Origin: Squalus acanthias
Taxonomy: Eukaryota
Assembly: GCA_030390025.1 (NCBI GenBank)
Contig: JASTWF010000034.1
Coordinates: 5,518,001 to 5,582,000, forward strand
Length of the DNA stretch: 64,000 nucleotides
Direction of reading: 5' to 3'
Both the position numbers and the translations under genes were made by a program. This document shows, piece after piece, positions 1-64,000 of this stretch (position 1 is its first letter; each line of letters opens with the position of its first letter). The notes beneath the pieces are model-generated. The model did no database searches. It was not told the DNA's origin and was given only the letters and a program-made list of their open reading frames with translations.

Positions 1-3000
1 CTCTGATCTAACTGTGTGTTTGTGGGAGTCTGAATGTGTTCCTGATCTCTGATCTTACAGATTGTGTGTGGGAGTCTGAATGGGTTCCTGGTCTCTGATC
101 TAACAGTGTGTGTGTGAAAGTCTGAGTGGGCTCCTGGTCTCTGATCTAACAGTGTGAGTGTGGCAGTGTGAATTTGCTCCTGATCTCTGATCTAACAGTG
201 TGAGTGTGGGAGTGTGAAAGCGTTCCTGGTCTCTGATTTAACAGTGTGTGTGTGGGAGTCTGAATGTGATCCTGGTATATGAATGAACATTGTGTACGGG
301 TGTCTGAATGAGCTCCTCGTCTCTAATCTAACAGTGTGTGTGGGAGTCTGAATTGGCTCCTGGGCTCTGATCTATCACTGTGTTTCTCGGAGATTGAATG
401 AGCTCCTGCTCTCTGATCTGACAGTGTGTATGTCGGAGTCTGAATGAGCTCCTGATCTCTAATCGAACAGTGTGTGTGTGGGAGTCTGAATTAGCTACTG
501 GTCTCTAATCTAACAGAGTGTTTGTGGGAGTCGGAATGAGATGCTGGTCTCTGATCCAATTGTATATGAGTTCTAGTCTGAATGCGCTCCTGGTCTCTGA
601 TCGAACAGAGTGTATGTGGGAGCCTGAATGAGCCCCTGGTCTCTGATCTAACAGTGTGTGTGTGGGAGTCTGAATGGGTTCCTGGTCTCTGATCATACAG
701 TGTGTGTGTGGGAGTCGGAATGGGCTCCTGGTCTCTGATCTAACAGTGTGTGTGTAGGAGTCCGAATGGGTACCTGGTCTCTGATCTAACAGTGTGTGTG
801 TGAAAGTCTGAATGGGCTCCTGGTCTCTGATCTAACAGTGTGTATGAGTGGGAGTCTGAATGAGCTCCTGGTCTCTGATCTAACAGTGGATGTGTGGGAG
901 TCTGAATGTGCTCCTGGTCTCTGATCTAACTGTGTGTTTGTGGGAGTCTGAATGAGTTCCTGATCTCTGATCTTACAGTATGTGTGTGGGAGTCTGAATG
1001 GGCTCCTGGTCTCTGATCTAACAGTGTGTGTGTGAAAGTCTGATTGGGCTCCTGGTCTCTGATCTAACAGTGTGAGTTTGGGAGTGTGAATTTGCTCCTG
1101 ATCTCTGATCTAACAGAGTGAGTGTGGGAGTGTGAAAGCGTTCCTGGTCTCTGATTTAACAGTGTGTGTGTGGGAGTCTGAATGTGATCCTGGTCTATGA
1201 ATGAACATTGTGTACGGGTGTCTGAATGAGCTCCTCGTCTCTAATCTGACAGAGTGTGTGGGAGTCTGAAACAGATGCTGGTCTCTGATCCAAGAGTATA
1301 TGTGTGGGAGTCTGATCTAGCTACAGGTCTCTGATCTAACAGTGTGTGTGTGGATGTCTGAATGTGCTCCTAGTCTCTGATATAACATTTCCGTGTGTGG
1401 GAGTCTGAATGGGCTCCTGGTCTCTGATCTAACAGTTTGTGTGTGGGAGTCTGAATGTGCTCCTAGTCTCTGATATAACATTTCCGTGTGTGTGAGTCTG
1501 AATGGGCTCATTGTCTCTGATCTAACAGTGGGTGTGTGGGAGTCTGAATGAGCTCCTGGTCTCTGATCTAACAGTGGACGTGGGGGAGTCTGATTGTGCT
1601 CCTGGTCTCTAATCTAACAGTGTGTGTGTGGGAGTCTGAATGAGCTCCTGGTCTCTGATCTAACAGTGGATGTGGGGGAGTCTGAATGTGCTCCTGGTCT
1701 CTAATCTAACAGTGTGTGTGTGGGAGTCTGAATGAGCTCCTGGTCTCTGATCTAACAGTGTGTATGTGTGGGAGACTGAATGAGCTCCTGGTCTCTGATC
1801 TAACAGTGTGTGTGTGGGAGTCTGAATGAGCCCGTGGTCTCTGATCTTTCAGTGTGTGTGTGGCAGTCTGAATGAGCTCCTGCTCTCTCATCTAACAGTG
1901 TGTTTGTGGGAGTCTGATTGAGATCCTGGTCTCTAATCGAACACTGTGTGTGTGGGAGTCTGAATGAGCTCCTGGTTCCTGATCTAACAGTGTGTGTGTG
2001 GGAGTCTAAATCAGCTCCTCTTCTCTGATCTAACAGTGTGTTTGTGGGAGTCTGAATATGCTCCTGGTCTCTGAAAGAACATTGTGTGTATGGGAGACTG
2101 AATGGACGCCATGTTTCTATCAAACATTTTGTGTGTGGATCTCTGAATGGGCTCAAATCTCTGATATTACACTGTGTGTTGGGATCTGAATGAGCTCCTG
2201 GTCTGTGATCTAACAATGTGTGTGTGGGAGTCTGAATGTGTTCCTGGTCTCTGTTCTAACAGTGTGTTTGTGGGAGTCTGAATGGGCTCCTGTTCTCTGA
2301 TCTAACAGTGTGTGTGTGGGAGTCTGAAAGGGCTCCTGGTCTCTGATCTAACAGTGTATGTGTTGGGATCTGAATGAGCTCCTGGTCTGTGATCTAACAG
2401 TGTGTGTGTGGGAGTCTGAATGTGTTCCTGGTCTCTGTTCTAACAGTGTGTTTGTGGGAGTCTGAATGGGCTCCTGTTCTCTGATCTAACAGTGTGTGTG
2501 TGGGAGTCTGAATGGGCTCCTGGTCTCTGATCTAACAGTGTGAGTGTTGGAGTGTAAATGGGCTCCTGATCTCTTCTCTAACAGTGTGAGTGTGGGAGTG
2601 TAAATGGGCACCTGGTCTCTGATCTAACAGTGTGTATGTTGGAGTCTGAATGTCATCCTGGTCTATGAATGAACATTGTGTATGGGAGTTTGAATGAGCA
2701 CCTCGTCTCTGATCTAACAGTGTTTGTGTGGGAGTCTGAATTGGCTCCTGGGCTCTGATCTAACAGTGTGTTTGTGGGAGTCTGAATGAGATGCTGGTCT
2801 CTGATCGAATTGTCTATGAGTGGTAGTCTGAATGCGCTCCAGGTCTCTGATCGAACAGAGTGTGTGTGGGAGTTTGAATGAGCTCCTGGCCTCTGATCTA
2901 ACAGTGTGTGTGTGGGAGTCTGTATGGGCTCCTATTCTCTGATCTTATAGTGTGTGTGTGGGAGTCTGAATTGGCTCCTGGTCTCAGATCTAACAGTGTG

Positions 3001-6000
3001 TGTGTGGGGGTCTGAATGGGCTACTGGTATCTGATCTAACAGTGTGTGTGTAGAAGTCCGAATGGATCCTGGTCTCAGATCTAACAGTGTGTGTGTGGGG
3101 GTCTGAATGGGCTACTGGTATCTGATCTAACAGTGTGTGTGTAGAAGTCCGAATGGATCCTGGTCTCAGATCTAACAGTGTGTGTGTGGGGGTCTGAATG
3201 GGCTACTGGTATCTGATCTAACAGTGTGTGTGTAGAAGTCCGAATGGATCCTGGTCTCTAATCTAACAGTGTGTGTGTGGGAGTCTGAATGGGCTCCTGG
3301 TCTCTGATCTAACAGTGTGTGTGTGGGAGTCTGAATGGGCTCCTGGTCTCTGATCTAACAGTGTGTGTGTGGGAGTCTGAATTGGCTCCTGGGCTCTGAT
3401 CTATCACTGAGTTTCTCGGAGTCTGAATGAGCTCCTGATCTCTAATCTAACAGTGTGTTTGTGGGAGTCTGAATGAGATGCTGGTCTCTGATCCAATTGT
3501 ATATGAGTGGTAGTGTGAATGCGCTCCTGGCCTCTGAGCGAACAGAGTGTGTGTGGGAGTATGAATGAGCTCCTGGTCTCTGATCTTACAGTGTGTGTGT
3601 GGGAAACTGAATGAGCTCCTGGTCTCTGATCTAACCGTTTGTGTGTGGGAGTCGGAATGAGCTCCTGGTCACTGATCTAACAGTGTGTGTGTGGGTGTCT
3701 GAATGGGCTCCTGGTCTCTGATCTAATAGTGTGTGTGTGGGATACTGAATGAGCTTCTGGTCTCTGATCTAACAGTGTATGTGTGGGTGTCTGAATGGGC
3801 TCCTGGTCTCTGATCTAACAGTGTTTGTGTGGGATACTGAATGAGCTTCTGGTCTCTGATCTAACAGTGTGTTTGTAGGAGTCTGAATGGGCTCCTGGTC
3901 TCTGATCTAACAGTGTGTTTGTGGGAGTCTCATTGAGCTCCTGGTCTCTGATCTAACAGTGTGTTTGTGGGAGTCTGATTGAACTCCTGGTCTCTGATCG
4001 AACACTGTGTTTGTGGGAGTCTGAATGTGCTCCTGGTCTCTGATCAAACAATGTTTTCGTGGGAGTCTAATTGAGCTCCTGTTCTCTGATGGAACACTGT
4101 GTGTGGTAGTCTGAATGAGCTCCTGGTTTCTCATCTAACAGTGGGTATGTGGTAGTCTGAATGAGCTCCTGGTTTCTCATCTAACAGTGGGTATGTGGTA
4201 GTCTGAATGAGCTCCTGGTTTCTCATCTAACAGTGGGTATGTGGTAGTCTGAATGAGCTCCTGGTTTCTCATCTAACATTGTGTGTGTGGGAGTCTAACT
4301 CAGCTCCTCTTCTCCGATCTAACAGTGTGTTTGTGGGAGTCTGAATAGGCTCCTGGTCTCTGAATAAAATTGTGTGTATGGGAGTCTGAATGGATTCCAT
4401 GTTACTGATCAAACAGTTTGTGTGTGGATCCCTGAATGGGCTCCTAGTCTCTGATATTACACTGTGTGTTGGGATCTGAATGAGCTCCTGGTCTCTGATC
4501 TAACAGTGTTTGTGTGGGAATCTGAATGAGCTCCTGCTCTCTGATCTAACAGTTTGTGTGTGGGAGTCTGAATGGGCTCCTGGTCTCTGATCTAACAGTG
4601 TTTTGGCGGGAGTCTAATTGAGCTCCTGTTCTCTGATGGAACACTGTGTGTGGTAGTCTGAATGAGCTCCTGGTTTCCCATCTAACAGTGGGTATGTGGT
4701 AGTCTGAATGAGCTCCTGGTTTCTCATCTAACAGTGGGTATGTGGTAGTCTGAATGAGCTCCTGGTTTTTCATATAACAGTGGGTATGTGGTAGTCTGAA
4801 TGAGCTCCTGGTTTCTCATCTAACATTGTGTGTGTGGGAGTCAAAATCAGCTCCTCTTCTCTGAACTAACAGTGTGTTTCTGGGAGTCTGAATAGGTTCC
4901 TGGTCTCTGAATGAAGATTGTGTGTATAGGTGTCCGAATGGACTCCATGTTTCTGATCAAACAGTTTGTGTGTGGATCTCTGAATGGGCTCCAATCTCTG
5001 ATATTACACTGTGTGTTGGGATCTGAAAGAGCTCCTGGTCTCTGATCTAACAGTGTTTGTGTGGGAGTCTGAATGAGCTCCTGGTCTCTGATCTAACAGT
5101 TTGTGTGTGGGAGTCTGAATGAGCTCCAGGTCTCTGATCTAACAGTGTGTGTGTGGGAGTCTGAAAGGGCTCCTTGCTTCTGATTTAACATTTTGTGTGT
5201 GGGACTGTGAATGGGCTCCTGGTGTCTATTCTAACAACGTGTGTGTGGGATTCCGATTGTGCTCCTGGTCTCTGTTCTAACAGTGTGTTTGTGGGAGTCT
5301 GAATGGGCTTTTGGTCTCTGATCTAACATTGTATGTATGGAGGTTTGAATGGACTCCTGGTTACTGATCTAACAGTGTGTTTGTGGGCGTCTAAATGGGC
5401 TATTGGTCTCTGATCAAACATTGTGTGTGTGGGTGTCAGAAAGGGCACCTGGTCCCTGATTTAACAGTGTGTGTGTGGAAGTCTGAATGAGCTCCTGGTC
5501 TCTGATCCATCAGTGTGTGTGTGGGAGTCTGAATGTGCTCCTGGTCTCATATCTAACAGTGTATGTGTTGGAGTCTGAATGAGCTCCTGGTCACTGAAAT
5601 AACAGTGTGTGTGTAGGAGTCCGAATGGGCTCCTGGTCTCTGATCTAACAGTGTGTGTGTAGGAGTCCGAATGGGCTCCTCGTCACTGAAATAACAGTGT
5701 GTGTGTAGGAGTCCGAATGGGCTCCTGGCCTCTGATCTAACAGTGTGTGTGTAGGAGTCCGAATGGGCTCCTGGTCTCTGATCTAACAGTGTGTGTGTAG
5801 GAGTCCGAATGGGCTCCTGGCCTCTGATCTAACAGTGTGTGTGTGGGAGTCTGAATGGGCTCCTGGTCTCTGATCATACAGTGTGTGTGTGGGAGTCTGA
5901 ATAGGCCCCTGGTCTCTGATCTAACAGTGTGTGTGTGGGAGTCTGAATTGTCTCCTGGTCTCTGATCTAACAGTGTGTGTAGAAGTCCGAATGGGCTCCT

Positions 6001-6393
6001 GGTCTCTGATCTAAGATTGTGTGTGTGGGAGTCTGAATGTGCTCCTGGTCTCTGATCTAACATTGTGTGTGTGGGAATCTGAATGAGCTCCTGCTCTCTG
6101 ATCTAACAGTGTGTGTGTCGGAGACTGAATGGGCTCCCGGTCTCTGATCATACAGTGTTTGTGTCGCAGTCTGAATGAGTTTTTGGTCTCTGATCTAACA
6201 GTGTGTTTCAGGGAGTCTGAATGGGCTCCTGGTCTCTGATCAAAATTGGTTGTGGCAGTCTGAATGGGCTCCTGGTCTCTGATCTTCCAGTGGGTGTGTG
6301 GGAGTCTGAATGCCCCCCTGATCTCTGATAAAACAGTGGGTCTGTTGGAGTCTGAATGGGCTCCTGGTCTCTAATCTGACAGTGCGTGTGGGA

Positions 6394-6521
6394 TAGCAAA
6401 ATACTGCAGATGCTGGAAATCCGAAACAACAACAGAAAACGCTGGAAAAACTCAGCAGGCCAGGCAGCATCCGTTTAGAGAGAAAGAGTTAACGTTTCAG
6501 TTCGATGACCTTTCTTCAGAA
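6394..6521 (-). mobile_element. 128-bp retroposed fragment, probably Penelope-like-element-derived, with 8-9 bp target-site duplication
   Basis: Non-satellite sequence interrupts one unit; cgtgtggga at 6385-6393 and 6522-6530; paralogous block at ~12630-12760 is empty; family assignment is from recall and the hammerhead-like motif. Confidence 0.75.
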
Positions 6522-6522
6522 C
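6488..6522 (-). ncRNA. Minimal type I hammerhead-ribozyme-like motif (probably truncated or inactive)
   Basis: Minus strand GUU-CUGAAGA-A-AGGUC-AUC-GAACU-GAAAC-GUU-AAC: CUGANGA and GAAA cores, stem II with one mismatch, palindromic ACGU stem III, 3-bp stem I. Confidence 0.5.
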
Positions 6523-7754
6523 GTGTGGGAGTCTGAATTAGATACTGGTCTCTGATCTAACAGGGTGTTTGTGGGAGTCTGAATGAGATGCTGGTCTCTG
6601 ATCCAAGAGTATATGTGTGGTAGTCTGAATGAGCTCCTGGTCTCTGATCTAACAGTGTGTTTGTGGGAGTGTGAATGGGCTCCCAGTCTCTTATATAACA
6701 CTGTATGTGTGGCTTTCTGAATGTGCTCCTGGCCTCTGATCAAACAGTGAGTGCTGCAGTCTGAATAGGCTCCTGGTCTCTGACCTAAAAGTGTGTGTGT
6801 AGGAGTCCGAATGGGCTCCTGGTCTCTGATCTAACATTGTCTGTTTGGTAGTCTGAATGGGCTCCTGGTCTCCGATCGAACTGAGTTTGTGAGGGAGTAT
6901 GAATCAGCTCCTGGTGTCTGATCTAACAGTGTGTGTGTGTGGATCTCTGAATGGACACCTAGTCTCTGATCCATCAGTGTGTGTTTGGGAGTCTCAATGG
7001 GCCCCTGGTCTCTTATCTGACAGTGTATGTGTTGGAGTCTGAATCGGCTCCTGGTCCCTGATTTAACAGTGTGTGTGTGGACGTCTGAACAAGCTCCTGG
7101 TCTCTGATCCATCAGTGTGTGTTCTGGAGTCCGAATGGGCTCCTTTTCTCCTATATAACAGTGTATGTATTGGTGTCTGAATGAGCTCCTGGTCACTGAA
7201 ATAACAGTGTGTGTGTAGGAGTCCGAATGGGCTCCTGGTCTCTGATCTAACAGTGTGTGTGTGGGAGTCTGAATGGACTCCTGATCTCTGATCATACAGT
7301 GTGTGTGTGGGAGTCTGAATAGGCTCCTGGTCTCTGATCTAACAGTGTGTGTGTGGGAGTCTGAATGGGCTCCTGATCTCTGATCATACAGTGTGTGTGT
7401 GGGAGTCTGAATGGGCTCCTGGTCTCTAATCTAACAGTGTGTGTGTAGGAGTCCGAATGGGCACGTTGTCCATGATCAAACAGTGTGAGTGTTGGAGTCT
7501 GAATGGGCTCCTCGTCTCTGGTCTATCACTGTGTTTGTCGGCGTCTGAATGAGCTCCTGCTCTCTGATCGTACAGTGTGTGTGTGGGAGTCTAAATGAGC
7601 CCCTGTTCTCTGATCTAACAGTGTATGTGTGGGAGTCTGAATGGGCTCCCGATCTCTGATCATACAGTGTGTGTGTGGCAGTCTGAATGAGTTTTTGGTC
7701 TCTGATCTAACAGTGTGTTCGTGGGAGTCTGAATGGGCTCCTTGTACATGATCA

Positions 7755-10700
7755 AACAGTGGGTCTGTTGGAGTCTGAATGGGCTCATGGTCTCTAATCT
7801 AACAGTGTGTGTGTGAGTCTGAATTAGCTACTGGTCTCTGATCTAACAGGGTGTTTGTGGGAGTCTGAATGAGCTGCTGGTCTCTGATCCAAGAGTATAT
7901 GTGTGGTAGTCTGAATGAGCTCCTGGTTTCTGATCTAACAGTGTGTTTATGGGAGTACGAATGGGCTCCCATTCTCTTATCTAACACTGTATGTGTGGGT
8001 TTCTGAATGTTCTCCTGGTCTCTGATCAAAAAGTGAGTGTGGCAGTCTAAATGGGCTCCTGGTCTCTGATCTAACAGAGTGTGTGTGTGAATCTGAATGC
8101 GCTCCCGGTCTCCGATCGAACAGAGTTTGTGAGGGAGTATGAATGAACTCCTGGTCTCTGATTTAACAGTGTGTGTGTGTGGATCTCTGAATGCGCTCCT
8201 AGTCTCTGATCCATCAGTGTGTGTTTGGGAGTCTCAATGGGCCCCTGGTCTCTTATCTGACAGTGTATCTGTTGGAGTCTGATGGTCTCCTGGTCTCTGA
8301 TCTAACAGTGTGTGTGTGGGAGACTGAATGTGCTCCTGGTCTCTGATCCAACAGTGTCTGAGTGGGAGTCTGAATGAGATCGTCGTCTCTTTTCTAATCG
8401 TGTGTGTGTGGGAGTCTGAATGGGCTCCTGGTCTCTGATCTAACACTGTGTGTGTGGGAGTCCGAATGGGCTACTGGTCTCTGATCTAACAGTGTGTGTG
8501 TGGGAGCCTGAATGGGTCCCTGGTCTCTGATCTAACAGTGTGTGTGTAGTAGTTCGAATGGGCTACTGGTCTCTGATCTAACAGAGTGTGTGTGGGAATC
8601 AGAATGGGCTCCTGGTCTCTGATCTAACAGTGTGTGTGTGGGAGACTGAATGTGCTCCTGGTATCTGATCCAACAGTGTCTGTGTGGAAGTCTGAATGAC
8701 ATCGTCGTCTCTTTTCTAACCGTGTGTGTGTGGGAGTCTGAATGGGCTCCTGGTGTCAGATCTAACACTGTGTGTGTGTGAATCTCAATGGGCCCCTAGC
8801 CTCTGAGCTAAGTGTGTGTGTGTGGGAGTCTGTATGAGCTCCTGGTCTCTGATCAAACAGTGCGTTTGAGGGAATCCGATTTAGCTCCTGGTCTCTGATC
8901 TAACACTGTGTGTGTGGGAGTCTAAATGAGCTCCTCTTCTCTGTTTTAACAGTGTGTTTGTGGGAGTCCGAATGCGCTCCTGGTCTTTGATCTAACAGTG
9001 TGGGTGTGGGAGTCTGAATGAGCTCCTGGTCTCTGATCTAAAAGTGTGTCTGTGGATGTCTGAATTGGCTCCTGGTCTGTGATCTAACACTGTGCGTGTG
9101 GGAGTCTGAATGAGCTCCTGGTCTCTGATCTAACAGTGTGTTTGTGGGAGTCTGAAAGGGTTCCTTGTCTCTGATGTAAAATTTCGTGCGTGGGAATCTG
9201 AATGGGCTCCTGGTGTCTATTCTAACACTGTGTGTGTGGGAGTCTGAATGAGCTCCTGGTCTCTGTTCTGACAGTGTGTTTGTGGGAGTTTGAATGGGCT
9301 CCTGGTCTCTGATCTAACAATGTTTGTATGGGAGGTGGAATGTGCTCCTGGTATGTGATCTAACAGTGTGTGTGCGAGAGTCTGAATGAGCTCCTGGTAT
9401 CTGATCTAACAATGTATGTGTGGGAGTCTGAATAGGCCCCTGCTCTCTTATCTAACATTGTATGTGTTGGATTCTAAATGGGCTTCAGGTCTCTGATTCA
9501 TCATAGTATGTGTTGGAGTCTGAATGGGCTCCTGGAGTCTATTCTAACACTGTGTGTGTGGGAGTCTGAAGTAGCTCCAGATCTCTGATCTAACAGTGTG
9601 TGTGTGGGAGACTGAATGAGCTCCTCTTTTCTGATCTAACAGTGGGTATGTGTGGGATTCTGATTGGGCTCATGGTCTCTGATATAACAGTGTGTGTGTG
9701 GGAGTCTGAATGGGCTCCTGGTCCCTGAATGAACAGTGTGTGTGAGGGAGTCTGAATGGGCTTCTTGTTTCTGATCTATCTCTGTGATTGTCGGAGTTTG
9801 AATGAGCTCCTGCTCTCTGATCTAACAGTGTGTTTGTGGGAGTCTGAATGGGCTCCCAGTCTCTAATCTAACATTGTATGTGTGAGTGTCTGAATGTGCT
9901 CCTGGTCTCTGATCCAACAGCGTGTGTGACAGTCTGAATGGGCTTCTGGTCTCTGATCTAACAGTGTGTGTATGGGAATCTGACTGGGCTCCTGTTCTCT
10001 GATCTAATAGTGTGCGTCTGGGAGTCTGAATGATCTCCTGGTCTCTGATTTAACCGTGTGTGTGTGGGACTCTGAATTGGCTCCTGGTCGCTGATTTTTA
10101 AGTGTGTGTGTGGGAGTCTGAATGGCCACCTGATCTCTGATAAAACAGTGGGTGTGTTGGAGTCTGAATGGGCTCCTGGTCTCTAATCTAACAGTGTTTG
10201 TGGGAGTTTGAATTAGCTACTGATCTCTGATCTAACAGGTTGTTTGTGGGAGTCTGAATTAAATGCTGGTCTCTGATCCAAGAGTATATGTGTGGTAGTC
10301 TGAATGAGCTCCTGGTCTTTGATCGAACAGAGTTTGTGTGGGAGTATGGATAAGCTTCTGGTCTCTGATCTAACCGTGTGTGTGTGGATCTCTGAATGGG
10401 CTCCTAGTCTCTGATCTCACACTGTGTGTGTAGGAGTCTGAATGAATTTCTTATCTCTAATCTAACAGTATTTGTGTGGGAGTCTGAATGGGCTCCTGGT
10501 CTCTGATCTAACAGTGTGTATGTTGGAGTCTGAATGGGCTCCTGGTCTCTAATATAACAGTGTGTGTGGGAGTCTGAATTAGCTACTGGTCTCTGATCTA
10601 ACAGTGGATATGTGGGAGTCTGAATGAGATGCTGGTCTCTAATCCAAGAGTATATGTGTGGTAGTCGGAATGAGCTCCTGGTCTCTGATCCAACAGTGTG

Positions 10701-13700
10701 TGTGTGTAAATCTGAATGCGCTCCTGGTCTCTGATCGAACAGAGTGTGTGTGGGAATATGAATGAGCTCCTGGTCTCTGATCCAACAGTGTGTGTGTGTA
10801 AATCTGAATGCGCTCCTGGTCTCTGATCGAACAGAGTGTGTGTGGGAATATGAATGAGCTCCTGGTCTCTGATCTAACAGTGTTTGTGTGGGAGTCTGAA
10901 TGGTCTCCTGGTCTCTGATCGAACAGTGTGTCTGACGGAGTCTGAAAGGACTCCTTGTCTCTGATGTAACATTGTGTGCGTAGGAATCTGAATGGGCTCC
11001 TGTTGTCTATTCTAACACTGTGTGTTTGGGAGTCTGAATGTGCTCCTGGTCTCTTTTCTAACAGTGTGTGTGTGGGAGTCTGAATTAGCTCCTGATCTCT
11101 GATCTAACAGTGTGTTTGTGGGTGTCTGAATGAGCCCCTGGTCTCTGATTTAACAATATGTATGCGGGAGACTGAATGAGCCCCTGGTCTCTGATCTAAC
11201 AGTGTGTGTGTGGGAGTCTGAATGGGCTCCTGGTCTCTGATCTAACAGTGTGTGTCTGGTAGTCTAAATGTGCTCCTGGTCTCTGATCTAACAGTGTTTG
11301 TGTGGGAGTCTGAATGGTCTCCTGGTCTCTGATCGAACAGTGTGTCTGACGGAGTCTGAAAGGACTCCTTGTCTCTGATGTAACATTGTGTGCGTAGGAA
11401 TCTGAATGGGCTCCTGTTGTCTATTCTAACACTGTGTGTTTGGGAGTCTGAATGTGCTCCTGGTCTCTTTTCTAACAGTGTGTGTGTGGGAGTCTGAATT
11501 AGCTCCTGATCTCTGATCTAACAGTGTGTTTGTGGGTGTCTGAATGAGCCCCTGGTCTCTGATTTAACAGTATGTATGCGGGAGACTGAATGAGCCCCTG
11601 GTCTCTGATCTAACAGTGTGTGTGTGGGAGTCTGAATGGGCTCCTGGTCTCTGATCTAACAGTGTGTGTCTGGTAGTCTAAATGTGCTCCTGGTCTCTGA
11701 TCTAACAGCGTGTTTGTGGGAGTCTGAATGGGCTCATGGTCTCTGATTTAACAGTGTGTGTGGGAGTCTGAATGGGCTCCTCGTCTCTGATCTAACATTG
11801 TGTGTGTATGAGTCTTAATGAGCTCCTGGTGTCTGATCTATCAGTGTATGTGTGGGATTCTGAATGGGCTCCTGCTCTCTGATCTAACAGTGTGTTTGTG
11901 GGAGTCTGAAAGGGCTCCTTTTCTGTATTGCAACATTTTGTGTTTTGGAATCTGAATGGGCTCCTCGTGTCTATTCTAACACTGTGTGTGTGGGAGTTAG
12001 AATGTGCTCCTCGTCTCTGATCTAACAGTGTGTGTGTGGGATTCTGAATGGGCTCCTGGTCTCTGATCTAACAGTGTATGTGTGGGATTCTGAATTAGCT
12101 CCTGATCTCTGATCTAACATTGTGTTTGTGGGTGTTTGAATGAGTCCCTGGTCTCTGATTGAACAGTATGTGTGCGGGAGACTGAATGCACTCCTGGCCT
12201 CTGGTCTAACAGTATGTGTCTGGGAGTCTGAATGTGCTCCTGGTCTCTGATCTAACAATGTGTGTGTAGGAGTCTGAATGAATTTCTTATCTCTGATCTA
12301 ACAGTGTTTGTGTGGGAGTCTGAATGGGCTCCTGGTCTCTGATCTAACAGTGTGTTTGTGGGAGTCGGAATGGGCTCCTGGTCTCTGATCTAACAGTGTG
12401 TGTCTGGGAGTCTGAATGTGCTCCTGGTCTCTGATCTAAGAGTGTGTTTGTGGGATTCTGAATGGGCTCCTGGTCTCTGATTTAACAGTGTATGTGTGGG
12501 AGTCTGAATGAGCTCCTTGTCTCTGATCTAACAATGTATGTATGTGATTCTGATTGGGCTCCTGGTCTCTGATCTAACAGTGTGTGTGTGGGAGTCGTGT
12601 GTGTGGGAATCTGAATTGGCTCCTGGTCTCTGATCTTCCAGTGGGTGTGTGGGAGTCTGAATAGCTCCCTGATCTCTGATAAAACAGTGGGTCTGTTGGA
12701 GTCTGAATGGGCTCATGGTCTCTAATCTAACAGTGTGTGTGTGAGTCTGAATTAGCTACTGGTCTCTGATCTAACAGGGTGTTTGTGGGAGTCTGAATGA
12801 GCTGCTGGTCTCTGATCCAAGAGTATATGTGTGATAGTCTGAATGAGCTCCTGGTTTCTGATCTAACAGTGTGTTTATGGGAGTACGAATGGGCTCCCAG
12901 TCTCTTATCTAACACTGTATGTGTGGGTTTCTGAATGTGCTCCTGGTCTCTGATCAAACAGTGAGTGTGGCAGTCTAAATGGGCTCCTGGTCTCTGATCT
13001 AACAGAGTGTGTGTGTGAATCTGAATGCGCTCCCGGTCTCCGATCGAACAGAGTTTGTGAGGGAGTATGAATGAACTCCTGGTCTCTGATTTAACAGTGT
13101 GTGTGTGTGGATCTCTGAATGCGCTCCTAGTCTCTGATCCATCAGTGTGTGTTTGGGAGTCTCAATGGGCCCCTGGTCTCTTATCTGACAGTGTATCTGT
13201 TGGAGTCTGATGGTCTCCTGGTCTCTGATCTAACAGTGTGTGTGTGGGAGACTGAATGTGCTCCTGGTCTCTGATCCAACAGTGTCTGAGTGGGAGTCTG
13301 AATGAGATCGTCGTCTCTTTTCTAATCGTGTGTGTGTGGGAGTCTGAATGGGCTCCTGGTCTCTGATCTAACACTGTGTGTGTGGGAGTCCGAATGGGCT
13401 ACTGGTCTCTGATCTAACAGTGTGTGTGTGGGAGCCTGAATGGGTCCCTGGTCTCTGATCTAACAGTGTGTGTGTAGTAGTCCGAATGGGCTACTGGTCT
13501 CTGATCTAACAGAGTGTGTGTGGGAATCAGAATGGGCTCCTGGTCTCTGATCTAACAGTGTGTGTGTGGGAGACTGAATGTGCTCCTGGTATCTGATCCA
13601 ACAGTGTCTGTGTGGGAGTCTGAATGACATCGTCGTCTCTTTTCTAACCGTGTGTGTGTGGGAGTCTGAATGGGCTCCTGGTGTCTGATCTAACACTGTG

Positions 13701-16700
13701 TGTGTGTGAATCTCAATGGGCCCCTAGTCTCTGAGCTAAGTGTGTGTGTGTGGGAGTCTGTATGAGCTCCTGGTCTCTGATCAAACAGTGCGTTTGAGGG
13801 AATCCGATTTAGCTCCTGGTCTCTGATCTAACACTGTGTGTGTGGGAGTCTAAATGAGCTCCTCTTCTCTGTTTTAACAGTGTGTTTGTGGGAGTCCGAA
13901 TGCGCTCCTGGTCTTTGATCTAACAGTGTGGGTGTGGGAGTCTGAATGAGCTCCTGGTCTCTGATCTAAAAGTGTGTCTGTGGATGTCTGAATTGGCTCC
14001 TGGTCTGTGATCTAACACTGTGCGTGTGGGAGTCTGAATGAGCTCCTGGTCTCTGATCTAACAGTGTGTTTGTGGGAGTCTGAAAGGGTTCCTTGTCTCT
14101 GATGTAAAATTTCGTGCGTGGGAATCTGAATGGGCTCCTGGTGTCTATTCTAACACTGTGTGTGTGGGAGTCTGAATGAGCTCCTGGTCTCTGTTCTGAC
14201 AGTGTGTTTGTGGGAGTTTGAATGGGCTCCTGGTCTCTGATCTAACAATGTTTGTATGGGAGGTGGAATGTGCTCCTGGTATGTGATCTAACAGTGTGTG
14301 TGCGAGAGTCTGAATGAGCTCCTGGTATCTGATCTAACAATGTATGTGTGGGAGTCTGAATAGGCCCCTGCTCTCTTATCTAACATTGTATGTGTTGGAT
14401 TCTAAATGGGCTTCAGGTCTCTGATTCATCATAGTATGTGTTGGAGTCTGAATGGGCTCCTGGAGTCTATTCTAACACTGTGTGTGTGGGAGTCTGAAGT
14501 AGCTCCAGATCTCTGATCTAACAGTGTGTGTGTGGGAGACTGAATGAGCTCCTCTTTTCTGATCTAACAGTGGGTATGTGTGGGATTCTGATTGGGCTCA
14601 TGGTCTCTGATATAACAGTGTGTGTGTGGGAGTCTGAATGGGCTCCTGGTCCCTGAATGAACAGTGTGTGTGAGGGAGTCTGAATGGGCTTCTTGTTTCT
14701 GATCTATCTCTGTGATTGTCGGAGTTTGAATGAGCTCCTGCTCTCTGATCTAACAGTGTGTTTGTGGGAGTCTGAATGGGCTCCCAGTCTCTAATCTAAC
14801 ATTGTATGTGTGAGTGTCTGAATGTGCTCCTGGTCTCTGATCCAACAGCGTGTGTGACAGTCTGAATGGGCTTCTGGTCTCTGATCTAACAGTGTGTGTA
14901 TGGGAATCTGACTGGGCTCCTGTTCTCTGATCTAATAGTGTGCGTCTGGGAGTCTGAATGATCTCCTGGTCTCTGATTTAACCGTGTGTGTGTGGGACTC
15001 TGAATTGGCTCCTGGTCGCTGATTTTTAAGTGTGTGTGTGGGAGTCTGAATGGCCACCTGATCTCTGATAAAACAGTGGGTGTGTTGGAGTCTGAATGGG
15101 CTCCTGGTCTCTAATCTAACAGTGTTTGTGGGAGTTTGAATTAGCTACTGATCTCTGATCTAACAGGTTGTTTGTGGGAGTCTGAATTAAATGCTGGTCT
15201 CTGATCCAAGAGTATATGTGTGGTAGTCTGAATGAGCTCCTGGTCTTTGATCGAACAGAGTTTGTGTGGGAGTATGGATAAGCTTCTGGTCTCTGATCTA
15301 ACCGTGTGTGTGTGGATCTCTGAATGGGCTCCTAGTCTCTGATCTCACACTGTGTGTGTAGGAGTCTGAATGAATTTCTTATCTCTAATCTAACAGTGTT
15401 TGTGTGGGAGTCTGAATGGGCTCCTGGTCTCTGATCTAACAGTGTGTATGTTGGAGTCTGAATGGGCTCCTGGTCTCTGATCTAACAGTGTGTGTGGGAG
15501 TCTGAATTAGCTACTGGTCGCTGATCTAACAGTGGATATGTGGGAGTCTGAATGAGATGCTGGTCTCTAATCCAAGAGTATATGTGTGGTAGTCGGAATG
15601 AGCTCCTGGTCTCTGATCCAACAGTGTGTGTGTGTAAATCTGAATGCGCTCCTGGTCTCTGATCGAACAGAGTGTGTGTGGGAATATGAATGAGCTCCTG
15701 GTCTCTGATCTAACAGTGTTTGTGTGGGAGTCTGAATGAGCTCCTGCTCTCTGATCGAACAGTGTGTTTGTGGGAGTCTGAAAGGACTCCTTGTCTCTGA
15801 TGTAACATTTTGTGCGTAGGAATCTGAATGGGCTCCTGTTGTCTATTCTAACACTGTGTGTTTGGGAGTCTGAATGTGCTCCTGGTCTCTTTTCTAACAG
15901 TGTGTGTGTGGGAGTCTGAATTAGCTCCTGATCTCTGAACTAACAGTGTGTTTGTGGATGTCTGAATGAGCCCCTGGTCTCTGATTTAACAGTATGTATG
16001 CGGGAGACTGAATGAGGCCATGGTCTCTGATCTAACAGTGTGTGTGTGGGAGTCTGAATGGGCTCCTGGTCTCTGATCTAACAGTGTGTGTCTGGTAGTC
16101 TAAATGTGCTCCTGGTCTCTGATCTAACAGTGTTTGTGTGGGAGTCTGAATGGTCTCCTGGTCTCTGATCGAACAGTGTGTCTGACGGAGTCTGAAAGGA
16201 CTCCTTGTCTCTGATGTAACATTGTGTGCGTAGGAATCTGAATGGGCTCCTGTTGTCTATTCTAACACTGTGTGTTTGGGAGTCTGAATGTGCTCCTGGT
16301 CTCTTTTCTAACAGTGTGTGTGTGGGAGTCTGAATTAGCTCCTGATCTCTGATCTAACAGTGTGTTTGTGGGTGTCTGAATGAGCCCTGGTCTCTGATTT
16401 AACATTATGTATGCGGGAGACTGAATGAGCCCTGGTCTCTGATCTAACAGTGTGTGTGTGGGAGTCTGAATGGGCTCCTGGTCTCTGATCTAACAGTGTG
16501 TGTCTGGTAGTCTAAATGTGCTCCTGGTCTCTGATCTAACAGCGTGTTTGTGGGAGTCTGAATGGGCTCATGGTCTCTGATTTAACAGTGTGTGTGGGAG
16601 TCTGAATGGGCTCCTCGTCTCTGATCTAACATTGTGTGTGTATGAGTCTTAATGAGCTCCTGGTGTCTGATCTATCAGTGTATGTGTGGGATTCTGAATG

Positions 16701-17383
16701 GGCTCCTGCTCTCTGATCTAACAGTGTGTTTGTGGGAGTCTGAAAGGGCTCCTTTTCTGTATTGCAACATTTTGTGTTTTGGAATCTGAATGGGCTCCTC
16801 GTGTCTATTCTAACACTGTGTGTGTGGGAGTTAGAATGTGCTCCTCGTCTCTGATCTAACAGTGTATGTGTGGGATTCTGAATGGGCTCCTGGTCTCTGA
16901 TCTAACAGTGTGTGTGTGGGAGTCTGAATTAGCTCCTGATCTCTGATCTAACAGTGTGTTTGTGGGTGTCTGAATGAGTCCCTGGTCTCTGATTGAACAG
17001 TATGTGTGCGGGAGTCTGAATTAGCTCCTGATCTCTGATCTAACAGTGTGTTTGTGGGAGTCTGAATGGGCTCCTGGTCTCTGATCTAACAGTGTGATTG
17101 TGGGAGTCGGAATGGGCTCCTGGTCTCTGATCTAACAGTGTGTGTGTGGGAGTTTGAATGTGCTCCTGCTCTCTGATCTAAGAGTGTGTTTCTGGGAGTC
17201 TGAATGGGCTCCTGGTCTCTGATTTAACAGTGTATGTGTGGGAGTCTGAATGGGCTCCTGGTCTCTGATCTAACAGTGTGTGTGTGGGAGTCTGAATGAG
17301 CTCCTTGTCTCTGATCTAACAATGTATGTATGTGATTCTGATTGGGCTCCTGGTCTCTGATCTAACAGTGTGTGTGTGGGAGT
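7755..17383. repeat. ~4.9-kb tandem duplication within the 46-bp satellite (~7755-12596 vs ~12683-17383)
   Basis: Same variant series at offset 4928 (ORF pairs 7799/12727, 8234/13162, 8532/13460); broken unit ggagtc|gtgtgt at 12596/12597. Confidence 0.9.
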
Positions 17384-18690
17384 CTGAATTGGCTCCTTGT
17401 TTCTGATCTATCACTATGTATTTGGGAGTCTAGATGAGCTCCTCTTCTCTGATTTAACAGTATTTGTGTGGGAGTCTGAATGGGCTACTTGTCTCTGATC
17501 TGACAATGTGTGTGTGGGAGTCTGAATGGGCTCCTTTTCTCTGATCTACCAGTGTGTTTGTGGGAGACTGAATGAGCTCCTGGTCTCTGATCTAACAGTG
17601 TGTTTGTGGGAGTCTGAATGAGCTTTTGGTTTCTGATCTAACAGTGTGTTTGTGGGAGTCTGAATGGGCTCCTGGTCTCTGATCTAACAGGGTGTTTGTG
17701 GGAGTCTGAATGAGCTTTTGGTCTCTGATCTAACAGGGTGTGTGGGAGTCGGAATGAGCTCCTGGTCTCTGATCTAACAGTGTGTATGTGGGAGTCGGAA
17801 TGAGCTCGTGCTCTTGATCGAACAGTGTGTTTTTGGGAGTCTGAATGAGCTCCTGGTCTCTGATCTAACAGTGTGTGTGTGGGAGTCTGAATGAGCTCCT
17901 GGTCTCTGATCTAACAGTGTGTGTGTGGGAGTCTGAATGAGCTCCTGGTCTCTGATCTAACAGTGTGTGTGTGGGACTCTGAATGATCTCGTGCTCCTTG
18001 ATCGAACAGTGTGTTGTTTTTGGGAGTCTGAATGATCTCGTGGTCTCTGATCCAACCGTGTGTTTTTTTGGGAAGCTGTATGATCTCCTGGTGTCTGATC
18101 TAACAGTGTGTGTATCAGAATTTTACTTATGAACTGAGCTGCTCATTGGTTTAGGGAGAGTGTCTCTGTTTGTCTGCTCCGGGTGAATTTGATAGCCACT
18201 GAAATGAGAGTATTAGAATTTATCACCGAAATTACCTGAAATCTGTCACTGAAAAGCTGCTCTGACTTCCTGCCAGTGGATCAGTCTGCGGGTTCTTATT
18301 CTCTGAACTTCGGAATATCGAGTGAAATAATATTCAGCTCTTGGGGAGTTCAGCATACAGACGGGCAATACTTGTCCAGTTTTAATATAGATAGAAAATA
18401 ATCTACTTTCTATTTGATATATAAAGTGCCGGACTAGAATGGGTTAAATTCAGCCCCTCAGTGATTGTAATTGATGCCAGTCTCCATGGGAACTAATTAT
18501 CTCTGCTTGTTATTAATTACATTCAGTTGAACACAAAGCAGGTCATAGAGTATTCTTTCCAATGTTTATTATAATGGAATATATTTAAAATATATCACAG
18601 ATTTACATTTTGCTCACATCAATATATCAATTCCTATCATTTAATCACTGAACACTCTGACTGTCCAAAAACCAAGACAGTTCATCTCAC

Positions 18691-19300
18691 TCAGCGTGGT
18701 TGCACTGTGGGATTTTGGTTCACTCTGCAGGAGTGAAAATGTAGACTGCTGGTTGGAAAGGTGCTAATTAATATCAGGACTTTCAAAATGCGGTAACAGA
18801 TTCTCACCATTGTAAGCAGCACCTTTCAGGGATTCACTATTCCTCTTTATAAGTTCAGTCTATACAGCATCAGTGTGAAAATCCCCATCCCTCCTAATAA
18901 GGCAAAAAAAATGCAACATGGATGTTCCCTCATTGTGGGGGATGGAGATTTAACTGAAAGTTTTGTCGACACTGGTGAGAATCTGGGTTATATCTTTTAA
19001 TGTTCTGGTACTGAGCTGACACTGTCCAACACAGGTTCCTTTGAAATTTCCACCAGTAACAGTGAACCTGAATCCCAACATTAAACAAGACAGGTTACAG
19101 TCCCGGCCGTGGTTACACCTCTTACTTCATTCAATCAGTGAATTTAATGATTGAATTGTTGGGAGTAAATTGTTAATTTGAGCTGAGAGTTATTTTGGGG
19201 AATCTTTTAAAATATATTCTGTGATCTCAGAAATTATAATGGGAGCCTTGTGTAAATCTGTTGTGATCAGCTTACTGCAACGAATAAGAAGCAGAGATAT
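18691..19300 (-). pseudogene. Copy 1 of putative small spliced gene, disabled
   Basis: Exon equivalents 19276-19300, 18954-19067, 18691-18724; ATG>ATA, exon 2 is 114 nt (-1), second donor GT>TT, upstream region deleted; AATAAA at 18565-18570. Confidence 0.4.
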
Positions 19301-20489
19301 GTAGTTTCCAGTTCAGTGATGTATCAGGAAGGGTAGTGAATATATAAGTGAGATCAGTGACTGAACAATTGAGGTCAGTAATGTCTCGGAATGGGCAGTG
19401 GCAGTACAATGTATGTCAGAGATACTCCTAGAGATTTATTGACAGTACAATATCTGTCAGTAATGCAGCTCGGATTGTATGGACAGTACAAGTGATGTCA
19501 GTAATGTGCCTGGATGTGGAACGATGGTGCAAGTGAGGCTCGTGGACTACAGAATGGATAGTGACAGTATAAGTGAGGTCAGTGACATATCGGATTGGGT
19601 CGTAACAGTAGATGTGAAGTCAGTTACATTTCTAAATAACTATCAAATCTTGCTGCATGTTCTGTGAGAAGCAATGATTTCTGTTGCTTGTGTTGAAACC
19701 GGCAGTGAGACTGTCAGCTAACAGGGTCATATTAGTGCCAGTCCGTTGGTCACAGCAGCATCAGACATTATTCCCGCTCATGTTTATTACAGAACTGAAA
19801 ATATTTAAATAGAGATATCGAGGAGGGGCAATCAGGACAATCCACTTCTCCCAAAGATCAGTTTCTGAACACCCCAGGTTTGCTAAATCAAACTGATCAT
19901 TAGTTCGTGCTGTACCAGAGAATTTTATTTGTGAACTGACCTGCTCCATGGTTCAGGGACGGTATCTGAGTGTAAACTGACCGGGTGAATTGGATAGACA
20001 GTCGCTGAAATGACACGGTTAGAATTCATCACCGAAATTATCTGAAATCTGCAACTAAATCTCTGCTCTCAATGTAATGCTATCGGACTGCAGGGCTCAT
20101 ATTTTCTATTATTCCCAATTCTAGTGAAATAATATTCAGTTCTTTTTGGAGTTCACCTTACAGACGGGCAATACCTGTCTCATATTAATATAGATATAAA
20201 ATCATATACTTTATATTTGTTATATGAAGTGCCGGACAAGAACAGGTTAATTTCAGCCGTTCAGTGACTAATTGATGCCAGTCTCCATGGGAACTAATTG
20301 TCTCTGCTTGTTATTAATTCCAGTCAGTTGAACACAGCAGGTCATAGAGTATTCATTCCAATGTTTATTATAATGGAACATATTTAAAATATATCACAGA
20401 TATGCATTTTGCTAATCTCAATAAATCAATTCCTATCATATAATCATTAAACACTCTGACTGTACAAAACCAAGAGATTTTCATCTCAC

Positions 20490-21095
20490 TCAGCGAGGTT
20501 GCACTGTGGGAATCGGGTTCACTCTGCAGGATTGAAAATGTAGACTGCTGGTTGGAAAGGTGCTAATTAATATCAGGACTTTCAAAATACGGCAACAGAT
20601 TCTCACCATTGTAAGCAGCACCTTTCAGGGATTCACTATTCCTCTTTATATTCAGTCTATACAGCATCAGTGTGAAATTTCCCATCCCCCTTGATAAGGC
20701 GGAACCCAGACAACATCGACGGTCCCTCATTGCGGGGGATGGAGATTTACCTGAAAGTTTTGTCTACACTGGTTAGAATCTGTATTATATCTTTGAATGT
20801 TCTGGTACTGAGCTGACACTGTCCAACACAGGAAACCCTCTGAAATTTCCACCAATAACAGTGAACCTGAATCCCAGCATTAAACAAGACAGGTTACATT
20901 CCCGGCCGTGGTTACATCTCTGACTTCATTCGATCAGTGAATTTAATAATTGAATTGTTGGGAGTGAATTGCAGAATTGAGCTTAGTGTTAGTTTGGGGC
21001 ATCTTTTAAAATATGTTCTGTGATCTCAGAAATGATAATGGGAGATTGTGTAAATCTGTTGTCAGCTTACTGTAACTAATAAGAAGCAGAGACAT
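20490..21095 (-). pseudogene. Copy 2 of putative small spliced gene, +1 frameshift in exon 2
   Basis: Exons 21071-21095, 20751-20866 (116 nt), 20490-20523; ATG and all GT/AG sites intact; AATAAA at 20364-20369. Confidence 0.4.
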
Positions 21096-21418
21096 GTAGG
21101 TTCCAGGGTGAGTCACATTCAATCCAGTCACTGAACAGCAGCAGATTTTCTTTCCACTCTAAGACTCTTTACACAACAATATACTTTAAACCAGGTATTG
21201 GACAGATGTATATTAAAAACCCCACAAACCACAGAATAGGATCATTTTAATAACTATTGGGAATAACAGACGGTGCGAATCGCTCGGTCTGACAGGAATG
21301 ATGAGAAGTGGGAGCCGATTAATTTACAGTTTTAAATCATTTCCATGAGCCGATGTAATCTTGTCATTTCATACAATTTCTATTCACTTCTCAGGGGTGG
21401 GCTTAACAGTCACACACA

Positions 21419-21429
21419 GAAACTGAAAC
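21419..21429. promoter_or_regulatory. ISRE/IRF-binding motif GAAACTGAAAC upstream of gene copy 2
   Basis: Matches GAAANNGAAA; next to ggggtgggc GT/GC box; conserved in copy 3. Confidence 0.4.
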
Positions 21430-21706
21430 ATTTCACTGGTCAGACTCCAAAAACAATAAATCAGAAATTGGGAAATCAGCAGGTTATATGTCTAATATAA
21501 TTCACTTCATGGTTCCTCACCTGTGATCCTTCAGATAATCTAAAATAGGTTCATTGTTCTGTATTTAATTAAATTAATGGATAAATGTACTGTAATATTG
21601 AACAATTCGTTTATATTGCCCTGGATCCGTGAGATTTCAGGAGTAATGAAAGAGAGAGCAGTATGTCTCAGGCAGTGCCATCGTGCAACGGTGCACCAGC
21701 GATGTA

Positions 21707-22125
21707 TCTGGATGGGTAGTGACAGTATGAGTGAGGTCAGTGATAATCCTGGATGGGTAGAGACAGTATGAGTGAGGTCAGTGATAAACCTGGATGGGTA
21801 GTGACAGTATGAGTGAGGTCAGTGATAAACCTGGATGGGTAGTGACAGTATGAGTGAGGTCAGTAATAAACCTGGATGGGTAGTGACAGTATGAGTGAGG
21901 TCGGTGATAAACCTGGATGGGTATTGACAGTATGAGTGAGGTCAGGGATAAACCTGGACGGGAAGTTACAGTATGATTGAGGTCAGTGATAAACCTGGAT
22001 GGGTATTGACAGTTTGAGTGAGGTCAGTGATAATCCTGGATGGGTAGTGACAGTATGAGTGAGGTCAGTGATAATCCTGGATGTGTAGTGACAGTATGAG
22101 TGATGTCAGGGTAAACCTGGATGGG
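21707..22125. repeat. 41-bp minisatellite, ~10 units (gtgacagtatgagtgaggtcagtgataaacctggatgggta)
   Basis: 41-bp period; degenerate units continue to ~22450. Confidence 0.93.
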
Positions 22126-23323
22126 CATTGATAACACAGGTCAGTTCAGTGATGTATCAGAAAGGGTAGTGAATATTTAAGTGAGATCAGTGACTGAACA
22201 ATTGAGGTCAGTAATGTCTCGGAATGGATAGTGGATGTACACAGTATGTCAGAGATATTCCTTACTTGTAATTACAGTACAGCATCCGTCAGTAAACCAG
22301 CTCGGTTTGTATTGACAGTACAAGTGAGGTCAATAATGTACCTGGATGTGGAATGTTGGTTCAAGTGAGGTTCGTGGTGTACAGAATGGAAAGTGACAGT
22401 ATAAGTGAGCTCAGTGACATATCGGAATGGGTAGTAACAGTAGATATGAGGTCAGTTACATTTCTAAATAACTATCAAATCTTCCTGCATGTTCTGTGTG
22501 AAGCGATGATTTCTGTTGCTTGTGTTGAAACCGGCAGTGAGACTGTCAGCTAACAGGGTCATATTAGTACCAGTCCGTTGGCCACAGCAGCATCAGACAT
22601 TATTCCCGCTCATGTTTATTACAGAATTAAAAATATTTAAATAGGGATATCGAGGAGTGGCAATCAGGACAATCCACTTCTCTCAAAGATCAGTTTCTGA
22701 ACACTCCAGATTTGCGAAATCAGACTGATCATTAGGTCCTGCTGTACCAGTGAATTCTATTTGTAAATGGACCTGCTTCTTGTTTCAAGGGCTGTATCTG
22801 AGTGTAAACTGACCGGGTGAATTGGATAGACAGTCGCTGAAATGACGGGATTAGAATTAATCACCGAAATTATCTGAAATCTGTAACTAAATCTCTGCTC
22901 TCAATGTAATGCTATCGGACTGCAGGGCTCATATATTCTATTATTCCCAATCCTAGTGAAGTAATATTCAGTTCTTTTGGGAGATCACTTTTACAGACTG
23001 GAAATATCTGTCTCATATTAATAAAGATATAAAATCATATACTTTATATTTGTTATATGAAGTGCCGGACAAGAACAGGTTAATTTCAGCCGTTCAGTGA
23101 CTAATTGATGCCAGTCTCCATGGGAACTAATTGTCTCTGCTTGTTATTAATTCCAGTCAGTTGAACACGGCAGGTCATAGAGTATTCTTTCCAATGTTTA
23201 TTATAATGGAATATATTTAAAATATATCACAGATCTGCATTTTGCTCATCTCAATAAATCAATTCCTATCATTTAATCATTAAATACTCTGACTGTCCAA
23301 AAACCAAGAGATGTTCATCTCAC

Positions 23324-23929
23324 TCAGCGAGGTTGCACTGTGGGAATCGGGTTCACTCTGCAGGATTGAAAATGTAGAGTGCTGGGTGGAACGGAGCTAA
23401 TTAATATCAGGACATTCAAAATACGGCAACAGATTCTCACCATTGTAAGCAGCACCTTTCAGAGATTCACTATTCCTCTTTATAAGTTCAGTCTATACAG
23501 CATCAGTGTGAAAAACCCAGCCCCCCCTAATAAGGCAGAACACAGGCAACATCGACAGTCCCTCATTGTGGGGGATGGAGATTTACCTGAAAGTTTTGTC
23601 TACACTGGTTAGAATCTGGATTATATCTTTGAATGTTCTGGTACTGAGCTGACACTGTCCAACACAGGATTCCTTTGAAATTTCCACCTGTAACAGTGAA
23701 CCTGAATCCCAGCGTTAAACAAGACAGGTTACATTCCCGGCCGTGGTTACATCTCTGACTTCATTCAATCAGTGAATTTAATGATTGAATTGTTGGGAGT
23801 GAATTGCAGATTGAGCTTAGTGTTAGTTTGGGGCATCTTTTAAAATATATTCTGTGATCTCAGAAATGATAATGGGAGATTGTGTAAATCTGTTGTCAGC
23901 TTACTGTAACTAATAAGAAGCAGAGACAT
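23324..23929 (-). CDS. Putative 3-exon, 57-aa small protein (copy 3, intact): MSLLLISYSSLLQVEISKESCVGQCQLSTRTFKDIIQILTSVDKTFRVNPIPTVQPR; possible signal peptide; no family recognised
   Basis: Exon 1 23905-23929 (ATG..TACA|gtaagc), exon 2 23587-23701 (ttcag|G..TTCAG|gtaaat), exon 3 23324-23357 (ttttcaatcctgcag|A..TGA); phases join without stops; AATAAA at 23197-23202. Confidence 0.42.
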
Positions 23930-24183
23930 GTAGGTTCCAGGGTGAGTCACATTCAATCCAGTCACTGAACAGCAGCAGATTCCCTTTTCACTCTAAGACT
24001 CTTTACACAACAATATACTTTAAACCAGGTATTGGACAGATGAATATTAAAAACCCCACAAACCACAGAATAGGATCATTTTAATAACTATTGGGAATAA
24101 CAGATGGTGCGAATCGCTCGGTCTGACAGGAATGATGAGAAGTGGGAGCCGATTAATTTACAGTTTAAAATCATTTCCATGAG

Positions 24184-24263
24184 CCAATGTAATCATGTCA
24201 TTCCATACAATTTCTATCCACTTCTCAGGGGTGGGCTTAACAGTCACACACAGAAACTGAAAC
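24184..24263. promoter_or_regulatory. CCAAT (24184-24188), GT/GC box (24228-24236) and ISRE (24253-24263) upstream of copy 3; AP-1 TGAGTCA also at 23943-23949
   Basis: Motif matches read directly; function inferred. Confidence 0.4.
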
Positions 24264-24537
24264 ATTTCACTGGTCAGACTCCAAAAACAATAAATCAGAA
24301 ATTGGGAAATCAGGTTATATTTCTATTACAATTCATTCCATGGTTCCTCACCTGTGATCCTTCAGATAATCTAAAATAGGTTCATTGTTCTGTATTTAAT
24401 TAAACTAATGTATAAACCTACTGTAATTTTGAACAATTCGTTTATGTTGCCCTGGATGCGTGAGATTTCAGGAGTATTGTAAGAGAGAGCCGTATGTCTG
24501 AGGCAACGCCATCGTGCAACGTGCACCAGCGATGTAT

Positions 24538-26305
24538 CTGGATGGGTAGTGACAGTATGAGTGAGGTCAGTGATAAACCTGGATGGGTAGTGACAGTATG
24601 AGTGAGGTCAGTGATAAACCTGGATGGGTAGTGACAGTATGAGTGATGTCAGTGATAATCCTGGATGGGTAGTGACAGTATGAGTGAGATCAATGATAAT
24701 CCTGGATGGGTAGTGACAGTATGAGTGAGGTCAGTGATAATACTGGATGGGTCGAGACAGTATGAGTGAGGTCAGTTTTAAACCTGGATGGGTAGTGACA
24801 GTATGAGTGAGCTCAGTGATAAACTTGGATGGGTAGTGACAGTATGAGTGAGGTCAGTGATAATCCTGGATGGGTAGTGACAGTATGAGTGAGATCAATG
24901 ATAATCCTGGATGGGTAGTGAGAGTATGAGTGAGGTCAGTGATAAACCTGGATGGGTAGTGACAGTATGAGTGAGGTCAGTGATAAACCTGGATGGGTAG
25001 TGACAGTATGAGTGAGGTCAGTGATCAACCTGGATGGGTAGTGAGAGTATGAGTGAGGACAGTGATAAACCTGGATGGGTGGTGAAACTCTGAGTGAGGT
25101 CAGTGATAATCCTGGATGGGTAGTGACAGTATGAGTGAGGTCAGTAATAAACCTGGATAGGTAGTGACAGTATGAGTGAGGTCAGTGATAAACCTGGATG
25201 GGTATTGACAGTATGAGTGAGGTCAGTGATAATCCTGGATGGGTAGTGACCCTATGAGTGAGGTCAGTGATAAGCCTGGATGGGTAGTGACAGTATGAGT
25301 GAGGTCAGTGTTAAACCTGGATGGGTATTGACAGTATGAGTGAGGTCAGTGATAATCCTGGATGGGTAGTGACCCTATGAGTGAGGTCAGTGATAAGCCT
25401 GGATGGGTAGTGACAGTATGAGTGAGGTCAGTGATAAACCTGGATGGGTAGTGACAGTATGAGGAGGTCAGTGATAATCATGGATGGGTTTTGACAGTAT
25501 GAGTGAGGTCAGTGATAATCCTGGATGGATAGTGACAGTATGAGTGAGGTCAGTGATAAACCTGGATGGGTAGTGACAGTATGAGTGAGGTCAGTGATAA
25601 ACCTGGATGGCTACTGACAGTATGAGTGAGGTCAGTGATAAACCTGGATTGGTAGTGACAGTATGAGTGAGGTCAGTTATAACCCTGGATTGGTAGTGAC
25701 AATATGAGTGAGGTCAGTTATAACCCTGGATTGGTAGTGAAAGTATGAGTGAGGTCAGTTATAACCCTGGATTGGTAGTGACAGTATGAGTGAGGTCAGT
25801 TATAACCCTGGATTGGTAGTGACAGTATGAGTGAGGTCAGTGATAAACCTGGATGGGTAGTGTCAGTATGAGTGAGGTCAGTGACAAACCTGGATGGGTA
25901 GTGACAGTATGAGTGAGGTCAGTGATAAACCTGGATGGCTACTGACAGTATGAGTGAGGTCAGTGATAAACCTGGATGGGCAGTGACAGTATGAGTGAGG
26001 TCAGTGATAATCCTGTATGGATAGTGACAGTATAAGTGAGGTCAGTGATAATCCTGGATGGGTAGTGACAGTATGAGTGAGGTCAGTGATAATCCTGTAT
26101 GTTTAGTGACAGTATGAGTGAGGTCAGTGATAAACCTGGATGGGTAGTGACAGTATGAGTGAGGTCAGTGATAATCCTGTATGGATAGTGACAGTATGAG
26201 TGAGGTCAGTGATAAACCTGGATGGGTAGTGACAGTATGAGTGAGGTCAGTGATAATCCTGGATGGGTAGTGACAGTATGAGTGAGGTCAGTGATAAACC
26301 TGGAT
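24538..26305. repeat. 41-bp minisatellite, ~43 homogeneous units
   Basis: Same monomer as 21707-22125; run of a ttataaccctggatt variant at ~25675-25815. Confidence 0.96.
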
Positions 26306-27536
26306 GTGGAATGTTGGTTCAAGTGAAGTTCGTGGTATACAGAATGTATAGTGACCGTATAAGTGAGGTCAGTGAAATATCGGAATGGGTAGTAACAGTA
26401 GATGTGAAGTCAGTTACATTTCTAAATAACTATCAAATCTTACTGCATGTTCTGTGTGAAGCGATGATTTCTGTTGCTTGTGTTGAAACCGGCAGTGAGA
26501 CTGTCAGCTAACAGGGTCATATTAGTGCCAGTCCGTTGGTCACAGCAGCATCAGACATTATTCCCGCTCATGTTTGTTACAGAACTGAAAATATTTAAAT
26601 AGGGATATCGAGGAGGGGCAATCAGGACAATCCACTTCTCCCAAAGATCAGTTTCTGAACACTCCAGGTTTGCTAATTCAAACTGATCATTAGTTCGTGC
26701 TGTACCAGAGAATTTTATTTGTGAACTGACCTGCTCCATGTTTCAAGAACGGTATCTGAGTGTAAACTGACCGGGTGAATTGGATAGACAGTCGCTGAAA
26801 TGACAGGATTAGAATTTATCACCGAAATTGTCTGAAATCTGTAACTAAGTCTCTGCTCTCAATGTAATGCTATCGGACTGTGGGACTCATATTTTTAATT
26901 TTCCCAGTTCTAGTGGAATAATATTCAGTCTTTGGGAAGTTCGGCTTAAAGATGGGCAATACCTGTCTAATATTAATATAGATATAAAATCATATACTTT
27001 ATATTTGTTATATGAAGTGCCGGACCAGAACAGGTTAATTTCAGCCGTTCAGTGACTAATTGATGAGAGTCTCCATGGGAACTAATTGTCTCTGCTTGTT
27101 ATTAATTCCAGTCAGTTGAACACAGCAGGTCACAGATTATTCTTTCCAATGTTTATTATAATGGAACATATTTAAAATATATCACAGATCTGCATTTTGC
27201 TAATCTCAATAAATCAATTCCTATCATTTAATCATTAAACACTCTGACTGTCCAGAAACCAAGAGATGTTCATCTCACTCAGCGAGGTTGCACTGTGGGA
27301 ATCGGGTTCACTCTGCAGGATTGAAAATGTAGACTGCTGGGTGGAAAGGTGCTAATAAATATCAGGACTTTCAAAATACGGCAACAGATTCTGACCATTG
27401 TAAGCAGCACATTTCAGAGATTCACTATTCCTCTTTATAAGTTCAGTCTATACAGCATCAGTGTGAAAATCCCAGCCCCCCTAAGAAGGCAGAACCCAGG
27501 CAACACCGACGGTCCCTCATTGTGGGGGATGGAGAT

Positions 27537-27884
27537 TTATCTGAAAGTTTTGTCTACACTGGTTAGAATCTGGATTATATCTTTGAATGTTCTGGTACTG
27601 AGCTGACACTGTCCAACACAGGATCCCTCTGAAATTTCCACCAGTAACAGTGAACCTGAATCCCAGCATTAAACAAGACAGGTTACATTCCCGGCCGTGA
27701 TTACATCTCTGAATCCATTCAATCAGTGAATTTAATGATTGAATTGTTGGGAGTGTATTGTAGAATTGAGCAGAGTATTAGTTTGGGGCATCTCTTAAAA
27801 TATGTTCTGTGATCTCAGAAATGATAATGGGAGATTGTGTAAATCTGTTGTCAGCTTACTGTGACTAATAAGAAGCAGAGACAT
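27537..27884 (-). pseudogene. Copy 4 of putative small gene; second donor lost, would give 47 aa MSLLLISHSSLLLVEISEGSCVGQCQLSTRTFKDIIQILTSVDKTFR; upstream region truncated
   Basis: Exon 1 27860-27884, exon 2 27541-27655 in frame; donor GT>AT so TAA at 27537-27539 is reached; exon 3 equivalent 27279-27312; AATAAA at 27152-27157. Confidence 0.4.
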
Positions 27885-28042
27885 GTAGGTTCCAGGGTGA
27901 GGCACATTCAATCCAGTCACTGAACAGCAGCAGATTCCCTTTCCACTCGAAGACTCTTTACACAACAATATACTTTAAACCAGGTATTGGACAGATGAAT
28001 ATTAAAAAACCCCACAAACCACAGAATAGGATCATTTTAATA

Positions 28043-31000
28043 ACTAACCGGTCTGGGTATACACCTGACTCCAGTCCCTCACTACCCAGTCTGGGCCGAC
28101 ACCTGACTCCAATCCCTCATTACACAGTCTGGGTATACTCCTGATTCCAGTCCCTCAATACCTGGTCTGGTCCTACAGCTGACTTCAGTCCCTCACTGCA
28201 CGGTCTGGGCCTACATCTGACTCCATTCCCTCTAAACCAGGTCTGGCCCTACACCTGACTCCAGTCCCTCACTACCCAGTCTGGGCCTACACCTGACTCC
28301 AATCCCTCACTACCCAGTCTGGGCCTACACCTGACTCCAGTCCCTCAGTACCTGGTCTTGGCCTACACCCGAATCCACTCCCTCACTACCCGGTCTGGGT
28401 ATGCACCTGACTCCTTCCCTCACTAGCCGGTCTTGGCCTACACCGGACTCCAGTCCCTCACTACCCCCTCTTAGCCTACACCGGACTCCGGTCCCTCACT
28501 ACCTGGTCTGGGTCTACACCTGACTCCAGTCCCTCACTACCCTGTCTGGGTATACACCTGAATCCTGTCCCTCAATACCTGGTCTGGTCCTACAGCTGAC
28601 TTCAGTCCCTCACTGCACGGTCTGGCCTACATCTGACTCCATTCCCTCTAAACCAGGTCTGGCCCAACACCTGACTCCGGTCCCTCAATAACTTGTCTGG
28701 GCCCACACCTGACTCCGGTCCCTCAATACCTGGTCTGGTCCTACACCTGACTCCAGTCCCTCACTACCCGGTCTGGGTCTATACCTCACTCCAGTCCCTC
28801 ACTATTCGTCTGAGCCGACACCTGACTCCAGTCCCTCAATACCCGGTCTGGGCCTACACCTGACTGCAATCCCTCACTACGCAGTCTTGGTATACACCTG
28901 ACTCCATTCCCTCACTACCCGGTCTGGGCCTACACCTGACTCCAGTCCCTCACTACCCGGTCTGGTCCTACACCTGACTCCAGTCCCTCACTACCCGGTC
29001 TGGGTCTACACCTGACTCCAGTCCCTCACTACCCGGTCTGGGTCTACACCTGACTCGAGTCCCTCACTACCCGGTCTGGACCTACACCTGACTCCAGTCC
29101 CTCACTACCCGGTCTTTGCCTGCACCTGACTCCAGTCCCTCACTACCCGGTCTGGGCCCACACCTGACTCAAGTCCCTCACTACCCAGTCTGGGTATACA
29201 CCTCACTCCAGTCCCTCACTACCCGGTCTGGGACTCCACCTCACTCCAGTCCCTCACTACCCAGTCTGAGCCTACACCTGACTTCAGTCCCTCAGTACCT
29301 GGTCTGGGTCTACACCTGACTCCAGTCCTTCACTACCCGGTCTGGGCCCAAACCTGACCCTGGTCCCTCAATACCCGGTCTCGGCCTATACATGACTCCA
29401 GTCCCTCACTACCCAGTCTGAGCCCACACCTGACTCAGGTCCCTCACTACCTGGTCTGGTCCTGCACCTGACTCCGGTCCCTCAGTACCCGGTCTGGGCC
29501 TACACCTGACACCATTCCCTCAATACCCGGTCTGGGTATGCACCTGACTCCTTCCCTCAATAGCCGGTCTTGCCTACACCCGACTCCAGTCCCCCACTAC
29601 CCGGTCTGGCCCCACACCTGACTCCAGTCCCTCACTACTCCCTCATAGCCTACACCTGACTCCAATCCCTCACTACCTGGTCTGGGTCTCCACCTGACTC
29701 CAGTCTCTCAATACCCGGTTTGGATCTACACCTGACTCCAGTCCCTCACAGCCCGGTCTGGGCCTACACCTTACTCCAGTCCCTCACTACCCGGTCTGGG
29801 CTGGCACCTGACTCCAGTCCCTCACTACCCGGTTTGGATCTTCACCTGACTCCAGTCCCTCACGACCCAGTCTGGGCCTGCACCTGACTCCAATCCCTCA
29901 CTACCGAGTCTGGCCTACAACCTGACTCCAGTCCCTCACTAACTGGTCTTGGCCTGCACCCAAATCCAGTCCCTCACTACCCGGTCTGGGCCCACACCTG
30001 ACTCCAGTCCCTCACTACCCAGTCTGGGCCTACACCTGACTCCAATCCCTCACTACCTGGTATTGGCCTACACCCGAATCCAGTCCCTTACTACCCGGTC
30101 TGGGTATGCAACTGACTCCTTCCCTCAATAGCCGGTCTTGCTTACACCCGACTCCAGTCCCACACTACCCGGTCTGGGCCTGCACCTGACTCCAGTCCCT
30201 CACTACTCCCTCATAGCCTACACCTGACTCCAATCCCTCACTACCTGGTCTGGGCCTACACCTGACTCCAGTCCCTCACTACCTGGTATTGGCCTACACC
30301 CGAATCCAGTCCCTCACTACCTGGTCTGGTCCTGCACCTGACTCCGGTCCCTCAGTACCCGGTCTGGGCCTACACCTGACACCATTCCCTCAATACCCGG
30401 TCTGGGTATGCACCTGACTCCTTCCCTCAATAGCCGGTCTTGCCTACACCCGACTCCAGTCCCCCACTACCCGGTCTGGCCCCACACCTGACTCCAGTCC
30501 ATCACTACTCCCTCTTAGCCTACACCTGACTCCAATCCCTCACTACCTGGTCTGGGTCTCCACCTGACTCCAGTCTCTCAATACCCGGTTTGGATCTACA
30601 CCTGACTCCAGTCCCTCACAGCCCGATCTGGGCCTACACCTTACTCCAGTCCCTCACTACCCGGTCTGGGCTGGCACCTGACTCCAGTCCCTCACTACCC
30701 GGTTTGGATCTTCACCTGACTCCAGTCCCTCACGACCCAGTCTGGGCCTGCACCTGACTCCAATCCCTCACTACCGAGTCTGGCCTACAACCTGACTCCA
30801 GTCCCTCACTAACTGGTCTTGGCCTGCACCCAAATCCAGTCCCTCACTACCCGGTCTGGGCCCACACCTGACTCCAGTCCCTCATTACCCGGTCTGGGTC
30901 TACACCTGACTCCAGTCCCTCACTACCCAGTCTGGGCCTACACCTGACTCCAATCCCTCACTACCCAGTCTGGGCCTACACCTGACTCCAGTCCCTCACT

Positions 31001-34000
31001 ACCTGGTATTGGCCTACACCCGAATCCAGTCCCTTACTACCCGGTCTGGGTATGCAACTGACTCCTTCCCTCAATAGCCGGTCTTGCTTACACCCGACTC
31101 CAGTCCCACACTACCCGGTCTGGGCCTGCACCTGACTCCAGTCCCTCACTACTCCCTCATAGCCTACACCTGACTCCAATCCCTCACTACCTGGTCTGGG
31201 TCTACACCTGACTCCAGTCTCTCACTATCCGGTCTGGGTCTGCACCTGACTCCAGTCCCTCACTACACGGTCTGGGTAGACACCTGAATCCAGTCCCTCA
31301 ATACCTGGTCTGGTCCGACAGCTGACTTCAGTCCCTCACTACACGGTCTGGGCCTACATCTGACTCCATTCCCTCTAAACCAGGTCTGGCCCTACACCTG
31401 ACTCCAGTCCCTCACTACCCAGTCTGGGCCTACACCTGACTCCAATCGCTCACTAACCAGTCTGGGCCTACACCTGACTACAGTCCCTCACTACCTGATC
31501 TTGGCCTACACCCGAATCCAGTCCCTCACTACCCGGTCTGGGTATGCACCTGACTCCTTCCCTCACTAGCCGGTATTGGCCTACACCCGACTACAGTCCC
31601 CCACTACCCGGTCTGGGCCCACACCTGACTCCAGTCCCTCAATACCCGGTCTGGGTCTACACCTGACTCCAGTCTCTCACTATCCGGTCTGGGTCTGCAC
31701 CTGAATCCAGTCCCTCAATACCTGGTCTGGTCCTACAGCTGTCTTTAGTCCCTCACTGCACGGTCTGGGCCTACTTCTGACTCCATTCCCTCTAAACCAG
31801 GTCTGGCCCTACACCTGACTCCAGTCCCTCACTACCCGGTCTGGGTATACACGTAACTCCAGTCCCTCATTACCAGGTCTGGGCCGACACCTGACTCCAG
31901 TCCCTCAATACCCGGTCTGGGTCTACACCTGACTCCAGTCCCTCACTCCCCGGTCAAGGTCTACACATCACTCCAGTCCTTCACTACCCATGCTGGGTCT
32001 ACATCTGACTCCACCCCCTCACTACCCGGTCTGGGCCACATCTGACTCCACTCCCTCACTAACCGGTCAGGGCCTACATCTGACTCCATTCCCTCTATAC
32101 CAGGTCTGGCACTACACCTAACACCGGTCCCTCACTACCAGGTCTGGGCCTACACCTGACTCCAGTGCCTCACTACCCGGTCTGGGTCTACACCTGACTC
32201 CAGTCCCTCACTACCTGGTCTGGGTATACACCTGACTCCAATCCCTCACTACCTGGTCTGGGTCTACTCCTGATTCCAGTCTCTCACTACCCGGTCTGGT
32301 ACACACCTGAATCCAGTTCCTCAATACCTGGTCTGGTCCTACAGCTGACTTCAGTCCCTCACTGCACGGTCTGGGCCTACATCTGACTCCATTCCCTCTA
32401 AACCAGGTCTGGCTCTACACCTGATTCCAGTCCCTCACTACCCAGTCTGGGCCTACACCTGACTCCAATTCCTCACTACCCAGTCTGGGCCTACACCTGA
32501 CTCCAGTCCCTCACTACCTGGTCTTGGCCTACACCCGAATCCAGTCTCTCACTACCCGGTCTGGGTATGCACATGACTCCTTCCCTCACAAGCCGGTATT
32601 GGCCTACACCCGACTACAGTCCCCCACTACCCGGTCTGGGCCCACACCTGACTCCAGTCCCTCATTACACAGTCTGGGTCTACACCTGACTCCAGTCCCT
32701 CACTACCCCCTCTTAGCCTACACCTGACTCCAATCCCTCACTACACAGTCTGGGCCTACACCTGACTCCAGTCCCTCACTACCTGGTCTGGGCCGACACC
32801 TGACTCCAGTCCCTCACTATCTGGTCTGGGCCGACACCTGACTCCAGTCCCTCACTATCTGGTCTGGGTCTGCACCTGAATCCAGTCCCTCACTACCCGG
32901 TCTGGGTATACACCTGAATCCAGTCCCTCAATAACTGGTCTGGTCCGACAGCTGACTCCAGTCCCTCACTGCACGGTCTGGGCCTACATCTGACTCCATT
33001 CCCTCTAAACCAGGTCTGGCCCTTCACCTGACTCCAGTCCCTCACTACCCGGTCTGGGTATACACCTGACTCCAGTCCCTCATTGCCAGTTCTGGGCCGA
33101 CACCTGACTCCAGTCCCTCACTACCCGGTCTGGGTCTACACCTGACTCCAGTCCCTCACTACCCGGTCTGGGTCTACACATGACTCCAGTCCTTCACTAC
33201 CCAGGCTGGTCTACATCTGACTCCACTCCCTCACTACCCGGTCTGGGCCACATCTGAATCCACTCCCTCACTACCCGGTCAGGGCCTACATCTGACTCCA
33301 TTCCCTCTATATCAGGTCTGGCCGTACACCTGACTCCGGTCCCTCACTACCCGGACTGGCTCTACACCTGACTCCAGTCCCTCACTACCTGGTCTGTGCC
33401 TACACCTGACTCCAGACCCTCACTAACCGGTCTGGGCCTGCACCTGACTCCGGTCCCTCAATACCTGCTCTGGGCCCACACCAGACTCCGGTCCCTCAAT
33501 ACCTGGTCTGGTCCTACACCTGACTCCAGTCCCTCACTACCCGGTCTGGGTCTATACCTCACTCCAGACCCTCACTATCCGTCTGAGCCGACACCTGACT
33601 CCAGTCCCTCAATACCCGGTTTGGATCTACACCTGACCCCAGTCCCTCACTACCCGGTCTGGGCCTACACCTGACACCAGTCCCTTATTACCCGGTCTCA
33701 GTCTACACCTGACTCCAGTTCCTCATTACCCGGTCTGAGTCTACACCTGACTCCAGTCCCTCACAACCCAGGCTGGGTCTACACCTGACTCCAGTCCCTC
33801 ACTACCCGGTCTGGGCCTATACCTGAATCCAGTCCCTCAATAACTGGTCTGTTCCTACAGCTGACTTCAGTCTCTCACTGCACGGTCTGGGCCTACATCT
33901 GACTCCATTCCCTCTAAACCAGGTCTGGCCCGACACCTGACTCCGGTCCCTCACTTCCCGGTCTGGGCCTGCACCTGACTCCGGTCCCTCAATACCTGGT

Positions 34001-37000
34001 CTGGGCCCACACCTGACTCCGGTCCCTCACTACCTGGTCTTGTCCTACACCTGACTCCAGTCCCTCACTACCCGGTCTGGGTCTATACCTCAATCCAGCC
34101 CCTCACTATCCGTCTGAGCCGACACCTGAATCCAGTCCCTCAATACCCGGTTTGGATCTACACCTGACTCCAGTCCCTCTCGGCCCGTTCTGGTCCTACA
34201 CCTAACTCCAGTCCCTCACTAACCGGTCTGGGCCTACACCTGACTCCAATCCCTCACTACGCAGTCTTGGTATACACCTGACTCCATTCCCTCATTACCC
34301 GGTCTGGGCCTACACCTGACTCCAGTCCCTCACTACCCGGTCTTGTCCTACACCTGACTCCAGTCCCTCACTACCCGGTCTGGGTCTACACCTGACTCCA
34401 GTCCCTCACTACCTGGTCTGGGTCTACACCTGACTCCAGACCCTCACTACCCGGTCTGGGCCCAAACCTGACTCCGGTCCCTCAATACCCGGTCTCGGCC
34501 TATACCTGACTCCAGTCCCTCACTACCGAGTCTGAGCCCACACCTGACTCCGGTCCCTCAATACCTGGTCTGGTCCTGCACCTGACTCCGGTCCCTCATT
34601 ACCCGGTCTGGTCCTACACCTGGCACCATTCCCTCAATACCCGGTCTGGGCCCAAACCTCACTCCGGTCCCTCAGTACCCGGTCTGGGCCTACACCTGAC
34701 ACCATTCCCTCAATACCCGGTCTTGGCCTACACCTGACTCCAGTCCCTCACCACCCGGTCTTGGCCTACACCTGACTCCAGTCCCTCACTACACGGTCTG
34801 GGTCTATACCTCACTCCAGACCCTCACTATCCGTCTGAGCCGACACCTGACTCCAGTCCCTCAATACCCGGTTTGGATCTGCACCTGACACCAGTCCCTC
34901 ACTACCCAGTCTGGGCCGGCATCTGATCCAGTCCCTCAATACCCGGTTTGGATTTTCACCTGACTCCAGTCCCTCACTAACCAGTCTGGGCCTACACCTG
35001 ATTCCAATCCCTCACTCCCCAGTCTGGGCCTACACCTGACTCCAGTCCCTCACCACCTGATCTTGGCCTGCACCCGAATCTAGTCCCTCACTACCCGGTC
35101 TGGGTATGCACCTGAATCCTTCCCTCAATAGCCGGGCTTGGCCTACACCAGACTCCAGTCCCCCACTACCCGGTCTGGGCCTACACCTGACTCCAGTCCC
35201 TCATTACTCGGTCTGGGTCTACACCTGACTCCAGTCCCTCACTACCCCCTCTTAGCCTACACCTGACTCCGGTCCCTCACTACCTGCTCTGGGTCTACAC
35301 CTGACTCCAGTCCCTCACTACCCGGTCTGGGTATACACCTGACTCCAGTCCCTCATTACCAGGTCTGGGCCGACACCTGACTCGAGTCCCTCACTACCCG
35401 GTCTCGGTCTACACCTGACTCCAGTCCCTCACTACCCGGTCTGGGTATACACATGACTCCAGTCCTTCACTACCCAGGCTGGGTCTACATCTGACTCCAC
35501 TCCCTCACTACCCGGTCTGGGCCACATCTGACTCCACTCCCTCACTACCCGGTCAGGGCCGACATCTGACTCCATTCCCTCTATACCAGGTCTGGCCCTA
35601 CACCTGACTCCAGTCCCTCACTACCTGGTCTGGGTATACACCTGACTCCAGTCCCTCACTACCCGGTCTGAGCCTGCACCTGACTCCGGTCCCTCAATAC
35701 ATGGTCTGGGTATACACCAGACTCCGGTCCCTCAATACCTGGTCTGGTCCTACAGCTGACTCCAGTCCCTCACTGCACGGTCTGGGCCTACATCTGACTC
35801 CATTCCCTCTAAACCAGGTCTGGCCCTACACCTGACTCCAGTCCCTCACTACCCGGTCTGGGTATACACCTGACTCCAGTCCCTCATTACCAGGTCTGGG
35901 CCGACACCTGACTCCTGTCCCTCATTACCAGGTCTGGGTCTACACCTGACACCATTCCCTCAATACCCGGTCTTGGCCTACACCTGACTCCAGTCCCTCA
36001 CTACACGGTGTGGGCCTACACCTGACTCCAGTCCCTCACTATCCGTCTGGGCCTACACCTGACTCCAGTCCCTCACCACCTGATCTTGGCCTGCACCCGA
36101 ATTCAGTCCCCCACTAACCGGTCTGGGTATGCACCTGAATCCTTCCCTCAATAGCCGGTCTTGGCCGACACCCGACTCCAGTCCCCCACTACCCGGTCTG
36201 GGCCTACACCTGACTCCAATCCCTCACTACCCAGTCTGGGCCTACACCTGACTCCAGTCCCTCACCACCTGATCTTGACGTGCACCCGAATCTAGTCCCT
36301 CACTACCCGGTCTGGGTATGCACCTGAATCCTTCCCTCAATAGCCGGGCTTGGCCTACACCCGACTCCAGTCCCCCACTACCCGGTCTGGGCCCACACCT
36401 GACTCCAGTCCCTCATTACCCGGTCTGGGTCTACTCCTGACTCCAATCCCTCACTACCTGGTCTGGGTCTACACCTGACTCCAGTCTCACACTATCCGGT
36501 CTGGGTCTGCACCTGACTCCAGTCCCTCACTACCCGGTCTGGGTATACACCTGAATCCAGTTCCTCAATACCTGGTCTGGTCCTGCAGCTGACTTCAGTC
36601 CCTCACTGCACGGTCTTGGCCTACATCTGACTCCATTCCCTCTAAACCAGGTCTGGCCCTAAACCTGACTCCAGTCCCTCACTACCCAGTCTGGGCCTAC
36701 ACCTGACTCCAATCCCTCACTACCCAGTCAGGGCCTACACCTGACTCCAGTCCCTCACTACCTGGTCTTGGCCTACACCCGAATCCAGTCCCTCACTATC
36801 CGGTCTGGGTATGCACCTGATTCCTTCCCTTACTAGCCGGTCTTGGCCTACACCCGACTCCAGTCCCTCACTACCCGGTCTGGGCCCACACCTGACTCCA
36901 GTCCCTCATTACTCGGTCTGGGTCTACACCTGACTCCAGTCCCTCACTACCCCCTCTTAGCCTACACCTGACTCCGGTCCCTCACTACCTGGTCTGGGTC

Positions 37001-38878
37001 TACACCTGACTCCAGTCCCTCACTATCCGGTCTGGGTCTGCACCTGACTCCAGTCCCTCACTACCCGGTCTGGGTATACACCTGACTCCAGTCCCTCATT
37101 ACCAGGTCTGGGCCGACACCTGACTCGAGTCCCTCACTACCCGGTCTCGGTCTACACCTGACTCCAGTCCCTCACTACCCGGTTTGGGTCTACACATGAC
37201 TCCAGTCCTTCACTACCCAGGCTGGGTCTACATCTGACTCCACTCCCTCACTACCCGGTCTGGGCCACATCTGACTCCACTCCCTCACTACCCGGTCAGG
37301 GCCGACATCTGACTCCATTCCCTCTATACCAGGTCTGGCCCTACACCTGACTCCAGTCCCTCACTACCTGGTCTGGGTATACACCTGACTCCAGTCCCTC
37401 ACTACCCGGTCTGGGCCTGCACCTGACTCCGGTCCCTCAATACATGGTCTGGGTATACACCAGACTCCGGTCCCTCAATACCTGGTCTGGTCCTACAGCT
37501 GACTCCAGTCCCTCACTACCTGGTCTGGGTATACACCTGACTCCAGTCCCTCACTACCCGGTCTGGGCCTACACCTGACTCCGGTCCCTCAATACATGTT
37601 GTGGGCATACACCTGACTCCAGTCCCTCACTATCCGTCTGAGCCGACACCTGACTCCAGTCCCGCAATACCCGGTTTGGATCTGCACCTGACACCAGTCC
37701 CTCACTACCCGGTCTGGGCCGACATCTGATCCAGTCCCTCAATACCCGGTTTGCATTTTCACCTGACTCCAGTCCCTCACTAACCAGTCTGGGCCTACAC
37801 CTGACTCCAATCCCTCACTACCCAGTCTGGGCCTACACCTGACTCCAGTCCCTCACCACCTGATCTTGGCCTGCACCCGAATCCAGTCCCTCACTACCCG
37901 GTCTGGGTATGCACCTGAATCCTTCCCTCAATAGCTGGTCTTGGCCTACACCCGACTCCAGTCCCCCACTACCCGGTCTGGGCCCACACCTGACTCCAGT
38001 CCCTCATTACCCGGTCTGGGTCTACACCTGACTCCAATCCCTCACTACCTGGTCTGGGTCTACACCTGACTCCAGTCTATCACTATCCGGTCTGGGTCTG
38101 CACCTGACTCCAGTCCCTCACTACCCGGTCTGGGTATACACCTGTATCCAGTTCCTCAATACCTGGTCTGTTCCTGCAGCTGACTTCAGTCCCTCACTGC
38201 ACGGTCTGGGCCTACATCTGACTCCATTCCCTCTAAAGCAGGTCTGGCCCTACACCTGACTCCAGTCCCTCACTACCCAGTCTGGGCCTACACCTGACTC
38301 CAATCCCTCACTACCCAGTCTGGGCCTACACCTGACTCCAGTCCCTCACTACCTGGTCTTGGCCTACACCCGATTCCAGTCCCTCACTACCCGGTCTGGG
38401 TATGCACCTGATTCCTTCCCTTACTAGCCGGTCTTGGCCTACACCCGACTCCAGTCCCCCACTACCCGGTCTGGGCCCACACCTGACTCCAGTCCCTCAT
38501 TACTCGGTCTGGGTCTACACCTGACTCCAGTCCCTCTCTACCCCCTCTTAGCCTACACCTGACTCCGGTCCCTCACTACCTGGTCTGGGTCTACACCTGA
38601 CTCCAGTCCCTCACTATCCGGTCTGGGTCTGCACCTGACTCCAGTCCCTCTCTACCCGGTCTGGGTATACACCTGACTCCAGTCCCTCATTACCAGGTCT
38701 GGGCCGACACCTGACTCGAGTCCCTCACTACCCGGTCTCGGTCTACACCTGACTCCAGACCCTCACTACCCGGTCTGGGTCTACACATGACTCCAGTCCT
38801 TCACTACCCAGGCTGGGTCTAAATCTGACTCCACTCCCTCACTACCCGGTCAGGGCCGACATCTGACTCCATTCCCTC
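28043..38878. repeat. 38-bp satellite (ctacccggtctgggcctacacctgactccagtccctca), segment 1
   Basis: 38-bp period; C-rich + strand; recurring ordered variants. Confidence 0.97.
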
Positions 38879-39092
38879 TGACGTAATAAAGACTCACTAC
38901 GCACTTGAACATAAAGCAAGGCTTTAATCAACTTGTAACAAACATGGAGGTCTAGTTAGCAGTCACTAGCTTCCTGTTTCCAGATTGTCTCTGCCCAAGG
39001 TGGGCCCATGCCTGAGTATTTATACTCCCTGGACGGCGCCCCAGCTGGCCACCCAGTAGTACTTCCTGAGTTGTTACTTGCGATTTATGACA
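38879..39092 (-). repeat. 3' LTR of copy A (214 bp)
   Basis: Direct repeat of 43173-43387; minus strand TGTCATAA..TTACGTCA; contains TATAAA and ATTAAA. Confidence 0.96.
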
Positions 39093-39104
39093 TTCTTCCT
39101 CCCT
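39093..39104 (-). other. Polypurine tract AGGGAGGAAGAA (copy B: 54791-54802)
   Basis: Purine run abutting the 3' LTR on the minus strand. Confidence 0.9.
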
Positions 39105-39172
39105 AAAAGGTTTGGAAGTCCAGTCTTCCTTTAACGGACTAGGCGGACCAGAAATAGCCGCAGACGTTTAGG

Positions 39173-41770
39173 TCACTGCTTGTGACTGGAAGGCACGTCT
39201 CCCCGGAGCGTGTCCTGGTCCCTGGGTCGCTTGGCCCGTACCGGTAAGTCAGTAGAGTCCGCGTCATCTTGATCATCCTGTGGAGGACTGGGAATATCAT
39301 GACTCCGGGTGCGGGTCCCCACAGGTGCTGAGCTGGCCTCATCCCGGGTCGTGGCTGGAGATTGTCCGGCGTCCTGGTTTCGGGTGGCCATCCTACGGGG
39401 AGCGTCCAGCTCCCTGAGTTGATCCAGTAGCGTTGCCGGCAGATCCCCCGATGTCCCAGGCGGGGCGTCATTTTCATAGGGGTGCGGAGTGTTGATATCA
39501 TTGTCGGGGGATCCTTCATCATTCGGGCCCGTGTGACCGGTTGGGCAGGGAGCCAGATCTCGGAGCGAGACGGTGGTCTCCCGGCCATCAGGGTACCGTA
39601 CGTGCGCATACGTGGGGTTTACCTCCGTTAACTCCACCTCGTCAACGAGAGGGTCGTTTTTGGCAGACCGGACGAACCTCCGGAGTAGCACCGGGCCTGG
39701 AGCCACCAACCATGACGGTAGAGACGTCCCATGTGTAGAGCGACGCCGGAATTTGAAGAATCGCTCATGAGGCGTGACATTAGTAGATGTGGAGAGAAGA
39801 GACCTGATAGAGTGTAACGCGTCGGGGAGCACCATTTCCCACTGCTGGTCCGGCAGGTTGCGTGACCTTAGTGCCAGACGGACAGCGTTCCAGATGATGG
39901 CATTGTATCGTTCAACCTGTCCGTTACCGATTGGGTGATATGGTGTCGTCTTACTTGAGGCGATTCCCCGTTGGGAGAGATAACTTTTAAGTTCACTCGA
40001 CATAAAGGAGGGACCCCGATCAGTGTGGATAAAATTGGCCGTCCCGCAAAGGGAAAAGACCTGATCGAGGCATTTAATTACCGTAGAGGTAAGCATATTA
40101 GGGCAGGGGAAGGCGAAGGGAAAGCGTGAATACTCGTCCACCATCGTAAGTAGGTAGGTGTTCCTTGTCGACGAAGGCAATGGCCCTTTAAAGTCTATGC
40201 TGAGCCTCTGCATAGGCTGCATTGCATGTATGAGTAAGCCATCTGATGGGCGAAAGAATTGTGGTTTCAATTCTGCACAAATCCTACAGGAGGAGCATGT
40301 TTTCTTTACGTCCTCGGTTGAAAATGGTAGATTTTTGGAGCGCGCAAAGTGCAACATGCGGGTCACACCAGGATGGCATAAGTCCATATGCAAATCCGCC
40401 AGAGTCGACGTTGACATTGAGGAGCAAAATGCCTGTGTGAAGGTATCTGGGGCCACGTTCTGTTTGCCGGGTCGGTAACAGATAGTATATCCAAAGGCAG
40501 CCAGCTCCATCCTCCAGAGTTGAATTTTATTATTTTTGATTTTCGTGCGCCTCCGGTTATCCAACATGAAGGCCACAGAGCGCTGGTCAGTTATAAGTGT
40601 AAAATGACGCCGAGCAAGAAAATGACCCCATTGGCGTACAGCCTCGATGATGGCCGTAGCCTCCTTCTCGACGGGGGGGTAATGGAGCTCGCTACCCTGC
40701 AAGGTTCTGGATAGGAATGCCACGGGTCGGCCACCTTGATTCAAGGTAGCGGAGATCGCCACCTCCGATGCATCGCATTCGACCACAAAAGGAAGATTTT
40801 CGTCAATGGAGCGAAGCGTGGCTTTCTCCAGCTGTCGTTTGAGGAGGTTGAAGGCAGAAATAGCCGTAGCTTCCAATGGAAAAGACTTCGCATGGAGCAG
40901 GGGCTGTATTTTATCGGAGAAGTGTGGTATCCATTTTGCGTAATAAGCAAACATGCCAAGTGCCCGACGAAGAGAGCCGAGGTTCGTCGGGGGAGGGAGC
41001 TCCTGAAGTGGACGAAATCGCTCTGGGTCCGGTTTAATAACACCGTTGCCCACCCAGTAGCCAAGAATGTTCACCGATGGCACCGACTTCACCGATTTGG
41101 ATTCGTTTAACGTTAAGTGGCGACGGCGGAGTACGTCAAAAAATCTCTGAAGATTGGCGTCATGCTCCTTTTGATCATGGCCGGCAATAGTGATATTGTC
41201 TAAATACGGAAAGGTATCCGTAAAGTTCTCTTGCCGGACTAGGCCATCCATGGCCCGTTGGAAGACGGCCACCCCAGTGGTGACCCCGAATGGAAGGCGG
41301 CGAAACTGGAAAAGCCGACCATTGGCCTCAAAGGCCGTATACTTCTTGTCGGAGTCTTGCAGTGGCACCTGATGGTACGCGCTTTTTAAATCGAAGGTCG
41401 AGAATACCTTGTATTTGGCAAGGTTGTTGACCATGTCATCTATGCGTGGCAGCGGGTAGGCATCCAGATCGGTATATAGATTAATAGTCTGCGAATAATC
41501 GATACACAGACGTTTTTTATGTTGTTTTAAGGGATTCCTTACGATGACGACCTGAGCCCGCCAGGGAGATGAACATGGCTTGATAATACCGTCGACTAAA
41601 AGGCGAGAGATTTCCGCCTCAATAAACGCTCGATCATCTTGGCTAAAGCGCCGCGATTTGGTGGCTATGGGTTTAAAGCGGGGGGGAAGATTGGAAAACA
41701 GGGAGGGTTCACCGAGTAAGGCCGCCGAGAGTGCACAAAACGGCACCTTAGAAATGGTAAGACCCGGCCT
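39173..41770 (-). pseudogene. pol: pol part of copy A (RT, RNase H, integrase), cut from gag-PR by an in-frame TGA
   Basis: RLCIDY, DLKSAYHQ, LPFG, YLDN; CDAS, EKE, TDQ; HHCC and D,D,E (SIDFKGP, HTDRGP, QVER); same frame as the upstream ORF. Confidence 0.9.
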
Positions 41771-43072
41771 TCACCCTCCAAACTCAAAAGTGATCTTCTT
41801 GTGCTGCTTCTGGAAGTCCTGTCCCAGAAGCACATCGCTGCATAAGTTTGCGAGTACTCCGAGCCGGGTGGAGAGATACGTGCGGCCGTTGAGGATGAGG
41901 TTGACCAGACAGAAGCCAGAAGAATTGGTGGTCAGAGTCGTCAGAGCCATTGCAATCTCCCTGTCCGAGGGATAAATGTGCAGTTTTAACCTGTTGACAG
42001 CCCGCTTACTAATGAAGCTGTCAGAGCTGCAGGAGTCGATTAGCGCGCTTAGAGTGTGCCCATTTACTGAAACCTTCGTGGCTGCATGGGACAAACTTTG
42101 GGGAAAAACAGCCGTGATGGGAGGAGGGGCAATTTTCCCTTCGGCAACTGTAGCCTTAACAGTAGTTCTTGGGGGAGGAGCAGCTCCATAGATAGCAGCT
42201 GTGAAGCTAACAGGAGCTCTCGACCGGTATACTTTAGAGGAGCGGCCTTTCTTGTTAGCAAAGGCCCGTGACTGGCATACCTTGGAAAAGTGTCCTTTCT
42301 TGCTGCAATGATTGCAGGTCACATTACGAGCCGGGCAAAATTTTCTGTGATGGCACGCCCCTCCACAAAAGAAACACTTTCTTCCTGATTGCCAGGATGC
42401 TGCTAGGGCGGGGTCATCATCAGCGAAGGCCTCTAGGATAGGGTCGTCGTCTGTTAGAGTAGAGTCAACATCAGTGGGGGCATCTGCCCGAGACCTACCG
42501 AAAGACTCATTAAAGGAGATAGCCGCCGCCCATGCACGTGGTGGGAGATAAGTGTCTGCATTTTTCTTGGCCAAGTCCAAGGAACACGCCTGGTCATAAG
42601 CAGCCCGTAAATTGAGGGTTTTATTTTCCAGCAGGCGCTGACGTATAAAAGGGGACGCGATTCCATTGATAAAGGAATCGCGGATTAGTTCCTCTTGATA
42701 CTGTTCAGCTGAAACTGCTTTAAGGTTACAATCCTTGCTGAGCCTGCGAAGTTTCTGGAGAAATTCATCGAGTGATTCCCCAGGCTGCTGCCGAGTTATG
42801 GCCAGTAGGTGTCGAGCAAAGATTTCATTTGGGGACTTGACATATAGCTGCTGTAAGATTTCGATAGCAGTGTCATAGTCTATGCAGTCCTCAATATAAT
42901 CATACACATGATGAGACACGTAGTTGATAAGCATTCGTAACTTATTAGGGACATCCGCCCCACATTCTTCAAGAAAGTTGCTAAAGGTACGAAACCAATG
43001 CTTCCATACCTTTGCTGCCGCAGGTGCATTCGGGTCCAGGTCGAGACGAGCGGGTCTAAGGAGTTTTTCCAT
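41771..43072 (-). CDS. gag: Gag plus aspartic protease of copy A (433 aa), ending at a premature stop
   Basis: Two CX2CX4HX4C knuckles (CFFCGGACHHRKFC, CNHCSKKGHFSKVC), LIDSCSS, LLGQDF; the stop codon is TCA in copy B. Confidence 0.9.
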   Translation of the reverse strand: MEKLLRPARLDLDPNAPAAAKVWKHWFRTFSNFLEECGADVPNKLRMLINYVSHHVYDYIEDCIDYDTAIEILQQLYVKSPNEIFARHLLAITRQQPGESLDEFLQKLRRLSKDCNLKAVSAEQYQEELIRDSFINGIASPFIRQRLLENKTLNLRAAYDQACSLDLAKKNADTYLPPRAWAAAISFNESFGRSRADAPTDVDSTLTDDDPILEAFADDDPALAASWQSGRKCFFCGGACHHRKFCPARNVTCNHCSKKGHFSKVCQSRAFANKKGRSSKVYRSRAPVSFTAAIYGAAPPPRTTVKATVAEGKIAPPPITAVFPQSLSHAATKVSVNGHTLSALIDSCSSDSFISKRAVNRLKLHIYPSDREIAMALTTLTTNSSGFCLVNLILNGRTYLSTRLGVLANLCSDVLLGQDFQKQHKKITFEFGG

Positions 43073-43158
43073 GATGGATCAGTTTCTTGCCCAAGTTCCC
43101 TTCTGTGGTTTGAGTTGCAGCTGGTTGTTCTGAATCACCCAAAGCGTGGAGACGATAT

Positions 43159-43171
43159 CAAGTTGATTAAA
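43159..43171 (-). other. Non-tRNA primer-binding-site candidate TTTAATCAACTTG (copy B: 58857-58869)
   Basis: 1 nt from the 5' LTR; no TGG; exact reverse complement of LTR segment 43217-43229. Confidence 0.7.
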
Positions 43172-43172
43172 T

Positions 43173-43387
43173 TGACGTAATAAAGACTCACTACGCACTT
43201 GAACATAAAGCAAGGCTTTAATCAACTTGTAACAAAACATGGAGGTGCAGTTAGCAGTCACTAGCTTCCTGTTTCCAGAATGTCTCTGCCCAAGGTGGGC
43301 CCATGCCTGAGTATTTATACTCCCTGGACGGCGCCCCAGCTGGCCACCCAGTAGTACTTCCTGAGTTGTTACTTGCGATTTATGACA
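43173..43387 (-). repeat. 5' LTR of copy A (215 bp); TATAAA at 43314-43319
   Basis: Differs from its 3' LTR by 1 indel and 3 substitutions (by eye). Confidence 0.96.
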
Positions 43388-46300
43388 CCCTCTATACCAG
43401 GTCTGGCCCTACACCTGACTCCAGTCCCTCACTACCCGGTTTGGATTTTCACCTGACTCCAGTCCCTCACTACCCAGTCTGGGTCTACACCTGACTCCAA
43501 TCCCTCACTACCCAGTCTGGGCCTACACCTGACTCCAGTCCCTCACTACCTGGTCTTGGCCTACACCCGAATCCAGTCCCTCACTACCCGGTCTGGGTAT
43601 GCACCTGACTCCTTCCCTCAATAGCCGGTCTTGGCCTACACCCGACTCCAGTCCCCCACTACCCGGTCTGGTCCCACACCTGACTCCAGTCCCTCATTAC
43701 TCGGTCTGGGTCTACACCTGATTCCAGTCTCTCACTACCCGGTCTGGTTACACACCTGAACCCAGTTCCTCAATACCTGGTCTGGTCCTACAGCTGACTT
43801 CAGTCCCTCACTGCACGGTCTGGGCCTGCATCTGACTCCATTCCCTCTAAACCAGGTCTGGCTCTACACCTGATTCCAGTCCCTCACTACCCAGTCTGGG
43901 CCTACACCTGACTCCAATCCCTCACTACCCAGTCTGGGCCTACACCTGACTCCAGTCCCTCACTACCTGGTCTTGGCCTACACCCGAATCCAGTCCCTCA
44001 CTACCCGGTCTGGGTGTGCACATGACTCCTTCTCTCACAAGCCGGTCTTGGCCTGCACCCGACTCCAGTCCCCCACTACCCGGTCTGGGCCCACACCTGA
44101 CTCCAGTCCCTCATTAAACAGTCTGGGTCTACACCTGACTCCAGTCCCTCACTACCCCATCTTAGCCTACACCTGACTCCAATCCCTCACTACACAGTCT
44201 GGGCCTACACCTGACTCCAGTCCCTCACTACCTGGTCTGGGCCGACACCTGACTCCAGTCCCTCACTATCTGGTCTGGGCCGACACCTGACTCCAGTCCC
44301 TCACTATCTGGTCTGGGTCTGCACCTGACTCCAGTCCCTCACTACCCGGTCTGGGTATACACCTGAATACAGTCCCTCAATAACTGGTCTGGTCCGACAG
44401 CTGACTCCAGTCCCTCACTGCACGGTCTGGGCCTACATCTGACTCCATTCCCTCTAAACCAGGTCTGGCCCTTCACCTGACTCCAGTCCCTCACTACCCG
44501 GTCTGGGTCTACACCTGACTCCAGTCCCTCACTACCCGGCCTGGGTCTACACATGACTCCAGTCCTGCACTACCCAGGCTGGGTCTACATCTGACTCCAC
44601 TCCCTCACTACCCGGTCTGGGCCACATCTGAATCCACTCCCTCACTACCCGGTCAGGGCCTACATCTGACTCCATTCCCTCTATATCAGGTCTGGCCGTA
44701 CACCTGACTCCGGTCCCTCACTACCAGGTCTGGGCCTACACCTGACTCCAGTCCCTCACTACCCGATCTGGGTCCACATCTGACTCCAGTCCCTCACTAC
44801 CCGGACTGGCCCTACACCTGACTCCAGTCCCTCACTAACTGGTCTGGGCCTGCACCTGACTCCGGTCCCTCAATACCTGCTCTGGGCCCACACCAGACTC
44901 CGGTCCCTCAATACCTGGTCTGGTCCTACACCTGACTCCAGTCCCTCACTACCCGGTCTGGGTCTATACCTCACTCCAGACCCTCACTATCCGTCTGAGA
45001 CGACACCTGACTCCAGTCCCTCACTACCCGGTCTGGGTCCACATCTGAATCCAGTCCCTCACTACCCGGACTGGCCCTACACCTGACTCCAGTCCCTCAC
45101 TACCCGGTCTGGGTGTGCACATGACTCCTTCTCTCACAAGCCGGTCTTGGCCTGCACCCGACTCCAGTCCCCCACTACCCGGTCTGGGCCCACACCTGAC
45201 TCCAGTCCCTCATTAAACAGTCTGGGTCTACACCTGACTCCAGTCCCTCACTACCCCATCGTAGCCTACACCTGACTCCAATCCCTCACTACACAGTCTG
45301 GGCCTACACCTGACTCCAGTCCCTCACTACCTGGTCTGGGCCGACACCTGACTCCAGTCCCTCACTATCTGGTCTGGGCCGACACCTGACTCCAGTCCCT
45401 CACTATCTGGTCTGGGTCTGCACCTGACTCCAGTCCCTCACTACCCGGTCTGGGTATACACCTGAATCCAGTCCCTCAATAACTGGTCTGGTCCGACAGC
45501 TGACTCCAGTCCCTCACTGCACGGTCTGGGCCTACATCTGACTCCATTCCCTCTAAACCAGGTCTGGCCCTTCACCTGACTCCAGTCCCTCACTACCCGG
45601 TCTGGGTCTACACCTGACTCCAGTCCCTCACTACCCGGCCTGGGTCTACACATGACTCCAGTCCTGCACTACCCAGGCTGGGTCTACATCTGACTCCACT
45701 CCCTCACTACCCGGTCTGGGCCACATCTGAATCCACTCCCTCACTACCCGGTCAGGGCCTACATCTGACTCCATTCCCTCTATATCAGGTCTGGCCGTAC
45801 ACCTGACTCCGGTCCCTCACTACCAGGTCTGGGCCTACACCTGACTCCAGTCCCTCACTACCCGATCTGGGTCCACATCTGACTCCAGTCCCTCACTACC
45901 CGGACTGGCCCTACACCTGACTCCAGTCCCTCACTAACCGGTCTGGGCCTGCACCTGACTCCGGTCCCTCAATACCTGCTCTGGGCCCACACCAGACTCC
46001 GGTCCCTCAATACCTGGTCTGGTCCTACACCTGACTCCAGTCCCTCACTACCCGGTCTGGGTCTATACCTCACTCCAGACCCTCACTATCCGTCTGAGAC
46101 GACACCTGACTCCAGTCCCTCACTACCCGGTCTGGGTCCACATCTGAATCCAGTCCCTCACTACCCGGACTGGCCCTACACCTGACTCCAGTCCCTCACT
46201 AACCGGTCTGGGCCTGCACCTGACTCCGGTCCCTCAATACCTGCTCTGGGCCCACACCAGACTCCGGTCCCTCACTACCAGGTCTGGGCCTACACCTGAC

Positions 46301-49300
46301 TCCAGTCCCTCACTACCCGGTCTGGGTCCACATCTGACTCCAGTCCCTCACTACCCGGACTGGCCCTACACCTGACTCCAGTCCCTCACTAACCGGTCTG
46401 GGCCTGCACCTGACTCCAGTCCCTCAATACCTGCTCTGGGCCCACACCAGACTCCGGTCCCTCACTACCCGGTCTGGGCCTACACCTGACACCAGTCCCT
46501 TATTACCCGGTCTGAGTCTACACCTGACTCCAGTTCCTCATTACCCTGTCTGAGTCTACACCTGACTCCAGTCCCTCACAACCCAGGCTGGGTCTACACC
46601 TGACTCCAGTCCCTCACTACCCGGTCTCGGCCTATACCTGAATCCAGTCCCTCAATAACTGGTCTGGTCCAACAGCTGACTTCAGTCTCTCACTGCACGG
46701 TCTGGGCCTACATCTGACTCCATTCCCTCTAAACCAGGTCTGGCCCTACACCTGACTCCGGTCCCTCACTTCCCGGTCTGGGCCTGCACCTGACTCCGGT
46801 CCCTCAATACCTGGTCTGGGCCCACACCTGACTCCGGTCCCTCACTACCTGGTCTTGTCCTACACATGACTCCAGTCCCTCACTACCCGGTCTGGGTCTA
46901 TACCTCAATCCAGCCCCTCACTATCCGTCTGAGCCGACACCTGAATCCAGTCCCTCAATACCCGGTTTGGATCTACACCTGACTCCAGTCCCTCACGGCC
47001 CGTTCTGGTCCTACACCTAACTCCAGTCCCTCACTAACCGGTCTGGGCCTACACCTGACTCCAATCCCTCACTACGCAGTCTTGGTATACACCTGACTCC
47101 ATTCCCTCACTACCCGGTCTGGGCCTACACCTGACTCCAGTCCCTCACTACCCGGTCTGGTTCTACACCTGACTCCAGTCCCTCACTACCCGGTCTGGGT
47201 CTACACCTGACTCCAGTCCCTCACTACCTGGTCTGGGTCTACACCTGACTCCAGACCCTCACTACCCGGTCTGGGACCAAACCTGACTCCGGTCCCTCAA
47301 TACCCGGTCTCGGCCTATACCTGACTCCAGTCCCTCACTACCGAGTCTGAGCCCACACCTGACTCCGGTCCCTCAATACCTGGTCTGGTCCTGCACCTGA
47401 CTCCGGTCCCTCATTACCCGGTCTGGGCCTACACCTGGCACCATTCCCTCAATACCCGGTCTGGGCCCAAAACTGACTCCGGTCCCTCAGTACCCGGTCT
47501 GGGCCTACACCTGACACCATTCCCTCAATACCCGGTCTTGGCCTACACCTGACTCCAGTCCCTCACCACCCGGTCTGGGTCTATACCTCACTCCAGACCC
47601 TCACTATCCGTCTGAGCCGACACCTGACTCCAGTCCCTCAATACCCGGTTTGGATCTGCACCTGACACCAGTCCCTCACTACCCGGTCTGGGCCGGCATC
47701 TGATCCAGTCCCTCAATACCCGGTTTGGATTTTCACCTGACTCCAGTCCCTCACTAACCAGTCTGGGCCTACACCTGACTCCAATCCCTCACTACCCAGT
47801 CTGGGCATACACCTGACTCCAGTCCCTCACCACCTGATCTTGGCCTGCACCCGAATCTAGTCCCTCACTACCCGGTCTGGGTATGCACCTGAATCCTTCC
47901 CTCAATAGCCGGTCTTGGCCTACACCCGACTCCAGTCCCCCACTACCCGGTCTGGGCCCACACCTGACTCCAGTCCCTCATTACTCGGTCTAGGTCTACA
48001 CCTGACTCCAGTCCCTCACTACCCCCTCTTAGCCTACACCAGACTCCGGTCCCTCACAACCTGGTCTGGGTCTACACCTGACTCCAGTCCCTCACTACCC
48101 GGCCTGGGTATACAACTGACTCCAGTCCCTCATTACCAGGTCTGGGCCGACACCTGACTCGAGTCCCTCACTACCCGGTCTCGGTCTACACCTGACTCCA
48201 GTCCCTCACTACCCGGTCTGGGTATACACATGACTCCAGTTCTTCACTACCCAGGCTGGGTCTACATCTGACTCCACTCCCTCACTACCCGGTCTGGGCC
48301 ACATCTCACTCCACTCCCTCACTACCCGGTCAGGGCCGACATCTGACTCCATTCGCTCTATACCAGGTCTGGCCCTACACCTGACTCCAGTCCCTCACTA
48401 CCTGGTCTGGGTATACACCTGACTCCAGTCCCTCACTACCCGGTCTGGGCCTGCACCTGACTCCGGTCCCTCAATACATGGTCTGGGTATACACCAGACT
48501 CCGGTCCCTCAATACCTGGTCTGGTCCTACAGCTGACTCCAGTCCCTCACTGCACGGTCTGGGCCTACATCTGACTCCATTCCCTCTAAACCAGGTCTGG
48601 CCCTACACCTGACTCCAGTCCCTCACTACCCGGTCTGGGTATACACCTGACTCCAGTCCCTCATTACCAGGTCTGGGCCGACACCTGACTCCTGTCCCTC
48701 ATTACCAGGTCTGGGTATGCACATGACTCCTTCCCTCACAAGCCGGTCTTGGCCTGCACCCGACTCCAGTCCCCCACTACCCGGTCTGTGCCCACACCTG
48801 ACTCCAGTCCCTCATTACACAGTCTGGGTCTACACCTGACTCCAGTCCCTCACTACCCCCTCTTAGCCTACACCTGACTCCAATCCCTCACTACACAGTC
48901 TGGGCCTACACCTGACTCCAGTCCCTCACTACCTGGTCTGGGCCGACACCTGACTCCAGTCCCTCACTATCTGGTCTGGGCCGACACCTGACTCCAGTCC
49001 CTCACTATCTGGTCTGGGTCTGCACCTGAATCCAGTCCCTCACTACCCGGTCTGGGTATACAACTGAATCCAGTCCCTCAATAACTGGTCTGGTCCGACA
49101 GCTGACTCCAGTCCCTCACTGCACGGTCTGGGCCTACATCTGACTCCATTCCCTCTAAACCAGGTCTGGCCCTTCACCTGACTCCAGTCCCTCACTACCC
49201 GGTCTGGGTATACACCTGACTCCAGTCCCTCATTGCCAGTTCTGGGCCGACACCTGACTCCAGTCCCTCACTACCCGGTCTGGGTCTACACCTGACTCCA

Positions 49301-52300
49301 GTCCCTCACTACCCGGTCTGGGTCTACACATGACTCCAGTCCTTCACTACCCAGGCTGGGTCTACATCTGACTCCACTCCCTCACTACCCGGTCGGGGCC
49401 ACATCTGAATCCACTCCCTCACTACCCGGTCAGGGCCTACATCTGACTCCATTCCCTCTATATCAGGTCTGGCCGTACACCTGACTCCGGTCCCTCACTA
49501 CCAGGTCTGGGCCTACACCTGACTCCAGTCCCTCACTACCCGGTCTGGGTCCACACCTGACTCCAGTCCCTCACTACCCGGACTGGCCCTACACCTGACT
49601 CCAGTCCCTCACTACCTGGTCTGTGCCTACACCTGACTCCAGACCCTCACTAACCGGTCTGGGCCTGCACCTGACTCCGGTCCCTCAATACCTGCTCTGG
49701 GCCCACACCAGACTCCGGTCCCTCAATACCTGGTCTGGTCCTACACCTGACTCCAGTCCCTCACTACCCGGTCTGGGTCTATACCTCACTCCAGACCCTC
49801 ACTATCCGTCTGAGCCGACACCTGGCTCCAGTCCCTCAATACCCGGTTTGGATCGACACCTGACCCCAGTCCCTCACTACCCGGTCTGGGCCTACACCTG
49901 ACACCAGTCCCTTATTACCCGGTCTGAGTCTACACCTGATTCTAGTTCTTCATTACCCGGTCTGAGTCTACACCTGACTCCAGTTCCTCATTACCCGGTC
50001 TGAGTCTACACCTGACTCCAGTCCCTCACAACCCAGGCTGGGTCTACACCGGACTCCAGTCCCTCACTACCCGGTCTGGGCCTATACCTGAATCCAGTCC
50101 CTCAATAACTGGTCTGGTCCTACAGCTGACTTCAGTCTCTCACTGCACGGTCTGGGCCTACATCTGACTCCATTCCCTCTAAACCAGGTCTGGCCCTACA
50201 CCTGACTCCGGTCCCTCACTTCCCGGTCTGGGCCTGCACCTGACTCCGGTCCCTCAATACCTGGTCTTGTCCTACACCTGACTCCAGTCCCTCACTACCC
50301 GGTCTGGGTCTATACCTCAATCCAGCCCCTCACTATCCGTCTGAGCCGACACCTGAATCCAGTCCCTCAATACCCGGTTTGGATCTACACCTGACTCCAG
50401 TCCCTCTCGGCCCGTTCTGGTCCTACACCTATCTCCAGTCCCTCACTAACCGGTCTGGACCTACACCTGACTCCAGTCCCTCACTACCCGGTCTGGGTAT
50501 ACACATGACTCCAGTTCTTCACTACCCAGGCTGGGTCTACATCTGACTCCACTCCCTCACTACCCGGTCTGGGCCACATCTCACTCCACTCCCTCACTAC
50601 CCGGTCAGGGCCGACATCTGACTCCATTCGCTCTATACCAGGTCTGGCCCTACACCTGACTCCAGTCCCTCACTACCTGGTCTGGGTATACACCTGACTC
50701 CAGTCCCTCACTACCCGGTCTGGGCCTGCACCTGACTCCGGTCCCTCAATACATGGTCTGGGTATACACCAGACTCCGGTCCCTCAATACCTGGTCTGGT
50801 CCTACAGCTGACTCCAGTCCCTCACTGCACGGTCTGGGCCTACATCTGACTCCATTCCCTCTAAACCAGGTCTGGCCCTACACCTGACTCCAGTCCCTCA
50901 CTACCCGGTCTGGGTATACACCTGACTCCAGTCCCTCATTACCAGGTCTGGGCCGACACCTGACTCCTGTCCCTCATTACCAGGTCTGGGTATGCACATG
51001 ACTCCTTCCCTCACAAGCCGGTCTTGGCCTGCACCCGACTCCAGTCCCCCACTACCCGGTCTGTGCCCACACCTGACTCCAGTCCCTCATTACACAGTCT
51101 GGGTCTACACCTGACTCCAGTCCCTCACTACCCCCTCTTAGCCTACACCTGACTCCAATCCCTCACTACACAGTCTGGGCCTACACCTGACTCCAGTCCC
51201 TCACTACCTGGTCTGGGCCGACACCTGACTCCAGTCCCTCACTATCTGGTCTGGGCCGACACCTGACTCCAGTCCCTCACTATCTGGTCTGGGTCTGCAC
51301 CTGAATCCAGTCCCTCACTACCCGGTCTGGGTATACAACTGAATCCAGTCCCTCAATAACTGGTCTGGTCCGACAGCTGACTCCAGTCCCTCACTGCACG
51401 GTCTGGGCCTACATCTGACTCCATTCCCTCTAAACCAGGTCTGGCCCTTCACCTGACTCCAGTCCCTCACTACCCGGTCTGGGTATACACCTGACTCCAG
51501 TCCCTCATTGCCAGTTCTGGGCCGACACCTGACTCCAGTCCCTCACTACCCGGTCTGGGTCTACACCTGACTCCAGTCCCTCACTACCCGGTCTGGGTCT
51601 ACACATGACTCCAGTCCTTCACTACCCAGGCTGGGTCTACATCTGACTCCACTCCCTCACTACCCGGTCTGGGCCACATCTGAATCCACTCCCTCACTAC
51701 CCGGTCAGGGCCTACATCTGACTCCATTCCCTCTATATCAGGTCTGGCCGTACACCTGACTCCGGTCCCTCACTACCAGGTCTGGGCCTACACCTGACTC
51801 CAGTCCCTCACTACCCGGTCTGGGTCCACACCTGACTCCAGTCCCTCACTACCCGGACTGGCCCTACACCTGACTCCAGTCCCTCACTACCTGGTCTGTG
51901 CCTACACCTGACTCCAGACCCTCACTAACCGGTCTGGGCCTGCACCTGACTCCGGTCCCTCAATACCTGCTCTGGGCCCACACCAGACTCCGGTCCCTCA
52001 ATACCTGGTCTGGTCCTACACCTGACTCCAGTCCCTCACTACCCGGTCTGGGTCTATACCTCACTCCAGACCCTCACTATCCGTCTGAGCCGACACCTGG
52101 CTCCAGTCCCTCAATACCCGTTTGGATCGACACCTGACCCCAGTCCCTCACTACCCGGTCTGGGCCTACACCTGACACCAGTCCCTTATTACCCGGTCTG
52201 AGTCTACACCTGATTCTAGTTCCTCATTACCCGGTCTGAGTCTACACCTGACTCCAGTTCCTCATTACCCGGTCTGAGTCTACACCTGACTCCAGTCCCT

Positions 52301-54576
52301 CACAACCCAGGCTGGGTCTACACCTGACTCCAGTCCCTCACTACCCGGTCTGGGCCTATACCTGAATCCAGTCCCTCAATAACTGGTCTGGTCCTACAGC
52401 TGACTTCAGTCTCTCACTGCACGGTCTGGGCCTACAACTGACTCCATTCCCTCTAAACCAGGTCTGGCCCTACACCTGACTCCGGTCCCTCACTTCCCGG
52501 TCTGGGCCTGCACCTGACTCCGGTCCCTCAATACCTGGTCTGGGCCCACACCTGACTCCGGTCCCTCACTACCTGGTCTTGTCCTACACCTGACTCCAGT
52601 CCCTCACTACCCGGTCTGGGTCTATACCTCAATCCAGCCCCTCACTATCCGTCTGAGCCGACACCTGAATCCAGTCCCTCAATACCCGGTTTGGATCTAC
52701 ACCTGACTCCAGTCCCTCTCGGCCCGTTCTGGTCCTACACCTATCTCCAGTCCCTCACTAACCGGTCTGGACCTACACCTGACTCCAATCCCTCACTACG
52801 CAGTCTTGGTATACACCTGACTCCATTCCCTCATTACCCGGTCTGGGCCTACACCTGACTCCAGTCCCTCACTACCCGGTCTGGTCCTACACCTGACTCC
52901 AGTCACTCACTACCCGGTCTGGGTCTACACCTGACTCCAGTCCCTCACTACCTGGTCTGGGCCCAAACCTGACTCCGGTCCCTCAATACCCGGTCTCGGC
53001 CTATACCTGACTCCAGTCCCTCACTACCGAGTCTGAGCCCACACCTGACTCCGGTCCCTCAATACCTGGTCTGGTCCTGCACCTGACTCCGGTCCCTCAT
53101 TACCCGGTCTGGGCCTACACCTGGCACCATTCCCTCAATACCCGGTCTGGGCCCATACCTGACTCCGGTCCCTCAGTACCCGGTCTGGGCCTACACCTGA
53201 CACCATTCCCTCAATACCCGGTCTTGGCCTACACCTGACTCCAGACCCTCACCACCCGGTCTTGGCCTACACCTGACTCCAGTCCCTCACTACCCGGTCT
53301 GGGTCTATACCTCACTCCAGACCCTCACTATCCGTCTGAGCCGACACCTGACTCCAGTCCCTCAATACCCGGTTTGGATCTGCACCTGACACCAGTCCCT
53401 CACTACCCGGTCTGGGCCGACATCTGATCCAGTCCCTCAATACCCGGTTTGGATTTTCACCTGACTCCAGTCCCTCACTAACCAGTCTGGGCCTACACCT
53501 GACTCCAATCCCTCACTACCCAGTCTGGCCCTACACCTGACTCCAGTCCCTCACCTCCTGATCTTGGCCTGCACCCGAATCCAGTCCCTCACTACCCGGT
53601 CTGGGTATGCACCTGAATCCTTCCCTCAATAGCTGGTCTTGGCCTACACCCGACTCCAGTCCCCCACTACCCGGTCTGGGCCCACACCTGACTCCAGTCC
53701 CTCATTACCCGGTCTGGGTCTACACCTGACTCCAATCCCTCACTACCAGGTCTGGGTCTACACCTGACTCCAGTCTATCACTATCCGGTCTGGGTCTGCA
53801 CCTGACTCCAGTCCCTCACTACCCGGTCTGGGTATACACCTGAATCCAGTTCCTCAATACCTGGTCTGGTCCTGCAGCTGACTTCAGTCCCTCACTGCAC
53901 GGTCTGGGCCTGCATCTGACTCCATTCCCTCTAAAGCAGGTCTGGCCCTACACCTGACTCCAGTCCCTCACTACCCAGTCTGGGCCTACACCTGACTCCA
54001 ATCCCTCACTACCCAGTCTGGGCCTACACCTGACTCCAGTCCCTCACTACCTGGTCTTGGCCTACACCCGATTCCAGTCCCTCACTACCCGGTCTGGGTA
54101 TGCACCTGATTCCTTCCCTTACTAGCCGGTCTTGGCCTACACCCGACTCCAGTCCCCCACTACCCGGTCTGGGCCCACACCTGACTCCAGTCCCTCATTA
54201 CTCGGTCTGGGTCTACACCTGACTCCAGTCCCTCTCTACCCCCTCTTAGCCTACACCTGACTCCGGTCCCTCACTACCTGGTCTGGGTCTACACCTGACT
54301 CCAGTCCCTCACTATCCGGTCTGGGTCTGCACCTGACTCCAGTCCCTCACTACCCGGTCTGGGTATACACCTGACTCCAGTCCCTCATTACCAGGTCTGG
54401 GCCGACACCTGACTCGAGTCCCTCACTACCCGGTCTCGGTCTACACCTGACTCCAGACCCTCACTACCCGGTCTGGGTCTACACATGACTCCAGTCCTTC
54501 ACTACCCAGGCTGGGTCTAAATCTGACACCACTCCCTCACTACCCGGTCAGGGCCGACATCTGACTCCATTCCCTC
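43388..54576. repeat. 38-bp satellite, segment 2, with internal 1099-bp and 2275-bp tandem duplications
   Basis: 38-bp period; ORF pairs 44342/45441 and 49623/51898 give the offsets. Confidence 0.96.
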
Positions 54577-54790
54577 TGACGTAATAAAGACTCACTACGC
54601 ACTTGAACATAAAGCAAGGCTTTAATCAACTTGTAACAAACATGGAGGTCTAGTTAGCAGTCACTAGCTTCCTGTTTCCAGATTGTCTCTGCCCAAGGTG
54701 GGCCCATGCCTGAGTATTTATACTCCCTGGACGGCGCCCCAGCTGGCCACCCAGTAGTACTTCCTGAGTTGTTTCTTGCGATTTATGACA
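54577..54790 (-). repeat. 3' LTR of copy B (214 bp)
   Basis: Direct repeat of 58871-59085, TG..CA ends. Confidence 0.96.
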
Positions 54791-54870
54791 TTCTTCCTCC
54801 CTAAAAGGTTTGGAAGTCCAGTCTTCCTTTAACGGACTAGGCGGACCAGAAATAGCCGCAGACGTTTAGG

Positions 54871-57800
54871 TCACTGCATGTGACTGGAAGGCACGTCTCC
54901 CCGGACCGTGTCCTGGTCCCTGGGTCGCTTGGCCCGTACCGGTAAGTCAGTAGAGTCCGCGTCATCTTGATCATCCTGCGGAGGACTGGGAATATCATGA
55001 CTCCGGGTGCGGGTCCCCACAGGTGCTGAGCTGGCCTCATCCCGGGTCGTGGCTGGAGATTGTCCGGCGTCCTGGTTTCGGGTGGCCATCCTACGGGGAG
55101 CGTCCAGCTCCCTGAGTTGATCCAGTAGCGTTGCCGGCAGATCCCCCGATGTCCCAGGCGGGGCGTCATTTTCATAGGGGTGCGGAGTGTTGATATCATT
55201 GTCGGGGGATCCTTCATCATTCGGGCCCGTGTGACCGGTTGGGCAGGGAGCCAGATCTCGGAGCGAGACGGTGGTCTCCCGGCCATCAGGGTACCGTACG
55301 TGCGCATACGTGGGGTTTACCTCCGTTAACTCCACCTCGTCAACGAGAGGGTCGTTTTTGGCAGACCGGACGAACCTCCGGAGTAGCACCGGGCCTGGAG
55401 CCACCAACCATGACGGTAGAGACGTCCCATGTGTAGAGCGACGTCGGAATTTGAAGAATCGCTCATGAGGCGTGACATTAGTAGATGTGGAGAGAAGAGA
55501 CCTGATAGAGTGTAACGCGTCGGGGAGCACCGTTTCCCACTGCTGGTCCGGAAGGTTGCGTGACCTTAGTGCCAGACGGACAGCGTTCCAGATGATGGCA
55601 TTGTATCGTTCAACCTGTCCGTTACCGATTGGGTGATATGGTGTCGTCTTACTTGAGGCGATTCCCCGTTGGGAGAGATAACTTTTAAGTTCACTCGACA
55701 TAAAGGAGGGACCCCGATCAGTGTGGATAAAATTGGCCGTCCCGCAAAGGGAAAAGACCTGATCGAGGCATTTAATTACCGTAGAGGTAAGCATATTAGG
55801 GCAGGGGAAGGCGAAGGGAAAGCGTGAATACTCGTCCACCATCGTAAGTAGGTAGGTGTTCCTTGTCGACGAAGGCAATGGCCCTTTAAAGTCTATGCTG
55901 AGCCTCTGCATAGGCTGCATTGCATGTATGAGTAAGCCATCTGATGGGCGAAAGAATTGTGGTTTCAATTCTGCACAAATCCTACAGGAGGAGCATGTTT
56001 TCTTTACGTCCTCGGTTGAAAATGGTAGATTTTTGGAGCGCACAAAGTGCAACATGCGGGTCACACCAGGATGGCATAAGTCCATATGCAAATCCGCCAG
56101 AGTCGACGTTGACATTGAGGAGCAAAATGCCTGTGTGAAGGTATCTGGGGCCACGTTCTGTTTGCCGGGTCGGTAACAGATAGTATATCCAAAGGCAGCC
56201 AGCTCCATCCTCCAGAGTTGAATTTTATTATTTTTGATTTTCGTGCGCCTCCGGTTATCCAACATGAAGGCCACAGAGCGCTGGTCAGTTATAAGCGTAA
56301 AATGACGCCGAGCAAGAAAATGACCCCATTGGCGTACAGCCTCGATGATGGCCGTAGCCTCCTTCTCGACGGGGGGGTAATGGAGCTCGCTACCCTGCAA
56401 GGTTCTGGATAGGAATGCCACGGGTCGGCCACCTTGATTCAAGGTAGCGGAGATCGCCACCTCCGATGCATCGCATTCGACCACAAAAGGAAGATTTTCG
56501 TCAATGGAGCGAAGCGTGGCTTTCTCCAGCTGTCGTTTGAGAAGGTTGAAGGCAGAAATAGCCGTAGCTTCCAATGGAAAAGACTTCGCATGGAGCAGGG
56601 GCTGTATTTTATCGGAGAAGTGTGGTATCCATTTTGCGTAATAAGCAAACATGCCAAGTGCCCGACGAAGAGAGCCGAGGTTCGTCGGGGGAGGGAGCTC
56701 CTGAAGTGGACGAAGTCGCTCTGGGTCCGGTTTAATAACACCGTTGCCCACCCAGTAGCCAAGAATGTTCACCGATGGCACCGACTTCACCGATTTGGAT
56801 TCGTTTAACGTTAAGTGGCGACGGCGGAGTACGTCAAAAAATCTCTGAAGATTGGCGTCATGCTCCTTTTGATCATGGCCGGCAATAGTGATATTGTCTA
56901 AATACGGAAAGGTATCCGTCAAGTTCTCTTGCCGGACTAGGCCATCCATGGCCCGTTGGAAGACGGCCACCCCAGTGGTGACCCCGAATGGAAGGCGGCG
57001 AAACTGGAAAAGCCGACCATTGGCCTCAAAGGCCGTATACTTCTTGTCGGAGTCTTGCAGTGGCACCTGATGGTACGCGCTTTTTAAATCGAAGGTCGAG
57101 AATACCTTGTATTTGGCAAGGTTGTTGACCATGTCATCTATGCATGGCAGCGGGTAGGCATCCAGATCGGTATATAGATTAATAGTCTGCGAATAATCGA
57201 TACACAGACGTTTTTTATGTTGTTTTAAGGGATTCCTCACGATGACGACCTGAGCCCGCCAGGGAGATGAACATGGCTCGATAATACCGTCGACTAAAAG
57301 GCGAGAGATTTCCGCCTCAATAAACGCTCGATCATCTTGGCTAAAGCGCCGCGATTTGGTGGCTATGGGTTTACAGCGGGGGGGAAGATTGGCAAACAGG
57401 GAGGGTTCACCGAGTAAGGCCGCCGAGAGTGCACAAAACGGCACCTTAGAAATGGTAAGCTCCGGCCTTGACGCTCCAAACTCAAAAGTGATCTTCTTGT
57501 GCTGCTTCTGGAAGTCCTCTCCCAGAAGCACATCGCTGCATAAGTTTGCGAGTACTCCGAGCCGGGTGGAGAGATACGTGCGGCCGTTGAGGATGAGGTT
57601 GACCAGACAGAAGCCAGAAGAATTGGTGGTCAGAGTCGTCAGAGCCATTGCAATCTCCCTGTCCGAGGGATAAATGTGCAGTTTTAACCTGTTGACAGCC
57701 CGCTTACTAATGAAGCTGTCAGAGCTGCAGGAGTCGATTAGCGCGCTTAGAGTGTGCCCATTTACTGAAATCTTCGTGGCTGCATGGGACAAACTTTGGG

Positions 57801-58770
57801 GAAAAACAGCCGTGATGGGAGGAGGGGCAATTTTCCCTTCGGCAACTGTAGCCTTAACAGTAGTTCTTGGGGGAGGAGCAGCTCCATAGATAGCAGCTGT
57901 GAAGCTAACAGGAGCTCTCGACCGGTATACTTTAGAGGAGCGGCCTTTCTTGTTAGCAAAGGCCCGTGACTGGCATACCTTGGAAAAGTGTCCTTTCTTG
58001 CTGCAATGATTGCAGGTCACATTAGGAGCCGGGCAAAATTTTCTGTGATGGCACGCCCCTCTACAAAAGAAACACTTTCTTCCTGATTGCCAGGATGCTG
58101 CTAGGGCGGGGTCATCATCAGCGAAGGCCTCTAGGGTAGGGTCGTCGTCTGTTAGAGTAGAGTCAACATCAGTGGGGGCATCCGCCCGAGACCAACCGAA
58201 AGACTCATTAAAGGAGATAGCCGCCGCCCGTGCACGTGGTGGGAGATAAGTGTCTGCATTTTTCTTGGCCAAGTCCAAGGAACACGCCTGGTCATAAGCA
58301 GCCCGTAAATTGAGGGTTTTATTTTCCAGCAGGCGCTGACGTATAAAAGGGGACGCGATTCCATTGATAAAGGAATCGCGGATTAGTTCTTCTTGATACT
58401 GTTCAGCTGAAACTGCTTTAAGGTTACAATCCTTGCTGAGCCTGCGAAGTTTCTGGAGAAATTCATCGAGTGATTCCCCAGGCTGCTGCCGAGTTGTGGC
58501 CAGTAGGTGTCGAGCAAAGATTTCATTTGGGGACTTGACATATAGCTGCTGTAAGATTTCGATAGCAGTGTCATAGTCTATGCAGTCCTCAATATAATCA
58601 TACACATGATGAGACACGTAGTTGATAAGCATTCGTAACTTATTAGGGACATCCGCCCCACATTCTTCAAGAAAGTTGCTAAAGGTACGAAACCAATGCT
58701 TCCATACCTTTGCTGCCGCAGGTGCATTCGGGTCCAGGTCGAGACGAGCGGGTCTAAGGAGTTTTTCCAT
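54871..58770 (-). CDS. gag-pol: Single Gag-Pol polyprotein, 1299 aa (Gag, two zinc knuckles, protease, RT, RNase H, integrase, low-complexity tail)
   Basis: Uninterrupted ORF with all domains in Ty3/Gypsy order; no env or chromodomain recognised. Confidence 0.96.
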   Translation of the reverse strand: MEKLLRPARLDLDPNAPAAAKVWKHWFRTFSNFLEECGADVPNKLRMLINYVSHHVYDYIEDCIDYDTAIEILQQLYVKSPNEIFARHLLATTRQQPGESLDEFLQKLRRLSKDCNLKAVSAEQYQEELIRDSFINGIASPFIRQRLLENKTLNLRAAYDQACSLDLAKKNADTYLPPRARAAAISFNESFGWSRADAPTDVDSTLTDDDPTLEAFADDDPALAASWQSGRKCFFCRGACHHRKFCPAPNVTCNHCSKKGHFSKVCQSRAFANKKGRSSKVYRSRAPVSFTAAIYGAAPPPRTTVKATVAEGKIAPPPITAVFPQSLSHAATKISVNGHTLSALIDSCSSDSFISKRAVNRLKLHIYPSDREIAMALTTLTTNSSGFCLVNLILNGRTYLSTRLGVLANLCSDVLLGEDFQKQHKKITFEFGASRPELTISKVPFCALSAALLGEPSLFANLPPRCKPIATKSRRFSQDDRAFIEAEISRLLVDGIIEPCSSPWRAQVVIVRNPLKQHKKRLCIDYSQTINLYTDLDAYPLPCIDDMVNNLAKYKVFSTFDLKSAYHQVPLQDSDKKYTAFEANGRLFQFRRLPFGVTTGVAVFQRAMDGLVRQENLTDTFPYLDNITIAGHDQKEHDANLQRFFDVLRRRHLTLNESKSVKSVPSVNILGYWVGNGVIKPDPERLRPLQELPPPTNLGSLRRALGMFAYYAKWIPHFSDKIQPLLHAKSFPLEATAISAFNLLKRQLEKATLRSIDENLPFVVECDASEVAISATLNQGGRPVAFLSRTLQGSELHYPPVEKEATAIIEAVRQWGHFLARRHFTLITDQRSVAFMLDNRRRTKIKNNKIQLWRMELAAFGYTICYRPGKQNVAPDTFTQAFCSSMSTSTLADLHMDLCHPGVTRMLHFVRSKNLPFSTEDVKKTCSSCRICAELKPQFFRPSDGLLIHAMQPMQRLSIDFKGPLPSSTRNTYLLTMVDEYSRFPFAFPCPNMLTSTVIKCLDQVFSLCGTANFIHTDRGPSFMSSELKSYLSQRGIASSKTTPYHPIGNGQVERYNAIIWNAVRLALRSRNLPDQQWETVLPDALHSIRSLLSTSTNVTPHERFFKFRRRSTHGTSLPSWLVAPGPVLLRRFVRSAKNDPLVDEVELTEVNPTYAHVRYPDGRETTVSLRDLAPCPTGHTGPNDEGSPDNDINTPHPYENDAPPGTSGDLPATLLDQLRELDAPRRMATRNQDAGQSPATTRDEASSAPVGTRTRSHDIPSPPQDDQDDADSTDLPVRAKRPRDQDTVRGDVPSSHMQ

Positions 58771-58870
58771 GATGGATCAGTTTCTTGCCCAAGTTCCCTT
58801 CTGTGGTTTGAGTTGCAGCTGGTTGTTCTGAATCACCCAAAGCGTGGAGACGATATCAAGTTGATTAAAT

Positions 58871-59085
58871 TGACGTAATAAAGACTCACTACGCACTTGA
58901 ACATAAAGCAAGGCTTTAATCAACTTGTAACAAAACATGGAGGTCCAGTTAGCAGTCACTAGCTTCCTGTTTCCAGATTGTCTCTGCCCAAGGTGGGCCC
59001 ATGCCTGAGTATTTATACTCCCTGGACGGCGCCCCAGCTGGCCACCCAGTAGTACTTCCTGAGTTGTTACTTGCGATTTATGACA
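58871..59085 (-). repeat. 5' LTR of copy B (215 bp)
   Basis: Differs from its 3' LTR by 1 indel and 2 substitutions (by eye). Confidence 0.96.
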
Positions 59086-62000
59086 CCCTCTATACCAGGT
59101 CTGGCCCGACACCTGACTCCAGTCCCTCACTACCCGGTTTGGATTTTCACCTGACTCCAGTCCCTCACTACCCAGTCTGGGTCTACAATGACTCCAATCC
59201 CTCACTACCCAGTCCCTCAATACCTGCTCTGGGCCCACACCAGACTCCAGTCCCTCAATACCTGGTCTGGTCCTACACCTGACTCCAGTCCCTCACTACC
59301 TGGTCTGGGTCTATACCTCACTCCAGACCCTCACTATCCGTCTGAGCCGACACCTGACTCCAGTCCCTCAATACCCGGTTTGGATCAACAGCTGACCCCA
59401 GTCCCTCACTACCCGGTCTGGGCCTACACCTGACACCAGTCCCTTATTACCCGGTCTGAGTCTACACCTGACTCCAGTTCCTCATTACCCGGTCTGAGTC
59501 TACACCTGACTCCAGTCCCTCACAACCCAGGCTGGGTCTACACCTGACTCCAGTCCCTCACTACCCGGTCTGGGCCTATACCTGAATCCAGTCCCTCAAT
59601 AACTGGTCTGGTCCTACAGCTGACTTCAGTCTCTCACTGCACGGTCTGGGCCTACATCTGACTCCATTCCCTCTAAACCAGGTCTGGCCCTACACCTGAC
59701 TCCGGTCCCTCACTTCCCGGTCTGGGCCTGCACCTGACTCCGGTCCCTCACTACCTGGTCTGGGTCTATACCTCAATCCAGCCCCTCACTATCCGTCTGA
59801 GCCGACACCTGAATCCAGTCCCTCAATACCCGGTTTGGATCTACACCTGACTCCAGTCCCTCACGGCCCGTTCTGGTCCTACACCTAACTCCAGTCCCTC
59901 ACTAACCGGTCTGGGCCTACACCTGACTCCAATCCCTCACTACGCAGTCTTGGTATACACCTGACTCCATTCCCTCACTACCCGGTCTGGGCCTACATCT
60001 GACTCCAGTCCCTCACTACCCGGTCTGGTTCTACACCTGACTCCAGTCCCTCACTACCCGGTCTGGGTCTACACCTGACTCCAGTCCCTCACTACCTGGT
60101 CTGGGTCTACACCTGACTCCAGACCCTCACTACCCGGTCTGGGCCCAAACCTGACTCCGGTCCCTCAATACCCGGTCTCGGCCTATACCTGACTCCAGTC
60201 CCTCACTACCGAGTCTGACCCCACACCTGACTCCGGTCCCTCAATACCTGGTCTGGTCCTGCACCTGAATCCGGTCCCTCATTACCCGGTCTGGGCCTAC
60301 ACCTGCCACCATTCCCTCAATACCCGGTCTGGGCCCAAACCTGACTCCGGTCCCTCAGTACCCGGTCTGGGCCTACACCTGACACCATTCCCTCAATACC
60401 CGGTCTTGGCTTACACCTGACTCCAGTCCCTCACCACCCGGTCTTGGCCTACACCTGACTCCAGTCCCTCACTACCCGGTCTGGGTCTATACCTCACTCC
60501 AGACCCTCACTATCCGTCTGAGCTGACACCTGACTCCAGTCACTCAATACCCGGTTTGGATCTGCACCTGACACCAGTCCCTCACTACCCGGTCTGGGCC
60601 GGCATCTGATCCAGTCCCTCAATACCCGGTTTGGATTTTCACCTGACTCCAGTCCCTCACTAACCAGTCTGGGCCTACACCTGACTCCAATCCCTCACTA
60701 CCCAGTCTGGGCCTACACCTGACTCCAGTCCCTCACCACCTGATCTTGGCCTGCACCCGAATCTAGTCCCTCACTACCCGGTCTGGGTATGCACCTGAAT
60801 CCTTCCCTCAATAGCCGGTCTTGGCCTACACCCGACTCTCGTCCCCCACTACCCGGTCTGGGCCCACACCTGACTCCAGTCCCTCATTACTCGGTCTGGG
60901 TCTACACCTGACTCCAGTCCCTCACTACCCCCTCTTAGCCTACACCTGACTCCGGTCCCTCACATCCTGGTCTGGGTCTACACCTGACTCCAGTCCCTCA
61001 CTACCCGGTCTGGGTATACACCTGACTCCAGTCCCTCATTACCAGGTCTGGGCCGACACCTGACTCGAGTCCCTCACTACCCGGTCTCGGTCTACACCTG
61101 ACTCCAGTCCCTCACTACCCGGTCTGGGTATACACATGACTCCAGTCCTTCACTACCCAGGCTGGGTCTACATCTGACTCCACTCCCTCACTACCCGGTC
61201 TGGGCCACATCTGACTCCACTCCCTCACTACCCGGTCAGGGCCGACATCTGACTCCATTCCCTCTGTACCAGGTCTGGCCCTACACCTGACTCCAGTCCC
61301 TCACTACCTGGTCTGGGTATACACCTGACTCCAGTCCCTCACTACCCGGTCTGGGCCTGCACCTGACTCCGTTCCCTCAATACATGGTCTGGGTATACAC
61401 CAGACTCCGGTCCCTCAATACCTGGTCTGGTCCTACAGCTGACTCCAGTCCCTCACTGCACGGTCTGGGCCTACATCTGACTCCATTCCCTCTAAACCAG
61501 GTCTGGCCCTACACCTGACTCCAGTCCCTCACTACCCGGTCTGGGTATACACCTGACTCCAGTCCCTCATTACCAGGTCTGGGCCGACACCTGACTCCTG
61601 TCCCTCATTACCAGGTCTGGGTCTACACCTGACACCATTCCCTCAATACCCGGTCTTGGCCTACACCTGACTCCAGTCCCTCACTACACGGTGTGGGCCT
61701 ACACCTGACTCCAGTCCCTCACTATCCATCTGAGCCGACACCTGACTCCAGCCCCTCAATACCCGGTTTGGATCTGCACCTGACACCAGTCCCTCACTAC
61801 CCGGTCTGGGCCGGCATCTGATCCAGTCCCTCAATACCTGGTTTGGATTTTCACCTGACTCCAGTCCCTCACTAACCAGTCTGGGCCTACACCTGACTCC
61901 AATCCCTCACTACCCAGTCTGGGCCTACACCTGACTCCAGTCCCTCACCACCTGATCTTGGCCTGCACCCGAATCCAGTCCCTCACTACCCGGTCTGGGT

Positions 62001-64000
62001 ATGCACCTGAATCCTTCCCTCAATAGCCGGTCTTGGCCGACACCCGACTCCAGTCCCCCACTACCCGGTCTGGGCCCACACCTGACTCCAGTCCCTCATT
62101 ACCCGGTCTGGGTCTACACCTGACTCCAATCCATCACTACCTGGTCTGGGTCTACACCTGACTCCAGTCTCTCACTATCCGGTCTGGGTCTGCACCTGAC
62201 TCCAGTCCCTCACTACCCGGTCTGGGTATACACCTGAATCCAGTTCCTCAATACCTGGTCTGGTCCAGCAGCTGACTTCAGTCCCACACTGCACGGTCTG
62301 GGCCTACATCTGACTCCATTCCCTCTAACCAGGTCTGGCCCTACACCTGACTCCAGTCCCTCACTACCCAGTCTGGGCCTACACCTGACTCCAATCCCTC
62401 ACTACCCAGTCTGGGCCTTCACCTGACTCCAGTCCCTCACTACCTGGTCTTGGCCTACACCCGAATCCAGTCCCTCACTACCCGGTCTGGGTATGCACCT
62501 GATTCCTTCCCTTACTAGCCGGTCTTGGCCTACACCCGACTCCAGTCCCTCACTACCCGGTCTGGGCCCACACCTGACTCCAGTCCCTCATTACTCGGTC
62601 TGGGTCTACACCTGACTCCAGTCCCTCACTACCCCCTCTTAGCCTGCACCTGACTCCGGTCCCTCACTACCTGGTCTGGGTCTACACCTGACTCCAGTCC
62701 CTCACTATCCGGTCTGGGTATACACCTGACTCCAGTCCCTCATTACCAGGTCATGGCCGACACCTGACTCGAGTCCCTCACTACCCGGTCTCGGTCTACA
62801 CCTGACTCCAGTCCCTCACTACCCGGTCTGGGTCTACACATGACTCCAGTCCTTCACTACCCAGGCTGGGTCTACATCTGACTCCACTCCCTCACTACCC
62901 GGTCTGGGCCACATCTGACTCCACTCCCTCACTACCCGGTCAGGGGCGACATCTGACTCCATTCCCTCTATACCAGGTCTGGCCCTACACCTGACTCCAG
63001 TCCCTCACTACCTGGTCTGGGTATACACCTGACTCCAGTCCCTCACTACCCGGTCTGGGCCTACACCTGACTCCGGTCCCTCAATACACGGTGTGGGCCT
63101 ACACCTGACTCCAGTCCCTCACTATCCGTCTGATCCGAAACCTGACTCCAGTCCCTCAATACCCGGTTTGGATCTGCACCTGACACCAGTCCCTCACTAC
63201 CCGGTCTGGGCCGGCATCTGATCCAGTCCCTCAATACCCGGTTTGGATTTTCACCTGACTCCAGTCCCTCACTAACCAGTCTGTGCCTACACCTGACTCC
63301 AATCCCTCACTACCCAGTCTGGGCCTGCACCTGAATCCTTCCCTCAATAGCTGGTCTTGGCCTACACCCGACTCCAGTCCCCCACTACCCGGTCTGGGCC
63401 CACACCTGACTCCAGTCCCTCATTACCCGGTCTGGGTCTACACCTGACTCCAATCCCTCACTACCTGGTCTGGGTCTACACCTGACTCCAGTCTATCACT
63501 ATCCGGTCTGGGTCTGCACCTGACTCCAGTCCCTCACTACCCGGTCTGGGTATACACCTGAATCCAGTTCCTCAATACCTGGTCTGGTCCTGCAGCTGAC
63601 TTCAGTCCCTCACTGCACGGTCTGGGCCTACATCTGACTCCATTACCTCTAAACCAGGTCTGGCCCTACACCTGACTCCAGTCCCTCACTACCTGGTCTG
63701 GGTATACACCTGACTCCAGTCCCTCACTACCCGGTCTGGGCTTGCACCTGACTCCGGTCCCTCAATACATGGTCTGGGTATACACCTGACTCCAGTCCCT
63801 CAATACCCGGTTTGGATCTACACCTGACTCCAGTCCCTCACCGCCCGTTCTGGTCCTACACCTAACTCCAGTCCCTCACTAACTGGTCTGGGCCTATACC
63901 TGATTCCAATCCCTCACTACGCAGTCTTGGTATACACCTGACTCCATTCCCTCACTACCCGGTCTGGGCCTACACCTGACTCCAGTCCCTCATTACCCGG
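59086..64000. repeat. 38-bp satellite, segment 3, runs off the right edge
   Basis: 38-bp period; variant series match earlier segments. Confidence 0.97.

Follow-up and report, generated by a model that had tools for sequence, protein, structure and literature searches.

A Ty3/Gypsy retrotransposon of Squalus acanthias with a primer-binding site complementary to its own LTR: a candidate for Tf1-type self-priming outside the chromoviruses

A Ty3/Gypsy retrotransposon in the genome of Squalus acanthias carries, at the place where a primer-binding site (PBS) is expected, a 13-base sequence that is perfectly complementary to a segment of its own LTR, and in related elements from other genomes the two sequences differ from element to element and change together. 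Judged from these comparisons the pairing is functional and is not a product of chance. We conclude that elements of this group most likely start the copying of their RNA with a piece of the same RNA, as Tf1 does.

The element and its LTR/PBS pairing

The window, by which we mean the whole stretch of 64,000 nucleotides analysed, contains two copies of the element (Table 1). Copy A is a Ty3/Gypsy LTR retrotransposon of 4,509 bp that lies on the minus strand (38879-43387), and its two LTRs are 98.1% alike by self-BLAST (43173-43387 against 38879-39092). The uninterrupted 1,299-aa frame of copy B is a single polyprotein in which Pfam finds the domain order PR-RT-RNase H-IN, and its best relative of solved structure is the Ty3 Gag-Pol protein (7q5b, E 1.3e-54). 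This domain order, the TG...CA LTRs, the polypurine tract and the target duplication place the element in Ty3/Gypsy (Metaviridae). At E <= 1 neither a chromodomain (PF00385) nor a Retrotrans_gag domain was found by Pfam in the copy B frame, and an Rfam scan of the element gave zero matches.

Table 1. Coordinates of the retrotransposon copies, their features and the surrounding satellites in the window.
Feature	Position	Strand	Basis or remark
5' LTR, copy A, 215 bp, TG...CA	43173..43387	-	self-BLAST; ends read
3' LTR, copy A	38879..39092	-	own 13-mer at 38935-38923
Polypurine tract AGGGAGGAAGAA	39093..39104	-	abuts 3' LTR
Target-site duplication GAGGG, 5 bp	43388..43392	-	second copy 38878-38874
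TATAAA box	43314..43319	-	90 nt before start of primer segment
Candidate self-primer segment CAAGTTGATTAAA, in LTR	43217..43229	-	13/13 complement of PBS; stem in minimum-energy fold
Loop, 45 nt: predicted R end, U5, spacer A	43172..43216	-	RNA folds; R/U5 border inferred
Predicted primer-binding site TTTAATCAACTTG	43159..43171	-	one base past LTR
gag-PR-RT-RNase H-IN frame, copy A	39176..43072	-	in-frame stop 41773-41771; 433 + 865 codons
Copy B, duplicate of the same insertion	54577..59085	-	PBS 58869-58857; primer segment 58927-58915
Uninterrupted frame, copy B, 1,299 codons	58770-54874	-	
46-bp satellite	1-18113		
41-bp satellite	21708-22125 and 24538-26414		
38-bp satellite	28043-54576 and 59209-64000		retrotransposon inserted here

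On the sense strand the 5' LTR ends in ...TTATTACGTCA at 43173 and is followed by a single spacer A (43172) and then by the PBS (43171-43159). A TGG-type tRNA site is absent after the 5' LTR, the terminal CA being followed by A and then by TTTAAT..., a layout that recurs in the relatives described below. The PBS and the LTR segment at 43229-43217 are complementary at 13 of 13 bases across a loop of 45 nt. The sequence-only reading that drew attention to this region had described a PBS without TGG that is a perfect complement of the element's own LTR, and both the sequence and the coordinates are as it claimed. The window has six occurrences of the 13-mer: its + strand sites (38923, 43217, 54621 and 58915) fall one in each of the four LTRs, and its - strand sites (43159 and 58857) are the two PBS sites. 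By chance 0.01 occurrences are expected, and none of 100 shuffles reached six. The minimum-energy RNA fold retains the 13-bp stem (-20.4 kcal/mol, z -2.9), and within the loop it predicts a 9-bp hairpin at 43196-43175, just ahead of the PBS, and another of 4 bp at 43214-43198.

Two sequence signals lie close to the pairing. The last six bases of the primer segment (43222-43217) are ATTAAA, which bears out the earlier description of a 13-mer that terminates at a putative poly(A) signal; by eye this is the sole canonical poly(A) hexamer noticed in the LTR, and GU-rich sequence comes next. The TATAAA that had been reported upstream of the primer is also present, at a distance of 90 nt in place of the ~85 nt given earlier.

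Copy B had been offered as a second case of the pairing, and the same pairing is indeed present there. However, copies A and B lie in a duplicated block of ~5.8 kb (~37650-43450 against its counterpart at +15,698 bp, ~53350-59150) that consists of the element together with ~1.2 kb of flanking satellite; the remaining 38-bp satellite array is just ~80-85% self-similar. Because this block is at least 99% identical, and because the two copies have identical flanks and the identical GAGGG target duplication, copy B is a duplicate of that one insertion and its flank and is not an independent replicate. Satellites with units of 46, 41 and 38 bp fill most of the window.

Covariation of primer and PBS

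Independent cases of the pairing were found among relatives in other genomes. The closest proteins, at 60-79% identity among the best 120 listed, include those of cnidarians, molluscs, crustaceans, tunicates and a catshark, and a typical homologue is a frame of ~1,200 aa on a ~4-kb contig. A Chromo domain is absent from all of the 120 best homologues, and with none in the copy B frame either, the description of the element as a Gypsy without a chromodomain stands. A profile built from 20 homologues was used to fetch 80 metagenome loci, 19 of which have a gag start, anchored by the Gag N-terminus, together with enough upstream DNA to be judged. A stem was scored where at least 13 Watson-Crick pairs, with one mismatch allowed, ended no more than 40 nt from gag.

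Such a stem is present in 15 of the 19 judged loci, with loops of 36-66 nt and with the end of the stem 0-36 nt before gag, and 2 of 1,900 shuffles reached 13 pairs. It is decayed in two further loci (L058 and L088) and absent from the remaining two, whose amino-acid identity is 45% (L042) and 36% (L074). In the elements for which LTR pairs could be found, the right arm begins 1-2 nt past the terminal CA of the LTR, and in most relatives gag starts 0-20 nt after this arm. Minimum-energy folds keep the stem in 12 of 12 elements, with one or two predicted hairpins in each loop. Hairpins of another kind were seen upstream of gag in L041 (L041:4184-4250; 21 of 22 bp, 31-nt loop) and ~1,495 nt before the RT match in L045 (16 of 17 bp, 36-nt loop), both in the class with 42-44% identity; they do not fit the pattern of primer, loop and PBS after CA-A.

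The arms of these stems comprise ~12 distinct sequences of 11-19 bp, for example TTTAGCTAGTTAAA, AGTTATAGTAAATTAAA and GTTTTAGCTGAATAAA. An element's own arms pair at 11 of 11 positions in 11 elements, a value that holds by construction since the elements were picked for their stem, whereas arms swapped between elements pair at a mean of 7.4 of 11 positions and none of 108 swaps reaches 11. The LTR and PBS sequences of the relatives thus change together. A PBS kept without complementarity to the LTR, which the sequence-only reading had named as evidence that would speak against self-priming, was not seen among the relatives.

A second line of evidence comes from the host genome itself (3.7 Gb), in which the family is abundant and young. 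There are 1,641 candidates for the 5' region of the element, and the 40 of these that were scored are 97-100% identical; a 31-mer around TATAAA occurs 1,971 times with at most one mismatch, which fits the number of LTRs. Of 51 scored Pol matches, 31 lie in stop-free frames of 1,315 codons, and from its sequences the family looks recently active. The exact combination of primer, loop and PBS is present at 653 places.

Contigs from public runs contained a minority LTR variant (43224 A>G), which pointed to a second subfamily, ~95% identical to copy A, with a 4-nt insertion in the loop and C for T in the primer. When exact patterns were counted in the host genome, primer T was combined with PBS A at the 653 places just mentioned and C with G at 24, every one of them in the second subfamily, while C with A was found once and T with G ten times. 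If the PBS position opposite primer C is left free to be A or G, it is G at 24 of 25 places, and the pair is restored; the lone C/A place, which has no such insertion, is a main-subfamily copy that has mutated. Nine of the ten T/G places are decayed copies of the second subfamily. We considered whether the T/G copies might be replication intermediates and rejected this: since the 3' LTR still has C in five of the six copies that are readable, they reflect decay after insertion. The two subfamilies differ by one compensatory exchange of U-A for C-G. A search for a second, diverged family in the host genome (query P0108) returned just the same family, at 61% identity. The contigs of four public runs that matched 42300-43387 break at the LTR edge, as DNA assemblies do.

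It can be seen that the relatives covary and that the host subfamilies differ by a compensatory pair, and both findings support what the sequence-only reading had proposed, namely priming without a tRNA by an LTR-derived RNA. They also bear on two other explanations. If the inverted repeat were a functionless product of chance, the A+T-rich composition of its arms would be the one thing in favour of this; the covariation, the shuffles and the U-A/C-G subfamilies of the host genome refute it, and we attach a negligible probability to it.

The other explanation is that a tRNA, a tRNA half or some other host RNA fragment is the primer and that the LTR merely resembles it. There is precedent for priming by internal tRNA fragments, since half-tRNA-Met and half-tRNA-Ile prime some plant Copia elements according to the available part of PMC6317226. 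In the present group, however, PBS sequences vary widely among relatives, each matching its own LTR, and a conserved host tRNA therefore cannot explain them. The 13-mer followed by A or C is found outside element contexts at 134 places in the host genome, against 117 for the reversed control, which is a chance level. ARAGORN identified no tRNA in the window, nor in any of the 30 places fetched out of these 134. A tRNA matching the PBS, which the sequence-only reading had asked about, is thus absent from the 30 host-genome places scanned, a sample in which mitochondrial tRNAs were not set apart. Together with the lack of TGG, these results make a host RNA primer very improbable.

Proposed priming mechanism and the start of the RNA

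We think it probable that the primer is the element's own RNA, and that Tf1-type self-primed reverse transcription operates in this Gypsy clade without a chromodomain, whose hosts range from this vertebrate to cnidarian-like ones. From the complementarity, its position, the lack of a tRNA-type site, the covariation and the predicted fold, all observed here, we infer a scheme with several putative elements: where the RNA begins, where it is cut and by which enzyme, and where poly(A) is added. The LTR segment CAAGUUGAUUAAA (43229-43217) would fold back across the 45-nt loop and pair with the PBS. By analogy with Tf1, the RNA would then be cut just after ...AAA, presumably by the RNase H of the element, and the new 3'-OH would be extended through the spacer A and the loop to give a minus-strand strong-stop DNA of ~45 nt. 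This DNA would jump to the 3' copy of R, using the ~15-20 nt that separate ATTAAA from the predicted poly(A) site; with R ending that far past the primer, there would be enough sequence for the first strand transfer. Later, plus-strand synthesis would copy the primer and in this way rewrite the PBS, and this would account for the joint change of the two.

The sequence-only reading had also entertained the 3' end of the transcript as a source of the primer. An RNA terminating in ...AUUAAA and acting in trans would have the right polarity, and the 3' LTR bears the same 13-mer. Cleavage for polyadenylation takes place 10-30 nt past the hexamer and is followed by addition of the poly(A) tail. Because the cut falls past the hexamer and not at it, no RNA end is expected at AAA, and this source of the primer is highly unlikely. 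No poly(A)-ended contigs were found among L009-L088.

Under self-priming, two places come into question for the 5' end of the RNA. Within this explanation, we see about an even chance that the RNA starts at the duplex or within a few bases of it, in the plain Tf1 manner. A start at the duplex is favoured because of the Tf1 precedent, the problem that a 5' flap would pose, and the short LTR sequence, 91-94 nt, that precedes the primer in L009 and L010. The other place is ~30 nt past TATAAA (near 43290), which would put the primer inside R, the variant proposed in the sequence-only reading on the strength of the TATAAA, and give the RNA a leader of ~58 nt; the RNA would be cut after the 13-mer, and the leader would be trimmed by a second cut or tolerated. 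Such a TATAAA-directed start ~58 nt before the primer would be unlike Tf1. A canonical TATAAA with G+C-rich flanks at -90, with no TATA at -30, points in this direction, and so does the usual division of the LTR that a TATA-directed start would produce, with an inferred U3 of ~99, R of ~90 and U5 of ~27 nt. On the other side, the relatives have no TATA at -90, a 58-nt leader in L009 and L010 would leave a U3 of ~35 nt, and the 5' flap would be expected to enter the plus-strand strong-stop DNA and to block the second transfer unless it were removed. We regard a primer inside R as the less likely of the two readings, one that takes up part of the probability given to self-priming. In Tf2, as described in the available part of PMC5341516, an RNA contains the self-primer or lacks it depending on which start site is used, and transcripts with and without the primer could accordingly coexist here.

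In the relatives, neither a TATA box nor an initiator was found at a consistent distance from the primer, and TATA was seen at neither -30 nor -90. By eye, TCAGT stands at the start of the arm in L054, L058 and L073 only, three loci that are possibly related to each other. Counted from the primer's 3' end, position -10 is G in 10 of 11 elements and position -11 is A in 8 of 11 (43227-43226 in the window). We considered whether this conserved A/G might mark an 11-nt primer and rejected it, as the covarying stems run 2-8 bp further. Around the TATA box of the window element, the 32 nt at 43291-43322 are present at several-fold the LTR depth in contigs of runs X1 and X3, and in run X10 they lie inside a contig that is otherwise unlike the LTR; this segment may be a promoter module that other repeats of related species also carry.

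The 3' end of the primer has a recurrent form. By eye, the primer arm ends exactly in AATAAA or ATTAAA in ~10 of 15 distinct elements and in a one-letter variant of the hexamer in the rest, usually with GCC next, and the last two primer/PBS pairs are A-T in 11 of 11 elements. A primer whose 3' end is fixed to a poly(A)-like hexamer raises the question of how these elements ignore the copy of the signal at the 5' end of their RNA. As a hypothesis, pairing with the PBS might hide the hexamer at the 5' end of the RNA and leave it accessible at the 3' end. The hexamer-bearing left arm also lends itself to the view that the stem has a regulatory or packaging role in the leader, where it might for example hide the 5' poly(A) signal while another RNA primes, and masking of this kind would act at the 5' end only, where the PBS lies downstream. 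Yet the right arm sits exactly at the place of a PBS, 1-2 nt past CA, and there is no other PBS candidate; gag follows 0-20 nt past the arm in most relatives, and masking and priming are not mutually exclusive. We judge a solely regulatory stem to be unlikely.

If, on the other hand, the RNA does start upstream and the primer is inside R, one duplex would both supply the primer, after one or more internal cuts, and conceal the poly(A) signal at the 5' end of the RNA; at the 3' end, with no PBS behind it, the signal would remain accessible. That self-priming inside R, with a primer whose 3' end is the poly(A) hexamer, is a feature of the whole clade, in hosts ranging from cartilaginous-fish-like vertebrates to the cnidarian type, is a conjecture that we hold to be possible although rather doubtful. 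A known case of a 5' leader fold that shuts off the 5' copy of a poly(A) signal in R is the poly(A) hairpin of HIV-1. It has no priming role, unlike the stem proposed here, and the resemblance is a lead only.

Comparison with known systems

Tf1 has a target duplication of 5 bp, as has the window element with its GAGGG. Tf1 and Tf2 of S. pombe and Tj1 are further alike to the present element in that they have no tRNA PBS and in that the PBS directly behind the 5' LTR pairs with a part of the same RNA that lies upstream and derives from the LTR. They also have a U5 hairpin adjoining the PBS, for which the predicted hairpin at 43196-43175 is a candidate counterpart. In Tf1 the mRNA's first 11 bases anneal to the PBS, and the cut by RNase H falls between bases 11 and 12 (PMC7175516, available part). 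The Tf1 primer is thus the first 11 nt of the mRNA and its RNase H cut is proven, whereas in the present group the duplex is 11-19 bp and both are predictions. The integrase without a chromodomain is a further difference from Tf1, and the primer end at a poly(A)-like hexamer is a possible one.

In the available portions of PMC6317226, PMC6934838, PMC5006619 and PMC3601003, self-priming is shown for Tf1, and it is attributed to, or predicted in, Tf2, Tj1, fungal chromoviruses, the vertebrate sushi group, the Tcn1 clade and the Copia TAR lineage. For Tj1 (S. japonicus) it was inferred likewise (PMC4600332, available part). Vertebrate members of the Tf1/sushi group such as sushi-ichi (Butler et al. 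2001, as cited in PMC6317226 and PMC4600332), for which self-priming is predicted, share vertebrate hosts and a predicted mechanism with the present family; they are chromoviruses, unlike this family. The window element does not have the chromodomain of the Tf1/sushi group and is set apart from it by domain content, not by a tree. Without a chromodomain it lies outside the group in which self-priming is proven. The Tcn1 clade (Cryptococcus, mosses) and the Copia TAR lineage (Houba, Osr-1) resemble it in that self-priming is predicted for them from LTR/PBS complementarity of this kind, as far as the available parts of PMC6317226 and PMC7175516 describe them, and differ from it in having fungal or plant hosts and in belonging to other lineages.

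The Mag C-clade (SURL-like) and Cigr-1 comprise small Gypsy elements of marine animals with short LTRs and no chromodomain. Their hosts include molluscs, annelids, echinoderms, tunicates and vertebrates (PMC3601003, PMC6238403 and PMC8220671, in the parts available), and the mean LTR length in the Mag C training set is 174 bp in the accessible text of PMC3601003. The likeness of our element to these groups consists of hints (host range, short LTRs and a single frame of ~1,200-1,300 aa) and does not come from a tree. Placement in a clade by LTR end motifs was tried with the table in the available part of PMC3601003 and abandoned, as the motifs do not discriminate. In the literature searched, which included PMC2774666, we found no statement on the priming of SURL, Cigr-1, the Mag C-clade or Jule; older key papers were outside this search, and a prior description is possible.

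Proof of self-priming is confined to the fission-yeast Tf1 type in the parts of the literature available to us, and elsewhere it is a prediction, made chiefly for chromoviruses and for one lineage of plant Copia elements. A different group, animal Gypsy elements without a chromodomain, now shows the same architecture, with covariation to support it, and includes a young vertebrate family in which at least 653 LTR-PBS junctions are intact and many reading frames are open. From the sequence side, this suggests that independence of tRNA primers is more widespread in animals than the literature searched shows. Silencing based on tRNA fragments that targets the PBS is the topic of PMC7472051, going by its accessible portion. 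Independence of tRNA primers would also mean escape from silencing of this type.

The distribution of sequence identity in this group is patchy. The identity of copy B Pol (58770-54874) is 68-71% with named cnidarian proteins, 76-77% with other matches and just 61% with the one named cartilaginous-fish protein. One metagenome element with 57% Pol identity (L014:4441-4513) shares the exact 16-mer CAAGTTGATTAAAGCC, and the remainder of its LTR is unrelated. This pattern could reflect horizontal transfer or strong conservation of the primer.
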